IMG/VR virus record: IMGVR_UViG_2645728113_000006
Reading direction: 5' to 3' (one strand)
DNA length: 64,000 nt
From: an uncultured virus (IMG/VR IMGVR_UViG_2645728113_000006)
Lineage: Duplodnaviria > Heunggongvirae > Uroviricota > Caudoviricetes
Part shown: positions 1-64,000 of the stretch, in pieces
Layout of the letters: each line of letters begins with the position of its first letter
How positions within the stretch are numbered: the first letter of the stretch is position 1
Translations under genes and position numbers: made by a program
The notes under the pieces: model-generated
The model's input: only the letters and a program-made list of their open reading frames with translations
Told to the model about the DNA's origin: nothing
The model's database searches: none

Positions 1-804
1 ATGATTAAGGAATACAAACGCCTGGCCCTAAGAACCGGGGGCAATCATTACATCTACACTGACGGTCTCGCCGATTTTGTGGCCGTGCTGAAAGACACGA
101 TTTGCACCGGGAAAGTCCCTCAGGATGAAAGCATTGCAGACCGTAAAGATGAAGCCGATAAACTGGAAGGTGTTAAGCCTACTTGTAAACCCGGGGGCGG
201 TAATCTTTGCGAGCAACTTCCCGAGATTGTCAAAGCGGTCAATACACTCGCGGACGTACTAAAAAACCTGGTTGAAGCGTGTGCTCCGAGGAACACTGGC
301 GATAAACACCCTTGCCATTGCCATGACTCGGGGGGCACTGGAACGACGCCCACACCTAAACCTGAAGTTGTCCCCTTTTTGGACGTCACTACATTTGATC
401 AAAGTAACTGGAATAATTGGACTGCCGGTCCTGCCGGACACGATCTGAAAGTACTGGAGTCTGTCGACGGCGGAGCAGCAGTGGAATTTATCACTAATGC
501 AGGTAAAAACCATGCCGGGGTGATTTTGAAGAAAACGTTGACTGGGTTAACGCCTGGCCGGGAATATAGCTGGACTACTCAGGCCAAACGTATTATCGGC
601 AAGTACGCAGTCCCCCGACTCTCCCTGCAAGTCGACGGCAAAGAAATTGCTTCTCCGGTCGACCTTACTAAAACCGATGAATTGATCTCGATTAGCGGAA
701 AATTTACTGCCAGTAGTGATAAGGCTGAGTTGGAGGTGGTGAGCCACACTGCCGACAGTAAAGGCAATGACTTCCACATCAGTGAGCTAAAAATCGTCGG
801 ATAG
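1..804 (+). CDS. Host hypothetical protein, probably 5'-truncated by the window edge; C-terminal beta-sandwich (carbohydrate-binding-like) domain
   Basis: Open frame from base 1; Pro/Thr/Gly linker then a beta-rich domain; followed by a hairpin. Confidence 0.6.
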   Translation: MIKEYKRLALRTGGNHYIYTDGLADFVAVLKDTICTGKVPQDESIADRKDEADKLEGVKPTCKPGGGNLCEQLPEIVKAVNTLADVLKNLVEACAPRNTGDKHPCHCHDSGGTGTTPTPKPEVVPFLDVTTFDQSNWNNWTAGPAGHDLKVLESVDGGAAVEFITNAGKNHAGVILKKTLTGLTPGREYSWTTQAKRIIGKYAVPRLSLQVDGKEIASPVDLTKTDELISISGKFTASSDKAELEVVSHTADSKGNDFHISELKIVG

Positions 805-810
805 CAGGAT

Positions 811-846
811 AGAACCCGGTGACGGCTGGTGTCGTCACCGGGTTCT
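811..846. terminator. Hairpin between convergent genes
   Basis: AGAACCCGGTGACGGC-TGGT-GTCGTCACCGGGTTCT inverted repeat. Confidence 0.7.
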
Positions 847-858
847 CATGGGCGGTGC

Positions 859-2445
859 TTAGAACACTACGCCTTGGCTACGCAGGTAGTCGTCATAGGT
901 GCCGCTGAAGTCGATCACGCCGCTAGGGCTCAACTCGATGATGCGGGTGGCCAGGGACGATACGAACTCACGGTCATGGCTGACGAAGATCAGCGTGCCC
1001 GGGTAGTTTTCCAGCGCCAGGTTCAGCGCTTCGATGGATTCCATGTCCAAGTGGTTGGTCGGTTCGTCCATGATCAGCACGTTCGGCTTTTGCAGGATCA
1101 GCTTGCCGAACAGCATGCGGCCTTGCTCACCACCGGAGATCACCTTGACGGACTTGAGGATCTCGTCGTTGGAGAACAGCATGCGACCCAAAGTGCCGCG
1201 AATCACTTGCTCGCCCTGGGTCCACTGGCCCATCCAGTCGAACAGGCTCATGTCGTCTTCGAAGTCGGACGCGTGGTCCTGAGCGTAGTAGCCCAGCTCT
1301 GCGGCGTCGGTCCACTTGATGCTACCGGCATCCGGCGTCAGTTCGTTGACCAGGGTGCGCAGCAGGGTGGTTTTGCCGATACCGTTCGGGCCGATGATCG
1401 CCACACGCTCGCCAGCTTCAACCTGGAAGCTGAAGTCCTTGAACAGCGGCTTGCCGTCGAAGCCTTTTGCCATACGATCGACGATGACCGCCTGGCGGTG
1501 CAGCTTTTTGGTTTGTTCGAAACGGATGAACGGGCTCACACGGCTCGAAGGCTTGACCTCGGCCAGTTGGATCTTGTCGATCGCCTTGGCACGGGAAGTC
1601 GCCTGCTTGGCTTTCGAGGCGTTGGCCGAGAAGCGGCTGACGAAGGATTGCAGCTCGGAGATCTGCGCTTTCTTCTTGGCGTTGTCCGACAGCAATTGCT
1701 CGCGGGACTGGGTCGCCACGGTCATGTACTCGTCGTAGTTGCCCGGGAACAGGCGCAGCTCGCCGTAGTCCAGGTCAGCCATGTGGGTGCACACGCTGTT
1801 CAGGAAGTGACGGTCGTGAGAGATGATGATCATCAGGCTGGAACGCTGGGTCAGGATGTTTTCCAGCCAGCGGATGGTGTTGATGTCCAAGTGGTTGGTC
1901 GGTTCGTCGAGCAACAGCACTTCTGGATCGGAGAACAGCGCCTGGGCCAGCAATACACGCAGTTTCCAGCCTGGGGACACTTCGCTCATCGGGCCGAAGT
2001 GTTGTTCCAGGGGGATACCCAGGCCCAGCAACAGTTCACCGGCACGGGATTCGGCGGTGTAGCCGTCCATTTCGGCGAACTCGGTTTCCAGCTCGGCCAC
2101 GGCCATGCCGTCGTCTTCGCTCATTTCCGGCAGCGAGTAGATGCGGTCGCGCTCGGCCTTGACCTTCCACAGCTCCTCGTGACCCATGATCACGGTGTCG
2201 AGCACGGTGAATTCTTCGTAGGCGAACTGGTCCTGGCGCAGTTTACCCAGGCGTACGTTTGGCTCCAGCATGACCTGGCCGCCGGACGGATCGAGGTCGC
2301 CGCCGAGGATTTTCATGAAGGTCGACTTGCCGCAACCGTTGGCACCGATCAAACCATAACGGTTGCCTGCGCCGAACTTGACCGAGACGTTCTCGAAGAG
2401 CGGCTTGGCGCCGAACTGCATGGTGATGTTAGCTGTGGAGATCAA
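859..2445 (-). CDS. ybiT: ABC-F family ATPase (YbiT-like), host gene
   Basis: Two ABC domains ([40 protein letters not shown]), no TM segments; TTG start. Confidence 0.92.
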
Positions 2446-2465
2446 TTACTTTACCTATCAATAGC

Positions 2466-3659
2466 TTAGGGTGCGCTTATTTGAGCTGGGACCAATTTGG
2501 GACCAATCTGGAGCTTTTCCATTTCGCTCCAGTCCGAGCTTGAGTTGATCCAACGCGCATAAGTCGAGAGCAGCATCTGCACACTGTGGCCGAGCTGCTG
2601 GGAGATGAAGGCGGGGTTCATGCCAGACATAATGCATATTGTCGCATAGGTGTGACGACAGTTGTATGGCGGCCGACGACGGATATTCAGTGCCTTCAGT
2701 GTCGGAATCCACTGCTTGTGCAGGTCGGATGTCTGTTTCACGTACTGCGAGTTCTTCGACGGCGGGAAAATGAAAGGCGTCTCCAGCACCTTTCCTTTCC
2801 CTTTTTTCCGACGCTCTGCGTACTCCCTGGCGAATTCCAGCGCGTGCAGGGCGCGATCATTCAACAAAACGAAGCGGTCTGCGCCCGTTTTCGTACGCTC
2901 CACCACTTCCCCCAAGGCGATCCCGCGACAAACGTGTGCCGTCTTCTTCTCCACGTCTACCGCATCCCACCGCATAGCCAGGGCTTCGGACAGACGCATT
3001 CCTGTAAAAAACACAAACTCAAAAAAAGCCGCATAGATCGTGCTGGGCCAGTGGTCGTGCTGGTACATCTTGGCGATGATCTGGTTCGCTTCATCCAGGG
3101 TGAACGGGTCAATCTCCTTTTTGCTGCGCTTGGGCAGCTCCAAGATCGCCGCCGGGTTCTTCGGGATCAGCTCCTCGGACATTGCTGAATTTAAGATGGT
3201 CGAAATCTTCGAGATGGCATTGCGCTTCACCCCGGGTGACTTCCACTCACTGGCTGCCATTACCCGGCGGAGTAGGGTGGTGGTGATTAGATCGATCCGC
3301 ACCAGGGCCAAGCCGGGCATCCAGTAGCGGTTTAGTGCGCCTTTGTAGTTCCCCTTCGTACCCTTAACCACCTCCCGGCTGTCCAGCCAGAGCTGGGCAT
3401 ATTCGCCAAAGTTGATCTTCCCGCCAGCGACATTGTTTGAGCTGGGGAATATCTCGGCGTACTTGTCGTCGTCGAGCAACCCCAGCTTGATCAGCCCCTT
3501 TACCTGATCAACAACCTGTGAGGCTGATTTGATTCCTTTCTGTGTCGGGGGATAGGGGAGCGTTTCACTCCGCCTGCTGCCGTTCCACATGAAGCGGATG
3601 CGGATCGATCCGTGGTGGAGGTCCATTCCTGCGGGCAAACCCATCGGCTTTCTAGCCAT
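2466..3659 (-). CDS. int: Tyrosine integrase with N-terminal arm-binding domain
   Basis: TGMRLSE, YNCRHTYAT, QLGHS...Y catalytic motifs. Confidence 0.95.
   Translation of the reverse strand: MARKPMGLPAGMDLHHGSIRIRFMWNGSRRSETLPYPPTQKGIKSASQVVDQVKGLIKLGLLDDDKYAEIFPSSNNVAGGKINFGEYAQLWLDSREVVKGTKGNYKGALNRYWMPGLALVRIDLITTTLLRRVMAASEWKSPGVKRNAISKISTILNSAMSEELIPKNPAAILELPKRSKKEIDPFTLDEANQIIAKMYQHDHWPSTIYAAFFEFVFFTGMRLSEALAMRWDAVDVEKKTAHVCRGIALGEVVERTKTGADRFVLLNDRALHALEFAREYAERRKKGKGKVLETPFIFPPSKNSQYVKQTSDLHKQWIPTLKALNIRRRPPYNCRHTYATICIMSGMNPAFISQQLGHSVQMLLSTYARWINSSSDWSEMEKLQIGPKLVPAQISAP
2487..2507. repeat. Tandem TGGGACCAAT x2, candidate integrase arm-type sites
   Basis: Direct repeats at 2487-2496 and 2498-2507, about 40 bp from the host junction. 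Confidence 0.55.
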
Positions 3660-3844
3660 TCGTAGTATCTCCTGATGCTGTAGATGATCCTGCTGCCTTG
3701 CTTGTTCCAGACACCAAGGGGTATCTCTTTTCGTGCGCGCTTCGAGCGCATGGCGGCGAGGGTGGTGCCGAGCATTTCGGCCATTTGCGCCTCGGGAATC
3801 TTGTCGCCGGTGATTCCGTCGTTGAGTTGCTCTGCTGCTGCCAT
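3500..3844 (-). CDS. Putative excisionase (HTH), overlapping the int 5' end
   Basis: EAQMAEMLGTTLAAMRSKR HTH-like motif; directly upstream of int. Confidence 0.7.
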   Translation of the reverse strand: MAAAEQLNDGITGDKIPEAQMAEMLGTTLAAMRSKRARKEIPLGVWNKQGSRIIYSIRRYYEWLESRWVCPQEWTSTTDRSASASCGTAAGGVKRSPIPRHRKESNQPHRLLIR

Positions 3845-3846
3845 AG

Positions 3847-4068
3847 CTACCTCCCGCCGCCCGCCGTGGGTCGCGCCGTCTTAATGATGTAAATGATCAG
3901 GCCGTACGTGGCGAAGGCCAAAAATCCAGAGCCAGCCAGGGCCGGCAGCAGCGTTTTTGTGGTGCTGATGCGCATCAGCTCAGGGGCAAGCCACCATGTC
4001 CAGGCGACGGTTAGTCCTGTGTAGAGCGCGAACAGCGCGAAGATGAGCAGTGATTTAATTCGGGGCAT
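3847..4068 (-). CDS. Small two-TM membrane protein
   Basis: AAGGA RBS; two hydrophobic segments. Confidence 0.6.
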   Translation of the reverse strand: MPRIKSLLIFALFALYTGLTVAWTWWLAPELMRISTTKTLLPALAGSGFLAFATYGLIIYIIKTARPTAGGGR

Positions 4069-4260
4069 GAAGCGTCCTTGCCGCTATAGCGGCTGACTTT
4101 GAAGGGGGGATGGGAAGGGTAGAGAGTTACCTACAGCGCGTGTTCAAAGCGGCCTGAAAAGAAACCCAGTTGCTCGATGAACCTTCGCCTTTTGGGGCGT
4201 GTCATTAGTGAAATGGGCACAACCCGGAATCTCCGGCTAGACCTGTCGTAAGGTGATTTT

Positions 4261-4467
4261 ATGGCCGACTTAGACGATTTCAGATTTAGATCCCACGAGT
4301 TACTGGTTGAGCTTGATGCCGCCACTAACAAAATGATGATGATGGTTGTTTCCAAGCAGGTTTCTGGGCCCGATTGGGAGGAGGCGACCAAAAAGCATCA
4401 CGCCGCTTTCGAAGCTTGGAATTCTTTCCTTAATTCCTCGGATTTACCTCCAAACGATCAACGCTGA
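4261..4467 (+). CDS. Hypothetical accessory protein
   Basis: AAGGTG RBS; helical 68 aa ORF antisense to the early operon. Confidence 0.6.
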   Translation: MADLDDFRFRSHELLVELDAATNKMMMMVVSKQVSGPDWEEATKKHHAAFEAWNSFLNSSDLPPNDQR

Positions 4468-4785
4468 CTTCATTCCACGAGGAGCTATAGCGGTTGACTG
4501 GGACGGGGGAGTGGATTTATTTGAAAACGGTCCTAGACGAGCTCAAGAGCTGTGCTAGAAATGACATGTCGCGCATGCATTTCAGGTACTGGTGGTTGAC
4601 GTGCATGGCCGGCAGGCGCTCCCTAACGTCGTTGGAGCGCGCCCTTTTGATGTGGGCAGTGATCGGTAGGTCGTCGCATTTAGCAGCGAGTTAAACAACT
4701 CCCTTCCTCTGGGCTACTAACTCAATGCCTTGGCTTGCCGGTCATCTCTTCTGATTCACCCCACAGCTTCACTCGTTACCAAGTG

Positions 4786-5361
4786 TCATGCAGCTACCTG
4801 CTGCTCCTGGCCCAGCGCCTGCTGTACCGCGTGAATGATCCGCTCTAGGTAGGCGTAATCGGGGTTTGGCTCGGTAGCGTCATTGGTCAGGTGCCACCAC
4901 TCATCACCGAACAGTTTCGTCATCAGCTCGCTGTGTGCGCCGTGGAGATGTTCAATCGATGGTGAGTCGCGCAGATCCTCTGCCTCATCGAACCGCTCGC
5001 GGGCCTCGTCCGCGCCGTAACAAACCTGGCGGCGCTCTTTCAGGACCAGACGCTGCGCTTCACATGCAAGGGCCTCGCCACTGAATCGGCGCGGGTTCAT
5101 AGCCGGGTCGAAGTAGCCGATGATGTAGCCGGTGTTAAGCTCGCAAAAGAACTGCCCGATGTTCAGGCCGTCCCACATGCCACCCCAGTAGGCCGTCCAG
5201 CTCTTGCCCCAGCAGCTGACGGTGATCTTGCCCTTGCATGGGGCCAAGTCCTCAAGGAAGACGGTAATCGGGTCTAGGCTCGGCGCGCCGGTGATCACCA
5301 GCTTCGTTACTGTCGAGCGCTCCACCAGCAGGGGCGCGGCGACTTTGTTTTCTGTAGGCAT
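4786..5361 (-). CDS. Phage hypothetical protein (MPTENK start)
   Basis: AAGGA RBS before ATG 5361; phage-like codon usage. Confidence 0.75.
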   Translation of the reverse strand: MPTENKVAAPLLVERSTVTKLVITGAPSLDPITVFLEDLAPCKGKITVSCWGKSWTAYWGGMWDGLNIGQFFCELNTGYIIGYFDPAMNPRRFSGEALACEAQRLVLKERRQVCYGADEARERFDEAEDLRDSPSIEHLHGAHSELMTKLFGDEWWHLTNDATEPNPDYAYLERIIHAVQQALGQEQQVAA

Positions 5362-5523
5362 GGGGAGTCCTTGCCGGGCCTTGCCCGGGGGTTGAAGTGC
5401 TGTCAATGGGGGGGGCGTGAGAGAAAGTTGCGACTTGTAGGAAGGCTTGCGACAAGTTTCCGGTATACAGCGGGCTCAGAACCGAGAGGATCATAGGCAG
5501 CGTCCAAATTAAAAGGCGCTCAC

Positions 5524-5643
5524 ATGAACCGACTACTCGTAGACCTCATCCTTCAAATCATCGGAAATCTGTTACTTGATGTCCTTCAGCAGCTACTGGG
5601 CTGGCTTTTGTCGCTGCCTTGGCAATCGTTATGCGGTTGTTAG
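5524..5643 (+). CDS. 39 aa Leu-rich hydrophobic peptide (not in ORF track)
   Basis: AAAAGG then ATG; MNRLLVDLILQIIGNLLLDVLQQLLGWLLSLPWQSLCGC*. Confidence 0.45.
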   Translation: MNRLLVDLILQIIGNLLLDVLQQLLGWLLSLPWQSLCGC

Positions 5644-7685
5644 GCTGCTTCCGCCTGGCGCTCAGCCACTCGCCATGGGTCGTTGGCCCGTGCCAGCGCT
5701 GCCATCGGTGGCGGGCTGACGCTGTTCCCGCACATGTGCACTTGCTGAGTCTTGGTGAACGGCTTGCCGTCGGCGCCGTGGCTGATGATGTAGTCGGCGG
5801 GGAAGCCCTGGGCCTTGTATAGTTCGGTCGGCTTCAGCATCCGCAGACAGATATCGACGATTACATAGGGGGTTCCTTTCACCATCACGGTTACCATGGC
5901 GAGTCGGTCCTTGGTGGTGATGGTCGGCGCTGGTGCGTCGCAAGCGCTGATGTTCTCGGTGCCGTAGTAACTGATCAGGAAGGCGGCGACGCGAAGGGCA
6001 CCGGCTTCGTGCTCAGGCGAGAGAGTGAGCGACACCAGCGAACTCTTGCCGCCGCCACCGGCTGTGATGGTAGGCGCCGGTTCTTCCAGGCCCTGGCCGA
6101 CGCTGGCGCCGAATGCTCGCTCCATGAATGCGGTAGCCAACCCGTGGTGCTGGCCGCCGGCGCTGATGGTGTGCAGTGGGTCATTTACGTCCCGTGCATC
6201 GCAGTTCCCGCGCATATGCACCAGGTTAGCCGCCACCAGTTGCTGTTGGCTGCCGGTGTTGGTGACCGTAGTCATGGGGTCTTTGATATCCTTGGCGACG
6301 GTGGTGTTGAAGCCGCCATTCATCTGGGCCATGAACACCGTGGATATGCCCATGGCGTGAGCAGCCCCTGCCGGGCGCTGATAGTTTCCGCCGCTGGTAA
6401 TGGTCGGCAGTGGTTCGTCCAATGCTTTACCAGCGTCATTGAAGCGGAACTTCACCAGGTGAGCCGCTGCGATCGCTCGGTGGTTCTGGGTCATAAGCGT
6501 ACCGGTTGGCTGGTCGACGCTCACCGGCTTGCCTGAGTACTCAGGGCCACCGGCCCCAACCATCAACGGGCTGATCAGTGTCAGCTCACCGCGGTTCGCG
6601 CAGGTCACTGTCGGCAACGGGTCGAGCGGGTCGTTGATTCGGTCGCTGCCTTGGTGGGTTGCCGGTGCGATGACCGGACTGACCACCGAGAAGGCGCCCC
6701 CCTTTGGATAGGAGGTGATGGTGCGCAGTGGCTCGCCGGCCGACTGCACTGCCTCTCCCGACCAGTTGGCAATCGGCACAATGAACGGCGCCGCGCTATC
6801 GATGACGAACTTCTTCATGCCTTTGGCAACGCGGCGTAGGGTGGCCGGGGCCAGGTCCTTCTTGCGTCCGAAGATGCTTTTGCCCAAGTCGCTGAAGTCG
6901 ATGCAGTCAGCGGCTGTTTTCCATTTCTGCTGGCCCTTGGTGGGGTTCTTGGCGTGGGTTGGCTCCGGCCACACGATCGGCTGCCCATCGCGCCGGGCGA
7001 TCATGAACAGGCGTTCCCGGCTGGTTGGCGCGCCGAAGTCGCAGGCCCTAATTACTTTCCACTCAACGACATAGCCCATTCCTTCCAGCAGGGCCACGAA
7101 ACGGCGCCAGGTGCGGCCGCGTTGCTTCGGGTCGGGAATCAGGAACTGCTGGCCCACCGGCACAACCTCACCAGGTGCGGCGATATCACCGCAGAGTTTC
7201 ACAACGCGCCCGGTAGCTTTGTCACGCTTGGCGATCAGTCGGCCCCACTGCAGGATCTGCTTCACGTTTTCCAGGCTGATCACCCGGGGGCGCTTCTTGC
7301 CTCCCCACTTGAGGCCGATCCACGACAGGTTGCGGATCTCGCGCTTGCGCGGCTGGCCGCCGGCAGCCTGGCTGTGGTGCGTGCAGTCAGGCGACATGTG
7401 GAACCAGCCCACGGCCTTGCCGCCGCATTCGGTGTCCGGGTCACCATCGAACACGTCGGTGGTGAAGTGCTTGGCGCCTGGGTGATTCACGGTGTGCATG
7501 CTGATGGCTTGCGGGCTGTGGTTCTTCGCCACGTTCACGGTGCGGCCCAGGCCAATTTCCAGCCCGGTGCCGGCGCCGCCGCCACCACAGAAGAAGTCGA
7601 CAACGATCTCATCGTCCTGAGGGTTGAAGCCGAGTCCGTATTGGGTTTTGAAATCGAAGGGGTGTTTCTTCTGTTGTGCGGACAT
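5640..7685 (-). CDS. Orphan DNA cytosine-C5 methyltransferase
   Basis: DFFCGGGG, SPDC, ENV, RERLF and GNSV motifs. Confidence 0.93.
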   Translation of the reverse strand: MSAQQKKHPFDFKTQYGLGFNPQDDEIVVDFFCGGGGAGTGLEIGLGRTVNVAKNHSPQAISMHTVNHPGAKHFTTDVFDGDPDTECGGKAVGWFHMSPDCTHHSQAAGGQPRKREIRNLSWIGLKWGGKKRPRVISLENVKQILQWGRLIAKRDKATGRVVKLCGDIAAPGEVVPVGQQFLIPDPKQRGRTWRRFVALLEGMGYVVEWKVIRACDFGAPTSRERLFMIARRDGQPIVWPEPTHAKNPTKGQQKWKTAADCIDFSDLGKSIFGRKKDLAPATLRRVAKGMKKFVIDSAAPFIVPIANWSGEAVQSAGEPLRTITSYPKGGAFSVVSPVIAPATHQGSDRINDPLDPLPTVTCANRGELTLISPLMVGAGGPEYSGKPVSVDQPTGTLMTQNHRAIAAAHLVKFRFNDAGKALDEPLPTITSGGNYQRPAGAAHAMGISTVFMAQMNGGFNTTVAKDIKDPMTTVTNTGSQQQLVAANLVHMRGNCDARDVNDPLHTISAGGQHHGLATAFMERAFGASVGQGLEEPAPTITAGGGGKSSLVSLTLSPEHEAGALRVAAFLISYYGTENISACDAPAPTITTKDRLAMVTVMVKGTPYVIVDICLRMLKPTELYKAQGFPADYIISHGADGKPFTKTQQVHMCGNSVSPPPMAALARANDPWRVAERQAEAA

Positions 7686-7766
7686 AGGGGATCCTCGCCG
7701 GCTGGCGTGATTCGTTTAAAGGGGGTATTGGTGTATTCGGACATTCGGCCCGATGAGGGAACTGAT

Positions 7767-7970
7767 ATGGCCTGGGTAGTTATGCTTACTAGTCCCAAAG
7801 GCGATAGGTTTTATGGTGAGGCTATCGACCGCGACGGCATTCGATATCGCTGTGCGAGTACCGCGCAGGCGGAAGCCTTTAAGACAAAGTCTGACGCAGA
7901 GGAAAGCTTCTATTACTTTCGGTTCATGAGGGCTTTGGATGGCTATCAGCTTGAGGCTGTAGAGATCTGA
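7767..7970 (+). CDS. Hypothetical accessory protein, 67 aa
   Basis: GAGGGA RBS; MAWVVMLTSPKGDRFY... Confidence 0.65.
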   Translation: MAWVVMLTSPKGDRFYGEAIDRDGIRYRCASTAQAEAFKTKSDAEESFYYFRFMRALDGYQLEAVEI

Positions 7971-8075
7971 GGTGCCCATGGGGCATCTCCATGCAGGCAC
8001 AGGGATCTCCGGCTGGCATGATTTAGATTTTTGGGATATTGATTTGCACTCAGCAAAAACCTGACGGTGACTGCG

Positions 8076-8261
8076 ATGAGTGCGAAAACCGATGTGGAAG
8101 CGATACGCCTGATAGGCGATGAGGTTGTACGGCTGCTGAGCCTTCCCGAGGAAAGGCTTGAGGCTGAGGTGCGCCTGGGGCTCAAGCTGATCGCTGATCT
8201 GGCGCGGTGGCGCGACCTGGCTGGCCTATCAGCCGCCGAGCCTGCTGGCGTGATTCGTTGA
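8076..8261 (+). CDS. Hypothetical accessory protein
   Basis: Helical ORF whose stop lies inside the next boundary repeat. Confidence 0.55.
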   Translation: MSAKTDVEAIRLIGDEVVRLLSLPEERLEAEVRLGLKLIADLARWRDLAGLSAAEPAGVIR

Positions 8262-8319
8262 TATGGGGTATCTGTGTTCGCCTCGGCACTATGGTCGGGA
8301 CGGCTGAAGGGGGATTTCG

Positions 8320-8571
8320 TTGAAAAGGACTATCGATTTGCTCAAGGATCCAGAAGTGCGTGGTGCAACTTTGGAAGCATTCGAGGCGGCGATCGAGATT
8401 GTGACCTCGATCATTTCTTCGTCTAACAGATCGCAGCAACATGATTTAGTCGATGGTGCAGTTCCTTATGGCCCTCAAAAGAAAAATGGCGGCCATAATC
8501 ATAAGTACAACAAGGGCGAGGATAGAACTCCAGCCCAGAAAGCTGCGGACATCGGACGCAAAAAGCCATGA
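8320..8571 (+). CDS. Hypothetical accessory protein with basic C-terminus
   Basis: GAAGGGGG RBS, TTG start. Confidence 0.5.
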   Translation: MKRTIDLLKDPEVRGATLEAFEAAIEIVTSIISSSNRSQQHDLVDGAVPYGPQKKNGGHNHKYNKGEDRTPAQKAADIGRKKP

Positions 8572-8786
8572 TGCTTTTCCAGCCAACGTGATCATACCGA
8601 TGCGCTATAGACCATCGTGACGGCTGGCGGCTATCTGGTTTGGGTTGGGGTATTACGAGTTACCGGCACAAGGCCGGATCGGAGAGGCGGTTTTGTCAGT
8701 GGAGCTTCAATATTCGGCTCAGAAATATAACGATAAAAAGTATATGTTTGAGATTGAAGTCCGATTTTTTTTGCAGAGGCCAGAAA

Positions 8787-9845
8787 ATGAAGTTAACAAT
8801 TGTTTCAGGCGATAATCAATTAGTTCCACTAACCGTTTACTCAGATCCTATGAATCCAATGGCTTATTTTGCGCCTTTAACTGTGCAGGTTACGCAAGAC
8901 GATGGTGTGCCAGCAGCTGATATTAACGTAGGGTTTAAAACCTATCAGGGTGATATTACTCCGCAAATCAATGGTGGTGATAGCTTTTTTTTGGCAACAA
9001 AGACTAATGAGGGCGGATTTGCAGTTTTAAATCATATAAATGGTTACAGTGTCCGCGCAATGTATGGGGAGGGGTCGTTTGTTGTTAATGTATATATTGA
9101 TGATACACCGCCTGTAACGTTTAATCTTACTGTTGGATACCCGCAGCCGAAAGAAAATGTGAAGCTTGTCATTGTTTCCGGCGATCATCAAACAAAACCT
9201 CGAAGACAAACATTCGATGGTAAAAATGAGGCTAAATTAGATCCTATAATTATTCTTCTTAAGGATGCTAGTGGGAGTCCGATCGCTGGAGAAAAAGTGT
9301 ACTTTGAAACGCGATTTCCAAATCCCACAGGTGTAGAAACCGATCCGGGTAACGCAATAGTACTGACAGGGGCTGATGGGATAGCTGTACTCAATGTAGC
9401 GTGCAAATCAGCCGACGGTCCTTTTTACCTTGCTGTGAGTTATAATCATGCTCAGGTAACGATCTGCGGAACCATCGGGGATAAGGAAAAACCTACACCT
9501 GCCAATGGAAGTCGCATAAGAGACGCATCTAATGGTGCTGTATATCTTGTTGTCGATCATTATTTGCGGCACGTCCCGAATATGGACGTCTACAATAATC
9601 TTTTTAAAGACTTTGTGGGTGTGATCGAAATTCCAGCTGTTGGCGATTACATTGTCGGCGCTCCCTTGCAAGCTGATACAGCTCTTTACAAAAGAGAGGA
9701 TGGACTACTTTTTCTTAAGGTTGATAGTGCTCTGCGTTACATGAGGGACGAGGTGTTTGATCTCTATGGTTTTAATCGTAGTAAGCTTGTTGAGTTTTTA
9801 TCTTATTGGCCACCCGTTCCTAATGGGCAACAATTACTAATGTAA
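8787..9845 (+). CDS. AT-rich accessory protein with two Ig-like repeats
   Basis: KLTIVSGDNQ / KLVIVSGDHQ repeats; GAGG RBS; own hairpin downstream. Confidence 0.8.
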   Translation: MKLTIVSGDNQLVPLTVYSDPMNPMAYFAPLTVQVTQDDGVPAADINVGFKTYQGDITPQINGGDSFFLATKTNEGGFAVLNHINGYSVRAMYGEGSFVVNVYIDDTPPVTFNLTVGYPQPKENVKLVIVSGDHQTKPRRQTFDGKNEAKLDPIIILLKDASGSPIAGEKVYFETRFPNPTGVETDPGNAIVLTGADGIAVLNVACKSADGPFYLAVSYNHAQVTICGTIGDKEKPTPANGSRIRDASNGAVYLVVDHYLRHVPNMDVYNNLFKDFVGVIEIPAVGDYIVGAPLQADTALYKREDGLLFLKVDSALRYMRDEVFDLYGFNRSKLVEFLSYWPPVPNGQQLLM

Positions 9846-9853
9846 TCTTCTTT

Positions 9854-9883
9854 ATAAGTTAGGGTGGATACACCCTAACTTAT
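9854..9883. terminator. Perfect 13 bp inverted repeat between convergent genes
   Basis: ATAAGTTAGGGTG-GATA-CACCCTAACTTAT. Confidence 0.7.
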
Positions 9884-9934
9884 CTCCAGTCAGGCGCCGC
9901 CCTCCGTGATATCGGATGCAGCGAGTAGGGTGGG

Positions 9935-10942
9935 TTATGCGGCGGCGCGCTTGAGCTGCTCGGTAAGCTGAGTTGGCAGCCTGCGTAACATCAGAGTGCC
10001 GCCAGCTTCGTCGAACTCGATCTTGTCGCCCAAAAGGTGCGCTTCGAAGCTGATCGACATGCCTTCGGCCCGACCAGTGAAGCGCCGGAATTTGTTGAGG
10101 GTCTTCTTGTCCGGTGGCAGGGTCTCGGAAAGGCCGTAGTCCTTCGCCTTGATGAAGTCGTAGAAGTTCTTCGGACGGTCTTCATCGATCAGGCCCGACA
10201 GTTCGTCGAGGGTAATCGTCTCGCCCAACTTGGCCTGGGCCATCGAGTAGCTGACCAGCGTGTGGGTCTTCTCGCGGGCCGCATCTTCGACCATGTCCTC
10301 GCTTTCTACGAAGTCACTGAACGCCTTCAGCAGCGTGCGGGTTTCGCCCGGCGCGTCGATTCCTTCCTGGCAGCCGATGAAGTCACGGAAATAATCGTTG
10401 AGCTTCCGGCCCTGCTTGCCCTTGAGGTACGAAATGTACTGTTTCGACTGCTTGTTGGTCTGCCATTCACTGATGTTGATGCGTGCGGCCAGACGGATAT
10501 GGTCCAGATCCAGGCGCTTCACCGTCATCAGGGCCAGCTCTTCGGTCATGGTCACCGCTTCTGTTTCCTGCACAAGGGCGATGGCAAGGTATTCGGTCAT
10601 ACCTTGCTGGTAGTGGCAGAAGAGGGCGTGCCCGCCAGTGGTGAGGTTTGATTCTTCCATCATCTGGGTCAGGTGTTCGACGGCGGTGGTGCTGAACGAC
10701 AGGAAGTCGGTAGCGCCGGCCATGTACTTGCCTAGCCAGCCGCTGAATGGGTAAGCGCCTGACTCTTGGTGGAAGAAGCCCCAGCCCTTGCCTGCGGTGG
10801 CGTTGTAGCTTTCGTTGAGCTGGCCCATCAGGTCGTCGCGGGCTTGGCTATCTACCTGCTCGGATGCGCCCAGAAACAGCACGGCCGGACTGCCGTCGGG
10901 CTTCTTGTCGATCTTGTGGATGACGCTATGGCGTACAGGCAT
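9935..10942 (-). CDS. Nucleoid-associated protein NdpA/YejK family, phage copy
   Basis: [17 protein letters not shown]...YFRDFIGC family signature. Confidence 0.9.
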
Positions 10943-11051
10943 TTCGTTTACCTCGGGTAAGCGCCGCCCTCCGTGTCCGGTGGTGGCAAATTGGTTTGGG
11001 TTGGGGTATTGATGGGCGGCCCGGCATGGAGCCGGATCAAGGAGCTAAAAA

Positions 11052-11372
11052 ATGTATGCAGGTGAAGTGTCCGTCGACTCGATGAAAGCATTCGGAATTG
11101 CCATCGATACAAGGCATGGCAAAGCAAGCGAGTTAGCGGAGATGCTTAGTTTCTGCGCTGCTATTGAAAAAACCGGATTAAAGAATCGGGTTATTAGTCT
11201 GTTCTATGATTCCAACAGCTGCTGCTGCACATTCGAGTTGTGCCCCTCAGTTGAAGAATTCGACGAGGTCGCTGAAGGCATCAAGCGTGCAGCTTTAAAA
11301 ACGATCGGTCAGTTTGAATGGTTTGGCACCATCAACCATGGAGCCCCGATTGAAGCTGATCTGGAGCTATAA
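11052..11372 (+). CDS. Hypothetical accessory protein
   Basis: AAGGAG RBS; follows a boundary repeat. Confidence 0.7.
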   Translation: MYAGEVSVDSMKAFGIAIDTRHGKASELAEMLSFCAAIEKTGLKNRVISLFYDSNSCCCTFELCPSVEEFDEVAEGIKRAALKTIGQFEWFGTINHGAPIEADLEL

Positions 11373-11682
11373 CTTCGTCACCTGGGTCGCGCCTAATCTC
11401 GGCCAAGCTTTGATTTCTGAATTCCAGCGCCACGTTTTCGTCAATCAGGATTTCGTGGCGCGGATAGCTCAAGAAGGCCGCGAGCTCTTCGTCGGTCATT
11501 AAGTCCATCTTCATGATGGCGATCTGCATGACCTCGCTGATGATCGGCACCTGGCCGCGCAGCCGAATACGTTCCATGGCCTGCTCGATGCCAGGCCTTA
11601 CTTTGTGCCGCAACTCCTTCTCGGCTACGGCCTGGCGTTTTTGCGCGGCTTTGGCCGATCTTTCCTGAACAGTCTTTGCCAT
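11332..11682 (-). CDS. Phage early hypothetical protein
   Basis: GAGG RBS; operon orientation. Confidence 0.7.
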   Translation of the reverse strand: MAKTVQERSAKAAQKRQAVAEKELRHKVRPGIEQAMERIRLRGQVPIISEVMQIAIMKMDLMTDEELAAFLSYPRHEILIDENVALEFRNQSLAEIRRDPGDEVIAPDQLQSGLHG

Positions 11683-11794
11683 GGCCTACCTCTTCTATTC
11701 CGCTGGCAGGCAGTGCGAGCCAGGTCAGCAGGTGACTCGGATGTTAATGTGGCGCTGGCAATGAGAGCAGCCTCAGCCAGCGCGCGACAGATCG

Positions 11795-12571
11795 TTAGGC
11801 TGTAGGCCTTACCCGGAAGGCCAGCAACACTGGGCCGAATGGGAAGGTACTGACTTCCAGCTCATCTAATGGGTTGAGCGTGCGTGTGCGCCCACCAGCG
11901 TTGCTGTAGATCGTATGGCTGCTCGATACTGCGATGTTGACCTTGCCTGCGGCTGCTTGGATCAGAGTGACCTTGAACCCTTCAGTCACATCGTCACCGA
12001 TCGTAAGCGTGACGTCTGTGTCGCTAATGACCAGGATCGACTTACCTGAATCCGCCATGGTCAGTGACCTGCTACCAGTGATAGATACATTGGGGTGCAC
12101 ATGCCCACCGGCGTGGTAGCTGACCATCCTGGGGTCGGCGAAGACACGGGCGAAGGAACCGACATAATTGACACTGGCGCGCATGTCATCGAATTGCTCG
12201 ACCACATAGGTACCGACGCTGCCGGAGACTTCTCCGTCGGGGTCCAAAACCCATTTGCGTCCTACCATCAGCCCGATCTGGGTGTTGGCACGTACACCGG
12301 CACGCATCTCTTCGAGAAACAGTTGACTGATCTGGCCGCCGCCTTTGCCTTGGGCATAGGTAAATCGTGCAATGGAGTGGCTGTCACCCGTAGGGCTGCC
12401 CTGGGAAGTATCGACCTGGTAGTCGACAAAGTCCGCCGAGACGATGGTGGTCGTAGTGTTGGCGTTAGGCGCCCAAGTGAAATCCAAGACCCTTCCGGTT
12501 TTAACCTGTTCTAGCGAGGTGGTGGTCTGAGAGGTAGTGGTGGAGCCTGACTGCTTCAAATCATCGTTCAT
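11795..12571 (-). CDS. Hypothetical protein with tail-fibre-like beta-rich C-terminal domain
   Basis: Long ORF; AAGGA RBS before ATG 12571; SLTMADSGKSI...VTLT...GFKVTLIQAAAGKV pattern. Confidence 0.65.
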   Translation of the reverse strand: MNDDLKQSGSTTTSQTTTSLEQVKTGRVLDFTWAPNANTTTTIVSADFVDYQVDTSQGSPTGDSHSIARFTYAQGKGGGQISQLFLEEMRAGVRANTQIGLMVGRKWVLDPDGEVSGSVGTYVVEQFDDMRASVNYVGSFARVFADPRMVSYHAGGHVHPNVSITGSRSLTMADSGKSILVISDTDVTLTIGDDVTEGFKVTLIQAAAGKVNIAVSSSHTIYSNAGGRTRTLNPLDELEVSTFPFGPVLLAFRVRPTA

Positions 12572-12674
12572 GTTACTCATCCTTAAGTGGAGTGCGTGTT
12601 TGAGTGCGGGCCGAAATGGCCCGAAGCGAATGACCGCCGTCATATCGCCACTTTTCCTACAGAACCATAGTGCT

Positions 12675-13238
12675 TCACTTGATTCGTATGGTGCTGTCGC
12701 CGCGCTCCAGGTGAGCCCAGGCTGGTTCGGGTAAAAGATCGTGCTCCGCATCCTCACCGGCCGCCATACTCTTTCTTACGGCTGCGTTGTGATCTCGGAT
12801 TTCCTTGAGCTTGGTCGCGATAGCACGCTTGTCGGGAGAGAACACTGTTTTGGTGTCGATGAAGTCATCCGGGATATCGTCCTCTTTATCGACGATGACC
12901 TTTTCAGGTGCCAGAGCCAAAGTGATCGTGAACAAGGGGCGCCTGATCGTCTTGATATCGGCGGCCTCCATGTTATTGCGCAGGTACTCGTCGAGCTTGC
13001 CGACGGTATTCTTCCGGATGCGCTTGAGCTCGTTCAGCCGATCAACCTCTTTTTCGATTGCGTCGATATCTCCCTGGATGTTCAGACTCAACATGACAAC
13101 GCTTTCCGCTTTGTCGCTGAACTCACCTTGAATCTCTTCCATGGCGTGCTGCAAAGCTTCTTTCAGGCCTTCGTCATCGGTGTCGGCCATCGCTTGTAGT
13201 TCGGCGAGCTTGCCGGTGAGGGTGTAGAGCTGGGTCAT
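12675..13238 (-). CDS. Siphovirus Gp157 family protein
   Basis: MTQLYTLT start, coiled coil, IPDDF..., HLERG..IRIK end; follows the annealase. Confidence 0.85.
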   Translation of the reverse strand: MTQLYTLTGKLAELQAMADTDDEGLKEALQHAMEEIQGEFSDKAESVVMLSLNIQGDIDAIEKEVDRLNELKRIRKNTVGKLDEYLRNNMEAADIKTIRRPLFTITLALAPEKVIVDKEDDIPDDFIDTKTVFSPDKRAIATKLKEIRDHNAAVRKSMAAGEDAEHDLLPEPAWAHLERGDSTIRIK

Positions 13239-13960
13239 GCTGCAGCCTCCTTATCGGCGTCGGTGATTCGCTTCCATTCCAGCGAGACGCGCTCGGCACC
13301 CTTGGTGTCTTTGCGTAGGGTTAGTTTGCGCACCGCCACGTCATGGATCTTTTTCAGTTCCTGAGGAGACTGGGCACTGGCCATCGTGTCGATGACTGAT
13401 TTGATGTAGTCCAGGCGTTCCTGCTGTTGGCGAGCTTTCTCGGCTTCTTGATCTTCAGCTTGCTCGATCAGTTCTTCATCCTTCAGCTGGTTGACGTACT
13501 CGGCGTCGTCAAACATCCCAAGGAACACGTCGGCACTGAAGCCGAGCATTGATAGTGATTTCTTGATGGCATCGGTGAGCGACTTCTTTGGCGCCTCGCC
13601 ATCGGTAGTCGTGCCGAACTTCGACTTGTAGAGGTAGCGCGTGCAGCCGTACTGCTCTATCTCGCCGCGTTTGCCATCCAACTCAAACCAGAAGCGGATC
13701 TTGATGGTGTGGTTCAGTTCGCGACCCAATACCAGGCGCTTGTCTCCTTCACCGCTGACCATTTCAGCGCCTTCGTCGAAGCGCTCCTCAATAACTGACC
13801 AACCGAACCCGATCCCTACAGGGCCGAACACTTCGGTCGCCTTCATGATCATCGCGGTACCGTTCAGACTGGTGATCTTCTGACCGCCAACCTCGGCAGG
13901 TTTTGTATAGCGGGTATCGGTCGTGCAGACCTTTTCCCAAATCTGCATGTTCGTCGACAT
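13235..13960 (-). CDS. Single-strand annealing recombinase (Rad52/Sak-like)
   Basis: ATEVFGPVGIGFGW and KKSLTDAIKKSLSMLGFSADVF motifs. Confidence 0.7.
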   Translation of the reverse strand: MSTNMQIWEKVCTTDTRYTKPAEVGGQKITSLNGTAMIMKATEVFGPVGIGFGWSVIEERFDEGAEMVSGEGDKRLVLGRELNHTIKIRFWFELDGKRGEIEQYGCTRYLYKSKFGTTTDGEAPKKSLTDAIKKSLSMLGFSADVFLGMFDDAEYVNQLKDEELIEQAEDQEAEKARQQQERLDYIKSVIDTMASAQSPQELKKIHDVAVRKLTLRKDTKGAERVSLEWKRITDADKEAAA

Positions 13961-14037
13961 GAGAAGTCCTTGCCGCGATGATCGCAGCGTTCAAAGTGAC
14001 TGAGTGGATGGTGGAATTGAAGGGGGCGGGCGTAAGG

Positions 14038-14229
14038 TCAGCGCTGCTGCTGAACCCGATAGCGAAGTACCTGAAGCACTCGACCGCCGTAACCAGGTTC
14101 TGCGTACTGCTCAACTGGCGCACCGAAGAAGCCGCGGCGTTCGGCCAGGCTGTAGGCCTCGCGAAGGTTATGAGCGCTGATATCTTCGAGCTGCTCGTCG
14201 ATCAGTGATTTAACCGGTGCGGTAGTCAT
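14038..14229 (-). CDS. Phage hypothetical protein
   Basis: ATGA overlap with the upstream gene, AAGGAG RBS. Confidence 0.65.
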   Translation of the reverse strand: MTTAPVKSLIDEQLEDISAHNLREAYSLAERRGFFGAPVEQYAEPGYGGRVLQVLRYRVQQQR

Positions 14230-14417
14230 GCCTTCTCCTTACGCCGCCGGCTGACATCCAGGAGGCGTGCGCTATACCAATGAAATTCTTCTGCGTTGAT
14301 GGCGCCTGAGGTGAAGTGGCGCACGATCAAACCCTCAGCCAAGATCTCTTCGAGGGCGGGCTTATCTGGATCTTCAAGCGCAAACAGCGCTTTATCGATC
14401 TCAACGTAGGGGCTCAC
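14226..14417 (-). CDS. Phage hypothetical protein
   Basis: GTGA overlap coupling. Confidence 0.65.
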   Translation of the reverse strand: MSPYVEIDKALFALEDPDKPALEEILAEGLIVRHFTSGAINAEEFHWYSARLLDVSRRRKEKA

Positions 14418-14836
14418 AGTTCGTTGTCCTCGGCCTGGGCGATCAGAGCGTCATCAGCCAAAGGTTGAAGGAGGCGTTCGGCAATCTCGCCGAGCTTTCC
14501 CAGTGGATGGTCGCTCCGACCGAGTAGCTCCAGAGCTTCCGATTTCACCCTTGAGCCCGCCATCCCAGCGATCAGCAAGTAGCCCAGGGCTGGAGCGTCG
14601 ACGCCGCAGTCGGCAAGTAGGTTGTTGGCGTACTCATCGACAGCCAGTGCGAACTGGTAGGCCGTGACGCCTTGCTGTGGGTGCAGGTGGCGCTTGAACA
14701 CCACGCTGCCACCTCTGGCCAGCTCTTCGGCGGCGTTGTACAGCCATTCAGTGCGGGCCAATTGCTGAGAGGTTTCGCTCACCGGGGGCGGCAGTTGTTC
14801 GTCGTGCTCAAACTGAGCCTTGCGTAGTGCTGACAT
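14414..14836 (-). CDS. Phage hypothetical protein
   Basis: GGAGG RBS before ATG 14836. Confidence 0.7.
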   Translation of the reverse strand: MSALRKAQFEHDEQLPPPVSETSQQLARTEWLYNAAEELARGGSVVFKRHLHPQQGVTAYQFALAVDEYANNLLADCGVDAPALGYLLIAGMAGSRVKSEALELLGRSDHPLGKLGEIAERLLQPLADDALIAQAEDNEL

Positions 14837-15029
14837 GGTCGCCTCCAAAGTGGCGGGTTGTTCACCTATATTCGTAAACACTCATGCCTCCCGCTGGTTG
14901 CCGATGGGCGCGGGGAGGAGTGCTGACGGGTAGAGGCGCACAGGGGCATTAGCGTTTTGTCTTGGCAGCTAATATCATCCAAGCGCTGCATACATGGATG
15001 ATCATTACTTTCCCTATGGGGCTGCTTAA

Positions 15030-15413
15030 ATGGAAAGAAGCTACTTTTTGACGATGCTTTTACTGGTCCTTCATCAGATAGATGCTGCCTTTTGGCGCGA
15101 GTGGGAGTTGTTTTTCTTGCCCGGTGGTGTTCAAGGCTTTCTGCTCTTCAATGCCTTAGTCATACCCGTGTTAATGATTGGGTATCGGCATGTTTTACTG
15201 GGCACGAGTCGCGCGTCGTTCTTTGCCAAGATCTGCGCTGGTTTAGGTACGCTGACATTCGTTATCCATGCCGGACTCGCTCTGGCTGGCGCGCATCAGT
15301 TTCATTTGCCCGCTTCTATTGCCGTCATAATTCTTTGTTTGATCAGCTCGATATGGTTGCTGGTCAATACCCGAAATCACGATGCTAGGCTTGCTGACTC
15401 TCCTGCGATCTGA
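15030..15413 (+). CDS. Four-TM membrane moron protein (DUF6713-like)
   Basis: HQIDAAFWREW motif, hydrophobic helices. Confidence 0.7.
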   Translation: MERSYFLTMLLLVLHQIDAAFWREWELFFLPGGVQGFLLFNALVIPVLMIGYRHVLLGTSRASFFAKICAGLGTLTFVIHAGLALAGAHQFHLPASIAVIILCLISSIWLLVNTRNHDARLADSPAI

Positions 15414-15583
15414 TGCGTTTAAGCGGCTAGGCCGCGCCTTCGTACGCATCGGACTGCTCTCAGGCTTCCGGTGGAGGTTCTTGAACAGTCTCAAGCCTGC
15501 CGTGAAAGGTGGAGAGCAGTCCGATGCGCTCTCATAGAGAGGATCGGGCAGTTAACGTGAGGCTCACGTTTGGCGCTGGTTGT

Positions 15584-16369
15584 TCAGTCGTAAATTCCGT
15601 AGCTCAGGTCATCCGTATCGCAATCGATCAAAAGCATTGCGTTGCCGAAGTACAGGGCTGCCAACATGCGCTCCCACTTCGAATAAACCTGCATGTTAAT
15701 GGCTAGCTTTTTGTCATCCAGCTTTGCGCTGTAGACCTCGCCAAAGGCGATGGTTGGTTTCCAGCGATCGCCGGTTTCACGTTCGCCTTTGATGCTCACG
15801 TGCAGAGCATGTTTCAGGCTGTAGTTGCTGCGTGAGGATGACGAGTAGTGGCTGCTCCGGTAACTGCCTTCTGGCTCCGGATCGAAGTAGATGTGAAGTG
15901 TTTTGTGTGAGTAGCTGCCGTCTCCTTCCTCAATACGGATTTCCGGACGCTCCCATTGGCCTTCTGCTGCGCTGTCCTTGTGATGCTCGATGAATTCGTC
16001 GAGCAGGGCCTTCAGCGATACCTCGCCAGCTATCAGGCCATCGCCGGTAAGCACCTCAGTGATCGACTTGTCCGCCTGCTCCAAGATGATTGCGCCCAGG
16101 CCAGCCGCTTCCCACCGCTGACGAAGCGCATTCGCCACTACTGCGTTGTAACGCTGAAGGTCGAACACGTCGGAGACGTTGGCCGGCAACGCAGCCTTGA
16201 CAGCCTCCTTGATGGCTCCGCCGAAATCGCCATAGGAGCGGAAGGTGTCGCTAACAACTTCTTTGAACAGCTTCTCGATACCCTCGTCGATCAGCTCGCG
16301 CGGGCGGTCTGACTGGGCGTATGCAGTGACGCGCTCGGCAAGCAGCGCTTGAAGGGTTTGTTCGCTCAT
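15584..16369 (-). CDS. Phage hypothetical protein
   Basis: 261 aa ORF with GGAG RBS. Confidence 0.8.
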   Translation of the reverse strand: MSEQTLQALLAERVTAYAQSDRPRELIDEGIEKLFKEVVSDTFRSYGDFGGAIKEAVKAALPANVSDVFDLQRYNAVVANALRQRWEAAGLGAIILEQADKSITEVLTGDGLIAGEVSLKALLDEFIEHHKDSAAEGQWERPEIRIEEGDGSYSHKTLHIYFDPEPEGSYRSSHYSSSSRSNYSLKHALHVSIKGERETGDRWKPTIAFGEVYSAKLDDKKLAINMQVYSKWERMLAALYFGNAMLLIDCDTDDLSYGIYD

Positions 16370-16438
16370 TTGAGGCTCCGTGCTTGATGGGTTGTTTTCC
16401 CGCTGCCACCGATGCGGTGGCAGAAGTGAAAAGGTCCG

Positions 16439-16630
16439 TCATGCAGTCAACGCGATCAGCTTCTGGCGGCAGTCGCGAACCTCGGCCATGCAGCGAGCGG
16501 CTTCAGTCTTGTCACCGCCGCGCAGCGCTTGCTTGGCCCAGTGCGTCCAGTCATCAATGAAGCCTTGAAGGTCCGCGGCGAGCGCTTGCTGGGTGCTGAC
16601 GAACTGACCTTTGTCGTTACGAATAGCCAT
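16439..16630 (-). CDS. Phage hypothetical protein, first clear gene of the leftward operon
   Basis: GAGGA RBS before MAIRNDKGQF. Confidence 0.65.
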   Translation of the reverse strand: MAIRNDKGQFVSTQQALAADLQGFIDDWTHWAKQALRGGDKTEAARCMAEVRDCRQKLIALTA

Positions 16631-16969
16631 GGTGAATTCCTCTTGGTTGTCATCCCAAGCAGCCCTCGCGAGAAGGCTGCTCAGTGATGCTTTCCACCGT
16701 GACCCGCTACTGGCGTCGGTCACCGGATTGAATCAATTGTTCTTCCAGCCGCGGGCCTTTCGGCTTGTTCTCCCGCTGGATAACTGTTCTTGGCGCTTTA
16801 CGCTGCACGCCCGGGTCAGTTGCCAACCCTCTGAACCGTTGAGGCCGGTTCATCGCTGCCTTTGAATCTGGGCCGGTGGTGATCCGGCAAGGGTGAAGCT
16901 GTGTGACTAAAGAACTGGTCAGGCCCTGAGGCCCTTCGCAGTGGCTGTGTGTCGCTGCGATGGAGTTAA

Positions 16970-17030
16970 TTTAGCCTCAAGCTAAAATATCGTCAATAGC
17001 TCCAAGCTAAATATTTAGCGATGGGCGAAA
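16970..17030. promoter_or_regulatory. OL: three repressor operators, consensus TTTAGC-N5-GCTAAA
   Basis: 16970-16986, 16995-17011, 17014-17030; the same motif occurs three times between cI and cro. Confidence 0.88.
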
Positions 17031-17123
17031 TTATCGCGATCCGCCAGGTCTCGCTGAGCCGATGCCTGAGGTCCATAAACGCTTTACGCGTCAGTTAGCA
17101 GTGAGCTATGATTTTTCCATTAG

Positions 17124-17139
17124 CTGTATGGATGTACAG
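17124..17139. promoter_or_regulatory. LexA (SOS) box
   Basis: CTGTATGGATGTACAG fits CTGT-N8-ACAG. Confidence 0.85.
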
Positions 17140-17161
17140 CATTTAATCGGGAGGGAATTTC

Positions 17162-17473
17162 ATGGCAAAGAAGCAGACGGCACTGGCAGCACAGCAGGAA
17201 ATGAGCGGCATGGAGCGCCTCGCGCTGCGCGTCTCATCGATGATCAATCACCCCGTGGCACAGACGCAGCGCTGGGTGACGATTCATCGCCTGGACACGG
17301 ATGGGGATCGGGAGTGGGAGGAGGTGCTGAGCGTGATCGCTGATACCGACGAACTCGAGCTGACGCTCAATGACGATGGCAGCGTGACGGTTAGGTGGGA
17401 GCAGCAGGAAGTCGAGTCAAAGGGAAGGGGAGAGGTCGAGTTTGAACCGGAAGAAGAGGCGGCGCCATTCTGA
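17162..17473 (+). CDS. DUF1654-like protein, predicted SOS-inducible
   Basis: RVSSMINHPVAQ..RWVTIHRLDTD motif; GGAGG RBS. Confidence 0.8.
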   Translation: MAKKQTALAAQQEMSGMERLALRVSSMINHPVAQTQRWVTIHRLDTDGDREWEEVLSVIADTDELELTLNDDGSVTVRWEQQEVESKGRGEVEFEPEEEAAPF

Positions 17474-17479
17474 CGCGCA

Positions 17480-17505
17480 TAAAAAAGCCCGCGCTTTGCG
17501 GGCTC
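17480..17505. terminator. Intrinsic terminator
   Basis: AAAAAAGCCCGC-GCTTT-GCGGGCT. Confidence 0.7.
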
Positions 17506-17521
17506 ACTTAAGAATGGTTAT

Positions 17522-18097
17522 TCAGTCATTAATGGGCGAGTACTTCCCGCTTACTGAATCCCTGTAGACGATCTCACTGAACAGTCTGGGGCCGTCGCGC
17601 ATCGTGACCAGGGCTTGCTTTGCCTCTTCCTTGGTTTCAAATGGGCCGGCACCCACTGCCAGGCCAGCCATTGGAACAACCGGAAGTCCTGTGCTGGCAA
17701 TTGCCGCAATGGTTCGCTGCTGTTCTTCTTCGTCACGGCAGGCAGTTGATGCAACCCATCCATTTTTAAGGCGCGGGGCGGCTACTGGCTCGACGTCTGC
17801 ACCGCAGTGCTTGCACTTGACCGCAGCAGTCTTGATGCTCTCGGCGCACATTGGGCAGGGGCGAGTATCTTTCTCTACCTGGGCGGCAGTAGGGGAGCCT
17901 TTACCACCCAACAAAACCATGAGCAACCCGGCGAGCGCAATCACTCCGCCAACAATGGTATGGATCTGGCGGTCAGCCATGAGCCCCAGGTTATTCACTC
18001 TGCCGCCGACGCCAGTCGGCACGGAGACATCCATACTCAGCGCGAAGATTAGCCAGCAGACGCCTATGATCAGCGCGAACGTCCCAAATCCTTTCAT
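17522..18097 (-). CDS. Membrane protein with zinc ribbon and SPOR-like C-terminus
   Basis: Two TM helices; CPMCAE...CKHCG; VGAGPFETKEEA. Confidence 0.8.
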   Translation of the reverse strand: MKGFGTFALIIGVCWLIFALSMDVSVPTGVGGRVNNLGLMADRQIHTIVGGVIALAGLLMVLLGGKGSPTAAQVEKDTRPCPMCAESIKTAAVKCKHCGADVEPVAAPRLKNGWVASTACRDEEEQQRTIAAIASTGLPVVPMAGLAVGAGPFETKEEAKQALVTMRDGPRLFSEIVYRDSVSGKYSPIND

Positions 18098-18207
18098 CGG
18101 ATCCCTCCCATAATTGAGCCAGCACTTTACCATCCGTGGCGTACAGCCACCATTGGCGAGGAGGGAGGCATGGGGCGTACTTCGACTACGCTTACGAAGG
18201 TCAAGTG

Positions 18208-18408
18208 ATGGATACGCTCATGAACTCGTACAGAATAATGAAAACCAAAGATGGCTGGGGCTTGTTTCGGACTGGCTCAGTTAAGCCACTTGCTGCAGCA
18301 TCGACCAAGGACGGGTTGGTAGCGCTGGCGACTCCCTTTATCGCAGGAGCGGCAGCGTCCGTGAGAGTCCACAATGAAAACGGCACCTTCCAGGAGCTGA
18401 GGTTTTAG
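18208..18408 (+). CDS. DUF2188-like small protein
   Basis: DGWGL...TK...SVRVHNENGTFQE. Confidence 0.6.
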   Translation: MDTLMNSYRIMKTKDGWGLFRTGSVKPLAAASTKDGLVALATPFIAGAAASVRVHNENGTFQELRF

Positions 18409-18524
18409 CGGGCAACAAAAAGCCCGCACGGGGCGGACTCTCTGTAACCCCAGGGCGCCGATCCTTCAGCCTGCTCAATGGTGGCGTGCCGACAGGTAGA
18501 CGCGAGAAGCCCGTGCCAGGCAGC

Positions 18525-18737
18525 CTATCGATGATGCTTAAGCAGAGATATGAGCATAAACGCGAGCACCAATACACTGACCCCTACCGCAACTCTCCCG
18601 ATCATTCGGAGCTTTTTCCGGTGCTTGGCGAGGCCGCGATCCTGAATACCGTATGTGTAGCGGCTCTCCAGGGAAAATGCAGCGATCGCTATTATCGGCG
18701 GCATTGCTAGGATTGTGCACGAGATTACATTTTTCAT
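18525..18737 (-). CDS. Small two-TM membrane protein
   Basis: GGAG RBS; hydrophobic-basic-hydrophobic pattern. Confidence 0.45.
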   Translation of the reverse strand: MKNVISCTILAMPPIIAIAAFSLESRYTYGIQDRGLAKHRKKLRMIGRVAVGVSVLVLAFMLISLLKHHR

Positions 18738-18937
18738 AACCCGAATCTCCGTAGCGAATTCGCATGGCATTATGCCGCCGTGTTGGTGATGTGAGTCAAT
18801 CCAGGTCAAAAAGAAGAGCGGCGACTGAACTGCAAGCTACCAGAAACAAGAAGCCCGGCGCTGGGCTGTATGTGCTCAATCAATTGATGGCAAAATAGCT
18901 CCTTGCCGAATCGAGCAACCCACAAGCGGAGCGTGTT

Positions 18938-19975
18938 ATGTCAATGGAGCTGGGAGGTAATGGCGGGACTGAAACCTCAGAGAGCACAGTGTTTTTTAGT
19001 GATGAGGATACTGAGGTAAGCCTCCGCTTCGAATCTGATGACCAATCAATTTGGGCTACCAGTCAAAACATAGCTGACCTGTTTGGTGTGGACGTATCAA
19101 ATGCTCGAAAGCACATTCGAAATATCTACTCCGATGATGAGCTAGAGAAAACGGCAACTAAGGCAAAATTTGCCTCAGTTCAAATTGAAGGTGGTCGCGA
19201 AGTTATCCGCCCCGACGTAGCACACTACAGCCTCGATATGATCCTCTCGGTCGGCTATCGGGTGAATGCTAAGAGGGCCGTAAAGTTTCGGCAGTGGGCG
19301 ACTCAGACCCTCAAGGCATACATCGAACAAGGCTACGTAATCAACGAGAAGGCTCTCCGCGAGTCTCCCGAAAAGCTAAACAAGCTGGCCGCCGCGGTTC
19401 GAGCGCTTCGATCTGAAGAAAAACAGGTTTATGCGAAGGTCCGAGAATGTTTCAGGATTTGCGCTTCAGATTACGACCCTCTCTCGAAGGAGGTCAGAAG
19501 CTTCTATGCCCTGCTGCAGGACAAGTTTCATCACGCAGTCACTGGCATGACCAGCTCAAAGCTGATCCTCGATCGCGCAAACCATAAGTCTCAAAATATG
19601 GGCATGCAAGCCATAAAAGGTACATCGCCAACGCTGGAAGAAGCAAAGACCGGTAAAAACTACCTGAATAACGAAGAGCTTTATCGGCTTCATTTGCTCT
19701 CTGAGCAGTTCATGCTATACGCCGAAAGCACCGCTCTCACTAAGCGCCCAATGACTATGGCGTCGCTGCATGGAAAGCTAGATGCTCTACTCATATTCAA
19801 CGACTATCCCGTGTTCAGCGGGTACGAAGATTACATTAAGGAAGAGGCTGTGAGCCACGCTCGACAGGAGCTTGGGCTGTATAAAAAACGCCTAAAAATC
19901 GAGTCGCTTGGTTACGAGTATGACGAAGACGCTTTAGCGGCCGGCGAATACGACGAACTGCTGATTGACGCATAG
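18938..19975 (+). CDS. RhuM family DNA-binding protein
   Basis: YSLDMILSVGYRVNAKRAVKFRQWAT; QDKFHHAVTGMT; KNYL. Confidence 0.88.
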   Translation: MSMELGGNGGTETSESTVFFSDEDTEVSLRFESDDQSIWATSQNIADLFGVDVSNARKHIRNIYSDDELEKTATKAKFASVQIEGGREVIRPDVAHYSLDMILSVGYRVNAKRAVKFRQWATQTLKAYIEQGYVINEKALRESPEKLNKLAAAVRALRSEEKQVYAKVRECFRICASDYDPLSKEVRSFYALLQDKFHHAVTGMTSSKLILDRANHKSQNMGMQAIKGTSPTLEEAKTGKNYLNNEELYRLHLLSEQFMLYAESTALTKRPMTMASLHGKLDALLIFNDYPVFSGYEDYIKEEAVSHARQELGLYKKRLKIESLGYEYDEDALAAGEYDELLIDA

Positions 19976-20068
19976 TTCACATACCGGGCGTCAAGCTGGC
20001 GCCCCCCATAAATCAGAGATGCACCACTTGCTCAGCCTTTCCCCCGCACAATCCTTCCCGCCTTCACC

Positions 20069-20284
20069 TCATCCGCGTGCACCATAGAAGTGGCTCAGTA
20101 CCATCAGTTCGAACACCGCCACCAGCACACAGAGTGCAACAAATCCAGGGCTGAATACTCGCTTGCGATCAACTGACCCGCCAAGCCAGCCCCCGCCCGT
20201 GAAGACGTCCACTACCGCCAAGAGAGTCAGTAGGGCGTAATACCCTGCCTTGCTCCAGAATGCTTGTGTTCGCCGCTGATACAT
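20069..20284 (-). CDS. Small membrane protein downstream of cI
   Basis: GGAG RBS; two hydrophobic segments. Confidence 0.55.
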   Translation of the reverse strand: MYQRRTQAFWSKAGYYALLTLLAVVDVFTGGGWLGGSVDRKRVFSPGFVALCVLVAVFELMVLSHFYGARG

Positions 20285-20289
20285 CTGCG

Positions 20290-20526
20290 TTACTCCGCAG
20301 CTCTCGTTATGCGACTGCTCTTCACTTCATCCGCATAACCCGCCAGCCTATCCTCTACATCCTGAAAGCTCAGCGCGATCTTCATCAGATCGTTAGCGCC
20401 TTGCTCGTCCCCTGCTGCCAGAAGACGCTTGGCAAAGACAAACAGATCGACGCCTGACCACTTGAGCAGGGCCGCAGCCTCTTTAAGGTCGCGGCGCAGC
20501 TGCTGGTTTGGCTTGGTGAGTGGCAT
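20290..20526 (-). CDS. Hypothetical protein directly downstream of cI
   Basis: Starts 4 bp after the cI stop. Confidence 0.7.
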   Translation of the reverse strand: MPLTKPNQQLRRDLKEAAALLKWSGVDLFVFAKRLLAAGDEQGANDLMKIALSFQDVEDRLAGYADEVKSSRITRAAE

Positions 20527-20530
20527 GGCG

Positions 20531-21367
20531 TTAGACCGGTTGTCCATTCCAAACGAATAGGATGCGTCCCTGTATGTACGTGTCATCCTTCCTTATCGTG
20601 CGCGGCCCGTGTAATGGGTTGTCCGACAGCATCTCGAAATTATCTTCGTCCAGCACCTGAAGGCGCTTTATATAGAAGTGGTTTTGCCAGGTGAGTGCGT
20701 AAATGCCGTCGCCCGTGAACTCCCTGATGGTCACGTCGATCAATAGCGGATCACGGCTCTTGATGGTCGGAGCCATCGATTCACCTTGGCCGCTGATCAT
20801 CTTGAGATGGAAGTGGTCTTTGAACTGGACACCCAGCTCACGGAGGTGACTAGGGCTGACCCGTACATCTTGAAAGGTTTCCGGGTAGTCGTGCGGCACC
20901 TGTCCGTCGCCCATCGCTCCGCGGACGTCATAGTGCGCAATCCACACCTCGTCGCCTACCTGGCCGGGGCGGGAGAAGTCGACGGTTATGACGTTGCTCG
21001 TCTCGTCAGCTGCCGCGATGATCCGGTCCCGAGCGGCACTCGACAAGCCTCTGACCTTCGAAAGCATTTGCCTGACCTGGTCGGATGCAGTCTGCGTCAA
21101 GGCTTCGCCCGTCGAAGCGCCTTCGGTGTAGTCACCAACTAGAGCATTCGACTCGTCAGTCGAGATGGAGTCGAACCAACCCCTGGGCAATTTCTCGATA
21201 GCCTCGATTCGTCGGGCAACATCGTCCCCCAGATTCTTCGCAGTCTTGTCCGACAGGATCTGACTGAGGTGCGCAGGTGCCATTCCCCAGCGCTCGGCGC
21301 ACGCGCCTTTTCGCTGGTTTCCTATGAGGCTGATCAGTTGCTGTTTACGAATCGCATAAATATCCAT
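20531..21367 (-). CDS. cI: CI-like repressor, HTH plus S24 autopeptidase
   Basis: GESMAPTI and IKRL catalytic Ser/Lys motifs; divergent from cro. Confidence 0.92.
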   Translation of the reverse strand: MDIYAIRKQQLISLIGNQRKGACAERWGMAPAHLSQILSDKTAKNLGDDVARRIEAIEKLPRGWFDSISTDESNALVGDYTEGASTGEALTQTASDQVRQMLSKVRGLSSAARDRIIAAADETSNVITVDFSRPGQVGDEVWIAHYDVRGAMGDGQVPHDYPETFQDVRVSPSHLRELGVQFKDHFHLKMISGQGESMAPTIKSRDPLLIDVTIREFTGDGIYALTWQNHFYIKRLQVLDEDNFEMLSDNPLHGPRTIRKDDTYIQGRILFVWNGQPV

Positions 21368-21386
21368 GCGGGCAAGAATGCCAGCG

Positions 21387-21452
21387 TTTAGCTCAATGCT
21401 AAATGTGCTCAAGGCTAAATATTCCTTGCTACGATATTAGCCATAAGCTAAA
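21387..21452. promoter_or_regulatory. OR: three repressor operators
   Basis: TTTAGCTCAATGCTAAA 21387-21403, ATGTGCTCAAGGCTAAA 21403-21419, ATTAGCCATAAGCTAAA 21436-21452. Confidence 0.88.
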
Positions 21453-21479
21453 TTTCTCCCATGTTTAAGGAGAGATCCC

Positions 21480-21716
21480 ATGAATGACCATCTGCGTGAC
21501 TGGCTCGCCAGCGCTTCAAACGAACGGCGCCAGTCAGTGGCTGCCGCTGCCAAGACGACGGTAGGGCATCTGTGGCAGTTGGCGGGCGGCCACCGAAAGG
21601 CCTCGGCTGACCTGGCAGAACGCCTTCAGGACGCATCAGGTGGAGAGATCACCATCGCTGGTTTGCGACCGGATCTTCTCGACCTCGCCCACAAAGTCCT
21701 GCGCGGCGCCGCTTGA
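21480..21716 (+). CDS. cro: Cro-like (YdaS-type) regulator
   Basis: HTH plus LRPD motif; AAGGAG RBS. Confidence 0.85.
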   Translation: MNDHLRDWLASASNERRQSVAAAAKTTVGHLWQLAGGHRKASADLAERLQDASGGEITIAGLRPDLLDLAHKVLRGAA

Positions 21717-21797
21717 TACCCCTGTCCTTCGATCCATGAACAAAGTTTCGCCCACCCACTGGCAGGGCGCCACGGAAACAAATTTGAGGTTTTACGA

Positions 21798-22220
21798 ATG
21801 GAAGATTTTCTGCGGGCTTGCCAGAGCGCTGTTCTGGATAACGAGGCAAAGGTACTGGCGGCAAAGATGGGTGTTCCACACGTTGGCCTGCTTCAGCGTG
21901 CGAACCCGGACAACGAGGCTCACCACCTGACCGTGGAGCATCTGTTCGGGATCTTGCTGCACACCGGCGATATGCGCCCGTTGCTGGCTCTGGCCAATGA
22001 GTTCGGCTTTGACCTGGTATCGAAGTCAGCGCCGGAGCCGCAAGCGCTCACCAAGTCACTGATCAACGTGGGCAAGGAAGTCGCCGACCTGACGATCGCA
22101 GTGCACGAAGCACTGGACGACAACCACGTCAGCACTTTCGAAAAGAGCCTGATCCGCCAGGAGATCAATCACGTACGGCAGAGCCTTGACGTGATGGATG
22201 CGTCGGTTAAGGCAGCCTGA
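21798..22220 (+). CDS. cII: Phage regulatory CII family protein
   Basis: LAAKMG...NPDNEAHHLT motif; position after cro. Confidence 0.8.
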   Translation: MEDFLRACQSAVLDNEAKVLAAKMGVPHVGLLQRANPDNEAHHLTVEHLFGILLHTGDMRPLLALANEFGFDLVSKSAPEPQALTKSLINVGKEVADLTIAVHEALDDNHVSTFEKSLIRQEINHVRQSLDVMDASVKAA

Positions 22221-22289
22221 ATTACAGGCACAAAAAAGCCACCGGACGAGGGTGGCTTTTTCTACAGCGGTAAACAACTGGAGCGAATC

Positions 22290-23150
22290 ATGCACCAACA
22301 CACAGAATCGATCAATAGCCCCAACAATCTCGCGCCACGTTTTTCTCAATCTGAAAACGTGGCGCGGATTAAACCAGTGACACCTTTCGACTTCCACGGC
22401 TTTCCCGTCCGCGTAATTGACGACGGTCACGGGGAGCCATGGTTCATCGCCAAGGACATCGCCGAAGCCCTGGGCTACTCCAACACGTCGAAGGCGATCA
22501 ATGTCCACTGCAAAGCGGTCAGCACCTGCCATACCGAAATGGGAGGTCAGGTCCGCGCAGTGCAAATCATCCCTGAACGCGATCTCTACCGGCTGGTGAT
22601 GAAGTCCAAGCTTCCGGCTGCCGAGCAGTTCGAAGAGTGGGTGGTGGGCCAGGTCCTGCCGAGCATTCGCAAGACCGGTTCCTTTTCCGCCCAAGGCCCG
22701 AACAACTCCAAGATCGTCGGCGAGCTGGCGATTCTCGAATGCTTCGACCGCCTGCTGAAGCCTGCGAACTCCAGCAAGATGATGATGCTTGCCAAGATCG
22801 CTGCCAATAACGGCCTGGACGCCAAGTTCCTCCCGGGCTATGCCGTTGATGCCGCCCCTGATGCTGCTGGAGGCTCTTCGATGCCGACCAAGGCAATCAC
22901 CGCGCTGATCAAAGATCATGGCATTGCCAGCACGGCCCGCGCCTTCAACCTTGCACTTGAGGCCCATGGCTTCCTCAAGGTCCTGCAGCGCAAAAACTCC
23001 AAGCAGGAAATGGTCGACTTCTGGTCGGTGACCGAGAAGGGCATGGCCTACGGCAAGAACCTCACCAGCCCTCAATGCCCCCGCGAGACGCAGCCTCACT
23101 GGTACGTGGATCGCTTCCTTGAATTGGCCGCTAAGGTCGGGAAGGCCTGA
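22290..23150 (+). CDS. BRO-N domain antirepressor-like protein
   Basis: PWFIAKDIAEALGY; FEEWVVGQVLPSIRKTG. Confidence 0.88.
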   Translation: MHQHTESINSPNNLAPRFSQSENVARIKPVTPFDFHGFPVRVIDDGHGEPWFIAKDIAEALGYSNTSKAINVHCKAVSTCHTEMGGQVRAVQIIPERDLYRLVMKSKLPAAEQFEEWVVGQVLPSIRKTGSFSAQGPNNSKIVGELAILECFDRLLKPANSSKMMMLAKIAANNGLDAKFLPGYAVDAAPDAAGGSSMPTKAITALIKDHGIASTARAFNLALEAHGFLKVLQRKNSKQEMVDFWSVTEKGMAYGKNLTSPQCPRETQPHWYVDRFLELAAKVGKA

Positions 23151-23151
23151 C

Positions 23152-24129
23152 ATGCAATACACCGTCACGATTAACCAGGTGAAGGCGCTGGAGTGGGGGC
23201 TGAATTCTCAGCAGGCCCTGCTGTTTGCCTTCGTCTACGGCTGCCCGAGCTGGACCAAGCCAATCAAGACCGATGACGGGGTCTTCTTCGCGCTGAGCAA
23301 GGCAAAGATCACTGAGGAGCTGCCGCTGCTCACAGACAAGCCAGACACCGCTTACCGCATGCTGAAGGCCCTGGAAGAGGCCGGTTTGATTGAGCTTTCC
23401 AGCACTTCGAACATCACGCTTTTTCGCCTTACCGAGAAGGCCATCGAGTGGAACCAGAAGCTTGATGGGTCGGAAAAATATCCGACCCCACCAAAAAACA
23501 AAGGTCGGAAAAATATCCGATCTACCTCGGATAAATCTCCGAGCAAGGTCGGAAAAAAATCCGAGCAAGGGTCGGATAAATCTCCGACAAATCAGGATAC
23601 CAATCATCAGGGTACCAATCAGGACACCAGTCAGGACTTGCAGGACGCCACCGGCAAGCCGGCTCAGTCCCGCGGCTTGGTGCTGGTGGTTGACCGCACC
23701 GATACTCCCCGTGTCGAGATTCCCGCCGATATGCCGGGCCCCAAAGACCAGACCTGCAAAACCTTCAAGGTTTGGGCGAACTACGCCATGGCTTACCGCA
23801 AACGCTACAGCGCCTGGCCGGTGTGGAACGCCAAGGTCGGCGGCCAGCTCGGACAGTTGGTCGACCGACTCGGCGCCGATGTCGCCCACCACGTCGCTGC
23901 CCACTTCCTGAAAACCAGCGATGCCGCTGTGCTGCGCAAGTGCCACAGCCTCAACGAGCTGCTGGCCAACGCCGAGAGCTACCACACCCAGTGGGTGACC
24001 GGGCAGCGCATCAACGGCACCACTGCCCGCCAGATGGAACGGACTGAGGCAAACCACTCCGCAGCGGAGCAGGCCGCCCAGATGGTTTTGGCCAAACGCC
24101 AAGCAGGTGACCGCAATGAATACCTTTGA
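23152..24129 (+). CDS. Phage replication initiator (O-like)
   Basis: Winged-helix N-terminus, internal iterons, synteny. Confidence 0.8.
   Translation: MQYTVTINQVKALEWGLNSQQALLFAFVYGCPSWTKPIKTDDGVFFALSKAKITEELPLLTDKPDTAYRMLKALEEAGLIELSSTSNITLFRLTEKAIEWNQKLDGSEKYPTPPKNKGRKNIRSTSDKSPSKVGKKSEQGSDKSPTNQDTNHQGTNQDTSQDLQDATGKPAQSRGLVLVVDRTDTPRVEIPADMPGPKDQTCKTFKVWANYAMAYRKRYSAWPVWNAKVGGQLGQLVDRLGADVAHHVAAHFLKTSDAAVLRKCHSLNELLANAESYHTQWVTGQRINGTTARQMERTEANHSAAEQAAQMVLAKRQAGDRNEYL
23470..23587. repeat. Five palindromic iterons TCGGA-N6-TCCGA (replication origin)
   Basis: Copies start at 23470, 23505, 23527, 23549, 23572. Confidence 0.85.
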
Positions 24130-24913
24130 AATGAATGACCAGCAGGTTGCCGGGCTTGCAGCCGCTATCTGCGCAACAGCTGAGGCCATGGGCCAGGAAA
24201 TGAATCCAGGCACCGCCGCGATGATGGCCGAAGACCTCTGCGCGTATCCGGTGCCCGTCGTCAAGGCTGCGCTCAAGGCCTGCCGCTTCGAAGTGAAGGG
24301 CAAGCTGGCTATGGCCGACATCCTGCAGCGGGTGCAGTCCTCCGATGGGCGCCCTGGCAAGGACGAGGCCTGGGCCATCGCTATGACGACCAACGACGAA
24401 TTTGAAACCGTGGTGCTGACCGATGAAATCCAACTGGCTCTGGCCGCTGCGAAACCCATCTTGGATGGCGGCGACAAAATTGGTGCCCGCATGGCGTTCA
24501 TCGACGCCTACCAAAGGTTCGTGGGCCAGGCCCGTGAGGATGCGAAGGCGGTCAATTGGCACGTGTCGGTGGGCTTCGACGCCAACCGCCGCATCCAGGC
24601 CGTTACCAAGGCTGTGGAGTTGAAACGCATTCCCCAAGAGCACGGCCAGAAGTACTTGGCTGACCTGAGCATTGTTCCAGTCACCGAGGATGGCCGCGCC
24701 ATTGCCGGCTTACTCACCGGCGCCGTCACCCAGCCTGCACCAGTGCTGCGCCAGAAGCTGGAACTGGTCAAAAACTCGATGCTGGAGATGCGTAAGGCCA
24801 GTACCGAACGAAAAACCGAAATGCGGATTGAAGCGGCCAATGAGTTGGCGAACCGCCGGGCGCTGCTGATCAAGCAGGCCCGAGATCTGGAAGAGAAGAG
24901 GGCGGCGCAATGA
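24116..24913 (+). CDS. Replication protein (P-like, putative helicase loader)
   Basis: Overlaps the initiator; synteny. Confidence 0.65.
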   Translation: MNTFEMNDQQVAGLAAAICATAEAMGQEMNPGTAAMMAEDLCAYPVPVVKAALKACRFEVKGKLAMADILQRVQSSDGRPGKDEAWAIAMTTNDEFETVVLTDEIQLALAAAKPILDGGDKIGARMAFIDAYQRFVGQAREDAKAVNWHVSVGFDANRRIQAVTKAVELKRIPQEHGQKYLADLSIVPVTEDGRAIAGLLTGAVTQPAPVLRQKLELVKNSMLEMRKASTERKTEMRIEAANELANRRALLIKQARDLEEKRAAQ

Positions 24914-25380
24914 CCGACAAGATCAGCGTCAACTGCCAGGCCAAACTCTCTGAGGCTATCACCAAGTTGAGCGCCATGTACCGAGACAAGAAGTTCGTGG
25001 TGGTCTCCCTGCGCCCGGGCAAGGACCGCACGCTTGACCAAAATCGGTTGTGGTTCGGGATGTACAAGCGCATCGCCGAAATGACCCAGATCGGTGACGC
25101 GGCCGACGCCCGCCGCTACTGCAAGCTGCACTTCGGCGTGCAGATCCTGCTGAACGAGGATGCTGGCTTTCAGGCCGAGTGGTATCGCGTCATGCGCCAT
25201 CTGCCGTACGAAACAAAGCTGGCCATGATGGGGGAGTGCCATTTGTTCGGCCCCGACGGTTTCCCGGTGACCAGCCTGTTCAATCGCGCCCAGGGCATCA
25301 ATTACACCGACCGCATCGCCGCCTATTTCACGGGCCAAGGTGTGGTTTTCACTGATCTACTCAGCAAGGAGGCTGCATGA
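24910..25380 (+). CDS. NinB-like protein
   Basis: RTLDQNRLW motif. Confidence 0.65.
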   Translation: MTDKISVNCQAKLSEAITKLSAMYRDKKFVVVSLRPGKDRTLDQNRLWFGMYKRIAEMTQIGDAADARRYCKLHFGVQILLNEDAGFQAEWYRVMRHLPYETKLAMMGECHLFGPDGFPVTSLFNRAQGINYTDRIAAYFTGQGVVFTDLLSKEAA

Positions 25381-25952
25381 TCGCCAAGCAACCCAAACCA
25401 AAGAAGTGCAAGAACCCTGCATGCGGCATCAGCTTCCCGCCGCAGCGCCTGGGCCAAGCCGTGTGCAGTCCGAAATGCGGGCTGGCCATCAAGGATGTGA
25501 ACCAGGCGAAGGCGCGCAAGTCGCTGGCCGATATCGGCCGCAAGGAGCTGCGCGCGGCAAAGGTGAAGATCAAGTCGCGCGCCCAGCACATGAAAGAGGC
25601 GCAGGCCGCCTTCAATGCCTGGATTCGCGAGCGGGATATCGGCCTGCCGTGCGTAAGTTGCGGCCGGCACCACAACGGCCAATGGCACGCCGGGCACTAC
25701 CGCACCGTCGGTGGCAACCCAGAGCTTCGCTTCGAGCCGCTGAACGTGTGGCGCCAGTGCGCGCCGTGCAACAACCATAAATCGGGCGACATCGTGAACT
25801 ACCGGCTGGAGCTGGTGAGGCGCATCGGTGCCGAAAAAGTGGATTGGCTGGAAGGACCTCATGATCCCCAGCGCCATACCATCGAGCAGTTGCAGGCCAT
25901 CAAGGCCGACTACCGAGCCAAAACCCGTGAACTCAAGAGGGCTGCAGCATGA
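25377..25952 (+). CDS. ninG: NinG/Rap recombination endonuclease
   Basis: FNAWIRERD..PCVSCG; HAGHYR; QCAPCN. Confidence 0.9.
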   Translation: MIAKQPKPKKCKNPACGISFPPQRLGQAVCSPKCGLAIKDVNQAKARKSLADIGRKELRAAKVKIKSRAQHMKEAQAAFNAWIRERDIGLPCVSCGRHHNGQWHAGHYRTVGGNPELRFEPLNVWRQCAPCNNHKSGDIVNYRLELVRRIGAEKVDWLEGPHDPQRHTIEQLQAIKADYRAKTRELKRAAA

Positions 25953-26494
25953 CCTATCGCAACGTTGTTTCAGCAGTAGTTCGAGCCTTGGCGGCCGAGA
26001 CAATCACCTCCGCCGGCGGCTGCGACTTCGAGCCCAAGGTTCAGTGCGCCAAGCAGAAGGGGGAAATCGTCGGAAAGGAAGCGGCGCTGCTCCAGGACTG
26101 CTGGGTCTTTGGCCGGCTGCACAAGGCGCTTACCCCGGCGCACTGGCGCGCCCTGGTGGCGAAGTACTCCACACACGAGGAGCGGAAGCACGGCGCCATT
26201 CTGGAACTGCTGAATTCGGTGAGGTCGCCGGCACCGAAACGGTTCCGCGAGTGCGCGGTGCTGACTTGGGCAATTCCGCAGGTTGCCGGTGCCGAGGGCA
26301 AACGTTCTGCCGCAGTGCTGCCGGCCGCCTGGTATGACATCACCAATTGGGACAACGACGGCAAGCCAGAATCCACCCGTTACCGGTGGCGTTCGTCGAT
26401 CCGCAAGGCACTGGATGACCAGGTAAACGAGGCGCTGACGGCTGCCCAGGAACTTCTCGACGCAGAGGGCTTGATCGAAAGTCGAGCTGCATAG
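25949..26494 (+). CDS. Putative late antiterminator (Q-like)
   Basis: Last early gene; followed by a promoter and terminator. Confidence 0.65.
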   Translation: MTYRNVVSAVVRALAAETITSAGGCDFEPKVQCAKQKGEIVGKEAALLQDCWVFGRLHKALTPAHWRALVAKYSTHEERKHGAILELLNSVRSPAPKRFRECAVLTWAIPQVAGAEGKRSAAVLPAAWYDITNWDNDGKPESTRYRWRSSIRKALDDQVNEALTAAQELLDAEGLIESRAA

Positions 26495-26504
26495 CAAAAA
26501 GCCA

Positions 26505-26603
26505 TTGCAATGAGTGAGAAAGTGAGAGAATATTTATCCATCCTGTCGATCTTGCGCGTTAGGGATTAACAATAAAAGCCTGGCTATGTAGCTGGGCTTT
26601 TTG
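26505..26603 (+). promoter_or_regulatory. Candidate late promoter pR' with downstream terminator
   Basis: TTGCAA-17bp-GAATAT with AGTGAGA x2 in the spacer; hairpin plus T tract at about 26576-26603. Confidence 0.55.
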
Positions 26604-26656
26604 CTTTGTGCAAGTTGTGAAATGATCAAGCTTCAATTGATTGATAGGGACTTGTG

Positions 26657-26911
26657 ATGGACGCCGCAACAACTGCTGAAGTGAACAGAATTGTAGATGC
26701 TGTTGAAAAAATGGCCCTGAACCATTTCTCTGACAGGGATTTAGTCGGTCAGCCTTTTGAGACAAATATTTCTTTCGGCGACGATCAGCCTGCCCGCGCA
26801 AGGCTGATTGGCGAAGAATTGCAGATTCGCTTGCGGGAAAAATTTGCTAGCTCCCGAGTGAGAGTTGATTTGGTTGCGACAAACTACGCAGTTAAGATCA
26901 TCAGGGGTTAG
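26657..26911 (+). CDS. Hypothetical moron protein
   Basis: AGGGA RBS; downstream hairpin. Confidence 0.6.
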   Translation: MDAATTAEVNRIVDAVEKMALNHFSDRDLVGQPFETNISFGDDQPARARLIGEELQIRLREKFASSRVRVDLVATNYAVKIIRG

Positions 26912-27184
26912 GTGCTCCAGGCAGAAAGACGCTATCAGGCCTCGGATATCTCCGAGGTTTTAGCATTTTTGGGATACTGACTGAGTGGCATAAGGTTGAA
27001 TGCGTGCGCGTAGAGACCTCGTCCATGGCTGGGTGTTTAGGTATCTGATTCAGGGTCATGTCGACGGTCACTCAGGCTGGAATTCTGCCTACTCCGGCCA
27101 TTCTCAAACGCCCAAGTGCCGGATTTGGTTGATAAAAGCTGCGCGCGCTGATATTCATGCCTCCCCCCCGAAGAAGGATGTGGT

Positions 27185-27367
27185 ATGAGCAAGTTCAGTT
27201 GGAAAAAGAATACTGTAAACGGCAAAGATATTTATCAGGTATATATCAGCGGGCAGCCACACGGCAACCCAATGAATACCGAAGAGGAAGCGAACTCTAT
27301 GGTTCAGTGGCTTGAGCGTAAAGAGCGTGAGCGCGAGGCCGAGCGAGATTCTGGCCCTCAGTTCTGA
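27185..27367 (+). CDS. Hypothetical moron protein
   Basis: AAGGA RBS; terminator at 27385-27408. Confidence 0.6.
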   Translation: MSKFSWKKNTVNGKDIYQVYISGQPHGNPMNTEEEANSMVQWLERKEREREAERDSGPQF

Positions 27368-27430
27368 CATACCAAGTTTTCTATAAACCTCGTTAAACGG
27401 GGTTTTTTATTGCCTGAAATTCACCTGTAG

Positions 27431-27617
27431 CCAGGACAGCCTTCGGGAAGGCCTGGACGTCGATAGCCGGTAGTGCGACGTACGGAAACAACATCGGCAG
27501 CCCGCGCATTCTGACCCGACTGTGCTTCCAGGGTGGCGCGAGACACGAGCGGCGAGATCGATGCATTGGGGCGTCGACGCCGGGAAGGTCTTTGGCAGAC
27601 AGCGCGGAAAGACGCGC
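27431..27617 (+). ncRNA. Putative structured non-coding RNA
   Basis: At least six hand-folded GC-rich stems, lying between two terminators. Confidence 0.45.
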
Positions 27618-27674
27618 ACACCTATTTATGGCCTCAGCATTCGCTGGGGCTTTTTCGTTTCTGGAGCACAGCAA

Positions 27675-28202
27675 ATGTCCGGCTTTATTCAATCCCATGA
27701 CTACGTGCCGGGCATGTCCGGCTGGATATTCAACAAAGACACCGGTGAGTTCGAGATTTACAGCTCGAGCGGAAATATGAGTACTGATGCTCAACTGATC
27801 ACCGTCACGGCGGGCGACTGGTCTGACTACGATCTGCCAGCAAACGCGCTCGAGCGACTGGCCTTCATCACTGCTGAGCTGGACAAGATCCCGGCAGATT
27901 GCCGAGGGGGCGCTGAGTTCACGACCGAAGACATCTCTTTTGATCGTGATGGTTCCGATGTGCGCACAACGCTGACCTACGTCCGGCAAGAAACGCCGGA
28001 CGAGGTCATGGCTCGTATCGAGAAGGGGCAGCTATCAGTGCGGATTAACGGTCTTGGCGGTGCAAACTTCAGTATCTATCACGACGGTCAGCTTCGCGTT
28101 CAATTTGGCATTCTTTCAGAGCCAGGCCCTTTCATTGTTGCCGGCGGAAAGGTGTATCTGCGGAAAGAGGTTATTGATAAAACCTCAAATGCTTTTTCAT
28201 AA
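27675..28202 (+). CDS. Stand-alone protein related to the C-terminus of tail-tip protein J
   Basis: Three motifs shared with the J C-terminus of this prophage; GGAG RBS. Confidence 0.7.
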   Translation: MSGFIQSHDYVPGMSGWIFNKDTGEFEIYSSSGNMSTDAQLITVTAGDWSDYDLPANALERLAFITAELDKIPADCRGGAEFTTEDISFDRDGSDVRTTLTYVRQETPDEVMARIEKGQLSVRINGLGGANFSIYHDGQLRVQFGILSEPGPFIVAGGKVYLRKEVIDKTSNAFS

Positions 28203-28226
28203 CTCCAGCGGAAGATCGGGCGGCTG

Positions 28227-28916
28227 TTAACCGCCCGGAGAGTACGCCATCGGAGCAAACGAAAAAGCTGACCAGCCTTTTGTTTTCAAGTTGCGCGCGT
28301 CCTGCTCTGTAAGCCACCAGCGAGACTCAAGATCGTTAAGGTTAATCACACTCTCTTGTGGTGTGACCCCTTCATAGTCCTTGCGGAGCTCATCTGGGAG
28401 GGCCGAGAAGGGGATTGTCGGAAGCTTGACCAGGACAGTCCTGTGGCCTTGGCGGTTGAAGTCAGGGTAGAACTGAATTCTCACAGCCTCCGGGTCGATA
28501 GGCTGGACTAAAACTCTCACACCAAGAGCTTCCAAGGCTTTTTCAAGCGCTTCCATTTTGGAAGTATGGAGGAAGTCGACCAGGCGATCTCCTTGTGTTT
28601 GGGCAAGGCCAAGCCGCTTGCACAGATCGGCCTTGCGCATATTCTGCGCCATCATTTCGTTCCAAAGAACGATCTTGGTCACGGTTACAGCCGAAAGACG
28701 AATAACGTACTCGTCTGGCAGGGCTGGGGACGCCTGCGGAATTGCCCGGCGCTGATCTACGTAGATCGACAGGGCTGTCTCAATCGCATCCTCGGCTTCG
28801 CGGAGGGCGTGATTTTTGTCATCGCCGAAGCTGTTCAGCTCTGGAAGATCGCGGCAGAAAACTGCCAGACCTGGCGTGCTGTCATCCTGCTCAAATCGAA
28901 TTGCATAGTCGTACAT
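28227..28916 (-). CDS. hicB: HicB antitoxin with HTH and extra C-terminal domain
   Basis: VFCRDLPELNSFGDD...EAEDAI; downstream of hicA. Confidence 0.88.
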   Translation of the reverse strand: MYDYAIRFEQDDSTPGLAVFCRDLPELNSFGDDKNHALREAEDAIETALSIYVDQRRAIPQASPALPDEYVIRLSAVTVTKIVLWNEMMAQNMRKADLCKRLGLAQTQGDRLVDFLHTSKMEALEKALEALGVRVLVQPIDPEAVRIQFYPDFNRQGHRTVLVKLPTIPFSALPDELRKDYEGVTPQESVINLNDLESRWWLTEQDARNLKTKGWSAFSFAPMAYSPGG

Positions 28917-28968
28917 GGTCACTCCCTGGAGGTGATCGTTCAGCATTCAGATGTGGTGAAGGGGGCTC

Positions 28969-29148
28969 TCAGAGCCCCAGTTGTTTAATGATCGCCTTGC
29001 GGGTCGGTTCTGGCATTTCTTTACTGCCGTGATCCGCGAAGGTGCTCCTGTTGCCGTTTGGGGCGGTTACTTTGAAGTGGCTTCCTTTGCCTGCTTCGAA
29101 GATCACCCCTTGGGCCTTCAACCATCGTCTGAACTCGCTGAACTTCAT
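28969..29148 (-). CDS. hicA: HicA mRNA interferase toxin
   Basis: MKFSEFRRWL..GKGSH..HGSKE..IIKQLGL. Confidence 0.92.
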   Translation of the reverse strand: MKFSEFRRWLKAQGVIFEAGKGSHFKVTAPNGNRSTFADHGSKEMPEPTRKAIIKQLGL

Positions 29149-29283
29149 CACCTCGCCTCGTTGTTTGGATGAGCCCAGCATACTACGTTTTTGTGGTAAT
29201 ACTACAATTTTGTAGTGTTTATTCTATATTCCATGGCCGGCGTAGGTCATACACCCACAACTCCCTGACGGGGAGGAACCGAG

Positions 29284-29619
29284 ATGTCCAACATGCCAGA
29301 CAAACCAGACACCTGGCTCATCGTGCTTGCATGGCTGAGTCAGCATTCGCCGACGCTTTATGCCGCAGGACTATCTGCCTTGATGGCTGGCATCAGGATC
29401 ATCTATGGCGGCGGTACTCGTCGTCAGGCGCTACTTGAGGCGGCAATCTGCACCCTGATCACGATTGGCTTGATTCCGGTCCTTGAGTACTTCGGCCTAC
29501 CGCAGAATCTGGCAACAGCTGCCGGGGTGTTCATTGGGTTTCTGGGCGTCAAGAAGCTTGCCGACATTGCCGATCGGGTATCGGAGCTCAAATTTCCAAC
29601 TCGTGGGGCAGGGCAGTAA
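29284..29619 (+). CDS. Lambda-family holin
   Basis: Three TM helices, FIGFLGV motif, basic tail; second ATG at 29293. Confidence 0.88.
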   Translation: MSNMPDKPDTWLIVLAWLSQHSPTLYAAGLSALMAGIRIIYGGGTRRQALLEAAICTLITIGLIPVLEYFGLPQNLATAAGVFIGFLGVKKLADIADRVSELKFPTRGAGQ

Positions 29620-29655
29620 TCCGCGCCACGTTTTCGAGTGCGCCAAATCGTGGCG

Positions 29656-30018
29656 CTAGATAAGCGCCTTGGGAGATGCGCCCGTATTCCAGTCCTTTTT
29701 TTGCATCGCCAACATTGCTCGTTCTTTGGTGAGTTGCTTAACGACTGGCGGGGAGTCGCTGACGTATATGTATAAAAAATAGCGACCTTCGGAGTCGAGA
29801 ATGATCTGGAAAACGGTCGAGGCTCGGGTGCTATATCCGTGACTCGTCTTATCCAGAAGTATCTCGTAGGACTGAATACCATATTGAACCAATGTGGCTT
29901 CAAACGCTGCTTTCAGGTCCTCTTTCATCTGGCGAGATATTCGTATGTCGCGGACTATGGAGAAGATGATAAGGGCCGCGAGTGGAGACATCACCACGGC
30001 TGCTGCAATGATAAGCAT
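29656..30018 (-). CDS. Membrane-anchored moron protein
   Basis: N-terminal TM; antisense to the late operon. Confidence 0.55.
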   Translation of the reverse strand: MLIIAAAVVMSPLAALIIFSIVRDIRISRQMKEDLKAAFEATLVQYGIQSYEILLDKTSHGYSTRASTVFQIILDSEGRYFLYIYVSDSPPVVKQLTKERAMLAMQKKDWNTGASPKALI

Positions 30019-30083
30019 CGTCCCGCCAGACACCATTCCCTTGACTCCCTGTACCTTAATGTTTGAGCGGAGTGTAGATCAGC

Positions 30084-30272
30084 ATGAGCAATGTCACCCG
30101 CCTGCGCCACGTGCTCCCGATGAGCCAGGACATCAACAAGGCTTTGTTCGATCTGGATAGCGCCATCATCAAGGCAATCGACGCTGCAAAGGCCGCTGGA
30201 TTGCCTCAGGGCCTAATTGTCGCCGAGTTGCACGGGCACGCCCACGCACAAACCTACATCATGGTGACCTGA
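30084..30272 (+). CDS. Phage hypothetical protein
   Basis: GGAG RBS; abuts the next ORF. Confidence 0.65.
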   Translation: MSNVTRLRHVLPMSQDINKALFDLDSAIIKAIDAAKAAGLPQGLIVAELHGHAHAQTYIMVT

Positions 30273-30527
30273 ATGACCGTCAAGGTTCTTGAGTTCAAGC
30301 GGGAGGAATGGCGCGACGCCGCCAAGACCCTGCGCAAGATTGCCGATGACCTCGACGCCGGCGAGCATCCCGAGTGTACGGTCGGTGCATTGACGCTAAT
30401 CGGCGCGAAGGGAGAGGTGACCGTGTTTGGCCTCGGCCCGAAGTGTGACGACCTGCAGTGTCTCGGTGCGATGCGCCTTGGTGAGCAGAAGCTGATTGAC
30501 GTGCTGCTCGACAGTTCAGAAGGGTAA
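30273..30527 (+). CDS. Phage hypothetical protein
   Basis: LRKIADDLDAG motif; phage codon usage. Confidence 0.7.
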   Translation: MTVKVLEFKREEWRDAAKTLRKIADDLDAGEHPECTVGALTLIGAKGEVTVFGLGPKCDDLQCLGAMRLGEQKLIDVLLDSSEG

Positions 30528-30553
30528 ATTGCTGACCCCGTTCTTCGCCCGCA

Positions 30554-30955
30554 TCAGACTTTCGCTCTTTTCAATGTAAAGGCGAGCATGGCTGTCGAGA
30601 CTATCCCCGGCATCAGAAATATGCATGTGAGCTGGGGTAAATTACGCGTGCAGTAAGCGATGACCATACCCCAAATCATTGCAATCACAGCGCCGGATGC
30701 AAGTAAACGTGCACTGCGCACGACGGGCGCGGCCGCCATTGCAAGTGCATAGATCTTCCATGCTGACCATATCGCGAATGCTGAGATGACTAAGGCGCCT
30801 ATAAGCCCTAGCGTCACGAGCGGAGGATTCTTGCCGACAAAAATGAGCGGGATAAAAAAAGCTACGACGCCGACTGCAAAGAGGATGGTAATTGGTAAAA
30901 AACCGGCAAATGCTGCAATTGTCAGCCCGATGCGTAGCTTTATCAGGTTATCCAT
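30554..30955 (-). CDS. Four-TM membrane moron protein
   Basis: AGGA RBS; hydrophobic helices. Confidence 0.65.
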   Translation of the reverse strand: MDNLIKLRIGLTIAAFAGFLPITILFAVGVVAFFIPLIFVGKNPPLVTLGLIGALVISAFAIWSAWKIYALAMAAAPVVRSARLLASGAVIAMIWGMVIAYCTRNLPQLTCIFLMPGIVSTAMLAFTLKRAKV

Positions 30956-31038
30956 TTCCTACACCTTGAGCTCTATAGCGTTATCGGGCGGACTTATAAC
31001 CGCCAACGCGCCACTATTTCAAGCATCAGAGAGAAGCT

Positions 31039-31100
31039 ATGACAACCAAGCAACCCGACTGGGAGGTAATCGAACGCGCCTACTGGGGCGGGTTGCTTTG
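31039..31100 (+). pseudogene. Possible 5' remnant of an alternative small terminase
   Basis: MTTKQPDWEVIERAY resembles the PDWEAIERAY start of phage small terminases (recalled); similarity lost after about 20 codons. Confidence 0.5.
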
Positions 31101-31392
31101 TTCTATCACCTTCGCACCCAAAGCATCCGCACAGCGTTCAAGGTCATCGGAATCATCTATTACGATATCCCCCTTGGGGAAAGGTGTTGGATGCATCCGA
31201 GACTGGGGCGGGTTCGGCTCAGCGCTAGTCTGAATAACGAACTCCCCAGATTCTTTGCCGTTCTCATGCTGATCTAGGTCTGTCGGTGTCATGTGGGTCG
31301 CCCTGCCGATTGTTCGATTCTCACTGATACCGGCAACCCAACATCATTTCAAGTCCTGCCCAAGCGAGGCACCAAAGTCTCAAGGAACCCCT

Positions 31393-32136
31393 ATGGCGCT
31401 GACAGCAAAACAGCAGCGCTTTGTCGATGAGTACCTGAAAGACCTGAATGCTACGCAAGCGGCGATTCGTGCGGGTTACAGCGCCAAGTCGGCTAACGTT
31501 ATCGCTGCGCAGAACTTAGCAAAACTTAACATCCAATCCGTAATCGCTGATCGCATGGCTGAAAGAGGCCAGAAGGTCGCTATCACTCAGGAAATGGTGC
31601 TTGAGCGTCTATGGATGATCGCCACCGCCAATCCCAATGAGCTGATCGAGCATCGTCGAGGGTGTTGCCGCCATTGCTTCGGTATTGACCATCAGTACCA
31701 GTGGAAGGATGAAGAGGAGCTGCTTAAGGCGGTATCTGATAAAGCCGACCCTGACGATGTGTCGGAGGACGGTGGATTTGGGTTTGACCCAACGATACGG
31801 CCGCACCCCAAGTGCCCAAAATGTAGAGGTGAAGGGTTTGGCTCAATCCATGCTCATGACTCACGCCATGTGAGCCAAGCAGCATTGGCACTGTATGCCG
31901 GTGTGAAGCAGACCAAGGAAGGCTTCGAGATCAAGATGCACGACCAGTTGGCTGCGCTCGACAAGGTGGCCAAGCACCTGGGCATGTTCTCCGACAAGTC
32001 CACCTCGCCACTTGATGATGAACTGAAGCGCCTTGAAGTCGAGAAGCGCCGCGCAGAACTCAAACTGATAGAGAAGGGCGGCGGCAACTCAAACGCCCAA
32101 CTGCTGGCTGATCTGATCGCGAGGTTGCCGTCATGA
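31393..32136 (+). CDS. terS: Terminase small subunit with Cys-rich insertion
   Basis: LTAKQQRFVDEYLKDLNATQAAIRAGYS; CRHC...CPKC. Confidence 0.92.
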   Translation: MALTAKQQRFVDEYLKDLNATQAAIRAGYSAKSANVIAAQNLAKLNIQSVIADRMAERGQKVAITQEMVLERLWMIATANPNELIEHRRGCCRHCFGIDHQYQWKDEEELLKAVSDKADPDDVSEDGGFGFDPTIRPHPKCPKCRGEGFGSIHAHDSRHVSQAALALYAGVKQTKEGFEIKMHDQLAALDKVAKHLGMFSDKSTSPLDDELKRLEVEKRRAELKLIEKGGGNSNAQLLADLIARLPS

Positions 32137-33467
32137 TCACTAACACCGGCAACTTGATGTTCGACCGTCAGTTGTCGCGCTGGTATCCGCTCAAGGATCA
32201 CCCGGTGCAACTCGCCCTGGTGGCGGCTGTGTCGGAAGGCATTCGCTTCCCCCTGGTGCCTGCTGGTCGCCGTAGTGGCAAGACCGAACGATTCAAGCGC
32301 TTCCTTGTTAAGCAGGCATCGGCCTACAACGGAATGTACTTCGCCGCGGCACCAACGCACGCCCAGGCAAAGAAAATCTTCTGGGACGACCTGAAGGCTT
32401 TCACGCTGAGTTGCATGCACAGTCGCCGGCCATCCGAGTCGGACCTGATCATCTACTTGGATAACGGTAGCGAGATCCATGTCATCGGCTTAGACAAGCC
32501 GCAGCGGATTGAGGGTATCCCGTGGACTGGCGGCGGCATCGACGAATTCGCCGACATCAAGCCGGATGCTTGGGAAGCGAACATTCTCCCGGCGCTGAAC
32601 ACCGTCAACCCGACCATGCCGGATTACAGGGCCTGGTGCTGGTTGCTCGGCGTGCCGGACGGCCTTAACCACTACTACGATCTGTGCATGCAGGCAGAGT
32701 CGGGCAATGACCCGAACTTCCGGGTGTTCCATTGGAAGTCTGCCGAGATTCTTCCGGCTGACGTGATGGACGCAATGAAGCGGGCCATGTCTGCCAAGCA
32801 GTTCAAGCAGGAATTTGAAGCATCGTTCGAAACGGCGTCTGGCCGGATCTACGAGGACTACAGCAAGGCGAACACCACGAATGCAGCCATTGAGCCGCAT
32901 GAGCAACTGATGTGGATGCACGACCAGAACTTCACGCCTCTGTCATCCGCCATCGGTGTGCGGCGTAACGAAGGCAAAGACCTTTACCTGCTGGATGAGA
33001 TCGTGCTGATCAGCGCCGTTTCGAAGCAGTCGGCTGCTGAGTTCGTGGACAAGTTCAAGGACCACAAGAACAAGCACGTCCTGATCTATGGCGACCCGGC
33101 GGGCAAGGCTGGCGAGAAGCATGGTCACGCGTCTGACTATACCGACATCGAGGGCGTGTTGAAGGCCAACGGTTGGACGTACACCCGAAAGGTCAAGCCT
33201 GCTCACCCATCCATCAAGGATCGGCAGAACGCCGTTCGGGCGAAGATCCTGACGGCATCAGGTGAATCCAGCCTGTTCATAAACCCGGTCAGCGCTCCCT
33301 GGTGCCACAAGGGTTTGAGTACGGTTCAGCTCCAAGCCGGCTCTACCTTCCAGGAAGACCAGAAAAACGACTACCAGCACATCACCACAGCGATCGGATA
33401 TTGCATCGACGTTGAGTGGCCGTGCACCAAGCCTGTCACCTCCATCAAAATGGGATACGCCCGATGA
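32133..33467 (+). CDS. terL: Terminase large subunit
   Basis: AGRRSGKT Walker A, IDE Walker B, C-terminal nuclease. Confidence 0.92.
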   Translation: MITNTGNLMFDRQLSRWYPLKDHPVQLALVAAVSEGIRFPLVPAGRRSGKTERFKRFLVKQASAYNGMYFAAAPTHAQAKKIFWDDLKAFTLSCMHSRRPSESDLIIYLDNGSEIHVIGLDKPQRIEGIPWTGGGIDEFADIKPDAWEANILPALNTVNPTMPDYRAWCWLLGVPDGLNHYYDLCMQAESGNDPNFRVFHWKSAEILPADVMDAMKRAMSAKQFKQEFEASFETASGRIYEDYSKANTTNAAIEPHEQLMWMHDQNFTPLSSAIGVRRNEGKDLYLLDEIVLISAVSKQSAAEFVDKFKDHKNKHVLIYGDPAGKAGEKHGHASDYTDIEGVLKANGWTYTRKVKPAHPSIKDRQNAVRAKILTASGESSLFINPVSAPWCHKGLSTVQLQAGSTFQEDQKNDYQHITTAIGYCIDVEWPCTKPVTSIKMGYAR

Positions 33468-34882
33468 GCAACGACGTCTCCTTCAAGCGGGCGGAATACA
33501 CGGCAGTGCTGGACCGCTGGGCGACCGTTCGCGATGTCTGCGCCGGCCAGCACCGGGTTATCGATCGGCTGCCGTACATCAACGCGCACGACAAGTCGCC
33601 GGAGAACGAAGATCGGAACCGGGCTTACCGCGAGCGAGCAGTGTTCAAGAATGCCACCGGGCACACCCGTAACGGGCTGCTGGGCCTTGCCTTCCACAAA
33701 GACCCGACGCTGACAGTGCCGAAGAAGCTGGAATATCTGCAGGACAACGCCAACGGCTCCGGAGTGAGCATTTACCAGCACTCACAAGGCACGCTTGAGA
33801 AGGTGCTTGAGGCTGGCCGTCACGGCCTATACGTCGACTATCACCAGGATGACGGCATCGGCGGTCACTCGGTGATCCTGTCCTATTGCGCTGAAGACAT
33901 CATTAACTGGCGCACGGGCATGGTGAACGGTCACAGCGTGCTGACGCTGGTGGTGTTACGTGAGTCTCCGGAAATTCCTGATGGATTTGGCTTCAAGACG
34001 GTTGAGCAGTATCGAGAGCTGGCACTGGAAGCTGACGGGTTCGTCTGTCGAGTCTGGCGCAGGTCCGGTCCTAAAGGTGGCGGGCCGCTCACAGTCACCG
34101 AAGAGTTCAAGCCTGAAGGTGTCACCGGGCGCCTCAAAGAGATCCCGTTCACCTTCGTCGGCGCTCAGAACAACGACCCAAGCATCGACGAGTCGCCGCT
34201 CTACGACATTGCCATGATCAACCTGGGCCATTACCGGAACAGTGCCGACTACGAAGACAGCGTCTTCTGGTGTGGCCAGGCCCAGCCGTGGATCAGTGGC
34301 CTGGATGAGCAGTGGCGCGACTGGATGGAAAAGAACGGTGTCTATGTGGGCTCCCGGGCGCCAATGATGCTGCCAGCCGGCGGCCAGTTCGGTTACGCGC
34401 AGCCACTGCCGAACACGTTGGTCAAGGAGGCCATGGCTGACAAGAACCAGATGATGATCGAGCTGGGTGCCCGGATGGTGGTTGCTTCACTTGCGACCAA
34501 GACCGCCACCGAGTCCCGTGGCGATCAGTCGGCATCGACATCTGTCCTTGCCGGCTGTGTCGCCAATGTCAGCGAAGCCTATACGCGGGCCATCATGTGG
34601 TGTTGCACCTACATGGGCATCGCCGACAAAAAGGTTGCTTACCAGGTCAATCAGGAGTTCGTCGAACTGACGGCTGATCCGCAGATGATCACGGCTTTGG
34701 TTGGCTTGTGGCAGAACGGCGGTTTCGCTAAGGCTGACTTGCGGGCCTACCTGCGCAAACTGGGGCTGATTGCGCCGGAACGCACTGACCAGCAGATCGA
34801 CGGTGAGCTGGAAGAGCAGGGCGACGGCCTGGGCCTGGAAGATGAGGGCAAAGTAGATGGCGGCGAACCAAGCAATACTTGA
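33464..34882 (+). CDS. Portal protein (DUF4055-type)
   Basis: Y..RAVF.NAT; IPFTFVG; synteny. Confidence 0.88.
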   Translation: MSNDVSFKRAEYTAVLDRWATVRDVCAGQHRVIDRLPYINAHDKSPENEDRNRAYRERAVFKNATGHTRNGLLGLAFHKDPTLTVPKKLEYLQDNANGSGVSIYQHSQGTLEKVLEAGRHGLYVDYHQDDGIGGHSVILSYCAEDIINWRTGMVNGHSVLTLVVLRESPEIPDGFGFKTVEQYRELALEADGFVCRVWRRSGPKGGGPLTVTEEFKPEGVTGRLKEIPFTFVGAQNNDPSIDESPLYDIAMINLGHYRNSADYEDSVFWCGQAQPWISGLDEQWRDWMEKNGVYVGSRAPMMLPAGGQFGYAQPLPNTLVKEAMADKNQMMIELGARMVVASLATKTATESRGDQSASTSVLAGCVANVSEAYTRAIMWCCTYMGIADKKVAYQVNQEFVELTADPQMITALVGLWQNGGFAKADLRAYLRKLGLIAPERTDQQIDGELEEQGDGLGLEDEGKVDGGEPSNT

Positions 34883-35942
34883 TGCGACCATCCGGCACGC
34901 GGTCTTCCTCGAAAAGCTCAAGGCCGGGGAGGTGGGCAAGTTCGCTCCCTTCCTCAAGGAGATTGACCGCTCGATCCGTGACCGGCTCACCCAGTCGGAC
35001 CTGACCGAGTACAACACGAAGCGCCTGGAAGCGCTGCTGAAGGAGGTGGATAGCCTGCTGCTGGGCATCTTCGACCGCTACAGCGCGCAACTAAACCTCG
35101 ATCTGGTGGATATCGCCAACTACGAGGCGCAGTTCGAAGCGACAAGTCTGGCCAAGTCGGCGCCGGTAGGTGTGTCGCTGGATGTGGTCGCTCCGACGGC
35201 CGCTGCAATCCGTACCGCTGTACTGACAAACCCGCTCAGTGTGCGTGGCACTGGTGGCGGAAAACTGCTCAAGGCCTTCATCAAGGGGTGGACCGGCGCC
35301 GAGCGTGAGCGCGTCACCGGCACCATCCGGCAGGGCTTCTTCGAAGGGCAGACGAACTTCCAGATCATCCGCGGCATTCGCGGCACCAAGGCGGCAGGGT
35401 ACAAAGACGGCATTCTCGCTACCACCAACCGCAACGCCAGCACGGTCGTGCACACCTCCATTCAGCATGTGTCGTCCCAGGCACGGATGGAGGTGGCCAA
35501 GGCCAATACGGACATCGTGCAAGAGATCCAAATCGTTGCGACGCTGGACAGCAAGACCAGCCAGCAATGCCGCTCACTGGATGGCCGCAGGTTCCCGGTT
35601 GAGTCGGGGCCAAGGCCGCCGTTTCACCCGAATTGCCGAACCACCTTCACCATGCTGACCAAACTAAGCGTTATGTTTGCTAAGGGCGCTACACGTGCTT
35701 CGGTGGGGGCTGACGGTGCTGGGCAGGTCAGTGCGAGCCTCGATTATTACCACTGGCTACAGCATCAACCAGCAGCGTTTCAGGATGTCGCAATTGGTCC
35801 TGTTCGAGCAAAACTGTTCCGTGATGGTGGTTTAACCGTTGAGCGTTTCACCGAGCTGCAGCTTGATCGAAACTTCGCGCCGCTGACCTTGGCGCAGATG
35901 AAATCGCTGGAACCGCTTGCGTTTGAGAGTGCAGGAATATGA
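34857..35942 (+). CDS. Minor head protein (SPP1 gp7/MuF)
   Basis: ATLDSKTS..C..LDG; PPFHPNCR. Confidence 0.88.
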   Translation: MAANQAILDATIRHAVFLEKLKAGEVGKFAPFLKEIDRSIRDRLTQSDLTEYNTKRLEALLKEVDSLLLGIFDRYSAQLNLDLVDIANYEAQFEATSLAKSAPVGVSLDVVAPTAAAIRTAVLTNPLSVRGTGGGKLLKAFIKGWTGAERERVTGTIRQGFFEGQTNFQIIRGIRGTKAAGYKDGILATTNRNASTVVHTSIQHVSSQARMEVAKANTDIVQEIQIVATLDSKTSQQCRSLDGRRFPVESGPRPPFHPNCRTTFTMLTKLSVMFAKGATRASVGADGAGQVSASLDYYHWLQHQPAAFQDVAIGPVRAKLFRDGGLTVERFTELQLDRNFAPLTLAQMKSLEPLAFESAGI

Positions 35943-35956
35943 ATGGCCGAGTTCGA

Positions 35957-36472
35957 TCAGCAGTCTTTTCTCTGGGTATCCAGATCTTCCATGTACTGGT
36001 AGTAAGCGTCTTTCCACTCTGTTACGAGTTTCTCGTACTCATCTTTGATGAACGGCGGCTTTTCAAATGACTTGTAGTCCGCAACCCGAATAGTCAGCCA
36101 GTCGGATAGTTCACCGGATTTTTCGCCTAGCGCTGTTTTTGTTAACAGCATCAACGAATAGCCAGCCCGGGAGAATGCCTCAACGTAAGAAGGTTTTTTC
36201 TCTGCGAATCCAGGTGAGGCGCTGCCAGTTGTTAGAGAAGCGAGGGCCGCCATGAAGTTGTCACTTTTAATCCTGGCGTATTCCTCTCTTTTATCGATCC
36301 GGCTGACACAACTGAGCTTCTCACTTGATCTGGTTGTTTGTGCACTACTAGCCAAGGTGACGACGCTCGTCGCCAACACTCCGGCCAGAGTCATTAGAGA
36401 AGAAAAGGCCGCAATTTTGAATGCGATCTTCAAGTCGGTCCCGGTTTTGTCTTTTGATCCTGCTGATGCCAT
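35957..36472 (-). CDS. Membrane-anchored moron protein
   Basis: Single N-terminal TM; antisense insertion in the head operon. Confidence 0.65.
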   Translation of the reverse strand: MASAGSKDKTGTDLKIAFKIAAFSSLMTLAGVLATSVVTLASSAQTTRSSEKLSCVSRIDKREEYARIKSDNFMAALASLTTGSASPGFAEKKPSYVEAFSRAGYSLMLLTKTALGEKSGELSDWLTIRVADYKSFEKPPFIKDEYEKLVTEWKDAYYQYMEDLDTQRKDC

Positions 36473-36595
36473 TTCAGTTATCCCGTGAAAAAGCGGCATT
36501 GAAAGGGTTCAGCACCAGAAACGCAACGTAACCCGCATTTGCGGGCTTTTTTATGCCTGTAAAGCGGGCGACACATACCCAAGGGGTGCATCAAC

Positions 36596-37324
36596 GTGGC
36601 AGAAGAAAACGAAATCGACCTGGAAAACCCGGCAATCAAGGCCGCGATCGCGACTGCTGTTGAAGCATCAGTTTCGGGTTTGAAAACCAAGAACTCAGAA
36701 CTGCTAGGCAAGCTGAAGGAAACCTCCGGCAAGCTGACCCAGTTCGAAACCCAGTTCGAAGGCATCGACATCGATGCAGTGAAAGGCCTGCTCAGTCGTG
36801 CCGGGCAGGACGAAGAAACCAAGCTGCTGACCGAGGGCAAGGTGGACGAGGTGTTCAATAGGCGCACCGAACGCCTGCGTGGCGACTACGACAAGCAACT
36901 GAAGACCATCAGCGAACGCGCCGAGAAAGCTGAGTCCTTCGCTGCCAAGTTCCAGGGCAAAGTCCTGGGCGACTCGGTGCGCGGTGCAGCGCTGAAAGCC
37001 GGCGCTCTGCCAGAAGCAACCGACGACATCATCCTGCGCGCCAAAGGCGTGTTCACTCTTAACGAAGATGGCGATGCAGTCGCCGTTGATGAATCCGGCC
37101 AGGTCATCCTCGGTAAAGACGGCAAGACCCCTCTGACTCCGCTCGAATGGGCGGAATCTCTGCGCGAAAGCGCACCTCATCTGTGGCCAAGGGCTTCAGG
37201 GACATTTGCCCCGGGCGGGGGTGGCGGCAAGGCTGCATTCAAGCGCTCCGAAATGACCTCCGAGCAGAAGCGCGACTTTCAGCGCAAGCACGGCCAAACC
37301 GCATATCTCGCATTGCCAAAGTAA
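36596..37324 (+). CDS. Capsid scaffolding protein
   Basis: Coiled coil; directly upstream of the capsid gene. Confidence 0.75.
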   Translation: MAEENEIDLENPAIKAAIATAVEASVSGLKTKNSELLGKLKETSGKLTQFETQFEGIDIDAVKGLLSRAGQDEETKLLTEGKVDEVFNRRTERLRGDYDKQLKTISERAEKAESFAAKFQGKVLGDSVRGAALKAGALPEATDDIILRAKGVFTLNEDGDAVAVDESGQVILGKDGKTPLTPLEWAESLRESAPHLWPRASGTFAPGGGGGKAAFKRSEMTSEQKRDFQRKHGQTAYLALPK

Positions 37325-37336
37325 GGGGATTGACCC

Positions 37337-38302
37337 ATGGCTACAACCGTTAACAGCGACCTGATCATCTATAACGATGAGGCGCAAACCGCATACCTGG
37401 AGCGTGTCCAGGACAACCTGGATGTGTTCAACGCATCGTCCAACGGCGCAATGGTGCTGGACAACGAGCTGATCGAAGGCGACTTCCGCAAGCGCGCTCT
37501 CTACAAGCTGAACGGCTCCTTGGAGCACCGCGACGTCAACTCCGACGGCAAGGTAACTGCGAAGAAGATCAGCGCTGGTGAAGCTGTCGGCGTTAAGGCT
37601 CCATGGAAGTACGGCCCGTACCAGACCACCGAAGAGGCGTTCAAGCGCCGCGGTCGTCCGGTCGAGGAGTTCTCCCAGATCGTCGGGGCTGACGTTGCAG
37701 ACGCGACCCTGGAAGGTTTCATCCAGTACGCAACTGCTGGTCTGCGCGCCGCCATCGGCTCCAACGCCGACATGGTGGTCTCGGCCAACATCGAAACCGA
37801 CGGCAAGAAGACGCTGACCCGCGGCATGCGCAAGTTTGGCGACAAGTTCGGCCGGATCGCACTGTGGGTTATGCACTCCAGCGCCTACTTCGACATCGTC
37901 GACGAAGCCATCACCAACAAGATCTACGAAGAAGCTGGTGTTGTGATCTACGGCGGCCTGCCTGGCACCCTTGGCAAGCCGGTACTGGTGACCGACACCG
38001 CGCCGGCGGACGTGATCTTCGGCTTGCTGCCGAACGCGGTCACCATCACCGAGTCGCAGGCCCCAGGGTTTCGTTCCTACGAAGTGAACGACGAAGAAAA
38101 CCTGAGTATCGGTTACCGGGCTGAAGGCACCGTGAACATCGACGTGCTGGGTTACAGCTGGAAAGCAACCACCGGTGGTTCCAACCCAACCCTGGCTGCG
38201 GTCGGTTCCGCTGCTAACTGGGTCAAGCACGCGGGCAGCAACAAGGTCACCGCCGGCGTGATGATCAAGCTGACTGCAACGCCTCCTGTTACCGGCGGCT
38301 AA
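37337..38302 (+). CDS. Major capsid protein
   Basis: Size, synteny, LGKPVLVTD motif. Confidence 0.88.
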   Translation: MATTVNSDLIIYNDEAQTAYLERVQDNLDVFNASSNGAMVLDNELIEGDFRKRALYKLNGSLEHRDVNSDGKVTAKKISAGEAVGVKAPWKYGPYQTTEEAFKRRGRPVEEFSQIVGADVADATLEGFIQYATAGLRAAIGSNADMVVSANIETDGKKTLTRGMRKFGDKFGRIALWVMHSSAYFDIVDEAITNKIYEEAGVVIYGGLPGTLGKPVLVTDTAPADVIFGLLPNAVTITESQAPGFRSYEVNDEENLSIGYRAEGTVNIDVLGYSWKATTGGSNPTLAAVGSAANWVKHAGSNKVTAGVMIKLTATPPVTGG

Positions 38303-38349
38303 GTCTAAAACTCAACGCGCGGTCAGCGATGGCCGCCTTGGAGAAACAC

Positions 38350-38934
38350 ATGGAACTGACTTATAGCAATCAGCTTGACGGCTTTGACCCCGAGAAGCGC
38401 TACCGCAATCCGGAACACTTCGATAAGCCAGAAGCAGGTGTGACCAGCGTGCTGGTGATTGGCAATTGGCCTAGCGTGGTTGATGCGTATGAAACGGCTG
38501 GTATCGACGTGTTGGTGACGGAGGTTAAGCGGGCGCAGATTGTTGGCACTGCCAATCAATCCGAACTGGAACAAATCATCACAGCTTTGCGTGCGGAACA
38601 TGCATCGATTCAGATCCTGGTTGACGGACTGAACGCTGGCGAGATTCATCGTCCCGAAGTCGGTGAGCTGGCAAACCGTCTGTTTGATGTACTCGGCACC
38701 ATCCATGTTTCGGTTGGTGAACTGTCTACCGAGCGCGATGGGCTGCTCTCTACCGTAGATGCGCTTCGCGGCGAGATCGAAGTACTGAAGAAAGCTGCCG
38801 CTACGCCGCTGGCTGATGAGGCTGGCGAAATCGCTTCGCTGAAAGCAAAGCTTGATGAAGCGAGGGTGCAGTACCGTGCCAACGCCTCGAAAGAGTCCCT
38901 GGAAAGACTCGTAGCTGAGTTGCCCAAGGAGTAA
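38350..38934 (+). CDS. Head-associated hypothetical protein
   Basis: GGAG RBS; C-terminal LKAKLD...ASKESL motif. Confidence 0.7.
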   Translation: MELTYSNQLDGFDPEKRYRNPEHFDKPEAGVTSVLVIGNWPSVVDAYETAGIDVLVTEVKRAQIVGTANQSELEQIITALRAEHASIQILVDGLNAGEIHRPEVGELANRLFDVLGTIHVSVGELSTERDGLLSTVDALRGEIEVLKKAAATPLADEAGEIASLKAKLDEARVQYRANASKESLERLVAELPKE

Positions 38935-38993
38935 TACTGCTGGCTGCTGGTGATCAGGCTGCCAATCTTCAAACCATTCCAGCGAGTTGACGC

Positions 38994-39497
38994 ATGACAC
39001 TCATTATCGAGGACGGCACCGGCAAGCCTGACGCCGAAAGCTACGCGAGCGCCGAGGACCTGGCCATGTACGCCGTGAAGTTCGGCACGGTCATCCCCTC
39101 TGGTGTTCCGGCGCAGGAAGCGTTGCTGCGCCGGGCCGCCTTGGCAATGGATGGCATGACCTGGAAGGGGCGCAAGACCAGCAGCGAGCAGGGCTTGTCC
39201 TGGCCGCGGCGGGAAGTGCTGCTGGATCACGAGATCAAGCCGAACAACTACCTCCCGGCGCGCATTCTGTACGGGCAGATGGCCTTGGCCGCTGAGATTC
39301 ATCAGGACGACATCGACCCGGTAGAGAAGCGAAAAGGCGCAGTGTTGCTGGATCGTGTTGAAGGGGCGGTGACGCGGCAGTACGCCGCAATCCCTTCCAC
39401 CAGCAACCGACTGCTGCCAGCGGCTCCGGATCGGCCGAGCGCTACGCAGTTTGCCGACTACCTACAAAAGCGCGGGCTGTTCGCAGTGCGCGCATAG
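38994..39497 (+). CDS. Head-tail adaptor
   Basis: IIEDGTG.PDAESY; QGLSWPR. Confidence 0.8.
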   Translation: MTLIIEDGTGKPDAESYASAEDLAMYAVKFGTVIPSGVPAQEALLRRAALAMDGMTWKGRKTSSEQGLSWPRREVLLDHEIKPNNYLPARILYGQMALAAEIHQDDIDPVEKRKGAVLLDRVEGAVTRQYAAIPSTSNRLLPAAPDRPSATQFADYLQKRGLFAVRA

Positions 39498-39514
39498 TTG
39501 CAACGGAGACCACC

Positions 39515-39886
39515 ATGGCCACCTTCTACGATGAAATGGCCGTGATGGCTCTGGATATGATCACAGAATTTGGCCAGCCCGTGACCATCAGCAAGACTGT
39601 GCCGGGCGAGTACGACCCGGATATCGGCGGCGATGCCCCGGGCGCCACTGTCGAGCAAACCGCCCAAGGCATCCTGCTCGACTTCACCGGCCTCGAATTC
39701 CAAAACAACAGCCTCATCCGGCAGGGCGACAAGAAGCTGAAGATCGCCGCGCAGGGATTGGCCTGGGTTCCCGGCCTGCTCGACAAGGTGGTCGCTCAGG
39801 GACGTACCTGGTCAATCGTTCCCCCGCTGAAAGAGGTCAACCCAGCCGGTACGCCGATCCTGTATGAGCTGCAGGTGCGGTCATGA
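39515..39886 (+). CDS. Head-closure protein
   Basis: Synteny; LIRQGDKK; YELQVR. Confidence 0.75.
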   Translation: MATFYDEMAVMALDMITEFGQPVTISKTVPGEYDPDIGGDAPGATVEQTAQGILLDFTGLEFQNNSLIRQGDKKLKIAAQGLAWVPGLLDKVVAQGRTWSIVPPLKEVNPAGTPILYELQVRS

Positions 39887-40539
39887 GCAAATACTCAGGC
39901 CTCAACGGCAGCTTTGCTGAGAACATCCGCCAGTTCGCCGAGCAGGCTCAGGCAGGTCTCGACGCCACCTTCCGCGAAATCGTGATTGAGATTGGCAGCA
40001 GCGTTATACGCATGTCACCGGTGGGCAACACTGAGATTTGGGCGGCCAACGTCGCGCATCGTCAGGCCAACACTGAGGCGGCCGATGCCTACGACGCGCA
40101 TGTTGAAGTGCGCAACGTGATCAAGTCGTTGACGCCGAGCAACTTCACCAAGTCCGGCAAGCTGAAGCGCGGCGTGAAGTATGCCAAGCCGCTGACCAAG
40201 ACCGAGCGTGACCAGAACTTCAATGTGAACGGGCTGGTGGCTGGCAAGGGGTATGTCGGCGGGCGGTTTCGTGGGAACTGGCAGTTTTCCATCGATACGC
40301 CAGCTGATGGTGTGCTTGATCAGATTGATCGCTCCGGTAACGTCAGTATTGCGGTGCTGAAGGCTCAGGTCGAAGCACTAACGATTGGGCAGACGGCGTA
40401 CATCGTGAATAACCTCCCGTACTCTATTCCTTTGGAATATGGCCATAGCAAGCAGGTTCCTCCCGGAGGGATGGTTCGTACGACCATTGCCCGCTTCCAG
40501 CAGATCGTCGATGAAGCCATCAGGAACAACAAGGTATGA
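39883..40539 (+). CDS. HK97 gp10-like neck protein
   Basis: SPV..GRFRGNWQ; NNLPY..LEYGHSKQ. Confidence 0.8.
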   Translation: MSKYSGLNGSFAENIRQFAEQAQAGLDATFREIVIEIGSSVIRMSPVGNTEIWAANVAHRQANTEAADAYDAHVEVRNVIKSLTPSNFTKSGKLKRGVKYAKPLTKTERDQNFNVNGLVAGKGYVGGRFRGNWQFSIDTPADGVLDQIDRSGNVSIAVLKAQVEALTIGQTAYIVNNLPYSIPLEYGHSKQVPPGGMVRTTIARFQQIVDEAIRNNKV

Positions 40540-40952
40540 GCCACAACATCATCGCCTCAATCTACGAGGCCAAGCTGATCGCCTGGGCGAAAGCGTTGCC
40601 GGTACCGCTAAAGGTGGTCGTCGAGAACGAGGCCTACACGCCCGCTGACGGGGCGACTTACCTGAGGGCCTTCACGCTGCCGGGTGACACCGCGAGCAAC
40701 ACGCTCGGCGGCGACCACAAGCTGTACACCGGCGTGTTTCAAATCAGCATCGTGACGCCTTCCGGCAAATATCGCGGTGCAGCCGGCGGGCTGGCAGACC
40801 AGATTGCAGCACTGTTCCCGTTGTACGAACGGAATACAAAGGGAGCGCTGACCGTGGTGAACATGAGTCCGGTTGATCCCGGCCCAGGCATTCCCGACGA
40901 CACCACGTTCACCGTGCCCGTCTCGTTCATGTACCGCGCTGACACCAATTAA
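40536..40952 (+). CDS. Tail terminator-like protein
   Basis: Synteny; YTGVFQISI. Confidence 0.75.
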   Translation: MSHNIIASIYEAKLIAWAKALPVPLKVVVENEAYTPADGATYLRAFTLPGDTASNTLGGDHKLYTGVFQISIVTPSGKYRGAAGGLADQIAALFPLYERNTKGALTVVNMSPVDPGPGIPDDTTFTVPVSFMYRADTN

Positions 40953-41022
40953 TCCGCCCATTGGGCAAACCCAGAACCCGCCATTGAGCGGGTTTTGTCA
41001 TTTCTGAAAAGAGGAAAAACCC

Positions 41023-41676
41023 ATGGGCTTCAAAATTCCCAATGGCGGCAAGTTCCAGCACGCCGCAACCTATGAGGTTGCGCTGCCGTTCACTGCCATC
41101 TCCAACGCATCTGAGGCGGTGGCCACTGTCGTCGGCGCTGATTTCGACGCTGGCGATATCGTCTTGCTCAGCTCAGGCTGGAGCCAACTGGATAACAAGG
41201 TTGTTCGCGTGAAATCCGCAACCGCCACGGCGATCACCCTGGAAGCGATCGATACCACAGACACGCAGATCTTCCCGGCTGGCAACGGCGCCGGAACCAT
41301 GCGAAAGGTGCTCACCTGGGTGCAAATTCCGCAGGTCACTGACCTGGCTTTCTCCGGTGGCGAGCAGAACTATCTGGACGTGGTGTTCCTTGAGGACGAT
41401 CAGGGCAAACAGATGCCGACCGACAAGTCCGCCGCCAGCATGGTGTTGACCATCGCCGATGACCCGACTCAGGCCTTCAATGCGGTGCTGCTCAAGGCCG
41501 ATGCGGGCAAGCAGGTGCAGGCAGCGCGGCTCAACCTCCCAGGCAACGACACGCTGCTCTATGGGGCCTACACCTCGTTCTCGAAACAGCCGGCTGTCTC
41601 TCGCAACAACCTACTGACCCGCACCGTGAACTTGGCGTTGCAGTCCGAGCCAACCCGCTACCTGTCGGTGGTGTAA
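41023..41676 (+). CDS. Major tail tube protein
   Basis: WVQIPQV..SGGEQ; synteny. Confidence 0.85.
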   Translation: MGFKIPNGGKFQHAATYEVALPFTAISNASEAVATVVGADFDAGDIVLLSSGWSQLDNKVVRVKSATATAITLEAIDTTDTQIFPAGNGAGTMRKVLTWVQIPQVTDLAFSGGEQNYLDVVFLEDDQGKQMPTDKSAASMVLTIADDPTQAFNAVLLKADAGKQVQAARLNLPGNDTLLYGAYTSFSKQPAVSRNNLLTRTVNLALQSEPTRYLSVV

Positions 41677-41679
41677 CCC

Positions 41680-42060
41680 ATGGCCAAGTTCACGCTTATC
41701 CAAAACCCGACCTTCAAGGCCGACGTTATGCTCCCGACAGTTGGCGGCGAACCGGTGAAGGTGGGGTTTGAGTTCAAGTATCGCGACCGAACCGAGTTGG
41801 CAGATTTGTACGCTGACTGGGGCGAGCGGCATAAGGCTCTGGGTCTGAAGTCGGAAGAGGTGGGGTTGAAGCAGTTCACCACCTTGCTGATCGATCTTCA
41901 GGTGGAGCAGCTCAAGGCAATCGTCGCCGGCTGGGATGTTGACGAAGACTTCACCGACGAAAATCTTCGCATCTTAGTCAGCTCCATCAGCGCCACGCCA
42001 AGCGCGGTGCTGGGGGCTTACTCCGACGCGTTTAGCAAGGCTCGCCTGGGAAACTCCTAA
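41680..42060 (+). CDS. Tail assembly chaperone (G)
   Basis: NPTFKADV; ends RLGNS at the slippery site. Confidence 0.85.
   Translation: MAKFTLIQNPTFKADVMLPTVGGEPVKVGFEFKYRDRTELADLYADWGERHKALGLKSEEVGLKQFTTLLIDLQVEQLKAIVAGWDVDEDFTDENLRILVSSISATPSAVLGAYSDAFSKARLGNS
42048..42054 (+). other. Programmed -1 frameshift site G GGA AAC (G-T fusion)
   Basis: X XXY YYZ heptamer in frame; downstream ORF lies in the -1 frame. Confidence 0.85.
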
Positions 42061-42122
42061 GCGCCGCACGCACCCTCTACGAGCAAGGGCCTTCGGCTGA
42101 AGAACTGAAGACCTTCGGCTTC

Positions 42123-42377
42123 ATGGTGGGCGACCTGACCGGGCAAGACTGCGAAATCTGGCCTGACAACTGGCAGGCCTTCCTACTCTTCGAAGCGCTG
42201 AGTACCCAGTGGCGTACAGGCGCGTGCGGCGCTACCGGCTTGGATTACACGTCAATTCGCGATGTCGCGGGCTTCCTCGGTTTAACCCGGACCCAGGCCA
42301 CCGACGTTTTCCCGGATATCCGCATCATGGAAGCCGAAGCCCTGCAGGTGATGGCGGAACAGAGGGACAGTAAATGA
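42123..42377 (+). CDS. Tail chaperone frameshift extension (T)
   Basis: WPDNW...TQWR..GLDY..IME.EAL. Confidence 0.8.
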   Translation: MVGDLTGQDCEIWPDNWQAFLLFEALSTQWRTGACGATGLDYTSIRDVAGFLGLTRTQATDVFPDIRIMEAEALQVMAEQRDSK

Positions 42378-45300
42378 GCACCAACTTCACGTCCCTGGGC
42401 ATCGAGGTCAATTCGTCGTCGGCGGTCAAGGCCGCTGATGACCTCGACAAACTGGTCACAGCTGCAGAAGGCGCCGAAAAGGCGGTGGATGGACTCGGCA
42501 AGGCCAGCACTGGCCTGGCAGACACAGGCAAGAAGGTGGCGCAGGCCGAGGCCGAGGCGGCACAGGGAATTGATAAGTCGACTGGCGCCAGCGAGCGCCA
42601 GGCCGAGGCGAGACGGAAATCAGGCGCAAGCGCTACCAGCGAAATCGCCATCATCAGCCAGCTCGACAAGGCGATGTCCAGCAACATCTCCAGCATGGAG
42701 TCTTTGGTTCAGGCGGAAGGATTGCTTGAGCGCGCTCGGAAGGGTGGCCTGGTCACCATCGAGCAGCAGGAGGCTTATCAGGAACGGCTCGGCAAATCTT
42801 TTGACCGAATTGAGAAGGCTGAAGCCAAGGAGCTCGCGCAGAAACAGCGGCTGATCGATGCCGAGAACCGCCAGATTGAGGCCCTGAAGCGCACCGTCAA
42901 TAGCATTGATCCGATGGTTGCGAAGTTGGCCAAGCTGGAGGCGCAGGAAAAGGCGCTCAACGACTTGCACAAGGCCGGCGGCATCGACGCCGGAACTTAC
43001 GCAGACAGGCTGGCAAAAATCGGCAAAGACAGGTCCGGCCTGACCGCTACAGAAACTGCATTCGACAAGCTGAAGCTAGGCACCCGCCAGGCACAAGAAA
43101 ATGTCATGCAACTGACCAACGCCCTGTCTTCTGGGGATATTGGCAGTGGGGCAAGGGCCATTGCTCAGCTCGGCGCCGGCGCTGGAGCGTCTGCCAAAAG
43201 CATGGCGGCATTGCTTCTTCCTGCAGGTCTTCTCGCCGGAGTACTCGGCGGTCTCGCCTATGCCTACTTCGATGCGATGAAGCAGGCCCGGGCGTTCAAC
43301 GCCGCAATCAATGGTGGCTCGAACGACGCAGGTCAGAGCGTTGCCAGCCTTAAGGCCATGAGCGAATCGGCTGGCGTGCTGACCGGCAATCTATCCGGTG
43401 CACGCGAGGCCGTTATAGAGCTGGCTTCCGGTGCGGCTACCAGCGGCGTCCAGATGCAGAATCTGGCGCAAGCGGCGGCTGCCATTGGCGAGGTAACAGG
43501 GAAGGGCGCGGGCGATATCGCCAAGTCCCTGGCCAATGCTGGCGATACCGCAACGGAGGCGGCGGCCAAGATTAGCGACCAGTACGGCCTGCTGACCTAC
43601 GAACAGTACGAGGTGATCAAGGGCATTGATGATCAGGGAGATCACCAGCGAGCGCTTGATGTCCTGAGTGAAAGCTTGAATTTGTCGGCGCAGGAGCGGC
43701 TGAAGGCCTATCGCGCTTCTCTGTCGGATGTTGAGCGCGATTGGGACAACATCAAGATCGCAATTACCGGTGCCTATGGCGCCATTCGCTCGGAGGCTTT
43801 CCCGGATCTGGCCAAACAGATCGAGATCACCCAGCGTGTGCTCGATACACGCAAGGGCGGTGGTGTTGCCGGCGCGGTATCGAATGGGCTCAGCTCGCTT
43901 AACTCGTTCTTAGGGTTGGACGAGGGTGAAAACGATGATTCCACTGCTGCGCTGGAGAAGAAGCTTGCCGGGCTCAAGGCGCGCCAGTCAGCCAGTGAAA
44001 GCCTCGCTGCGACCACCGGTGAAACAACGCACGCGAACAAGGAACTGATCGCTGTCCAGAAGGAGCTGGACAAGCAGATGCTGGACCTGGATCCGCTCGC
44101 AAAGCGCCAGGAAGCCTACAAAAAGCTGAATGACAAGTTCACGAAGCTTTATCAAGAATCGGAGAAAACCGGGCAAAAATCGGCATTGCTCAATGGTGTC
44201 GAATTCGACGGAAAGAAATTCTCAGGAGGCGCCTACGACAAGCTGAAATCGGCTATCGATGAGAAGGACAAGGATCCGAAAGCCGCGACGGGCAGTGTTG
44301 ACCTCACAGGTTTCAATGATGCCAAGAACAACTTGGCGGCTATTTCTGCCGACTACAAAAACTATCAGAAGGAACTGGAAGCTGCGCAAAAGGCGGGGCT
44401 GGTGTCAGAAGCCGACTACCTGCTACGGCGCCAAGCACTCATCGGTAACGAACGGGACCAAGCAACGGCAGCCTACGAGGCAGAGATATCCGTGCTGGAG
44501 GCTGCCAAGGGTAAGAAGACCACCACGGCCGCGCAAAGCATCCAGCTTGACCAGAAGATCGCTGACGCGCGCGCAGGGATGGTCAAGGCGCAGAAGGATG
44601 CCGATAGCCAGCTTGAGGTTCTGGCGACAAACGAGACCGGGCGCCTAGCCAAGCAAGAGCGGGCGATCAGTACCTACGTACAGGCTTTGGGTCAGCAACA
44701 GCGAGCTCTGGAGCTGGCCGGGCAACGTGCCGTGCTGGGCGTTGGTCAGGGCGATCGCCAAAACGCACTCAGCGGCGAACTGAACAGTCAGCAAGACCGG
44801 TTTGCTCAGCAGGCGTTGGAGCTGGCCAACCAGAAGTCTGACCCGTCTCGCAATATGTCGGAGGAAGAGTTCAAGCGTAAGTCGCAGGCTCTCGCCGATG
44901 CGAACAAGGCAGCCACCGACCAGATCCGGCAGAACTATGCCGACGTGGAGAATGCCCAAGGTGACTGGACGAAGGGCGCGACGGCTGCGTGGGACAACTA
45001 TCTGGATTCGGCTAGGAACATTGCGGGACAGACGAAGAGTTTGTTCGGCAACGCTTTCGGCTCCATGGAGGATTCGCTCGTTAACTTCGCCGTCACCGGC
45101 AAGGCGTCCTTTGCTGACTTCACCAAGTCGATCTTGGCGGATATGGCACGCATTGCCACTCGACAGGCGAGCTCGGCGTTACTGGGCAGCCTGGTTGGCG
45201 CAGCGACAAGCTATTTCGCAGGAGGTGGCTCGACTCCAACGTCAGCGGGCTCCACTCAAGCTGGGTACACCGGTGTCGACTTCTCTGGTTACAGAGCGGC

Positions 45301-45655
45301 GGGCGGTCCAGTCGATCCGAGCTCTCTGTACCAGGTGAACGAACTAGGTCCCGAGCTCTACAACGAGGGCGGGAAGTCTTACCTGATGACCGGTACCAAC
45401 GGAGGGAGCGTGACGCCGCTCTCTACTGGCAGAGGGCCTGGGATGGCTGCAATGTCTGGTGGCGGGGGCACGACGCAAATCAATGTCGAGGTTCATATCG
45501 ACGGTGACGGCAATGCGTCGTCATCGGCAGACGCTCCTGGTTACGACCTGTTCGGTAAGGAACTGGCCGCGTTCGTCGAGCAGAAGTACCAGCAGATGCG
45601 TAACAAAGACATGGGCCAGGGCGGCGTCATCAGCAATGCAATCAAGGGGCGCTAA
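42374..45655 (+). CDS. Tape measure protein
   Basis: 1093 aa, Ala-rich helical; lambda-type C-terminus. Confidence 0.93.
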   Translation: MSTNFTSLGIEVNSSSAVKAADDLDKLVTAAEGAEKAVDGLGKASTGLADTGKKVAQAEAEAAQGIDKSTGASERQAEARRKSGASATSEIAIISQLDKAMSSNISSMESLVQAEGLLERARKGGLVTIEQQEAYQERLGKSFDRIEKAEAKELAQKQRLIDAENRQIEALKRTVNSIDPMVAKLAKLEAQEKALNDLHKAGGIDAGTYADRLAKIGKDRSGLTATETAFDKLKLGTRQAQENVMQLTNALSSGDIGSGARAIAQLGAGAGASAKSMAALLLPAGLLAGVLGGLAYAYFDAMKQARAFNAAINGGSNDAGQSVASLKAMSESAGVLTGNLSGAREAVIELASGAATSGVQMQNLAQAAAAIGEVTGKGAGDIAKSLANAGDTATEAAAKISDQYGLLTYEQYEVIKGIDDQGDHQRALDVLSESLNLSAQERLKAYRASLSDVERDWDNIKIAITGAYGAIRSEAFPDLAKQIEITQRVLDTRKGGGVAGAVSNGLSSLNSFLGLDEGENDDSTAALEKKLAGLKARQSASESLAATTGETTHANKELIAVQKELDKQMLDLDPLAKRQEAYKKLNDKFTKLYQESEKTGQKSALLNGVEFDGKKFSGGAYDKLKSAIDEKDKDPKAATGSVDLTGFNDAKNNLAAISADYKNYQKELEAAQKAGLVSEADYLLRRQALIGNERDQATAAYEAEISVLEAAKGKKTTTAAQSIQLDQKIADARAGMVKAQKDADSQLEVLATNETGRLAKQERAISTYVQALGQQQRALELAGQRAVLGVGQGDRQNALSGELNSQQDRFAQQALELANQKSDPSRNMSEEEFKRKSQALADANKAATDQIRQNYADVENAQGDWTKGATAAWDNYLDSARNIAGQTKSLFGNAFGSMEDSLVNFAVTGKASFADFTKSILADMARIATRQASSALLGSLVGAATSYFAGGGSTPTSAGSTQAGYTGVDFSGYRAAGGPVDPSSLYQVNELGPELYNEGGKSYLMTGTNGGSVTPLSTGRGPGMAAMSGGGGTTQINVEVHIDGDGNASSSADAPGYDLFGKELAAFVEQKYQQMRNKDMGQGGVISNAIKGR

Positions 45656-45993
45656 TGGCAATCGAACGATTCACCTGGGCAACAGAGAAGGGCGCGGAGG
45701 GTGATATCACTCAGCGCGTTCGCTCCAAGAAGTTCGGAGATGGTTATGAGCAGTCCGTAGAGGATGGGGTCAACAATCAATCTGAATCTTGGCCTGTGAC
45801 CTTCACCGGTATGGAAGCCAAGATCAAGCTGATCAGGAAGTTCCTCGACCGGCACAAGGGTGCAAAAGGATTTCTCTGGACGCCCCCCCTTGGCGTGCTT
45901 GGGCTCTACAAATGCACCGGCTACAAACCTGTGCACCGAGGCGGCCAGGTCTATGCCATCACCGCTACGTTCCAGCAAACCTTTCACCCCTGA
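45655..45993 (+). CDS. Minor tail protein M-like
   Basis: FGDGYEQ; FLWTPP. Confidence 0.88.
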   Translation: MAIERFTWATEKGAEGDITQRVRSKKFGDGYEQSVEDGVNNQSESWPVTFTGMEAKIKLIRKFLDRHKGAKGFLWTPPLGVLGLYKCTGYKPVHRGGQVYAITATFQQTFHP

Positions 45994-46004
45994 GATAACC
46001 GCAC

Positions 46005-46757
46005 ATGGCACTGATCACGGACATCCAGAAACTGGAGCCCGGCGGCGAAATTCGCCTGTTCGAAATTGACGGGACCGAATACGGCGCGGATTACTTGCGT
46101 TTCCACGGTCACGCCATCCCGCACACGCCGGAGGAACTGCTGGCCTACGAGCATTCGGAAGAGGATCTTCCGGCCAAGTCGATTTGGTGGCAGGGCGAGG
46201 AGTACGCGGCCTGGCCGGTACAGATTGAGGGTATTTCCTCGAGCAGCGACGGCACCGCCTCTCGGCCGACATTCGCCGCTGGGAACATCAATGGTCGCGT
46301 CACGGCGTTGTGCCTCGCCTTCGAAGACATGCTGAAGTTCAAGCTGACGGTTCGCGAGACTCTGGCGCAGTACCTGGACGCGGCCAACTACCCCGAGGGC
46401 AACCCGGCTGCTGACCCGACCCAGGAGGCGCTTGAGATCTGGTACATCGACCAGAAAACCAGCGAGGACGGTGAGGCGGTGGTCTGGGAGTTGTCTTCCC
46501 CGGGCGAGATCGACAACCACGGTCTGCCTGGCAGGCAGATGACGACGTTTTGCCACTGGGCAATGACCAATGGCTACCGGGGGCCGGATTGCGGCTACAC
46601 CGGTGCGGCCATGTTCGATGATGAGGACAACCCCACGGACGATCCCGCCAAGGATCAGTGCAAGGGCTGCCTCTCGTCCTGCAAGTTGCGCTTCGGCGAG
46701 AACAACGAACTGTCTTTCGGCGGATTCCCCGCCGTATCCCTTATTGCCCGGAGCTGA
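46005..46757 (+). CDS. Minor tail protein L
   Basis: YRGPDCGY; C.G.LSSCKLRFG; FGGFP. Confidence 0.9.
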   Translation: MALITDIQKLEPGGEIRLFEIDGTEYGADYLRFHGHAIPHTPEELLAYEHSEEDLPAKSIWWQGEEYAAWPVQIEGISSSSDGTASRPTFAAGNINGRVTALCLAFEDMLKFKLTVRETLAQYLDAANYPEGNPAADPTQEALEIWYIDQKTSEDGEAVVWELSSPGEIDNHGLPGRQMTTFCHWAMTNGYRGPDCGYTGAAMFDDEDNPTDDPAKDQCKGCLSSCKLRFGENNELSFGGFPAVSLIARS

Positions 46758-46759
46758 CC

Positions 46760-47515
46760 ATGCGCAAGCACATCATTGCGGCCATCCAGGCGCACGCGGC
46801 AGCCGAGTACCCGCGCGAGTGCTGCGGCCTGCTGCTGGCCGTCGGTAGGGCGCAGAAGTACGTCCCGTGTCGAAACATCGCCACGGAGCCTAACGAAGAG
46901 TTCCGTCTTGATCCCGAGGATTACGCTGCTGCGGAAGACCAAGGCGAGGTGATCGGGATTGTTCACTCCCATCCGGACGCCACAAGCAGGCCGTCACCGC
47001 ACGACTTGGCCATGTGCGAGGCCACGGCCTTGCCCTGGCACATATTATCGTGGCCTGAAGGGGACTTGCGCACGGTCATGCCCTCCGGCAGCACGCCGTT
47101 ACTCAAACGACCATTTGTTCATGGGGTATGGGACTGTTGGGCGATATGCGCCGAGTGGTACCAGCGTGAATGGGGGATTGAGTTTGAAGCCTTCCAGCGC
47201 ACCGATGGCTGGTGGGAGAGTGCGGAGAACGCAAGCCTATACGAGCAGCACTACGAGGCCGCCGGCTTTGTACGCGTCGACCGACCGCAGCGCGGTGACA
47301 TGATCGTTATGCAGGTTGGCCGGACGGCGCATCCTAATCATGCAGGGATCTATCTGGGCACTGATCCGGCGCTACCCGACGAAGAGTCAGGCACTTTCGG
47401 CCCTGGGCCGTTCCTGCTGCATCACCTATACGGCAGGCCGTCCGAGATCATCGTCTATGGCGGGCCCTGGCATGACCGAACGCGCCTGATCCTGAGGCAT
47501 AAAGTCGTCGCCTAG
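46760..47515 (+). CDS. Tail assembly protein K (JAB plus NlpC/P60)
   Basis: YPRECCG; HSHPD; DCW; NHAGIY. Confidence 0.9.
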   Translation: MRKHIIAAIQAHAAAEYPRECCGLLLAVGRAQKYVPCRNIATEPNEEFRLDPEDYAAAEDQGEVIGIVHSHPDATSRPSPHDLAMCEATALPWHILSWPEGDLRTVMPSGSTPLLKRPFVHGVWDCWAICAEWYQREWGIEFEAFQRTDGWWESAENASLYEQHYEAAGFVRVDRPQRGDMIVMQVGRTAHPNHAGIYLGTDPALPDEESGTFGPGPFLLHHLYGRPSEIIVYGGPWHDRTRLILRHKVVA

Positions 47516-47588
47516 GTTGTATGCCTGAACAGTATCGACTCGTCACGACAATCTACTTATCCTAGATTATTTGATACGAGATCAAATC

Positions 47589-48395
47589 ATGTTGCCCGAG
47601 CCAAGGCTGGCGCTAAACGAACTACTCAAGGAGCGAACCCTGCTCTGGCATAAGATTGCTGAAAATCATTATGTTGACGAGTTTGAGGTTCGGCGACTTT
47701 TTAATAAGCTTGATCGGCTGATAACAGATCCCGGTGCCGAGTTCAGTATTGCACCAGCCGCTTTGCATGAGCAGGCATATCTTTACGCTTACCAAATGAA
47801 AACCTCTAACGCCCTGCGGTTGTTTGAAGATGCTCGCCGTGCGGGACTTGATGGGCTTGCCGTATCAATTTCTACGGCCCATGCTTTATATATTTGTGGC
47901 GAGGTCGAAATGTCCAGGGAAGAGATATTGCGTACTGACTATTCTGATGCGAATAACAGGGGGCTGTCAGGGCTGGCTGATACCTGCGTTCATACTGGCT
48001 TGCTGAAAATGGCCAGGGATCTTTACATTCGGTCTGGAAAACAGGGTGGCGAAGTAAGCACTCAAGTTTTGCGTGCGGCCGAAATAATGGACCAGATTGG
48101 CGCGACGGATGAACAAGTAATGCGCAGGATCGCGACGGCTGCAAAAATTATCAAGTCTATGTCTGCGCATCCGTTCATTGCATTTGACCTGTTCGCTATG
48201 CAGGGCGAGGGAATCCTCTACCGCTTCGTAGTGAATGGGAGTACTGAAAGGCTGGTCGAGATTGATATGGCAATTGATGAGGCATTAATCGCTGATTTCG
48301 ATGAGGAAATTGATGACGTATTGTCGATTGGGATTGCGCCTTATGAGTTCGGTTCGAATATGTTAGCTGCGGATGGTTATTATGTCGGTGTGTAG
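47589..48395 (+). CDS. Helical-repeat (TPR-like) accessory protein
   Basis: Long ORF overlapping the HEPN-like gene; atypical codon usage. Confidence 0.7.
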   Translation: MLPEPRLALNELLKERTLLWHKIAENHYVDEFEVRRLFNKLDRLITDPGAEFSIAPAALHEQAYLYAYQMKTSNALRLFEDARRAGLDGLAVSISTAHALYICGEVEMSREEILRTDYSDANNRGLSGLADTCVHTGLLKMARDLYIRSGKQGGEVSTQVLRAAEIMDQIGATDEQVMRRIATAAKIIKSMSAHPFIAFDLFAMQGEGILYRFVVNGSTERLVEIDMAIDEALIADFDEEIDDVLSIGIAPYEFGSNMLAADGYYVGV

Positions 48396-48759
48396 TGATG
48401 ATCTGTTGTTGTTAGCCGAGTCACTTATTGGAAGTAAGGATGAGGTTGGCAATCGTGCGAGCATAAGCAGAAGTTATTATGCACTGTACCATGAGGCTAC
48501 AATAGCCGCATCGGCGCTCTCTTTAAAAAGCAATCCAGATGTAAAAACAAGTCACGATAAATTAATTTCGCGCTTTACCGGTGCGACTAAAGGTCTTGCC
48601 TCAATTGGGCGCGGCATTCTCAAGCAAAAGCGATTGCGTGCAATGGCTGACTATGAGATCGGCTCAGATCTCAATGCGTCCGAGGCGAGGTTCCATTTGG
48701 CTACAAGCAAGCGGCTTGTAAGTGACTTGCGAAGGATCGCTGATCCTGCGAACTCTTAA
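48382..48759 (+). CDS. HEPN-like domain protein
   Basis: RASISRSYYALYH...SH..LI...R.MADY. Confidence 0.75.
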   Translation: MSVCSDDLLLLAESLIGSKDEVGNRASISRSYYALYHEATIAASALSLKSNPDVKTSHDKLISRFTGATKGLASIGRGILKQKRLRAMADYEIGSDLNASEARFHLATSKRLVSDLRRIADPANS

Positions 48760-49018
48760 GATCTTTGCTGGATCAGGTCTTGAACAGAGTTTTCCTGTTA
48801 TCCGCCACCCTGCTACAGTCCCGCCAAACCAAAGAGGGAACGACATGCGGATTTTTGCTGTGATGTGCGAGGACCATTGATGTGATGCTGTGTTAGAGCG
48901 CAAGAGACTTTGGCAGTTTTATATGGAAGAGCGAGAAATCGCGAGTAGCTCCTATTGATTGCTGGCGCTGATCATGGCCGAATGATAGCTTTCAACCGTA
49001 TTAATTTTTTTCCACGGA

Positions 49019-49894
49019 GTGGATGTGCCAGCCCTTATTCCCCAATTGGTCAATGCTGCACTCGATCCTCATACATCGGTTGCCAGCTTGCTAAGGCATG
49101 CGCTAGTAGCGGCAAATAGGCTTAGTCTCGTTGACCTGGCCGATTGGATGAGTTCGGAACTCAATGGCTACAAAACCGCTTCACTGCCGGAGTATAGAAA
49201 GCTCCGTGGCACTCTCATTTGTGAGCACGAATTTGGGGGGTGGATGCCTTTAGAGGTCACGCATGCGGCAACCCTTAATATGGTGTCTCAGCGACCGTTC
49301 TATCAGTCCATCCCGGAATTAGAGCGATTAACTAGCAGCGGCGGGCCTTTCGTCGTTTTTTTTCCTCCAAAGAATGAAGTTTACTTACGCTCATTAATGA
49401 GGCCACCGACTAGGCCGGCAGTGGAAATACAGGCGAGCCAGATATTTGGCCTAATAGAGCTAGTTCGTAGCAGAATATTACAGTGGGCACTAGACCTTGA
49501 GTCCAAAGGGGTTATGGGTGAAGGTATGTCGTTTACATTGCAGGAGCGTCAGATCGTGGCTGCACAGCACTACCATTTTGGCGATGTTACTGGATCTCAA
49601 ATTCAAATTGGCTCGAGTGGGTCGAATCAGTCCATCGCACCCGGTGACAGCACGGGAGCAATGAATGCGTTAATCAACCTGCTTCGTGATGTTCTAGCTC
49701 GGAACGAGATTGATGGCGATGTGGCTGCCGAGTTGGTTGCCGAGCTCAAGACTCTGGAAGCTCAAGCCGAATCACCACGGCCTAAGGCATCAATTATCAG
49801 AGAAACCGCGCTGAGTATTCAGAGGGTCTTAGAGGGGGTTGCCGGTAACGTATTAGCGACCGCCGCTCCATTGATTTATTCGCTGGTGAGTTGA
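49019..49894 (+). CDS. AbiTii-like domain protein
   Basis: LLRHALVAA.RL....W...ELNGY...LPEYRKLRG. Confidence 0.8.
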   Translation: MDVPALIPQLVNAALDPHTSVASLLRHALVAANRLSLVDLADWMSSELNGYKTASLPEYRKLRGTLICEHEFGGWMPLEVTHAATLNMVSQRPFYQSIPELERLTSSGGPFVVFFPPKNEVYLRSLMRPPTRPAVEIQASQIFGLIELVRSRILQWALDLESKGVMGEGMSFTLQERQIVAAQHYHFGDVTGSQIQIGSSGSNQSIAPGDSTGAMNALINLLRDVLARNEIDGDVAAELVAELKTLEAQAESPRPKASIIRETALSIQRVLEGVAGNVLATAAPLIYSLVS

Positions 49895-49926
49895 TGCCAG
49901 CCCAGTCCCGCGCTGGGCTTTTTGCT

Positions 49927-50475
49927 TTAAACATTCCGAGGAGTTCGCCGATCCTTGAGTACGGAATCTAGGTCTCGTGCTAATTGGTCGGCGAGAATTC
50001 CGAGGATTGTCCATATGGCCATTGAGCGGGTGCGGATGACAATCGCATGCGTCTCCTCATCCTCTCCTTCGGGCTCATAAGGCGTGAAATTCTTCTGATA
50101 CACGGCGAACCCGATCGGCTCGCTGATTTTGAAGAATTTTGCTAGCAGAGGCTGCAAGCGCACTGGTTCGTTTCGATGTCCTACCGCGTTGCGAAGGTTA
50201 TTTAGCGCCTTAATCGAATCCCATAGTTCAGGCTCCATAGCTGAACCCACGATTGCCCTGCAGAGCTCCGTAGCAGTGCCGAAAGTAAAAATATCGTTTC
50301 GGCTATAAGGGCGAGAGTATTGGGCTACCCCAGCGGCTATCAGATCATGCAATTGCTCCTCGACAATCATGTGGCCGCGTAGCACTGCCGACAGCAGTTC
50401 ACTGTCCCGTTCGAAGGTGCGATGAAACTGCGCGGTCTTCTTCTCGATGTCCTTTGCGAAAAGTTCTCTTTTCAT
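49927..50475 (-). CDS. HEPN/MtlR-like helical protein
   Basis: VLRGHMIVE and LNNLRNAVGH (Rx4H). Confidence 0.65.
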   Translation of the reverse strand: MKRELFAKDIEKKTAQFHRTFERDSELLSAVLRGHMIVEEQLHDLIAAGVAQYSRPYSRNDIFTFGTATELCRAIVGSAMEPELWDSIKALNNLRNAVGHRNEPVRLQPLLAKFFKISEPIGFAVYQKNFTPYEPEGEDEETHAIVIRTRSMAIWTILGILADQLARDLDSVLKDRRTPRNV

Positions 50476-50568
50476 AGTCTTCTTTGCTTGGGTAGCTTCA
50501 CAACTAGCCCGGCGGGCCGGGCTTGGTGATTCGATTTAGTTATGGTGATCACCACCATTATCGGGTCT

Positions 50569-51024
50569 TCATTGCGGCATCGGTGGCCAGCTTTTGGACT
50601 CTTCGACTACGTTGGCGATTACTTCTTCGATGGTTGTCTTTTCGCCGCGAGCCTCGGCATGAAAAAGATCAATTATTGCGTTGAGCATTATTTCCTGTGT
50701 GACGCCATGCTTCGCTGCTTCGCCTTGTAGATTTTCGATGGTGCTTTTCGGTAACGCTAGGACTAGGTCTTTCTTGCCCTCAGCGACTAGCGCCATTTCT
50801 AAAACCTCGGGCTGGTCATCAACATCCTGCAGTTTTTCCACTTCACAACCGAGTGCTTTAGAGAGCTTGACTAATGCGGTCATGCGAGGAACCGAGGTGC
50901 CCATCTCATACCGTCCTATTTGAGGAACGCTTAAGCCACTCGCCTTCGCAAGATCGCGCTGTGTCATTCCCGCGTCTGCGCGGAGGCGGACGAGCCGGGA
51001 AGGGAAGCCTTTCGGGTGGTACAT
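50569..51024 (-). CDS. XRE-family HTH regulator
   Basis: LVRLRADAGMTQRDLAKASGLSVPQIGRYE; alternative start at 51054. Confidence 0.88.
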   Translation of the reverse strand: MYHPKGFPSRLVRLRADAGMTQRDLAKASGLSVPQIGRYEMGTSVPRMTALVKLSKALGCEVEKLQDVDDQPEVLEMALVAEGKKDLVLALPKSTIENLQGEAAKHGVTQEIMLNAIIDLFHAEARGEKTTIEEVIANVVEESKSWPPMPQ

Positions 51025-51158
51025 GCTGATTCCATACTGTGGTGTGGAAAACATGATGTTCGCGAAACATTGTCAGCGCAAGAAGATGATGGCAAATGAT
51101 GTTGACTAGACGTCGTAAATGATGCGTAATGATGTCTAGTGATTGTTAAGGAGGTTTT

Positions 51159-51326
51159 ATGAGGTCGGAAAAATCGCGATACCCGCTCAGCTTGGAGGCA
51201 TCTGTGAAAGTGCAGGCAGAAGGTGAAGCAAAGAAAAATCGACGCAGTTTGAATGCCGAACTCGGACTGTTAATCGAGGAGGGACTGAAATGGAGGGAGC
51301 AAACGAGCAAGCAGGCAGTAGCCTAA
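51159..51326 (+). CDS. Arc-family ribbon-helix-helix repressor, 55 aa (not in ORF track)
   Basis: AAGGAGG RBS; ...EAKKNRRSLNAELGLLIEEGL. Confidence 0.82.
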   Translation: MRSEKSRYPLSLEASVKVQAEGEAKKNRRSLNAELGLLIEEGLKWREQTSKQAVA

Positions 51327-51394
51327 AACGAAGAAACCCCGGCTTGCAGGCCAGGGCTTCGGGTAACGAGATCAACTACCAGGAAGAAATCGTC

Positions 51395-52258
51395 ATGAGC
51401 GATATTAGCACAACCGTTTCGAATGTCATCCCGTTCAATTTCGGCAAGCAGCAGGTGCGTACGCTGCTGATTGATGATCAGCCGTGGTTCGTGGCTAACG
51501 ATGTTTCTGCTGCGCTTCAGTACAGCGAAGCGTCGGCGATGACTCGGCATTTGGACGACGATGAAAAGGGTCTGTCGATTGTGCAGACCCTTGGCGGCGA
51601 TCAGGAAATGCTGGTCATCAACGAGTCAGGCCTTTACTCGGCAATCCTGCGCAGCCGTAAGGCTGAAGCCAAACGCTTTAAGAAGTGGGTCACCGCTGAA
51701 GTCCTCCCGGCGATTCGCAAGCAGGGCAGCTACCAAGATTCCAGCAATAAAATGAAGGCGCTGATGGATGATCTGGTCGACATGACCGAGACGAATGCAC
51801 TGAAGGGCTTGGCGCGCCACAAGGTGGCACATCTTCCAGCCTCCATTCAGCGCAGTGCTTCCGCTCGTATTTATTCGGCAGTGCACACACGTTTCAACGT
51901 GCCGCGTCTTGAGCTTATCCCTGCAAGCCAGTTCGAGTCGGCGTGCAACTTCATCGCGGCCTACGCCGTTCTTGAGGGAGAGTTCATTCCGAAGGGGAAC
52001 GGCAAGCCATTCGACATCCCGGAGAAGCTTGGCCAGTGTGAGCGCTATCTCGTCAGCGCAGATCCTCACGGCAATCGGCAGGTCACGCCGGTGCCAATGG
52101 GGGCGTTCGTCCTGACTCGGCAGCAGTTCATGCAGTCAATGCTTGTTGATCGAGATATGCCAGTTTCCACAGCGGAGATGTTCGAGTTTGTAGCGCTGGC
52201 GACCGAAAACCTGCGCTACCGCTTTCTGTTCCAGGCTGCCCGGAGGGACGCAGCATGA
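51395..52258 (+). CDS. BRO-N antirepressor
   Basis: PWFVANDV; INESGLYSAILRSRKAEAKRFKKWVT.EVLP.IRK. Confidence 0.9.
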   Translation: MSDISTTVSNVIPFNFGKQQVRTLLIDDQPWFVANDVSAALQYSEASAMTRHLDDDEKGLSIVQTLGGDQEMLVINESGLYSAILRSRKAEAKRFKKWVTAEVLPAIRKQGSYQDSSNKMKALMDDLVDMTETNALKGLARHKVAHLPASIQRSASARIYSAVHTRFNVPRLELIPASQFESACNFIAAYAVLEGEFIPKGNGKPFDIPEKLGQCERYLVSADPHGNRQVTPVPMGAFVLTRQQFMQSMLVDRDMPVSTAEMFEFVALATENLRYRFLFQAARRDAA

Positions 52259-52830
52259 GCATGGAACTTGTCACACTAAAAATTACCGGCACGTCACCGC
52301 TGATGATGCACAGCGACAAGCTGGCCAACCCTTTGAATCCAGCAACAAAGGCTCACAAGGAATTGACCGGTAAGCGCAAGAAGACGGACGACGATCATCT
52401 TGCCATTGCTCGCTCTGAGTTTATCGCTGGTGCCTACCACGATGAAAAGCTTGGCTTTTTTGTGCCAGGTGCGAATTTCGATGCGACGTTCTTGGCTGGC
52501 GCGAAGCTCCAAAAGCTGGGCACTCAATGGAAGCGCGGAGCGGTTGTGATGACTGACAAGGCGAAGCTTGAGTTCTCTGGCCCGACAACGCCTGACTCTC
52601 TTTGGGAGGATCAGCGGTTCGTTGACTGCCGCGGAGTAAAAGTTGGTCAAGCCAAGATCATGCGATACCGCCCGATCTTTCTTGAGTGGGCCGTGGAGCT
52701 GGAAGTTGCAATCAACGCTGACGTACTCAACATCGAGGAAGCAAAAAAAGCGATCACTGATTCTGGCCTGTTGATTGGGGTCTGTGAATACAGACCGCGC
52801 TTCGGTCGCTTCGAGGTGGAATATGTCTGA
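52255..52830 (+). CDS. Stand-alone RAMP/Cas7-like protein (candidate guide-RNA effector)
   Basis: N-terminal strand ITGTSPLMMH, VPGANF, RYRP.F.EW, C-terminal Gly loop GLLIGVCEYRPRFGRFEV; fold inferred by eye. Confidence 0.7.
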   Translation: MSMELVTLKITGTSPLMMHSDKLANPLNPATKAHKELTGKRKKTDDDHLAIARSEFIAGAYHDEKLGFFVPGANFDATFLAGAKLQKLGTQWKRGAVVMTDKAKLEFSGPTTPDSLWEDQRFVDCRGVKVGQAKIMRYRPIFLEWAVELEVAINADVLNIEEAKKAITDSGLLIGVCEYRPRFGRFEVEYV

Positions 52831-53281
52831 GTTGACAAAGCACCCGAGCTATAAGCAAGCCGTTGAAGACTTCCTCAAGGAGTTCAAATACGGTGATTTG
52901 GTCGGACATGAATGGCTGGAGGCTCGTTTCGGCATGCCGTCAATGACCGATTCGAAGTCGCTGACTGTTGAGAAGTTTCGTGAGCGTCAGTTCGAGTGGC
53001 TGGCGAACGTCGAGGCATTCAAGTCGGACTTGCTCAAACATCATCAAGTCTGCCTTCAGTCAGTGCGCGGGCGTGGTTATCGATGGGTGCCGCCTCATGA
53101 GCAGACAGAAGTTGCGGTAACTGAGTTGGGCCGGAATGTCAGGAAGGCGTTTCGCGGGAGTGGAGAAAAGCTGAGAAATTTGAGGATTACGGAGCTTACC
53201 GATGATCAGCGACGGGCAAACCTTGACGCTGTTGCAAAGTTTTCCGCGCTCCAGGGCATGACTCGAAAGGCTCTTGGTTAA
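52823..53281 (+). CDS. Winged-helix-like accessory protein coupled to the RAMP-like gene
   Basis: 8 bp overlap; LQSVRGRGYRW wing-like motif; stop lies 3 bp before the array. Confidence 0.7.
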   Translation: MSELTKHPSYKQAVEDFLKEFKYGDLVGHEWLEARFGMPSMTDSKSLTVEKFRERQFEWLANVEAFKSDLLKHHQVCLQSVRGRGYRWVPPHEQTEVAVTELGRNVRKAFRGSGEKLRNLRITELTDDQRRANLDAVAKFSALQGMTRKALG

Positions 53282-53284
53282 TAG

Positions 53285-53556
53285 CAGCGTAATATCCTTT
53301 CTATGAGAGGGCATTGCGGTGCGAATGCATCATGTGGCGTGGCGAGACAAGGTTGGGCGAGGTCTGGTTAGGTCGGGCATGTCTAGGTGAGGGCTGACAA
53401 CAGCGTAATGCCGATTGGAATCAGTCGGCATTGCGGTGGCAGAAGCCGCTGGCAGGTTCTGGTCCGGCAAGTCGCGGCTAGGCCCGGCGGGGTGTGATTT
53501 GATTTGGTATGGGCTGATAACAGCGTAATGTCTCTTCTTGGAGGAGGCATTGCAGT
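53285..53556 (+). ncRNA. Candidate guide-RNA array: three structured repeats separated by two GGY-NN pentamer tracts
   Basis: CAGCGTAAT-hairpin-GCATTGC at 53285, 53401, 53521; 5 nt periodic tracts at 53336-53390 and 53451-53510. Confidence 0.8.
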
Positions 53557-53578
53557 TTTAGAAGGTTTCGATTGACAT

Positions 53579-53599
53579 GGCCCGCATTGCGGGCTTTCG
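53579..53599 (+). terminator. Terminator closing the array
   Basis: GGCCCGC-ATT-GCGGGCT followed by a short T run. Confidence 0.6.
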
Positions 53600-53652
53600 T
53601 GTTGCTCTCTGCCTGGTGATAAAGTCTCGCCATATCTCAACGAGGGAGCGAC

Positions 53653-54054
53653 ATGAAACTGTTCGTAGGATTTTTTTTTATTTTGAGCTTGGTCGGCTGC
53701 TCTAGTTCGCCCATATCTGCCGACAAGGCCGATCCGGTGCCAAGCTCTCGGCTTTATGCCTTCGCTGCAAAGTCCGATTCTCAACTCATTGTTACCCGAG
53801 ATGGCGGGATGTTTGGATCTGGATGCAATTACCGTTTCTATATCAATGGGGAGCTTGCTGCCGAATTCTCCTCGGGGGAGGTGGCCAGGTTTGGTGTTAA
53901 GGCCGGCCGAGTAGTGCTTGGCGCGAAGCCAAGCGCAGCTTGCGGGGGAGGGATGATGGTTGAGCGCGATGTCGAAATAAAAAGCGGAGAAGTTTTGAGA
54001 AGAAGAATATCCATGTCGCCCGGCGGTCCAGATATATCAGCTACCGCTTATTGA
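53653..54054 (+). CDS. Lipoprotein moron
   Basis: Signal peptide with LVGC lipobox; own RBS and terminator. Confidence 0.8.
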   Translation: MKLFVGFFFILSLVGCSSSPISADKADPVPSSRLYAFAAKSDSQLIVTRDGGMFGSGCNYRFYINGELAAEFSSGEVARFGVKAGRVVLGAKPSAACGGGMMVERDVEIKSGEVLRRRISMSPGGPDISATAY

Positions 54055-54101
54055 TCCCATTAAGCCCGCTACAGCGGGTTTTTTTTCGCCTGGAGAAAAC
54101 T

Positions 54102-54701
54102 ATGTCAGCACTCGCAATTAATTATCAGCCGATGACTACCATCTTGCTTTATGGGCAGCTTAGGCAATTTGGAAGATCTTTCAGGTTGTCAGTTAAGTCC
54201 CCAGCCGAGGCTATCAAGGCGCTATGCGTACAGATCCCTGGCTTCGAGCGGTTCCTGTCGAACGCCAAGTCTCGCGGCATTGAGTTTGCCGTGTTTCGAG
54301 GGTCAAAAAATCTTGCAGAAAAAGAATTAGGATTTGGCGGTTCCGGAGAAATCCGTATAGCGCCTGTAATTACGGGCCGAAAGCGCGCAGGCCTGATGCA
54401 GACCATTTTGGGCGCCATATTGATTGTGGTAGGTTTTTTTGCTTTCGGGTCGACAACAACTACAGGCGCAGCGCTCATAGCGGGCGGTATCGGTAGTGCT
54501 GCTGGGGGCGTAATCCAAATGCTTAGTCCGCAGGCGGCAGGCCTCAAGATGAGCGCTGCGCCCGAAAACCAGCCTGGATATGCATTTGGCTCGGCGCAGA
54601 ACACAACTGCATCCGGCAACCCGGTCCCGCTCTGCTACGGCAAGCGCAGGGTCGGCGGGGCGATTATTAGCGCCGCGATATACGCCGAAGACCAGATGTA
54701 G
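54102..54701 (+). CDS. Tail assembly protein I
   Basis: SPAEAIKAL; YAFG..NT..GNPVPLCYG..GGAIISA. Confidence 0.9.
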   Translation: MSALAINYQPMTTILLYGQLRQFGRSFRLSVKSPAEAIKALCVQIPGFERFLSNAKSRGIEFAVFRGSKNLAEKELGFGGSGEIRIAPVITGRKRAGLMQTILGAILIVVGFFAFGSTTTTGAALIAGGIGSAAGGVIQMLSPQAAGLKMSAAPENQPGYAFGSAQNTTASGNPVPLCYGKRRVGGAIISAAIYAEDQM

Positions 54702-54760
54702 ACATCACTTTAAGCGTCGCAGCCGCCCACGAGGCGGTTTTTTATTGCCTGGAGAAAAGC

Positions 54761-57700
54761 ATGGGCGCAGCACAAAAGATCGATATACACGGCGCCAAAG
54801 GCGGCGAAGGTAAACCAAAAACGCCGACTGAGGCCCCGGACAGTCTGCGCTCTGTTGCTATCGCAAAAATGCTCATTGCCGTGGGCGAGGGTGAGTTCGA
54901 GGGCACGCCAACTGCCAAAGACATCTATCTCGACAACACGCCCCTGCAAGACCCTCAAGGCAACATAAATTTCCCGAACGTGAAGTGGGAGTGGCGCACC
55001 GGTGCCGTGGACCAGAGCTATATCCAGGGCATCCCTTCGGTCGAGAACGAGACCACGATCAGTACCGAGCTGCGCAGCGGGACACCGTGGGTACGGGCCA
55101 TCAGCAATACCCAGCTTTCCGCTGTTCGCGTCCGTTTTGCGTGGCCTGTGCTTCAGTCCGTGGACTCTGGTGGCAACGTCAATGGCTACCGGATTGAATA
55201 CAAGGTTGAGCTGGCCACCGATGGCGGCGCCTATCAGCAGGTGCTGAGCGAGGCTGTCGACGGCAAGACCACCAGCCTGTACGAGCGCACGCGCCGTATC
55301 AATTTGCCGAAGGCCACTTCTGGTTGGCTGATGCGGATCACTCGCCTGACCGCGAATCAGAACAACAACAAAATCTCCGACACGATGCAAATTGCCGGCT
55401 TCACCGAGGTGATCGACGCGAAGATCCGCTACCCGAATACTGCGCTGCTTTACATCGAGTTCTCGGCCGAGCAGTTCCGCAGCATTCCTGCCGTTACCGT
55501 CGAGACCAAACTGAAGAAGATGCAGGTGCCGAGCAACTACGACCCAGTGTCGCGCACCTACTCGGGCGTCTGGGATGGCACGTTTAAGCAGGCTTGGACC
55601 GACAACGCGGTCTGGATGACCTACGACATCAGTACCGCCGACCGCTTCGGCCTGGGTCGCCGCATCAAGCCGTGGATGGTTGATATTTGGGAGTTGTATC
55701 GTATTTCCCAATACTGCGACCAGTTGGTGCCGGACGGGAAGGGGGGCCTGGAACCGCGCTTCATCTGCAACTTGAACCTGCAGAGCAAAGCCGATGCCTG
55801 GTCACTGCTGCGTGACATATCGGCGATCTACCGAGGCATGACCTACTGGGCCCAGGGCCAGGTCTTCACCCTGTCGGATATGCCGCGTGCCACTGACTTC
55901 GACTTCGCCTATACCAGGGCCAACGTCCTTGACGGTAAGTTCACCTACTCCAGCGCGTCGGAGCGTACCCGGTACACCCGGGCGCTGATCAGCTACGACA
56001 ACCCGCTGAACAACTACGACACCGATGTCACTGCTGTGACCGATGCAAAGCTCCAGCGGCGCTATGGTGACAATCCGCTGGAGATCAGCGCAATTGGTTG
56101 TACCCGCGAGTCCGAGGCCCAGCGCCGCGGCAAGTGGGCGCTGCTGACCAACTCCAAGGATCGGGCGGTTACCTTCAAGGTCGGCCTCGACGGTCGCATC
56201 CCGCTTCCTGGTTACGTGATCCCCATTGCTGACGAACTGCTTGCAGGTCGGCCGGTGGGTGGCCGTATCTCGGCGGTGAACGGAAAGGTCATCACCCTGG
56301 ACCGTGACACCCAGGCCAAGCCCGGCGACCGGTTGATCCTCAACTTGCCAGACGGCAAGTGCGAGGGGCGCACGGTGCAACTGGTCAGTGGCCGACAGGT
56401 CACCGTAACCCTGGCCTACTCCGTACCACCGGAGCGTGAACTAGTGTGGGCGCTGGACGCCGACGATCTGGCGATCCCGCTTTACCGGGTGGTCAGCGTG
56501 GCGCGGCCAGAGCCCGGCGTATTTGAAATCTCAGCCGTGCAGTACGACCCCAGCAAGTTCGATCACATCGACACCGGCGCCCGGTTGGAAGAGCGGCCTA
56601 TCAGCGTTGTACCGATCACCGTAGTTCCTGCCCCGACGAGCGTCGACATCACGTCGAACTACTCCGTGGACCAGGGCCTGGCAATCAGCACCATGAATAT
56701 CTCGTGGCCTGCTGTGGCTGGCGCAGTGGCTTATGACGTGGAGTGGCGCAAGGACAGCGGAAACTGGATCAAGCTGCAGCGCACCGGCTCTACCAGCGTT
56801 GACGTCACCGGCATTTACTCGGGCGCATATCTCGCCCGTGTTCGGTCGGTGAGCGCGTTCGAGATTTCGTCCATTTGGAAGAGCTCCAATCTGACCAACC
56901 TGGAAGGGAAGGTCGGCCTCCCGCCGGCCGTGGCGTTCCTGTCCACCACTAGCGAGCTGTTCGGCATTGGCATTCGCTGGGGTTTCCCGGCTGACGCCGA
57001 GGATACCCAGCGCACCGAGCTCTGGTATGGACAGGCTAATGATCTGTCGGTGGCGACCAAACTCGCAGACTTGGCGCACCCCCAAGCGAATTACAGCATG
57101 CAGGCCCTAAAGGCCGGCGCGCAGTTCTTCTTCTGGGCTCGCCTGGTCGACCGTACCGGTAACGTTGGCCCGTTCTATCCCGTCGGTAACGGCGTGATGG
57201 GGATGGCAAGTGCCGATGCGGCGCCGGTGCTGGATTTGATCGCCGGGCAGATTGGGCGTACGGAGCTGGGCAAGGACATCACGGACGAGATCGACAAGAT
57301 CCCAGGGCTGCAGGCGCAGATCGACGCGCTCGATGGGTTGTCCGCCTACGACCCGGAGTCGACCTACCTTGAGTTTGACCTAGTGGTGGTTGGTAAGCGG
57401 ATCTACCAGGCCACCGGCCCGGTACCCGTCGATACGCCACCACCGAATGCCAACTACTGGCAGGACGTGGGTCAGGCGGTGGTCACTGCCAATGGCCTTG
57501 CGCGTCAAGTTGAGATCAATACCACCAGCATCACCGAACTGGACGGGGTGGTCACGGCTCAGGCGTCAAGTCTTCAGGCGTTGCAATCGGCTTATCGGGA
57601 CGACACGGGGGAGGGGGATCTGGTTGATGCACTCCAGGGCTACAACGCCTCGGCGAGTTTCGCGCAGGAAGTGAAGACGCAGGCCACGAAGAACGCAGCC

Positions 57701-58324
57701 ATGGTGCAGCGGCAGACCGAACTTACTGCAGAGGTGGGCGACGTCGCCGGCACCGTAACTGATCTGGAAAGAGTTGTGGTCACTGATCGGGAGGCGACTG
57801 CCCAGGCCATCCAGCAGGTCGGCGTGAAGATCGGCGAAAACACGGCTGATATCCAGACCGTGAGCAAGGCCCAAGCAGACACAGACGGCAAGCTCTCAAC
57901 GATGTGGTCCGTGAAGATGCAGCTCAATGCGAATGGCCAGTACGTCGCGGCAGGCATCGGGCTTGGTATCGAGAACGTAGATGGTCAGTTGCAGAGCCAG
58001 TTCCTGGTGAGCGCCGACAGGTTCGCCGTGGTGAACAACATCAATGGCGTGCTTTCTACACCATTCACCGTGCAGAACGGCCAGGTGTTCATGCGATCTG
58101 CCTTCATCGAGGACGGCAGCATCTCGATGCTGAAGATCGGTGAGGCTCTGCAGTCCAACAACTACGTCGCTGGCGTTCAGGGGTGGCGTTTGGATAAGGC
58201 CGGGAACCTTGAGTTCAACGGTCCGGCACCTGGTGGTGGACGCCTGACGATGACCAATCGTGCGATCAAGGTGTACGACGAAAACAACGTCAAGCGGGTG
58301 CAGCTAGGGGATCTGACAGCATGA
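54761..58324 (+). CDS. Tail tip / host specificity protein J
   Basis: GAKGG start, YPNTAL, YCDQLVPDG, FN3 region, ADRFAV C-terminus. Confidence 0.93.
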   Translation: MGAAQKIDIHGAKGGEGKPKTPTEAPDSLRSVAIAKMLIAVGEGEFEGTPTAKDIYLDNTPLQDPQGNINFPNVKWEWRTGAVDQSYIQGIPSVENETTISTELRSGTPWVRAISNTQLSAVRVRFAWPVLQSVDSGGNVNGYRIEYKVELATDGGAYQQVLSEAVDGKTTSLYERTRRINLPKATSGWLMRITRLTANQNNNKISDTMQIAGFTEVIDAKIRYPNTALLYIEFSAEQFRSIPAVTVETKLKKMQVPSNYDPVSRTYSGVWDGTFKQAWTDNAVWMTYDISTADRFGLGRRIKPWMVDIWELYRISQYCDQLVPDGKGGLEPRFICNLNLQSKADAWSLLRDISAIYRGMTYWAQGQVFTLSDMPRATDFDFAYTRANVLDGKFTYSSASERTRYTRALISYDNPLNNYDTDVTAVTDAKLQRRYGDNPLEISAIGCTRESEAQRRGKWALLTNSKDRAVTFKVGLDGRIPLPGYVIPIADELLAGRPVGGRISAVNGKVITLDRDTQAKPGDRLILNLPDGKCEGRTVQLVSGRQVTVTLAYSVPPERELVWALDADDLAIPLYRVVSVARPEPGVFEISAVQYDPSKFDHIDTGARLEERPISVVPITVVPAPTSVDITSNYSVDQGLAISTMNISWPAVAGAVAYDVEWRKDSGNWIKLQRTGSTSVDVTGIYSGAYLARVRSVSAFEISSIWKSSNLTNLEGKVGLPPAVAFLSTTSELFGIGIRWGFPADAEDTQRTELWYGQANDLSVATKLADLAHPQANYSMQALKAGAQFFFWARLVDRTGNVGPFYPVGNGVMGMASADAAPVLDLIAGQIGRTELGKDITDEIDKIPGLQAQIDALDGLSAYDPESTYLEFDLVVVGKRIYQATGPVPVDTPPPNANYWQDVGQAVVTANGLARQVEINTTSITELDGVVTAQASSLQALQSAYRDDTGEGDLVDALQGYNASASFAQEVKTQATKNAAMVQRQTELTAEVGDVAGTVTDLERVVVTDREATAQAIQQVGVKIGENTADIQTVSKAQADTDGKLSTMWSVKMQLNANGQYVAAGIGLGIENVDGQLQSQFLVSADRFAVVNNINGVLSTPFTVQNGQVFMRSAFIEDGSISMLKIGEALQSNNYVAGVQGWRLDKAGNLEFNGPAPGGGRLTMTNRAIKVYDENNVKRVQLGDLTA

Positions 58325-58662
58325 TCGCAGGAATCAGAATATGGGGGCCTACTGGCCTCCTTGAATTGGATGAGAACTCTTTCACTGTGAGGGTTGTTTA
58401 TTCTGGCCTCGTTGCTCGTACTCCAGGGGGTGGGAGAAATACCTATATTGCAATTCCGGGGGTAAGCCCGGCTACGCACTCAGCTATATGCATTCCAGTT
58501 GGGGCATACCCGCAAGACCCCAGTGCACAAAATGCTTATGCAGTTCAGTACGAGCCTCAGGTAGCTGACGGTGGAGTTTATGTTTGGTTTGGTAACAGGC
58601 TTCATGCCCAGGGTGCCACAGGTCTATCCACGCAGAGACTGTTAGTGATGAGGTATAGATAA
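58321..58662 (+). CDS. Tail tip accessory protein
   Basis: ATGA overlap with J; GIRIWG motif. Confidence 0.75.
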   Translation: MIAGIRIWGPTGLLELDENSFTVRVVYSGLVARTPGGGRNTYIAIPGVSPATHSAICIPVGAYPQDPSAQNAYAVQYEPQVADGGVYVWFGNRLHAQGATGLSTQRLLVMRYR

Positions 58663-59298
58663 ATGGCTTACGGATTGGAATATAAAAATAACAATGATGT
58701 CGTCACTCTGGATTCTGAGTTTTCGAGGCTGGTTGTTTTGCAGTCCGGAAGATACTCAGGTGGAGTGACTTTTTCACCTGCAATAACAACGGATGAGCCG
58801 CCGCTTGTATTTGTGAGACCGGATGCTTCCGTGACTTTCCAGTATGTAACGATAGGTGGCGGACCGGGCAATTGGACAGGGTTTTCTTATATTGGAGGTG
58901 GTGCTGGAAAATATTTCTGTGCAGCCTTCAAGTCAAGAGAGACTGAAACCTATGGCCTGAGGCTGTGGGATGGCTCTACTAACTTGTTGTTTGATAGTGG
59001 AACGCCTTGCGCTCAGTTTACGAGGGTGATCTCAAGCTGGGCATATGCCGGCTCGGTTGGTACCGGGCAGCCTGGACAATATAAGACAAGCTGGACTGCC
59101 CCGTCACCGCTAGATACTGGGGATTACATGCTGATAAATACAATCGGTATGGATGTTGCTGGGGCCTCAACCAGATACGCGAAGCTTTACTGTGTTTGGG
59201 ATTATGGGGGGAATCAGGTTGTTCCATTTATTGTTGGCGTGAACAATTCTACGCTGGGATTTTTCGTTCCTATAGCATTTGCTAAACCCATATCTTAG
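58663..59298 (+). CDS. Tail tip accessory protein
   Basis: PPLVFVRP; YGLRLWD..LFDS. Confidence 0.75.
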   Translation: MAYGLEYKNNNDVVTLDSEFSRLVVLQSGRYSGGVTFSPAITTDEPPLVFVRPDASVTFQYVTIGGGPGNWTGFSYIGGGAGKYFCAAFKSRETETYGLRLWDGSTNLLFDSGTPCAQFTRVISSWAYAGSVGTGQPGQYKTSWTAPSPLDTGDYMLINTIGMDVAGASTRYAKLYCVWDYGGNQVVPFIVGVNNSTLGFFVPIAFAKPIS

Positions 59299-59363
59299 CG
59301 AGCGATAAGTTACACAAAATCTAAATGACCGCCACGAGCGGTTTTTATTGTCTGGAGAAAAGT

Positions 59364-60926
59364 ATGGGCTGGTACAAGATGGGCACGGTTTCCGTTTCCC
59401 AAGGCTCCAATGCGGTGATTGGCACGGGGACATCCTTCATTGCGAACTCGCGCGTCGGCGATGCACTCCGTGGTCCTGACGGTGAGTGGTACGAAGTCAC
59501 CAACATTGCCAGCGACACGGCGTTATCGATCTCTCCGAATTACCAAGGAGTAACGGTTGTTGCCGGCGGCTATTCTCTGGCGCCTATGCAGGGTTACGTC
59601 AAGGATTCGGCAGATCAGCTGCGCGCAGCGACCAAAGTATTCTCTACCGCTGCTACTGACATGTCTGCCCAGATCGCTCAGGCCAAGGCCTCTTCGGATG
59701 CAGCGAAGGTTAGCGAAACGAATAGTGAGGCATCCGAAGCAAATGCTTCTGCTTCGCGTGATATAGCCAAAAAGTGGGCTGAGGCGGACGATGGGGTTCA
59801 GGTAGAGCCGGGTATGTATTCCTCTAAGGCTTGGGCTAATACCTCGTTGTACTACGCCGACCAGTCAAAGATATCTGAGACCAGTGCTAAGGCATCAGCG
59901 GATGCAGCGGCTGCTTCAGCTTCTGTGCCGCTATCTACTCCTCTCACCAGTCTGAACACTAATAGCTCAACCGTTATCACGGCATCCGATAACATTCTTT
60001 CTGGTTTTGGGAAGCTGCAAGGTCAAAACAAATTAGGTGGGCTGGGTATTCTTCCCGCTGGATCTCCTTGGGTTTCGGACGTTAACGCGCTAACCGCATC
60101 CCGAACATTTACTTACGGTGCCGGTACTACGTCGAATCTTCCCCCTGGTGCTGACTATGGTGAGGGATTATTACTCTATGGTAATTCGGCAAGTGAAGGA
60201 TCAATGTTGTTGTTGAATCATGATACAGATAGAGCATTCATTAAGAGAAAGAGGGCTGGAAATTGGAAGGCCGGAGTCGAATTAGCGATATACCCTCCCG
60301 GTACAACTGTTCTGTCTATAGAGAATGGTGGCACGGGCAGCTCTAGTGGCGTCGCTACGATGTCAGGGGCTACTGCTAGTAATGCGGGCGCAAAGGGACT
60401 TATTCCTGCCCCTGCCGCTGGTGATCAGGCGAAATTTTTGGCGGGGGACGGAACATACAAGTCACCACCTTCTATTACATGGGGAGGAATTGTCGGCGCT
60501 CTTTCATCTCAGGTGGATTTGAAGGCCGCCCTTGATGCGAAGATGAGCATTGCCGACGCAATCTTCACCAAACAGTACCCGGCAAATAATGGTGCGCTTT
60601 TTTGGGTGTCATCCCCTGGGGCTTCAGGCCTATTGACCATTACACACGGACTGGCTGCGACGCCTAAGTTAAAGGTCATGTACGCAAAGTGTGTAACCGC
60701 TGATGGCGGCTTTTCGGTAGGGGATGTTATAGAAGTCGCATGCCCTTCAGGTGATTATGTTGGCTCGACGCCTGGCTATGGGTTTTGTTATTACAGCCCA
60801 GATGCCACAAATATGTTCATTAGGTTTCCAAGTTCTGGATTTTGGAACGGCCTGATCAAAACGAGCGGCGGTCACGTCAGTTACACCATTGCAAACTGGC
60901 AGTATGCCTTTCGAGCTTGGAGTTAA
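59364..60926 (+). CDS. Side tail fibre protein
   Basis: WY..GTV..GTGT.F anchor, Ala/Ser repeats, GLIPAPAAG..KFL.GDG. Confidence 0.85.
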   Translation: MGWYKMGTVSVSQGSNAVIGTGTSFIANSRVGDALRGPDGEWYEVTNIASDTALSISPNYQGVTVVAGGYSLAPMQGYVKDSADQLRAATKVFSTAATDMSAQIAQAKASSDAAKVSETNSEASEANASASRDIAKKWAEADDGVQVEPGMYSSKAWANTSLYYADQSKISETSAKASADAAAASASVPLSTPLTSLNTNSSTVITASDNILSGFGKLQGQNKLGGLGILPAGSPWVSDVNALTASRTFTYGAGTTSNLPPGADYGEGLLLYGNSASEGSMLLLNHDTDRAFIKRKRAGNWKAGVELAIYPPGTTVLSIENGGTGSSSGVATMSGATASNAGAKGLIPAPAAGDQAKFLAGDGTYKSPPSITWGGIVGALSSQVDLKAALDAKMSIADAIFTKQYPANNGALFWVSSPGASGLLTITHGLAATPKLKVMYAKCVTADGGFSVGDVIEVACPSGDYVGSTPGYGFCYYSPDATNMFIRFPSSGFWNGLIKTSGGHVSYTIANWQYAFRAWS

Positions 60927-60930
60927 GCGC

Positions 60931-61284
60931 ATGTCACAATTCTTCTACGTGGATAAAGACGGGAATTATCTTGGAAGCTGGGTTGATGCTGAGGATCCGC
61001 CCGAGCCTGGTCTTATAAGTGTGCCTGCGCCTGACTCGGCGGATCAGATATGGCAGTTCCCAGGTTGGTCCAGCAGCGATCTGTTAGACCGGATGGAAGA
61101 GGATCAGTGGCGCGCCTCGGAAATGCCCAAGGCACAGATGAACATTACCTCTATCGAATATGGGGCCGACGACATCCCAGGTACCGCGGCGCAGTGGAAG
61201 GCCTACTGGCTTGGCCTTCGCAAGTGGACCGAGGAAAACCCTGATTTCCCCGACAGTAGCAAACGACCGGTTCCGCCCAACTGA
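60931..61284 (+). CDS. Tail fibre assembly chaperone
   Basis: WKAY..LRKW....FPD..RP..P. Confidence 0.8.
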   Translation: MSQFFYVDKDGNYLGSWVDAEDPPEPGLISVPAPDSADQIWQFPGWSSSDLLDRMEEDQWRASEMPKAQMNITSIEYGADDIPGTAAQWKAYWLGLRKWTEENPDFPDSSKRPVPPN

Positions 61285-61341
61285 CCCATAGCTAAATACC
61301 AACAACCGCCTTGAGCGGTTTTTTTTCGCCTGGAGAAAAGT

Positions 61342-61767
61342 ATGCCGACCGCAGAAACTCGAGGGGTGCGTAATCGCAACCCCGGCAACATCGACTACAA
61401 CCCGGCCAACCAATGGCAAGGCCAGCTCAAGCCAGACCCCGCCATCGAGAAGCGCTTCGCCCGCTTCGACACTGCCGAGAATGGTATCCGAGCGCTGGGT
61501 AAGCTGCTGCTGACCTACCAGCGTAAGCATGGGCTTAAGACGGTGAAGGCCATTATCAGCCGCTGGGCACCATCGGTAGAGAACGACACCGCCGCCTATG
61601 TGCGCGCCGTCGAGACCAATACCGGCACCCGGCTGGGAGCTGAGATTGATCTGGCCAAGCCTGCAGTGATGTCTGGATTTGTGAAGGCGATCATCCATCA
61701 CGAAAACGCGGGGTATGCCTACCCTGACGCTGTGCTGGCGGAAGGCGTGCGGCGGGCACTGGCATGA
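61342..61767 (+). CDS. Putative endolysin (lysozyme-like)
   Basis: RGVRNRNPGNI; IISRWAP..ENDT.AY; directly upstream of the spanins. Confidence 0.75.
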   Translation: MPTAETRGVRNRNPGNIDYNPANQWQGQLKPDPAIEKRFARFDTAENGIRALGKLLLTYQRKHGLKTVKAIISRWAPSVENDTAAYVRAVETNTGTRLGAEIDLAKPAVMSGFVKAIIHHENAGYAYPDAVLAEGVRRALA

Positions 61768-62279
61768 CGCCCGGGCAGATCCTGGCCGCGATCCTGCTGT
61801 CCATGGCCGTCAGCGCCGGCGGCACCTGGCAGGTGCAGGACTGGCGCACGGGCAAGAAGCTCGCCGAGCAGGCGGGCCAGTTCCAGGCCGACATGGGGCT
61901 GGTCAGCGCTGCCGCCGCCAAGCAAGCACGCGATGCCACCGATAAGCGCCTGACCCTTGAGCAGCAGCTCGCCGGTCAGGACCAACAACACACCCGAGAA
62001 CTGTCCGATGCCCAACGCAACCAGGCTCTACTGCGCGATCGTCTTGCCACTGCTGATCTGCGGCTGTCAGTCCTTCTCGACGCCACGGATTCAGCCGGTG
62101 GCTGCGACGTGCCTGCCGCCCCCGGCGCCGTCGGCGTGGTTCATGCAGCCCGTCGAGCCCAACTTGACCCGGCGCATGCTCAACGAATTATCGCCATCAC
62201 CGATGAGGGCGATAACGGATTGATCGCTCTACGCGCCTGTCAGGGATATGTCACAGAAATACTTAAGAGAAAATATTAA
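61764..62279 (+). CDS. Rz: i-spanin (Rz)
   Basis: N-terminal TM, coiled coil, LRACQGY. Confidence 0.85.
   Translation: MTPGQILAAILLSMAVSAGGTWQVQDWRTGKKLAEQAGQFQADMGLVSAAAAKQARDATDKRLTLEQQLAGQDQQHTRELSDAQRNQALLRDRLATADLRLSVLLDATDSAGGCDVPAAPGAVGVVHAARRAQLDPAHAQRIIAITDEGDNGLIALRACQGYVTEILKRKY
62008..62223 (+). CDS. Rz1: o-spanin lipoprotein (Rz1), embedded in Rz
   Basis: LICGC lipobox; Pro-rich CLPPPAPSAWFM in the +1 frame. Confidence 0.8.
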   Translation: MPNATRLYCAIVLPLLICGCQSFSTPRIQPVAATCLPPPAPSAWFMQPVEPNLTRRMLNELSPSPMRAITD

Positions 62280-62782
62280 AATTTACAGGAGAAGTGCTCC
62301 AGGTATTGGGGGTGAACTTTGTCTCCAAACTTTTTTGTTAAATCTTGAGCTGAGTAGGAGTAGTAGGTTCTTATTTCCCCTAAGCGGTCCAGACGTATAT
62401 CTCCATCATCGTTAAAAAAGTAGGCGTCTTCACCATCTTTTCTAAAGCCGTTTACTATGTGGTGGATAACTTGGGCGTTTGTATATATTGGTGAGGTTGT
62501 TAGCCACTCGGACTCAAAATCACCATCGGCGAACGGTACTCTGTCAGATATTTTCCTATGAAGATATCGCTCAAAGTCTTTTAGTTCTGCTTTTCCAATT
62601 CCAAGCTGCCCTAGGTTATAGCTAACAAATGGCACATAATACGGATTCGAAGTTCGTCCGGCTCTGATCCTGTTTAGAGGATTTTGGCTTGTTGTAAGGC
62701 CAACCTTGCAGGTATTGAAGTCCTTTAGGTCTATCGCAATGTAGATGTGAGCGAAGGGTATAAATGGGTCATTCGGATGCAT
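62276..62782 (-). CDS. GIY-YIG/T5orf172-like protein, AT-rich moron
   Basis: HIYI...CKVGLT..NP..RI..; E..LH; SEW. Confidence 0.75.
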   Translation of the reverse strand: MHPNDPFIPFAHIYIAIDLKDFNTCKVGLTTSQNPLNRIRAGRTSNPYYVPFVSYNLGQLGIGKAELKDFERYLHRKISDRVPFADGDFESEWLTTSPIYTNAQVIHHIVNGFRKDGEDAYFFNDDGDIRLDRLGEIRTYYSYSAQDLTKKFGDKVHPQYLEHFSCKF

Positions 62783-62992
62783 AGAAAATCCTTTTTTGGT
62801 AGATAGGTTGAAGTTCGTAATGTCTAGGTAGTAAAAGTTAAAAAGGTTTTTTACTGTCTAAGGGTTGACTTACTCGTGCTTGAAGTAGAAAAGGCCGGAT
62901 AATCTTGGCAGCCAAAAGTAAAATTATAACTATTCTCGCCCCCTCGACCAACAATTGACAGTGCTGAGGGTATAGCAGTCTCACGTAAGGGG

Positions 62993-63676
62993 TCAGTTGC
63001 TTACCGACTTGATTAGATCCGGGTCGTTGTTTCGCACATTCCCCACGACTGTGTCGACCCTGAACCATTCGAAGGTATCGGCTGGATCTCCCTGGTGCAG
63101 CACCATCTGTTCGGCGCGCTCCTTTGATGTGGCTGGGTCCAACCATTCTCGGGCCAGGTCCGGCGTCAGTACTACGGGGCGCCGATCGTGAATGTCCACC
63201 ATGCCGCCGGCGCTGTCGGCGGTGATGATCACGAAGCCATCGTGCTCGCCTGGGCCTTCATCGGAATCAGGCAGTTGGCCTATGGCCGCACAGAGCACGG
63301 GCGCACCATCCTTCCGGCGTATTAGATAGGGCTGCTTTTTGGGGCCGCCTTCGTCCACCCACTCGAACCAGTTGTTTATGGGCGTGATCGCCCGGTGTGG
63401 CCAGATTGCACGAAAGAATGGGCCGTGGGCCACGTTCTCTACGCGCGCATTGATGGGCGGTGCCCGGTCCTTGGCCCAGTGTGGCCGCCATCCCCACCGA
63501 ACCATGTCGGCGTGCAGCAACTCGCCCTGGAGGTGGAGCAGGGCGACCTGAGTGGATGGGGCCACGTTGTAGCGCTCGAGCGGCAATTCACCCGCGGAGT
63601 TCGCCAGGGCATTGTTCATGCCCAGCGTTGCCACGTACTCACGAATATCGCTGTACTGCGAAATTCTCCCGCACAT
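62993..63676 (-). CDS. SOS response-associated peptidase (SRAP)
   Basis: MCGR start, RYNVAP, INAR.E, IHDRRP. Confidence 0.92.
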   Translation of the reverse strand: MCGRISQYSDIREYVATLGMNNALANSAGELPLERYNVAPSTQVALLHLQGELLHADMVRWGWRPHWAKDRAPPINARVENVAHGPFFRAIWPHRAITPINNWFEWVDEGGPKKQPYLIRRKDGAPVLCAAIGQLPDSDEGPGEHDGFVIITADSAGGMVDIHDRRPVVLTPDLAREWLDPATSKERAEQMVLHQGDPADTFEWFRVDTVVGNVRNNDPDLIKSVSN

Positions 63677-63741
63677 ACACACCTCTCCATCTGTCGAAAT
63701 CCCCTACAGAAAAATTGACCGCAAGCCGACTGCAAAGTTAA

Positions 63742-63757
63742 CTGTACATTCGTACAG
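63742..63757. promoter_or_regulatory. LexA (SOS) box between SRAP and umuD
   Basis: CTGTACATTCGTACAG. Confidence 0.88.
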
Positions 63758-63777
63758 TGCATGTAAAAGGCAGCATC

Positions 63778-64000
63778 ATGAGCTTTACCATTTTAGGCCC
63801 TATATCCGAAGGCGGCACGAAGCTGCCTTTCTGCTCGTTTCGGGTGCCTGCGGGGTTTCCATCGCCGGCAGCCGATCACATCGAGCAGCACATCTCATTG
63901 GATGAGGTCTTAAACATTAGGGCGCCGCACGTCTACCTGATCGCCATCACCGGCGAGAGCATGCAGGGGGCCGGTATTTTCGAGGGCGACCTTGCGGTTG
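63778..64000 (+). CDS. umuD: UmuD/RulA-like protein, truncated by the window end
   Basis: VPAGFPSPAADHIE..ISLD; GESMQGAGIFEGD. Confidence 0.88.
   Translation, partial: MSFTILGPISEGGTKLPFCSFRVPAGFPSPAADHIEQHISLDEVLNIRAPHVYLIAITGESMQGAGIFEGDLAV

What the first reader, a model, noticed from the sequence alone, without database searches (positions are those of the whole stretch)
53336..53390. Guide tract 1 encodes codon positions 1-2 of a tail-tip J motif (VDKWELYRI)
Pentamers ggcGT ggcGA gacAA ggtTG ggcGA ggtCT ggtTA ggtCG ggcAT give GTn GAn AAn TGn GAn CTn TAn CGn ATn. The prophage's J at 55679-55705 reads GTT GAT ATT TGG GAG TTG TAT CGT ATT (VDIWELYRI): 7/9 dinucleotides and 16/18 bases match, and the skipped base is always the wobble position. 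Hand estimate under uniform base composition: about 0.003 such hits expected over both strands of this window, before correcting for my choice of block and gap. Inference: a wobble-skipping guide is blind to most synonymous escape and so covers a whole phage clade. The last two pentamers (TA, GA) do not match.
Basis: partly seen in the sequence, partly recalled or inferred. Interest (0 to 1): 0.93.

Follow-up and report, generated by a model that had tools for sequence, protein, structure and literature searches.

The report
VIPR guide against rival tail gene
This repeat is a guide RNA of VIPR, a CRISPR-like gene silencer of phages described in 2026; it spells a conserved stretch of a tail gene of rival phages, and the phage that carries it has a rare altered copy of that stretch which probably protects it from its own weapon.

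Summary
Tract 53336-53390 is a vrRNA guide of a type II VIPR cassette (Vipr 52255-52830 hits SUSP1 Vipr, E 1e-46). The wobble-skipping code and its blindness to synonymous escape are already published (Yoon 2026; Lopez 2026). The predicted target holds: 120 of 120 fetched perfect 18/18 hits lie in J; one shuffled order gave 3 hits. The missed second tract reads tail gene I antisense (122 of 123 hits). The addition concerns the carrier's own J, which is not the intended target. It has K-to-I plus CTN-to-TTG. In 401 genus genomes 105 of 107 sites keep K, and both I sites sit behind this guide. All 6 distinct K-to-I alleles with visible upstream DNA carry the guide, in four J backgrounds (one clade rejected, p 3e-9). 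A near-identical VIPR that swapped the guide has the perfect site. None of 26 related guides matches its own homologue at 17/18 or better. Best reading: guide plus escape patch, a PAM-free self/non-self device. Binding and silencing were not tested, and 16/18 may still bind. This scan noted VIPR self-avoidance on other DNA before.

The parts
52255..52830 (+). vipr gene (RAMP-like effector, 191 aa)
   Evidence: phmmer to SUSP1 Vipr, PDB 36pp, E 1.3e-46 over residues 3-190; phrog_4652
52823..53281 (+). accessory gene, vap1 position, overlapping the vipr stop
   Evidence: phrog_5926; same position behind vipr in relatives; homology to SUSP1 Vap1 not shown (one search found only Pseudomonas phages)
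53276..53330 (+). leading tail-like hairpin without a guide in front
   Evidence: repeat family D6; fold z -3.0; kept in relatives
53333..53390 (+). guide tract 1 (11 full GGY/NN units); units 1-9 read tail-tip J codons VDKWELYRI, sense
53391..53450 (+). 3' tail of vrRNA 1, long hairpin
   Evidence: -34.2 kcal/mol, z -6.3, 0 of 200 shuffles
53451..53510 (+). guide tract 2 (12 units); units 2-10 read tail assembly gene I codons NTPGYAFGS, antisense
53511..53556 (+). 3' tail of vrRNA 2, hairpin; terminator-like site follows at 53579-53595
   Evidence: z -4.2
54567..54592 (-). carrier's own counterpart of the guide-2 target in tail gene I (54102-54701): NQPGYAFGS with TCG serine, 14 of 18
55679..55705 (+). 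carrier's own counterpart of the guide-1 target in J (54761-58324): VDIWELYRI, K-to-I and TTG leucine, 16 of 18

Best explanation
A type II VIPR cassette (vipr, vap1, two vrRNAs) sits in the tail operon of a temperate Pseudomonas siphophage, between tail genes K and I. Shown here: the anatomy, the Vipr homology, and that the two guides spell conserved stretches of J and I found in many related prophages. Taken from the published SUSP1 and P. fulva work: Vipr coats the RNA, one subunit per GGY, the NN pairs bind the target DNA skipping every third base, and the bound complex blocks transcription without cutting and without a PAM. Inferred: guide 1 stops J expression in superinfecting or co-resident rival phages, so they make no tails. 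With no PAM, the carrier can only spare itself by changing read bases. At the J site it has done so with a substitution at a nearly invariant lysine (K to I) and a first-position silent switch (CTN to TTG); some carriers add I to V. This short patch is kept while the J sequence around it is exchanged by recombination, and it is absent where the guide has been replaced. At the gene I site the carrier instead holds an allele that also occurs without the guide.
For: Perfect targets: 120 of 120 in J; 83 of 107 sites in 95 of 401 genus genomes, backwards-pattern control 0 (counted by eye); shuffled order 3 hits. K is kept in 105 of those 107 sites; the 2 I sites are G000 and G076, both with vipr and the guide. 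In IMG/VR only 6 contigs have the K-to-I site; 5 are among the 7 contigs with the guide, the sixth is cut off upstream. The other 2 guide carriers have a distant J at 14 of 18. In metagenomes 2 of 24 hits to the I pattern lie in J, both with the guide. 58 perfect J sites with 2.5 kb or more upstream show no vipr, vap or guide. L125 (Vipr 98% identical, guide replaced), L161, L164 and phage Medea1 are VIPR-positive with a perfect J site and no J guide found in the locus. The flanks of 6 K-to-I alleles need 4 changes on a 79-row tree; one clade rejected, p-AU 3e-9. 0 of 26 guides whose own homologue lies in the locus reach 17 of 18 on self. K is also present in the F2 pyocin and another distant J of the PDB.
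Against: No binding, silencing or expression test for this locus. The own site still scores 16 of 18 (18 of 22 = 82%), above the 80% used as a target threshold in the discovery paper, and no mismatch-tolerance data were found: the word does not occur in the structure paper's main text. The K-to-I alleles share several derived bases, so they may stem from one mutation event moved by recombination; four backgrounds are not four origins. Five of the six carriers have near-identical cassettes. The 26-guide tally is conditional on a hit in a collection enriched for targets of guides 1 and 2. No perfect target lies in the host assembly itself. For guide 2 the mismatching allele occurs without the guide. 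The L163 and L131 guides each differ from the commonest target by one base.
Confidence: 0.72

Rival explanations
1. Same anti-rival guide, but the mismatches are not an adaptation: the guide could simply persist only on a lineage that already had a divergent J site.
For: This fits guide 2: Q at the T position occurs in 4 of 64 genus sites, 2 of them in genomes without vipr, and in L125 and L163, which lack guide 2. It also fits the two carriers with a distant J (L131, L160). The K-to-I alleles may have one origin.
Against: K to I was not seen once without the guide where the upstream DNA is visible. The site is the peak of divergence in 627 bases around it and differs from K alleles by about 8 bases, where K-K pairs of like flank distance differ by 2-3. 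The patch stays while the flanks change.
Confidence: 0.15
2. The guide is partly aimed at the carrier itself: weak binding to the 16/18 site damps leaky tail expression in the lysogen or tunes J dosage.
For: The own site is the best match in the whole assembly and no co-resident perfect target was found; 82% over the full guide.
Against: Self-regulation would be served by a perfect match, yet the guide tracks the rivals' consensus, and no guide of 48 with a strong hit matches its own locus. Some carriers add a third mismatch.
Confidence: 0.1
3. The match to J is chance.
For: The block of 9 units and the gap were chosen after seeing the sequence; full-length score is weaker (7 of 2000 shuffles).
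Against: 120 of 120 perfect hits in J against 3 for a shuffled order; the same guide in cassettes with Vipr only 82-84% identical; guide 2 independently hits the neighbouring tail gene.
Confidence: 0.01

Closest known systems
Type II VIPR of Escherichia phage SUSP1 and of a Pseudomonas fulva prophage (bioRxiv 10.64898/2026.04.26.720920, whole text read; 10.64898/2026.04.26.720927, parts 1-2 of 6 and passages; PDB 36pp)
   Same: Vipr homologue, overlapping accessory gene, array of GGY/NN tracts each followed by a structured tail, one-base skip on the wobble position, targets on either strand, targets in other Pseudomonas prophages.
   Different: Two guides downstream and none upstream of vipr. 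Both aim at tail structural genes that the carrier itself needs; the paper describes mostly lysis-lysogeny regulators for the P. fulva clade and a satellite for SUSP1 (its target table, data S3, and figure S15 were not visible to me and may list J). The own site scores 82%, whereas the paper found no self hit at 80% or more. Whether this Vipr falls in the paper's P. fulva clade (over 90% identity) was not tested.
Self-sparing vrRNAs of SUSP1-family phages (bioRxiv 10.64898/2026.10.15.759431, parts 1-3 of 8 and passages)
   Same: Guides match rivals better than self; wobble positions vary, read positions are conserved.
   Different: There the self comparison concerns guides aimed at other vrRNA loci. 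In the parts I read, no private amino-acid change in an essential gene of the carrier is described. Its supplementary tables were closed.
Class 1 CRISPR-Cas self/non-self discrimination (recalled)
   Same: RAMP filament on a guide RNA; self-targeting selected against.
   Different: CRISPR uses a PAM or repeat pairing and contiguous spacers; here there is no PAM, no cas1, and self is spared by mismatches in the target.

Membership tests
VIPR (type II) | Vipr protein, RAMP homologue with G-loop and thumb | tested here: met
   E 1.3e-46 to SUSP1 Vipr over 188 residues. By that alignment H17, K33, R138, C173 and R179 are kept; D177 and W178 are E and Y.
VIPR (type II) | vrRNA of 9-16 GGY/NN repeats | tested here: met
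   11 and 12 units; NN vary and GGY stay across 131 guides of 61 loci
VIPR (type II) | conserved structured 3' tail | tested here: met
   hairpins z -6.3 and -4.2; stems vary in sequence but stay paired by eye in relatives; pseudoknot not tested
VIPR (type II) | targets obey the one-base skip, on the wobble position | tested here: met
VIPR (type II) | vap1 accessory gene next to vipr | tested here: inconclusive
   gene in the expected place and conserved, but tblastn of phage records returned 3 Pseudomonas records and not SUSP1; fold not predicted
VIPR (type II) | vrRNAs expressed as about 100-nt RNAs bound by Vipr | tested here: inconclusive
   only assembled contigs were on hand; they cannot show strand, ends or level
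VIPR (type II) | DNA binding and transcriptional silencing | not testable with these tools
   needs an experiment
VIPR (type II) | no self target at 80% or more of NN bases | tested here: not met
   own J scores 18 of 22 (82%) on 11 units, 19 of 24 (79%) if the leading half-unit is counted; borderline, and a reported observation rather than a strict definition

The most novel reading that the evidence does not exclude
The guide and a 27-60-base escape patch in J form a linked, self-enforcing pair. The guide silences any phage with the standard site, including recombinants of the carrier itself, so the patch is held fixed while the rest of J is exchanged. Near-identical VIPR phages aim at each other's unpatched genes (window guide 1 fits L125's J 18 of 18; L125's guide fits the window's gene I end 17 of 18; L136's guide fits the window's vipr 18 of 18 while L136's vipr has a private variant). 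VIPR would then act as a kin-recognition system that drives amino-acid change at conserved sites of essential virion genes, with two mismatches enough for immunity.
Probability: 0.4. Interest if true: 0.72.

Novelty: new member of a known kind. Interest (0 to 1): 0.5.

Why it matters
VIPR needs no PAM, so how a carrier avoids silencing itself, and how many mismatches abolish binding, are open points that also decide its use as a tool. This locus supplies a natural series on one 27-base site (18, 17, 16, 15 and 14 of 18) with a tight guide-to-allele link, and a cultured phage (PseuP_222) that is a perfect match to the cores of both guides. It also shows the limit of the wobble-blind design: escape runs through six-codon amino acids and one tolerated substitution.

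Tried and rejected
1) Skips of 0, 2 and 3 bases: no site above 14 of 18 except the tract itself. 2) Guide 2 with units 1-9: 0 hits in IMG/VR; units 2-10 gave the target, so that block was chosen after a look at gene I. 3) Cytosine deamination on the displaced strand as the cause of the T-rich own J site: the site is the only 9-codon window of 1179 with six T-ending codons, but at the guide-2 site the displaced strand would be the other one and the changes run the same way on the coding strand, and other K-to-I alleles keep some C. Not supported. A general A/T shift at own sites is weak: 10 of 14 other sites, mean +0.06; 7 sites were skipped for a stop in the frame or flank. Left unexplained. 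4) A co-resident rival in the host: none at 2 mismatches or fewer besides the own site. 5) Expression: RNA run X15 has two contigs, both at the array, and X7 covers it, but these are contigs of relatives found with this stretch, without strand or ends; no weight given. 6) The guide pattern in genome contigs gave 5 hits, 4 of them chance without vipr or J; 22 of 24 metagenome hits to the K-to-I pattern were outside J. 7) Three K alleles with TTG leucine have no VIPR in 12 kb, so TTG alone is not a mark of the guide. 8) 66 of 114 distinct guides had no hit in the fetched loci, and 22 of the 48 with a hit had no own homologue inside the locus. 9) Literature: three searches returned four VIPR preprints; none of the parts read reports this J escape allele.

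Full report
Observation. The tract is as described. From 53336 the sequence falls into pentamers with NN = GT GA AA TG GA CT TA CG AT TA GA, followed by a conserved tail. With one skipped base the best site in the window is 55679 in the tail-tip gene J, 16 of 18 bases; 1 of 2000 shuffled orders does as well. It is also the best site in the 7.2-Mb assembly. Over all 11 units the score is 18 of 22 (7 of 2000 shuffles).

What it is. The gene at 52255-52830 matches the SUSP1 Vipr protein of the PDB at E 1.3e-46. An overlapping accessory gene follows, then three tail-like hairpins enclosing two GGY/NN tracts. This is the layout of a type II VIPR system (bioRxiv 10.64898/2026.04.26.720920, read whole). 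The cassette lies between tail genes K and I of a temperate siphophage with repressor, replication, head, tail and lysis modules; its closest named relatives are Pseudomonas phages. That paper already states the one-base skip, its fall on the wobble position and the protection against synonymous escape; 10.64898/2026.10.15.759431 measures the conservation of read against skipped bases on natural targets.

Target of guide 1. One shuffled order gave 3 hits, all the same non-J sequence; only one shuffle was run at this scale. In 401 genomes of the genus a relaxed pattern found 107 sites in 95 genomes, 0 for the backwards control; by my count of that table 83 are perfect, 17 have L to M, 3 have TTG leucine, 2 have AGG arginine and 2 have K to I (two of the 107 rows come from the unpublished G099 and G151). 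The units after the ninth are loose: unit 10 differs among carriers (TA, GA, GG, GC, TG), and across 131 guides the last unit is AT in 80 and matches the best target only half the time.

Units 2-10 of the second tract, read on the other strand, spell NTPGYAFGS of tail assembly gene I. The scan again hit its limit; 122 of 123 matches in 120 loci lie in gene I homologues, and 49 of 64 genus sites are perfect by my count. I chose this block after units 1-9 gave nothing. The cultured phage PseuP_222 matches the cores of both guides perfectly; phiAH14a scores 17 and 18.

The carrier's own J. The two mismatches are a K-to-I change and a CTN-to-TTG switch. K is kept in 105 of 107 genus sites and in the F2 pyocin J. 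K to I is tied to the guide. In IMG/VR 6 contigs have it, and 5 of them are among the 7 that carry the guide; the sixth ends before the array. In the genus sample the two I sites are G000 and G076, both among the 5 of 401 genomes with vipr (G099, unpublished, is one of the five) and both with the guide. In metagenomes the 2 hits in J, of 24, both have the guide. The two guide carriers without K to I have a distant J at 14 of 18. The reverse also holds: 58 perfect J sites with 2.5 kb upstream show no VIPR (these loci were picked by the guide-2 pattern), and VIPR-positive phages with other guides (L125, L161, L164, Medea1) have the perfect site. L125 is the telling case: Vipr 98% identical, guide replaced, J site at the consensus.

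History of the patch. Counted by distinct sequence there are 6 K-to-I alleles with full flanks. On a tree of 79 flank sequences (those at least 78% identical to the window's, of 162 distinct; the site itself left out) they need 4 changes, 0 of 200 bootstrap trees join them, and one clade is rejected (p-AU 3e-9). Yet they share derived bases, and the window and L123 are identical over 62 bases around the site while their flanks differ by 12.7%. The simplest reading is one or few origins, with the patch kept as the flanks recombine. These are four backgrounds, not four proven origins. For guide 2 the picture differs: the Q allele also occurs without the guide, so a standing variant suffices there.

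Generality. From 61 related loci I read 131 guides (114 distinct). 48 have a hit of 17 or 18 of 18 among the fetched loci, none in its own locus (three guides come from G099 and are not among the 26 below). For 26 the own homologue lies in the locus; it scores 12-16, never 17. Drawing at random from the fetched homologues would give about 12 self hits, about 6 without the J and I guides; the collection is enriched for targets and kin are not independent, so this is a tally and not a test. Some aims are mutual: L125's guide fits the end of the window's gene I at 17 of 18 while its own gene I ends differently, and L136's guide fits the window's vipr at 18 of 18 while L136's own vipr has a variant seen in no other fetched locus.

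Mechanism. Shown: anatomy, homology, targets, allele link. From the papers: filament assembly on GGY, gapped pairing, silencing without cutting or PAM. Inferred: rivals lose J and I expression; the carrier is spared by mismatches. The weak step is whether 16 of 18 is enough to escape: it lies above the 80% threshold of the discovery paper, which reported no self hits at that level, and I found no mismatch-tolerance data. The T-rich spelling of the own site is real but unexplained.

Novelty. The system and the code are known. Lower self than non-self scores are reported for vrRNA-targeting guides, and this scan noted VIPR self-avoidance on other genomes. What this locus adds is an unusually clean link between one guide and a private change at a conserved residue of an essential virion protein. 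I did not find it in three searches; the papers' target tables (data S3, supplementary tables of the October preprint) were not visible and could hold this guide. The fourth preprint (10.64898/2026.10.21.760802) I saw only as passages. Verdict: new member of a known kind, interest 0.5.

Noticed in passing
window 52342-52368 and about 54665-54700: The window's own vipr and the end of its gene I are near-perfect targets for guides of related phages (L136, 18 of 18; L125, 17 of 18).
   Followed up: partly
window 55679-55705: Only 9-codon window of 1179 in J with six T-ending codons and no C-ending one; cause unknown.
   Followed up: partly
window 47571-50475: Cargo between tail gene K and the VIPR cassette: a 274-aa and a 128-aa gene, an AbiTii-domain gene (PF18864, E 2e-36) and a 182-aa gene on the minus strand; possible anti-phage genes.
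   Followed up: no
window 50569-52258: An HTH repressor, an Arc-like gene and a Bro-N antirepressor precede vipr, the last overlapping its start; same order in phage Medea1. May couple VIPR to induction.
   Followed up: no
L427:5430-6600: The cultured phage Medea1 carries an unannotated VIPR cassette with one guide and a J site that fits window guide 1 perfectly.
   Followed up: partly
L129, L132, L139, L141, L143, L155, L162, L167, L281: Many related cassettes carry overlapping guides against one motif (QQGGQLKDMFGG-like) of a neighbouring gene, with own copies at 12-16 of 18 where visible; the gene was not identified.
   Followed up: no
L143, L148, L155 about 7090-7240: Very long tracts (17-29 units) with internal repeats of the NN series; perhaps duplication during guide formation.
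   Followed up: no
related loci L128-L170: The last vrRNA of many arrays has a different tail start (GGGCC instead of GGGCT).
   Followed up: no
window 23501-23637: 22-base tandem repeats inside the replication initiator gene, likely origin iterons.
   Followed up: no
G000 contigs C3, C5, C6: The assembly holds the same sequences on three contigs and is rated 9% contaminated; window 1-14892 lies off contig C52.
   Followed up: no

What the first reader, a model, noticed from the sequence alone, without database searches (positions are those of the whole stretch)
53451..53510. Guide tract 2 matches the opposite strand of tail assembly gene I (NTPGYAFGS)
Pentamers gttCT ggtCC ggcAA gtcGC ggcTA ggcCC ggcGG ggtGT gatTT, gapped and reverse-complemented, give AAn ACn CCn GGn TAn GCn TTn GGn AGn. 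The prophage's gene I at 54567-54593 reads AAC CAG CCT GGA TAT GCA TTT GGC TCG (NQPGYAFGS): 7/9 dinucleotides match, six of them consecutive, again in codon register. Alone this is weaker (14/18 bases; roughly 0.02 expected 7/9 hits by hand estimate). It gains weight from using the same nine-pentamer window as tract 1 and from hitting the neighbouring tail gene.
Basis: partly seen in the sequence, partly recalled or inferred. Interest (0 to 1): 0.9.

Follow-up and report, generated by a model that had tools for sequence, protein, structure and literature searches.

The report
Phage guide RNA aimed at kin
This prophage carries a known RNA-guided gene-silencing system, and one of its guides exactly spells a tail gene of closely related rival phages, while the prophage's own copy of that gene has a rare variant that no longer fits the guide.

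Summary
Observation confirmed and extended. Tract 2 is the second guide (vrRNA) of a type II VIPR cassette (Vipr 42% identical to SUSP1 Vipr) in a Pseudomonas prophage. The match to the prophage's own gene I (14/18 bases, 7/9 dinucleotides) is weak alone: 346 and 10 of 1000 shuffles reach it. It is a by-product of the real target. The nine-unit core matches gene I of related phages 18/18: 119 of 120 viral hits lie in gene I, and 69 of the 80 closest homologues are perfect, 75 with Thr. Only the 1-base skip works. The own Gln/TCG allele is rare, and all 7 guide-2 carriers found mismatch themselves. One sibling phage and this one target each other. Against: some phages without VIPR carry the allele too, and clustering of changes at the site is not significant (p=0.09). 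Expression and silencing are untested. VIPR is published; I found no tail-gene escape alleles in the preprint text read, but Fig. S15 and data S3 were unseen. This scan noted similar self-sparing guides in other genomes.

The parts
53451..53510 (+). Tract 2: twelve GGYNN-type units, guide part of vrRNA2; units 2-10 (53456-53500) are the matching core
   Evidence: units 1, 11, 12 do not match the common target (unit 11 matches one base of two)
53511..53553 (+). 3' tail of vrRNA2: conserved start motif and hairpin
   Evidence: fold z = -4.69; same tail start after tracts in related loci
53336..53390 (+). Tract 1: eleven units, guide part of vrRNA1; core of nine spells gene J of kin phages
53391..53442 (+). 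3' tail and hairpin of vrRNA1
   Evidence: fold z = -6.08
53276..53322 (+). Tail-like hairpin overlapping the vap1 stop, ahead of tract 1
   Evidence: repeat family D4; fold z = -4.54
52255..52830 (+). vipr (RAMP-type effector, 191 aa)
   Evidence: E 1.3e-46 to PDB 36pp 'SUSP1 Vipr protein'; 42% identical to SUSP1 gene
52823..53281 (+). vap1-like accessory gene (152 aa)
   Evidence: 24% identical over 113 aa, E 7e-12, to the gene after vipr in SUSP1
54567..54593 (+). Own copy of the tract 2 site in gene I, mismatched at codon 157 (Gln for Thr) and codon 164 (Ser TCG for AGY): 14/18
54102..54701 (+). Tail assembly gene I
   Evidence: PF06805; phrog_32
55679..55705 (+). Own copy of the tract 1 site in gene J, mismatched at codons 309 (Ile for Lys) and 312 (Leu TTG for CTn): 16/18
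54675..54701 (+). End of gene I: 17/18 match to the guide of sibling phage L245
51398..52258 (+). Antirepressor gene (Bro-N/Ant) overlapping the vipr start; Arc-like gene 51159-51326 and HTH repressor 50569-51054 (-) lie upstream
53579..53600 (+). Terminator-like hairpin closing the cassette
   Evidence: 5 such sites found, 4.0 expected by chance, so position is the only support

Best explanation
Tract 2 is a VIPR guide directed at gene I of closely related lambdoid Pseudomonas phages. Vipr subunits bind the GGY triplets; the NN pairs base-pair with the coding strand of gene I, skipping every wobble base, so synonymous third-position changes cannot escape (mechanism published for SUSP1 and P. 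fulva VIPR; inferred here by homology). Binding would block transcription of the rival's tail operon (inferred). The carrier avoids silencing itself because its own site has two fully mismatched units, one by an amino-acid change and one by a switch between the two Ser codon families (sequence shown; protection inferred). The partial self match exists because target and self are homologues.
For: 119 of 120 exact viral hits lie in gene I homologues, with only the skipped bases varying. 38 of 400 genus genomes have an exact site, reversed control 0; the self allele is in 2 of 400. 69 of 80 closest homologues are 18/18. In a pool chosen without tract 2, 18 of 120 loci are hit at 18/18 with skip 1, none with skip 0, 2 or 3, and none by 300 shuffled guides. 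All 7 carrier rows of guide 2 (6 distinct records) have own sites at 14/18 or 12/18, in two gene I backgrounds about 70% identical. None of the 75 Thr-type relatives shows vipr or a tail motif; 66 had >=2.5 kb upstream. The same pattern holds for tract 1 and for four guides of related phages whose own gene was visible. Other VIPR phages aim separate guides at the same gene: three in L322, one in L245.
Against: No expression or silencing data; the runs laid were contigs only. Four of 8 IMG/VR records with the self allele have no vipr match (two complete), nor does G219; two VIPR phages with the allele (L245, L283) lack guide 2. Changes at conserved codons are not significantly concentrated in the site of gene I (2 of 8 in 9 of 132, p=0.094; J p=0.017). 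Over all 12 units the rivals score only 19/24. In the wider J-selected pool only 18 of 80 gene I sites are perfect, 29 score 15/18. How many mismatches VIPR tolerates is not given in the text I read; tract 1 matches self at 18/22, above the 80% at which the preprint calls a natural target.
Confidence: 0.8

Rival explanations
1. Same target, different history: the Gln/TCN allele did not arise to escape the carrier's own guide. It is an escape allele that spread among targeted phages, or an older variant, and guides simply persist only in genomes they do not match.
For: The allele occurs in records with no vipr match (L345, L347, L350, L351, G219) and in VIPR phages without guide 2. It sits on 4 separate branches of a gene I tree built without the site with shared rare wobble bases, which fits a recombining patch. 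Gln with TCC also occurs in a distant gene I lineage (L187).
Against: It is not a true alternative to kin targeting, only to the order of events. 8 of the 10 allele carriers in the tree have vipr or vap1. L345 shares the flanks of the cassette and has other genes in its slot, which fits loss of the cassette.
Confidence: 0.45
2. The guide regulates the prophage's own tail operon through a deliberately weak match, for example to keep late genes off in the lysogen.
For: Both guides find their best site in the window in the two genes next to the cassette; tract 1 matches self at 18/22.
Against: The guides match rivals exactly and self imperfectly; 14/18 is reached by 44 sites in the host assembly; siblings with a 12/18 self site keep the same guide.
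Confidence: 0.08
3. Relic: the guides were copied from the phage's own ancestral genes or from a past rival and no longer act.
For: No expression data. How vrRNA guides are acquired was not found in the text read.
Against: vipr and vap1 are intact; among guide-2 carriers the GGY positions vary while core NN are kept in all but one unit of one record; exact targets are common today.
Confidence: 0.08
4. Chance match of a GC-rich repeat to a neighbouring gene.
For: The self match alone is marginal.
Against: Exact 18/18 match to the homologous site in 69 of 80 relatives; 0 of 300 shuffles and other skip lengths give any exact hit.
Confidence: 0.01

Closest known systems
Type II VIPR of Escherichia phage SUSP1 and the Pseudomonas fulva prophage clade (bioRxiv 10.64898/2026.04.26.720920; structures in 10.64898/2026.04.26.720927; PDB 36pp)
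   Same: vipr plus vap1 plus downstream array of about 110-nt GGYNN guides with a structured 3' tail; 1-base skip on the wobble position; targets on either strand; targets in other prophages.
   Different: The preprint text reports P. fulva clade targets mainly in lysis-lysogeny regulators and other VIPR systems, and no self hit at >=80%. Here both guides hit tail genes of the carrier's own clade 1-2.3 kb from the array, and tract 1 scores 82% on self. No guide lies upstream of vipr. Fig. S15 and data S3 were not visible, so tail targets may be among theirs.
Self-sparing solo vrRNAs of SUSP1-family phages (bioRxiv 10.64898/2026.10.15.759431)
   Same: Guides score lower on their own genome than on rivals, read as avoidance of autoimmunity.
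   Different: There the targets are vrRNA loci, vipr or satellites; here they are essential structural genes, and the carrier differs at amino-acid-determining positions, which that paper argues are hard to change.
P22 immI region (mnt-arc-ant); recalled, not from a call
   Same: Repressor, Arc-like gene and antirepressor in a cassette within the late region.
   Different: vipr, vap1 and the array follow the antirepressor gene directly.

Membership tests
VIPR type II | Vipr (RAMP) protein | tested here: met
   E 1.3e-46 to PDB 36pp; 42% identity. Read from that alignment: SUSP1 H17, K33, R39, K82, R138, R179 kept; D177 to E, W178 to Y; E71, M72, K88 not kept.
VIPR type II | vap1 accessory gene after vipr | tested here: met
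   E 7e-12, 24% over 113 aa to the SUSP1 neighbour
VIPR type II | Guides of 9-16 pentamers with GGY alternating with variable NN | tested here: met
   11 and 12 units, 8 exact GGY each; NN differ among 125 guides of related loci
VIPR type II | Conserved structured 3' tail | tested here: met
   Hairpins with z -4.5 to -6.1; tail start conserved across loci. Pseudoknot not tested.
VIPR type II | 1-nt skip code with skip on the wobble base | tested here: met
   18 of 120 loci with skip 1, 0 with skips 0, 2, 3; skipped bases vary
VIPR type II | Targets in competing phages, no self hit at >=80% | tested here: inconclusive
   Tract 2: rivals 18/18, self 14/18 (met). Tract 1: self 16/18 core, 18/22 full, above that threshold.
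VIPR type II | vrRNA expressed, bound by Vipr, silences target | not testable with these tools
   Only contigs available
P. fulva VIPR clade | >90% identity to P. fulva Vipr | not tested

The most novel reading that the evidence does not exclude
The cassette and the recoded target sites 1-2.3 kb away form one linked self/non-self module, like a poison with its antidote. Sibling phages swap guides and matching escape patches in genes I and J by recombination, giving mutually hostile types among near-identical phages: this prophage's guide 1 hits L245 at 18/18, L245's guide hits this prophage at 17/18, and each spares itself. Placed behind an antirepressor, the cassette would wake resident kin prophages and then deny them tails.
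Probability: 0.35. Interest if true: 0.75.

Novelty: new member of a known kind. Interest (0 to 1): 0.5.

Why it matters
The system is known, but this locus gives natural matched pairs (guide, perfect rival site, mismatched own site, and a sibling with the reverse arrangement). They make two open points directly testable: how many and which mismatches VIPR tolerates, and how a phage can aim an escape-resistant guide at a gene it also needs. It shows that escape at codon positions 1-2 is possible in a conserved structural gene, through one substitution and a Ser codon-family switch.

Tried and rejected
Pfam gave no family for Vipr; PHROGs only unnamed families. A co-resident target in the host: no exact site in G000 and no second gene I or J copy; the best 12-unit hit elsewhere (20/24, C34) was not followed up. 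Other GGY arrays: only the two in the window and one weaker run on C48. Promoter scan: 2 sites, chance 2.3. Expression: 24 runs listed, 4 laid, all contigs, the one RNA-labelled run probably DNA; no evidence either way. Local mutagenesis at the bound site (C-to-T on the displaced strand) was considered: the J site fits loosely, the gene I site does not, and rare wobble bases in the gene I site are not unusual (56 of 190 windows as high); rejected. Solo guides in the VIPR-less allele carriers: no tract or tail motif in the DNA held. Gene tree: 104 sequences; rows under 60% identity, partial or duplicate were left out; midpoint root, supports not examined, so the 4 origins are indicative only. 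Literature: three searches found four papers on VIPR and none on tail-gene escape alleles.

Full report
Setting. The finding lies in the tail region of a lambdoid prophage, between genes L/K and I/J. An inserted block holds an HTH repressor, an Arc-like gene, an antirepressor (51398-52258), two overlapping genes (52255-52830, 52823-53281) and two pentamer tracts with hairpin tails. I recalled the name VIPR and confirmed it: the first gene matches PDB 36pp 'SUSP1 Vipr protein' at E 1.3e-46 and the SUSP1 gene at 42%; the second matches the SUSP1 neighbour at E 7e-12. The genus is Pseudomonas by the title of a 99% identical locus (L321).

Papers. bioRxiv 10.64898/2026.04.26.720920: whole text read, supplement PDF searched by term; figures, Fig. 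S15 and data S3 not seen, and they bear on novelty. 10.64898/2026.04.26.720927: parts 1-2 of 6. 10.64898/2026.10.15.759431: parts 1-3 of 8 and passages. 10.64898/2026.10.21.760802: passages. They establish the GGY/NN code, the one-base skip on the wobble position, silencing from either strand, and targets in rival elements.

Observation. The nine quoted units are 53456-53500. Their best 1-skip site in the window is gene I codons 156-164, 14/18 bases and 7/9 dinucleotides. Alone this is marginal: 346 of 1000 shuffles reach 14 bases, 10 of 1000 reach 7 dinucleotides, 8 of 300 when any 9 of 12 units are allowed.

The real target. It occurs in 38 of 400 genus genomes, the reversed control in none, and not in G000. 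Of the 80 closest gene I homologues, 75 have ACn, 69 AGn, and 69 score 18/18; 5 score 16, 1 scores 17, 5 score 14 (the 80 are the best of 315, and one seed peptide was the own allele). In 120 loci chosen by tract 1 only, 18 are hit exactly with skip 1, none with skip 0, 2, 3, none by 300 shuffles. In that wider pool only 18 of 80 gene I sites are perfect: the guide fits the carrier's own gene I clade, not all relatives. Units 1, 11 and 12 do not fit the common target, so the full score is 19/24 for rivals and 15/24 for self; the last units near the tail look like scaffold (inference). The RNA would pair with the coding strand of gene I, while tract 1 would pair with the template strand of J.

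Self versus non-self. The own allele differs at two whole units: Thr to Gln at codon 157 (ACn in 75 of 75 others) and Ser AGY to TCG at 164. It is found in 8 IMG/VR records and 2 of 400 genomes. All four vipr-bearing loci among the 80 have it, and none of the 75 others shows vipr (66 with enough upstream DNA). All guide-2 carriers found (7 rows, 6 distinct records) score 14/18 or 12/18 on their own gene, in two gene I backgrounds. Tract 1 behaves alike: 18/18 on 64 of 75 relatives, 16/18 on self. L245, with a 98% identical Vipr, lacks both guides, has an intact J site, and carries a guide to the end of gene I that scores 17/18 on this window and on 69 of 75 relatives but 13/18 on itself. Eleven of 125 guides from 68 related loci hit the I-J region of the pool.

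Against a simple story. The allele also sits in records with no vipr match and in VIPR phages without guide 2. The two changes are 2 of 8 at conserved codons of gene I, p=0.094 for landing in the site (J: 0.017). The allele maps to 4 branches with shared rare wobble bases, suggesting a patch moved by recombination, not repeated mutation. These carriers are kin and not independent samples. The order of events is therefore open. Tract 1 matches self at 82%, so partial self-silencing is not excluded.

Mechanism. Shown: cassette anatomy, code, exact rival targets, mismatched self. Inferred from the preprints: RNP assembly, triplex binding, transcriptional block. Inferred by me: blocking at I and J cuts off the rival's tail and downstream late genes; co-expression with the antirepressor would time this to infection or induction. 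Since the carrier could supply similar tail proteins in trans, the benefit is not obvious and needs a test.

Verdict. A real feature, a new member of type II VIPR. The kin-directed tail-gene targets with linked escape alleles and a reciprocal sibling pair were not in the preprint text I read (searches), though self-sparing of guides is noted in the third preprint, and this scan's unchecked notes describe similar cases in other genomes. Interest 0.5.

Noticed in passing
window 53336-53390 and 55679-55711: Tract 1 matches the own gene J at 18/22 (82%), above the 80% at which the preprint saw no self hits; only two mismatches in the core.
   Followed up: partly
L245 4512-4570 and window 54675-54701: A sibling phage's single guide targets the end of gene I; the sibling has a changed C-terminus there while this prophage is a 17/18 target.
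   Followed up: partly
L322 7027-7340: All three guides hit gene I of related phages, one overlapping the tract 2 site; its own gene I lies beyond the contig end.
   Followed up: partly
L354 2747-3491: A complete provirus with a 96% identical gene I has other genes in the slot of the cassette yet keeps mismatched alleles at two guide sites: possible scar of a lost VIPR.
   Followed up: partly
L263 7084-7240: An unusually long tract of about 30 units with internal repeats, perhaps a guide expansion.
   Followed up: no
L438 2113-2172: Variant of guide 2 with one core unit changed so that it would fit Gly instead of Ser at the last codon; such a target exists (L409).
   Followed up: no
window 47571-50475: Moron block between K and the cassette with an AbiTii-domain gene (49019-49894) and unassigned genes, possibly anti-phage defence.
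   Followed up: no
G000 C48 near 3694 (minus strand): A weaker GGY-periodic run elsewhere in the assembly, without a vipr match nearby in the genome search.
   Followed up: no
OQ594955.1 and MW862109.1: Cultured Pseudomonas phages LESphi2 (46%) and Medea1 (82%) encode Vipr homologues annotated as hypothetical.
   Followed up: no

Follow-up and report, generated by a model that had tools for sequence, protein, structure and literature searches.

Three hairpins that keep their pairing while changing their letters stand directly behind a pair of overlapping genes in the DNA of an uncultured tailed phage, and they raise the question of what such a series does. The window, as we call the whole 64,000-nt stretch that was analysed, contains CAGCGTAAT exactly three times, at 53285, 53401 and 53521; this confirms the shared outer stem and the spacings of 116 and 120 nt that an earlier note had read from the letters. 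The region is, with near certainty, the guide array of a type II VIPR system in a temperate phage. From the sequence and its relatives, we further consider it probable that the array is cut by RNase III, that its guides act against the tail genes I and J of rival phages, and that the phage's own copies of these genes have been altered.

The VIPR locus and its gene neighbourhood

The locus is a type II VIPR of a Pseudomonas-type prophage, a previously described kind of system whose defining parts are vipr, vap1 and 12-unit YNNGG tracts (bioRxiv 10.64898/2026.04.26.720920). The following genes and terminal element flank the hairpins:

51290..52258, + strand: Bro-N antirepressor gene, its stop overlapping the vipr start (Pfam Bro-N E 2.7e-25; PHROG 245 anti-repressor)
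52255..52830, + strand: vipr gene, a RAMP-like RNA-binding effector (PDB 36pp, SUSP1 Vipr, E 1.3e-46, 43% identity)
52823..53281, + strand: vap1 accessory gene (24% identical to the SUSP1 gene downstream of vipr by BLASTP, E 7e-12; phrog_5926)
53579..53595, + strand: terminator-like hairpin ending the array (from a consensus scan alone, with 4 such hairpins in the region and 3.5 expected)

Vipr is a RAMP, a family that includes Cas6 (10.64898/2026.04.26.720920), and the protein encoded here is a RAMP homologue sitting outside any CRISPR locus. Relative to SUSP1, it keeps H17, K33, R138 and R179, with D177 replaced by E and W178 by Y. The equivalents of H, R138 and R179 are invariant or nearly so across 103 Vipr homologues, and most of the 103 homologous loci carry GGY tracts on the vipr strand. 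The position of vap1, 3' of vipr, assigns the locus to type II. A Pfam search returned no domain for Vipr or Vap1, and a single-sequence fold of Vap1 reached a pLDDT of 56. The closest named locus belongs to Pseudomonas sp. KBW05 (Vipr identity 99%). The cultured Pseudomonas phage Medea1 (MW862109.1:8595-9164) encodes a Vipr that is 82% identical, annotated as hypothetical and located beside a Rha-family regulator.

The window covers a lambda-like tail region with a PHROG tail assembly protein and the central tail fibre J. On the 5' side of the hairpins stand a minus-strand HTH repressor gene, a weak Arc-like ORF (Pfam E 0.12), the Bro-N antirepressor gene and the two overlapping ORFs. This gene order, from 50569 to 53600, resembles that of the P22 immI region, so VIPR may be co-expressed with the antirepressor. 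ATGATG-like repeats at 51053-51150 are possible operators, and a sigma-70 scan of the + strand yielded no promoter that passed.

Elsewhere in the window, accessory genes lie amid the tail genes at 47571-50475; they include an AbiTii-domain ORF (49019-49894, Pfam E 2.3e-36) and an ORF pair of unassigned function (47571-48759). Rfam places a Proteo-phage-1 RNA at 27425-27502 (78 bits). In G000, contigs C3, C5 and C6 show identical matches at corresponding offsets, which indicates that part of this assembly is present three times (contamination figure 9.18).

Hairpins, guide tracts and RNase III features

The three long hairpins are listed with their scores under the six-feature RNase III rules described below:

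53285..53321, + strand: long hairpin 1, directly 3' of the vap1 stop; fold z -4.3; rule score 5/6, with one A x C mismatch; predicted RNase III cuts after 53290 and 53317
53401..53438, + strand: long hairpin 2; fold z -6.4; rule score 6/6; predicted RNase III cuts after 53406 and 53434
53521..53557, + strand: long hairpin 3; fold z -5.9; rule score 6/6; predicted RNase III cuts after 53526 and 53553

For each hairpin, none of 200 shuffled sequences folded as stably. Below GTAAT the stem extends through a C-G pair, a G x G mismatch, an A-U pair and a C-G pair. The inner arms and loops are as the earlier note gave them, varying yet paired, except that copy 1 is not fully paired, the A of GTAATA facing a C. 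The small GCTG-A(C/T)AA-CAGC hairpins described ahead of copies 2 and 3 are likewise present in the sequence.

Covariation was assessed on 37 distinct copies, the three from the window and 34 from related loci that had been selected as foldable hairpins, aligned with MAFFT without fitting to the structure. In this set, 97.5% of cells are paired, two-sided changes are seen at ten of 16 pairs, and covariation scores 0.555, compared with 0.159 for shuffled and at most 0.115 for slid controls; because the copies are related and entered the set as hairpins, these figures show kept structure rather than probabilities. The covariation proposed from three copies thus holds among homologous loci, where its absence had been named as part of the outcome that would speak against it.

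We surveyed 70 loci with a Vipr identity of at least 68% and obtained 95 distinct long hairpins, 89 of which have a core of 28-30 nt (allowed range 26-33). The repeating unit is a long hairpin, a mini-hairpin, a guide tract and a second mini-hairpin, and the stem base shows sequence conservation. Among the 69 loci that contain a tract, a long hairpin stands ahead of the first guide in 44 and behind the last guide in 17-19, with detection incomplete in the more distant loci, a distribution that argues for punctuation rather than an obligatory 3' tail. Stems topped by UG/UA occur in 78 of 113 inter-guide gaps at Vipr identities of at least 45% (1.9 expected) and none of five below 45%. Divided into three identity bands, the counts are 34/44, 13/30 and 31/39, with fewer than one expected in each. 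On distant loci, a generic hairpin finder returned scores scattered from 1 to 6 and overlooked many hairpins.

Some loci have arrays of other appearance. In L087-L097, inspected by eye, the UG/UA top is kept and the proximal stem contains an internal loop, which could give a single-strand cut. L046:5089-5234 and L051:5089-5234 hold very long guide tracts of ~30 units with internal duplications. In two actinobacterial VIPR loci, L016:3598-3940 and L017:3724-3900, short elements take the place of the long hairpins between guides, and these elements contain a tRNA T-loop motif, GGTTCGA[A/C]TCC, in a stem ending in CCCAC. The separators may mimic tRNA halves and be cut by RNase P or Z, which would be another maturation route; ARAGORN called no tRNA in L016 or L017.

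Between the long hairpins of the window lie two tracts with a 5-nt period, bordered by mini-hairpins:

53318..53331, + strand: 5' mini-hairpin of guide RNA 1 (GGTGC-loop-GCATC), from the fold of the predicted product; begins exactly at the predicted cut
53333..53392, + strand: guide 1, 12 YNNGG units; its NN code corresponds to V-D-K-W-E-L-Y-R-I codons, sense, in tail gene J of related phages
53393..53404, + strand: 3' mini-hairpin of guide RNA 1, whose CAGC half can pair instead into the base of long hairpin 2
53453..53512, + strand: guide 2, 12 YNNGG units; its NN code corresponds, antisense, to (E)-N-T-P-G-Y-A-F-G-S codons in tail assembly gene I of related phages
53513..53524, + strand: 3' mini-hairpin of guide RNA 2

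These GGY/NN tracts contain 9 GGY per 12 units, a count not reached when the region was block-shuffled 2000 times (maximum 7), and they are the only ones in the window with at least 7 GGY in 10 units. Their length falls within the 9-16 YNNGG units of VIPR vrRNAs. Targeting information is carried by the NN dinucleotides of these tracts. Each tract is followed by a conserved mini-hairpin, a SUSP1-type pseudoknot tail being absent, and the 5' mini-hairpin of guide RNA 1 is the commonest sequence behind the long hairpin in relatives. The suggestion that CRISPR finders would miss the array was right in kind, but there is no CRISPR-like repeat-spacer array here: the copies share only short ends, and the DNA between them is GGY/NN periodic.

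The features of the stems make it likely, in our assessment, that the long hairpins are host RNase III sites separating the guides. As given in the accessible part of PMC1540722, 11 bp separate the cut from the loop in the minimal E. coli substrate, its proximal box consists of A-U-type pairs closing with G-C, with G-C at position 2 strongly inhibitory, and its distal box is U-G/U-A. The 22-bp span in the part of a review available to us (PMC3867540) places the distal box at pairs 9-10, and that review describes the distal box as having no conserved sequence across substrates or species. Positions between the two RNase III cuts are paired, often as G-C, according to the accessible portion of PMC6212723.

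We applied a six-feature score based on the E. coli rules, and set after the pair table had been viewed, to 87 hairpins (the 95 minus eight false or off-length ones). The average is 4.95 out of 6 in one register and 0.2-2.0 in the seven others. The 38 distinct arms score 4.79, whereas 2000 pair permutations reach at most 1.95 in the same register and 2.82 in the best of five, although this test overstates significance since the hairpins are kin. A 13-bp core with the cut after pair 2 gives at least 11 bp from cut to loop. The proximal-box pairs W-W', A-U, W-W' and G-C are present in 25, 26, 37 and 25 of the 38 arms, respectively, and the inhibitory G-C or C-G at position 2 in only one, compared with 72% in the stem middle. 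U-G and U-A occupy pairs 9 and 10 in 36 and 33 of the 38 arms. The mismatch of hairpin 1 falls inside the proximal box. The view that these repeats conserve structure and not sequence therefore applies to the middle of the stem, whose freedom to vary explains it, but not to the stem as a whole, because letters are conserved at exactly the positions that RNase III reads.

The AT-rich SUSP1 locus carries five such hairpins with scores of 5-6, two of the six points being the search anchor. One stem lies ahead of each of its four guides, with the predicted 3' cut on the first pentamer in 4/4, and the predicted products are 105, 121 and 116 nt long, close to the ~100-nt RNAs with a ~40-nt tail reported for SUSP1 (10.64898/2026.04.26.720920). 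The host genome of our phage has an intact RNase III gene. In two RNA libraries, contigs of relatives span the vap1 3' end together with the array; these are assembled contigs, in which RNA ends are not readable. In the searchable text of four preprints on VIPR, 'RNase III' does not occur, nor does 'ribonuclease III' in that of three, and 'RNase' is absent from the supplement PDF of the discovery preprint (10.64898/2026.04.26.720920). The covariation analysis in the text of the discovery preprint covers the SUSP1 tail only.

These features suggest the following course of events. The array would probably be transcribed along with ant-vipr-vap1, as the overlapping reading frames indicate. RNase III would find in each stem the 11 bp from cut to loop, the A-U-rich proximal box, the U-G/U-A distal box and a free but paired middle. 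The cleavage points of the enzyme would follow CAGCGU in the 5' strand and CAUUGC in the 3' strand. Cutting in hairpin 1 would detach guide RNA 1 at its 5' end from the mRNA, and cutting in hairpin 3 would set the 3' end of guide RNA 2. The predicted guide RNAs, 53318-53406 (89 nt) and 53435-53526 (92 nt), appear to be capped by mini-hairpins at their 5' and 3' ends; the predicted products start on base 1 of the 5' mini-hairpin and stop two bases past the 3' mini-hairpin. The varied stem middle may also limit recombination between copies. Vipr would then coat the GGY/NN tract and bind dsDNA by the one-base-skip code, as shown for SUSP1. Guide 1 would be directed to J and guide 2 to I of related phages, and the late tail operon would be repressed; the phage's own I and J differ at the read positions, and it should be spared.

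A processing signal is thus the best reading of what the earlier note had called an RNA scaffold or processing signal, the survey counts before the first and after the last guide making a hairpin that is cut out likelier than one kept as a scaffold. Retention of the long hairpin in the mature RNA, as a structured 3' tail equivalent to the SUSP1 pseudoknot or as a loading scaffold for Vipr or Vap1, seems to us rather improbable. It draws on the definition of a vrRNA as a tract plus a structured 3' tail (10.64898/2026.04.26.720920), on the long hairpin that stands behind both guides here, and on Mini-III-independent binding without cutting, reported at some RNase III sites in the part of PMC1540722 available. 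Many guides in the survey, however, have no long hairpin on their 3' side, and SUSP1 has a pseudoknot tail plus a separate long hairpin. P. fulva complexes, as described in the accessible part of 10.64898/2026.04.26.720927, have no 3' marker like the SUSP1 pseudoknot. We also regard as unlikely a maturation in which Vipr or Vap1 cuts the stem in the manner of Cas6, or in which RNase E does the cutting and the hairpins serve only as barriers to exonucleases. Such routes would accord with the membership of Vipr in Cas6's family, with the conserved sequence of the stem base and with the hammerhead ribozymes found among the routes of other VIPR types (10.64898/2026.04.26.720920), but they leave unexplained the joint fit of stem length, both boxes and the avoided pair in a GC-rich Pseudomonas clade as well as in AT-rich SUSP1.

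Three similar hairpins at near-regular spacing, close to a RAMP-family gene, might also be taken for a CRISPR-like array whose repeats have degenerated and whose spacers were acquired, for a run of terminators or for DNA cruciforms. The supposed spacers are nevertheless 5-nt periodic and decode only with a one-base skip. Rfam has no match within the array and one, unrelated, in the window; 0/3 hairpins were called terminator-like, and the frequent G-U pairs fit RNA rather than DNA. The match to Vipr and the gapped targets described in the next section largely refute these readings, which we consider very improbable. Cleavage by RNase III between the guides remains the reading that we prefer.

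Predicted guide targets and the phage's own tail genes

Targets were searched with a one-base skip, using 9-unit cores picked after a likeness to the phage's own genes had been noticed; other skip lengths were tried on the own genome. The guide 1 core matches at least 120 IMG/VR contigs, and in 80/80 matches listed it falls in J, sense and in codon phase, at VDKWELYRI. For the guide 2 core there are at least 120 IMG/VR matches, 79/80 of those listed being in tail assembly gene I, antisense, at NTPGYAFGS. Among the matches listed for both guides, the skipped base is the wobble position of the target. The first and the last one or two units of both guides are unmatched to the targets, and because of these end units the full guide 2 matches none of 401 genus genomes when up to 3 mismatches are allowed, and its last nine units have no viral match.

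Of the clade's 115 distinct guides, 15 have matches in the tail region of vipr-less relatives in at least three loci, compared with one of 115 shuffled guides. Among the 16 guides listed, the best match in the own locus is 13-17/20 versus 18-20/20 in relatives. The guides of L002, L028, L066 and L067 decode to further tail sites, namely the 3' end and the middle of gene I plus two motifs from the minor tail protein L family, which indicates that tail-module targeting is common in the clade. The window ORF at 46005-46757 contains altered versions of these L-family motifs.

The phage's own genome was considered as a target and rejected, its best sites scoring 19 and 20/24 versus 17-19 for shuffled guides, a difference that is not significant alone. 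The host assembly contains no target prophage and one J gene only.

The own counterparts of the two targets lie downstream of the array:

55676..55711, + strand: own counterpart of the guide 1 target, gene J; 16/18 core positions, with Lys changed to Ile, Leu written as TTG and heavy third-position change
54561..54596, + strand: own counterpart of the guide 2 target, gene I; 14/18 core positions, with Thr changed to Gln and Ser as TCG, not AGY

The own J reads VDIWELYRI. Among 79 J genes with no vipr in their flank, 64 match at 18/18 positions and none has the Ile; TTG or TTA alone occurs in five. The Ile form is present in 6 IMG/VR contigs, several of them near-copies, and the J guide accompanies it in 5/5 with upstream DNA, the sixth being without that DNA. 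A phage with a 98% identical Vipr and no J guide has an intact J site. In a tree of the flanking J codons (90 rows), the four carriers do not form one clade (p-AU 2e-11), and between the window and L001 the flanks are 87.5% identical while ~20 codons around the J site are identical. This patch therefore follows the guide and not the ancestry of J. In the L046/L051 clade, J reads VDRWEMYRI in the absence of a J guide.

When all 12 units are counted, the own J site matches at 19/24 and rival sites at 19-21/24; sparing would thus depend on the two core mismatches, whose effect is a prediction. At the own footprints, first and second codon positions have not changed to an unusual degree (as much change is present in 449 of 1153 windows for J and in 64 of 165 for I). 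Third-position divergence of the own J footprint exceeds that of all 1153 distant 12-codon windows, though the code should skip these positions. Either third-position bases may matter for binding or the J patch may have been imported whole.

For gene I, 57 of 73 genes without vipr match at 18/18, and the full site occurs in 0/25 vipr loci, guide or not. Because these loci include some without this guide, lineage alone may explain the gene I changes, and the link of the gene I change to guide 2 is weak. Lower self-match has been reported for orphan vrRNAs in the accessible part of 10.64898/2026.10.15.759431.

Comparison with known systems

VIPR itself is published, and the maturation step and the guide-linked patch in a tail gene appear to be undescribed. 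The VIPR preprint texts, in the portions available, give the targeting code and structures and name no enzyme for cutting type II arrays. The same portions contain no description of the long inter-guide hairpin with its RNase III signature, though SUSP1 carries both. If true, RNase III maturation would provide a rule for multiplex guide arrays, with several guides per transcript, and would make RNase III a host factor limiting where such a tool works. To judge by the decoded guides, the phage targets its own kin through tail genes that are essential and conserved, and it carries an associated change in its own gene; between them, the own and rival sites may provide naturally occurring examples of mismatches that VIPR tolerates and of others that it does not. 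We put at about even the chance of three generalisations holding jointly: that type II VIPR arrays are generally matured by RNase III at diversified hairpins, that the guides are a kin-exclusion weapon against tail genes also needed by self, and that the J immunity patch stays with its guide while the rest of J recombines.

The type II VIPR of SUSP1 and of the P. fulva prophage, as far as the accessible parts of the reports describe them (10.64898/2026.04.26.720920, 10.64898/2026.04.26.720927 and 10.64898/2026.10.15.759431), have the same vipr and vap1, a downstream array of 12-unit YNNGG tracts and the wobble skip, and are alike in their prophage location and in targets on either strand in rival phages. 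In contrast to SUSP1, each guide RNA here is predicted to end in a 12-nt mini-hairpin instead of a 40-nt pseudoknot tail, and to start with another mini-hairpin. An antirepressor gene, and no guide, lies upstream of vipr, unlike in SUSP1 and P. fulva. The guides here decode to structural tail genes of closely related phages; the P. fulva clade is reported, in the available text, to target mostly lysis-lysogeny regulators. The residues that the corresponding paper, in its accessible part, gives as H17 and D175 in P. fulva Vipr are H19 and E178 in the window.

The stems resemble the E. coli RNase III substrate uR1.1, derived from phage T7 R1.1, which in the accessible part of PMC1540722 has the same 11-bp helix from cut to loop, the same proximal W-W'/A-U/W-W'/G-C, the distal U-G and U-A and a free loop. 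They also share the paired G-C between the two cut sites described in the available part of PMC6212723. They differ from uR1.1 in punctuating a guide-RNA array rather than an mRNA, their cleavage being predicted. A further difference is the ~4-6 bp with a G x G mismatch below the cut.

CRISPR arrays are matured by Cas6, or by RNase III together with tracrRNA. The array described here is similar in having one precursor with several guides, cuts at repeated elements and a RAMP-family effector. Unlike CRISPR, it has neither near-identical repeats nor contiguous spacers, no cas1/cas2 or tracrRNA was seen, and the duplex that RNase III would cut is intramolecular.

Follow-up and report, generated by a model that had tools for sequence, protein, structure and literature searches.

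Background

In lysogens with self-targeting CRISPR-Cas systems, an escape mutation in the protospacer relieves the self-targeting. CRISPR also has PAM-based and repeat-based recognition of self, and its contiguous pairing can be broken by changes at wobble positions. In the type II VIPR code, as described in the main text of the discovery paper, the NN dinucleotides of the guide pair with DNA and one target base, usually the wobble base, is skipped between them; no PAM is needed, bound genes are silenced from either strand, and none of 96 guides of the P. fulva clade has a self match at 80% or more of its NN positions (10.64898/2026.04.26.720920). Self-recognition is also treated in the main text of a later preprint (10.64898/2026.10.15.759431), where the vrRNA-targeting solo vrRNAs of SUSP1-family phages have a self match below the rival match, read as avoidance of autoimmunity, and where it is argued that the coding target of a satellite (a recombinase) has no mutational escape that leaves the gene intact.

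A type II VIPR locus between K and I

The window, meaning the whole 64,000-nucleotide stretch analysed (IMG/VR record IMGVR_UViG_2645728113_000006), holds a lambdoid prophage in which an inserted cassette separates tail gene K from tail gene I. Homologs of the prophage's J protein are from Pseudomonas. The cassette holds an HTH gene, an Arc-like gene, a Bro-N gene, genes of 191 and 152 codons, two repeat units and a lipoprotein gene. These and the tail and lysis genes downstream are:

50569..51024, minus strand: Cro/C1-type HTH regulator, divergent head of the cassette (Pfam HTH_3, E 4e-14)
51159..51326, plus strand: Arc-like repressor (PHROG 228, E 3e-4)
51395..52258, plus strand: Bro-N antirepressor-like gene (Pfam Bro-N, E 2e-25)
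52255..52830, plus strand: vipr, RAMP-family effector, 191 codons (PDB 36PP, SUSP1 Vipr, E 1.3e-46 over 188 aa)
52823..53281, plus strand: vap1-like accessory gene, 152 codons, overlapping the end of vipr (tblastn 22%, E 6e-4 against a SUSP1 gene)
53336..53390, plus strand: vrRNA1 repeat tract, 11 GGY-NN units (3 degenerate), spelling the J motif VDKWELYRI in sense
53391..53436, plus strand: conserved tail of vrRNA1 with hairpin (fold z -5.3), starting as in related VIPR loci
53451..53510, plus strand: vrRNA2 repeat tract, 12 units (4 degenerate), spelling the I motif NTPGYAFGS in antisense
53511..53555, plus strand: conserved tail of vrRNA2 with hairpin (fold z -4.7)
53579..53595, plus strand: terminator-like hairpin 3' of the array (from a consensus scan alone, with 5 hits where shuffled sequence has 4.1)
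53653..54054, plus strand: lipoprotein gene, last of the cassette (PHROG 890, E 5e-34)
54102..54701, plus strand: tail assembly gene I (Pfam Lambda_tail_I, PHROG 32)
54761..58324, plus strand: tail tip gene J (Pfam FNIII-A_GpJ, Phage-tail_3, Phage_Tail_Tip)
61342..62279, plus strand: endolysin and Rz-like spanin genes, co-oriented with I and J and 3' of them (PHROG 873 and 2466)

On sequence grounds, the part between 52255 and 53555, which the sequence-only reading had called a RAMP-array locus, is identified as a type II VIPR with Vipr, a Vap1-like gene and two vrRNAs. The effector is a stand-alone RAMP homolog with thumb and G-loop contacts, its residues H17, K33, R137, E176, Y177 and R178 lying at or adjoining the published contact numbers H17, K33, R138, D177, W178 and R179, and its start is likely the second Met at 52261. 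The gene directly 3' of it has the position of vap1, by a weak similarity to a SUSP1 gene that is unnamed in its record and follows a 195-codon gene taken as vipr. The two guides, with 11 and 12 units and a structured conserved 3' tail each, fall within the 9–16 GGY/NN units of vrRNAs, and 7 of the 23 units are degenerate at the second base. Skipping one base, on codon position 3, yields a site in J for vrRNA1, and skip lengths of 0, 2 and 3 gave no outstanding match in the window except the array itself at skip 3. Competing mobile elements appear among the targets, as perfect cores occur in related tail loci. A co-resident rival in the phage's own assembly was rejected as the target, the query used giving a single J-type match in the 66 contigs. 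A search for sigma-70 promoters of the cassette found none on the plus strand and 2 on the minus strand, where 2.2 were expected.

The phage's own copies of the target sites

The site in J is the best one-skip match for its guide in the whole 7.2-Mb assembly, and none of 1000 unit-shuffled J guides reached its 16 of 18 bases within positions 15001–64000 of the window. The own target sites are:

55679..55705, plus strand: own vrRNA1 target core, J codons 307–315, 7/9 units and 16/18 bases
55706..55711, plus strand: codons opposite the two tail-proximal vrRNA1 units, mismatched in self and in all 83 relatives described below
54567..54593, minus strand: own vrRNA2 target, 7/9 units and 14/18 bases

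The four codons to which the sequence-only reading had attributed self-escape were all found where it had placed them. In J these are ATT at 55685 (Lys309 to Ile) and TTG at 55694 (Leu CTN to TTG), where the guide reads AA and CT, the own motif being VDIWELYRI with TTG against the guide-spelled VDKWELYRI. In I they are CAG at 54570 (Thr to Gln) and TCG at 54591 (Ser AGY to TCG), where the guide reads AC and AG, and the own motif is NQPGYAFGS with TCG against NTPGYAFGS. Read directly from the codons, each core has one mismatch that is synonymous across codon families and one that changes the amino acid, as had been claimed, and that only Leu, Ser and Arg permit a synonymous change at codon positions 1–2 follows from the standard code. 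The further claim that each site has exactly two mismatched units holds within the nine-unit cores but not beyond them: the J span 55679–55711 comprises 11 units, of which four are mismatched (18/22 bases; the tail-proximal two are TA/TC and GA/CA), and at I three further units of the full guide mismatch (15/24 bases).

By our own base and unit counts, which are not the scoring of the discovery paper, the self match is thus 15/24 = 63% for vrRNA2, and for vrRNA1 either 18/22 = 82% by bases or 7/11 = 64% by units; the base score of J lies above the 80% cut-off given in the main text of that paper (10.64898/2026.04.26.720920). A perfect 11-unit vrRNA1 target was found nowhere in IMG/VR and was rejected as the intended target, the last two units being unmatched in rivals too. 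The self match at I alone is at chance level, with 243 of 1000 shuffles as good, and I is taken as the vrRNA2 target because relatives match the core perfectly: exact matches were found in at least 120 viral stretches, and 79 of the 80 loci listed are gene I in frame.

Target sites in relatives without VIPR

Relatives were picked by J similarity outside the site, taking the 60 best matches from 400 genomes of the genus and 80 loci kept of 568; J matches were present in 127 of 401 genomes, and the phage's own genome and two unpublished genomes were excluded from the sample. A cut-off of 80% identity or more over 380 or more of the first 420 codons, with duplicates taken out, reduced these 140 loci to 85, of which 83 have neither vipr nor vrRNA in the fetched locus and two are VIPR carriers; 74 of the 83 show K, so that there the whole K–I interval is covered. 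Vipr itself is present in 5 of the 401 genomes, a tally that takes in one unpublished genome.

These relatives are akin to each other and the counts are not independent trials. The J core matched at 9/9 units in 75 of the 83 VIPR-less relatives, at 8/9 in eight and at 7/9 in none, and the I core in 76, five and none of 81, respectively. Ile309 occurs in 0/83 and TTR in six, while both sampled VIPR carriers have Ile309 and TTG; at I, Gln and TCN are each present in two of the 81 and never together. Over the full guides, the I score is 15 of 24 bases for self and 19, 18 and 17 in 75, 2 and 4 rivals, and the J score is 18 of 22 for self and 20, 19 and 18 in 57, 21 and 5 of the 83. As the own J score equals that of 5/83 rivals, with a margin of 1–2 bases, escape at J may be partial.

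Within J codons 1–420, 186 columns are invariant across the 83 relatives, including all nine residues of the footprint, and the window deviates at two of them, T291S and K309I. K309I is the sole deviation common to the window and all five other carriers examined, three of which add I315V, also in the footprint. T291S is private to the window and outside any footprint, although its 9-codon window scores slightly above the J site on read positions alone. The base giving T291S (55632) differs from the window in all four sequencing runs, and T291S therefore looks recent and private. Two short contigs from these runs span most or all of the J site, each with one difference, at 55632, and one run contig spans the array to J with 121 differences from the window. 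Among 412 windows the J footprint ranks first for total rarity, first for wobble rarity and ninth for read positions, and its 11-codon version is the window farthest from the VIPR-less relatives (1/789) in both the window's J and that of carrier L003. TTG alone is ordinary, being found in 6/83 relatives and making up 12% of conserved Leu codons.

The J allele accompanies its guide

We searched three collections (viral, genome and metagenome contigs) for Ile309 as an exact pattern in its context, which gave matches in six viral contigs, one genome contig and two metagenome contigs, together eight distinct records. In the proteins compared, one of the eight does not differ from the window. All seven informative records have the cassette with the same J guide alongside, and the eighth is a 4,953-bp fragment beginning inside J. 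Conversely, the J guide pattern is present in six viral contigs, five with Ile309 and TTG and one (L011) with a distant J (46%) that matches at 14/18, whereas the I guide pattern is present in four, with own I sites at 14 or 12 of 18. A perfect own target is absent from 6/6 contigs with the J guide and 4/4 with the I guide; carriers of Ile309 and the J guide are few and related.

Where VIPR phages of the same tail family have other guides, residue 309 is still Lys or Arg. In L005, with a Vipr 98% identical but a different guide, the J site is identical to that of VIPR-less phages, while the target of its own guide, at the end of I, is mismatched (13/18); the isolated phage Medea1, with VIPR and another guide, has a perfect J target. 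The J allele therefore tracks the guide and not VIPR itself. Unit 10 of the J guide varies (TA, GA, GG, GC), and none of these variants fits the phage's own TC.

The wider set of guides was also inspected. From a pool of loci that is not deduplicated and takes in loci selected for a perfect I site we obtained 85 distinct guide strings, and 13 of these have near-perfect targets in at least three VIPR-less loci. An own homolog of the target is visible for eight of the 13, among them five versions of the J guide, and each of these eight lies 2–6 bases below a perfect core; for the other five, with targets in the tail region, no homologous stretch was found in the locus. Independent examples of self mismatch are L005 (2/62 similar relatives are as low) and the gene L target of L044 (13/16, with 1/21 similar relatives as low). 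Across the 13 guides the last unit matches the pool sites at 0.11 and the second last at 0.48, positions that were unused in site picking.

One patch in several J backgrounds

In trees of 91 rows for J codons 180–300 and 322–440, the distribution of the six carriers takes 4 and 5 changes, and a single carrier clade is rejected on both flanks (p-AU 3.5e-5 and 0.0026). The J of L003 equals the window over codons 307–315 and is 85–90% identical on both sides, while L043 rises from 73% identity over codons 297–306 to 89% over 307–315, with its own clade's Gln at 306 followed by the shared patch including GTT, a codon found in 1/83 relatives. A patch of about 30 bp is thus found in at least four different J backgrounds. 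Between guide and patch, I and early J differ by up to 36% among carriers, and simple linkage therefore fails to explain the pairing. For distant carrier pairs the site identity is unexceptional, 31–66% of windows being as high. Since rare wobble states are shared, the patch probably had one origin, with later spread or retention by recombination and not repeated invention.

A run of T-ending codons at the J site, in a gene otherwise ending its codons in C or G, had been noticed in the sequence-only reading and is real: six of nine codons end in T, against 0.16 over J (the sole such window of 1179; binomial P 0.0008), and the 83 VIPR-less relatives have 0–3 there. The T-ending positions are the bases skipped by the guide, and escape therefore does not predict the run. 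These codons are probably passengers on an old patch that the common allele cannot overwrite, with mutation within the open R-loop as a possible source. Strand-specific deamination is unsupported as a cause, as the two sites have no strand signature: in J, with a sense guide, C to T is on the displaced strand, and in I, with an antisense guide, C to T and C to A are on the sense strand. The published code gives no reason to expect selection on the skipped bases, and A/T pairs there would, if anything, make unwinding easier.

Proposed mechanism

The explanation that we consider likely is that this VIPR targets I and J of the phage's own family, that J carries an escape patch selected together with the guide, and that I uses a mismatching allele. 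The cassette between K and I would arm the prophage against its own wider lambdoid Pseudomonas family. Vipr filaments with the two vrRNAs, by analogy with what has been shown for SUSP1 VIPR, would bind the conserved stretches of the two genes and stop transcription of the late operon; in relatives that superinfect or are induced together with the phage, the block would be polar and extend to the endolysin and spanin genes further on. Because VIPR works without a PAM, self and rival could differ only in target sequence. The J patch, roughly 30 bp long, would provide escape by one free change (Leu CTN to TTG) and by a second, Lys309 to Ile, at a residue that is otherwise invariant, and these mismatches would lower self-binding enough for expression of the tail genes. 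Most likely the patch arose once, and it stayed with the guide, or came back with it, as recombination replaced the rest of J. The association of guide and patch is observed, and selection against self-silencing is probably what holds them together; Ile309 would be costly and lost when the guide is absent.

Judged by comparison of sequences, target-side escape in the essential gene J is well supported, as a feature that we have not found described of a known system, and it is plausible that the J change was selected after the array was acquired. The claim of self/non-self discrimination by target mutation has thus fared well for J, through the association of guide and allele (Ile309 in 0/83 VIPR-less relatives, the guide beside it in 7/7 informative records), but less well for I, where the whole gene is divergent and where the double allele (Gln with TCN), absent from the 81 sampled relatives, does occur in three VIPR-less proviruses. 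These are L208 and L216, which are complete, and the partial L218; the loci of L208 and L216 have no vipr and no vrRNA tail motif. The double allele is also present in two VIPR phages lacking the I guide. A scan for Ser-TCN in I gave 14 stretches, four in VIPR loci (two of these without the I guide) and ten without VIPR, of which three also have Gln, one His and six Thr. The mismatching I allele would give the same protection and may predate the guide, and target-side escape in I is plausible but unproven.

Alternatively, selection may have acted on the guide side, on a phage that already differed and kept those guides that spared it, with no change in the target selected. This is unlikely overall, although it suits I well, in which the site is unremarkable (rank 49 of 190 windows) within a divergent gene about 70–82% identical to most relatives, and in which Gln or TCN occur singly in 2/81 relatives each and jointly in guide-less phages. 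The J guide of L011 beside a distant and naturally mismatching J (14/18), and the variable unit 10 of vrRNA1 that never matches the own TC, also fit. For J, however, it requires standing Ile309 without the guide, which is present in 0/83 relatives and in none of the informative scan records, and residue 309 is Lys in 114 and Ile in five (the query's own included) of the 119 scored top J homologs. No AT-rich donor of Ile309 was found in the top 120 homologs beyond the five Ile proteins, using a strict scan pattern that distant donors could escape, nor was an Ile309 donor found among the 30 best phage records listed, the best of which has 97% identity over 36 aa and Lys at the site.

It is quite improbable that the changes were selected as escape alleles in phages attacked by VIPR and later recombined into the VIPR phage. 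The double I allele in VIPR-less L208, L216 and L218 and the single mismatches in 8/83 (J) and 5/81 (I) relatives could be read in this way, but L208 still has the cassette's two flanks and appears to derive from a VIPR phage by loss, no victim with Ile309 was seen, and with Vipr in only 5/401 genomes the pressure on victims is probably low.

A highly improbable reading is that partial self-binding is kept as a brake on the tail and lysis genes, for example holding lysogeny or damping leaky late expression, with the mismatches tuning the silencing. While the own J site at 18/22 is the best in the assembly and equals 5/83 rivals, carriers add mismatches (15/18 in the L004 group and L043, and 12/18 at the I site of L004), and wherever a homolog is visible the own copies lie below nearly all similar relatives. 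Least probable of all, and for J already largely refuted, is ordinary divergence with linkage, a clonal cassette-plus-J haplotype with neutral changes: carriers are few and private changes at invariant columns amount to 0.64 per sequence in relatives, but the patch persists amid intervening sequence differing by up to 36%, the flank trees reject one clade, and the footprint is first of 412 windows for total rarity.

Returning to an escape patch selected with its guide, we tentatively suggest, as a possibility somewhat short of an even chance, that guide and patch form a two-locus poison-antidote pair spreading together through a recombining population, and that the T excess is a possible mutational footprint of Vipr binding. 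If so, in about 90% of relatives the cassette would silence the operon with the tail and lysis genes, and a recombinant gaining it without the 30-bp patch 2.3 kb away would silence itself. The patch would then be a heritable 'self' mark in an essential structural gene while the intervening DNA turns over, and the T excess at skipped positions could reflect repeated Vipr binding. With regard to self/rival discrimination by VIPR in general, these natural alleles mark a likely escape threshold of two mismatched units per nine-unit core, reached by a cheap route, a Leu or Ser codon-family switch plus one substitution. They also suggest that selection for matching does not act on the final one or two units next to the tail in this vrRNA type, a point of relevance for predicting targets and designing guides.

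Comparison with known systems

We found no target-side recoding of an essential gene in the main text of four VIPR preprints (10.64898/2026.04.26.720920, 10.64898/2026.04.26.720927, 10.64898/2026.10.15.759431, 10.64898/2026.10.21.760802), and neither mismatch-tolerance data nor a recoded coding self-target in the main text of the first three; data S3 and fig. S15 may contain these guides or tail-gene targets. Literature searches turned up no further paper on the point. Relative to these texts, the VIPR system and self-avoidance are already in print, and target-side escape in an essential gene would be new.

The closest system is the type II VIPR of SUSP1 and of Pseudomonas fulva prophages, with which, going by the main texts, the locus shares a Vipr homolog, a vap1-like gene, GGY/NN vrRNAs with a structured tail, the one-base skip at wobble positions, targets on either strand and targets in rival Pseudomonas prophages (10.64898/2026.04.26.720920; 10.64898/2026.04.26.720927). 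It differs from the P. fulva-clade VIPR, a clade of over 90% identity to the P. fulva Vipr, in that the targets described there are mainly lysis-lysogeny regulators of another prophage, whereas the targets here lie in essential tail genes of the family to which the carrier belongs, and in that one own site here scores 82% by base count, against no self match at 80% there. The solo vrRNAs of SUSP1-family phages likewise have a lower self than rival match, although their targets, as presented in the main text, are non-coding vrRNA loci and the target here is coding (10.64898/2026.10.15.759431). As to the satellite argument in that text, J would escape by one Leu switch and one substitution at an invariant residue, and the published view that a wobble-skipping code leaves coding targets no escape is qualified by the J and I alleles.

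As in self-targeting CRISPR-Cas lysogens, mutation of the target would relieve the self-targeting, but VIPR works without a PAM and skips the wobble base, and here guide and target are on one phage.

Guide exchange between VIPR cassettes

The J guide of the window (vrRNA1) was also found in the cassettes of L011/L358, where it is vrRNA2, and in that of L043, where it is vrRNA3. In these cassettes Vipr shows only 82-84% identity, and guides therefore move between cassettes. Unit 6 of the L011 guide is TT, which matches the TTG allele of the leucine codon; unit 7 of the L043 guide is TT, which lowers the match to self and to most rivals. The J motif itself (VDKWELYRI) is present as VDKWSLYRI in the F2 pyocin tail protein (PDB 25VF chain A), with the lysine at the same place.

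Among the vrRNAs of loci L001-L080, the unit adjoining the tail is usually AT, AA or TT and is seldom a match for the target (0.11 across 13 guides), which suggests a structural role for the last unit in this clade.

Changes flanking the I footprint and a match in the host genome

Two further rare changes in gene I flank the footprint of the I guide: Thr to Met at window position 54549, found in 0/81 VIPR-less relatives, and Lys to Gln at 54597, found in a single one of the 81. These could be relics of earlier guides; none of the guides extracted from the loci matches either change.

A guide scan of the prophage's own genome assembly showed that the I guide (vrRNA2) matches 20/24 bases and 8/12 units at G000:C34:100239-100273 (+), in a terminator-like hairpin of the host immediately 3' of a gene, the end of which resembles malate synthase G. 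A score of 20 in the genome was reached by none of 40 shuffled vrRNA2 guides, and the match is possibly an off-target or a chance occurrence.

Other features of the window

Window positions 1-14892 are not on the contig of the own assembly that carries the remainder. The Pfam search and repeat content gave the following features:

18938-19975, prophage gene of the RhuM family (Pfam E 4e-65)
23501-23587, 22-bp tandem repeat of 3.9 copies in the probable replication gene
47571-50475, additional accessory genes lying between K and the cassette, three of them having no Pfam match
49019-49894, AbiTii-domain gene, one of these accessory genes (Pfam E 2e-36)

The tandem repeat likely represents origin iterons.

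Comparison with phage Medea1

The isolated phage Medea1 (MW862109.1) carries a cassette at the same position as in the window, with a single detected guide (8511-8575) which spells a tape-measure motif of relatives (best match 21/22), the best site in Medea1 itself scoring 18.
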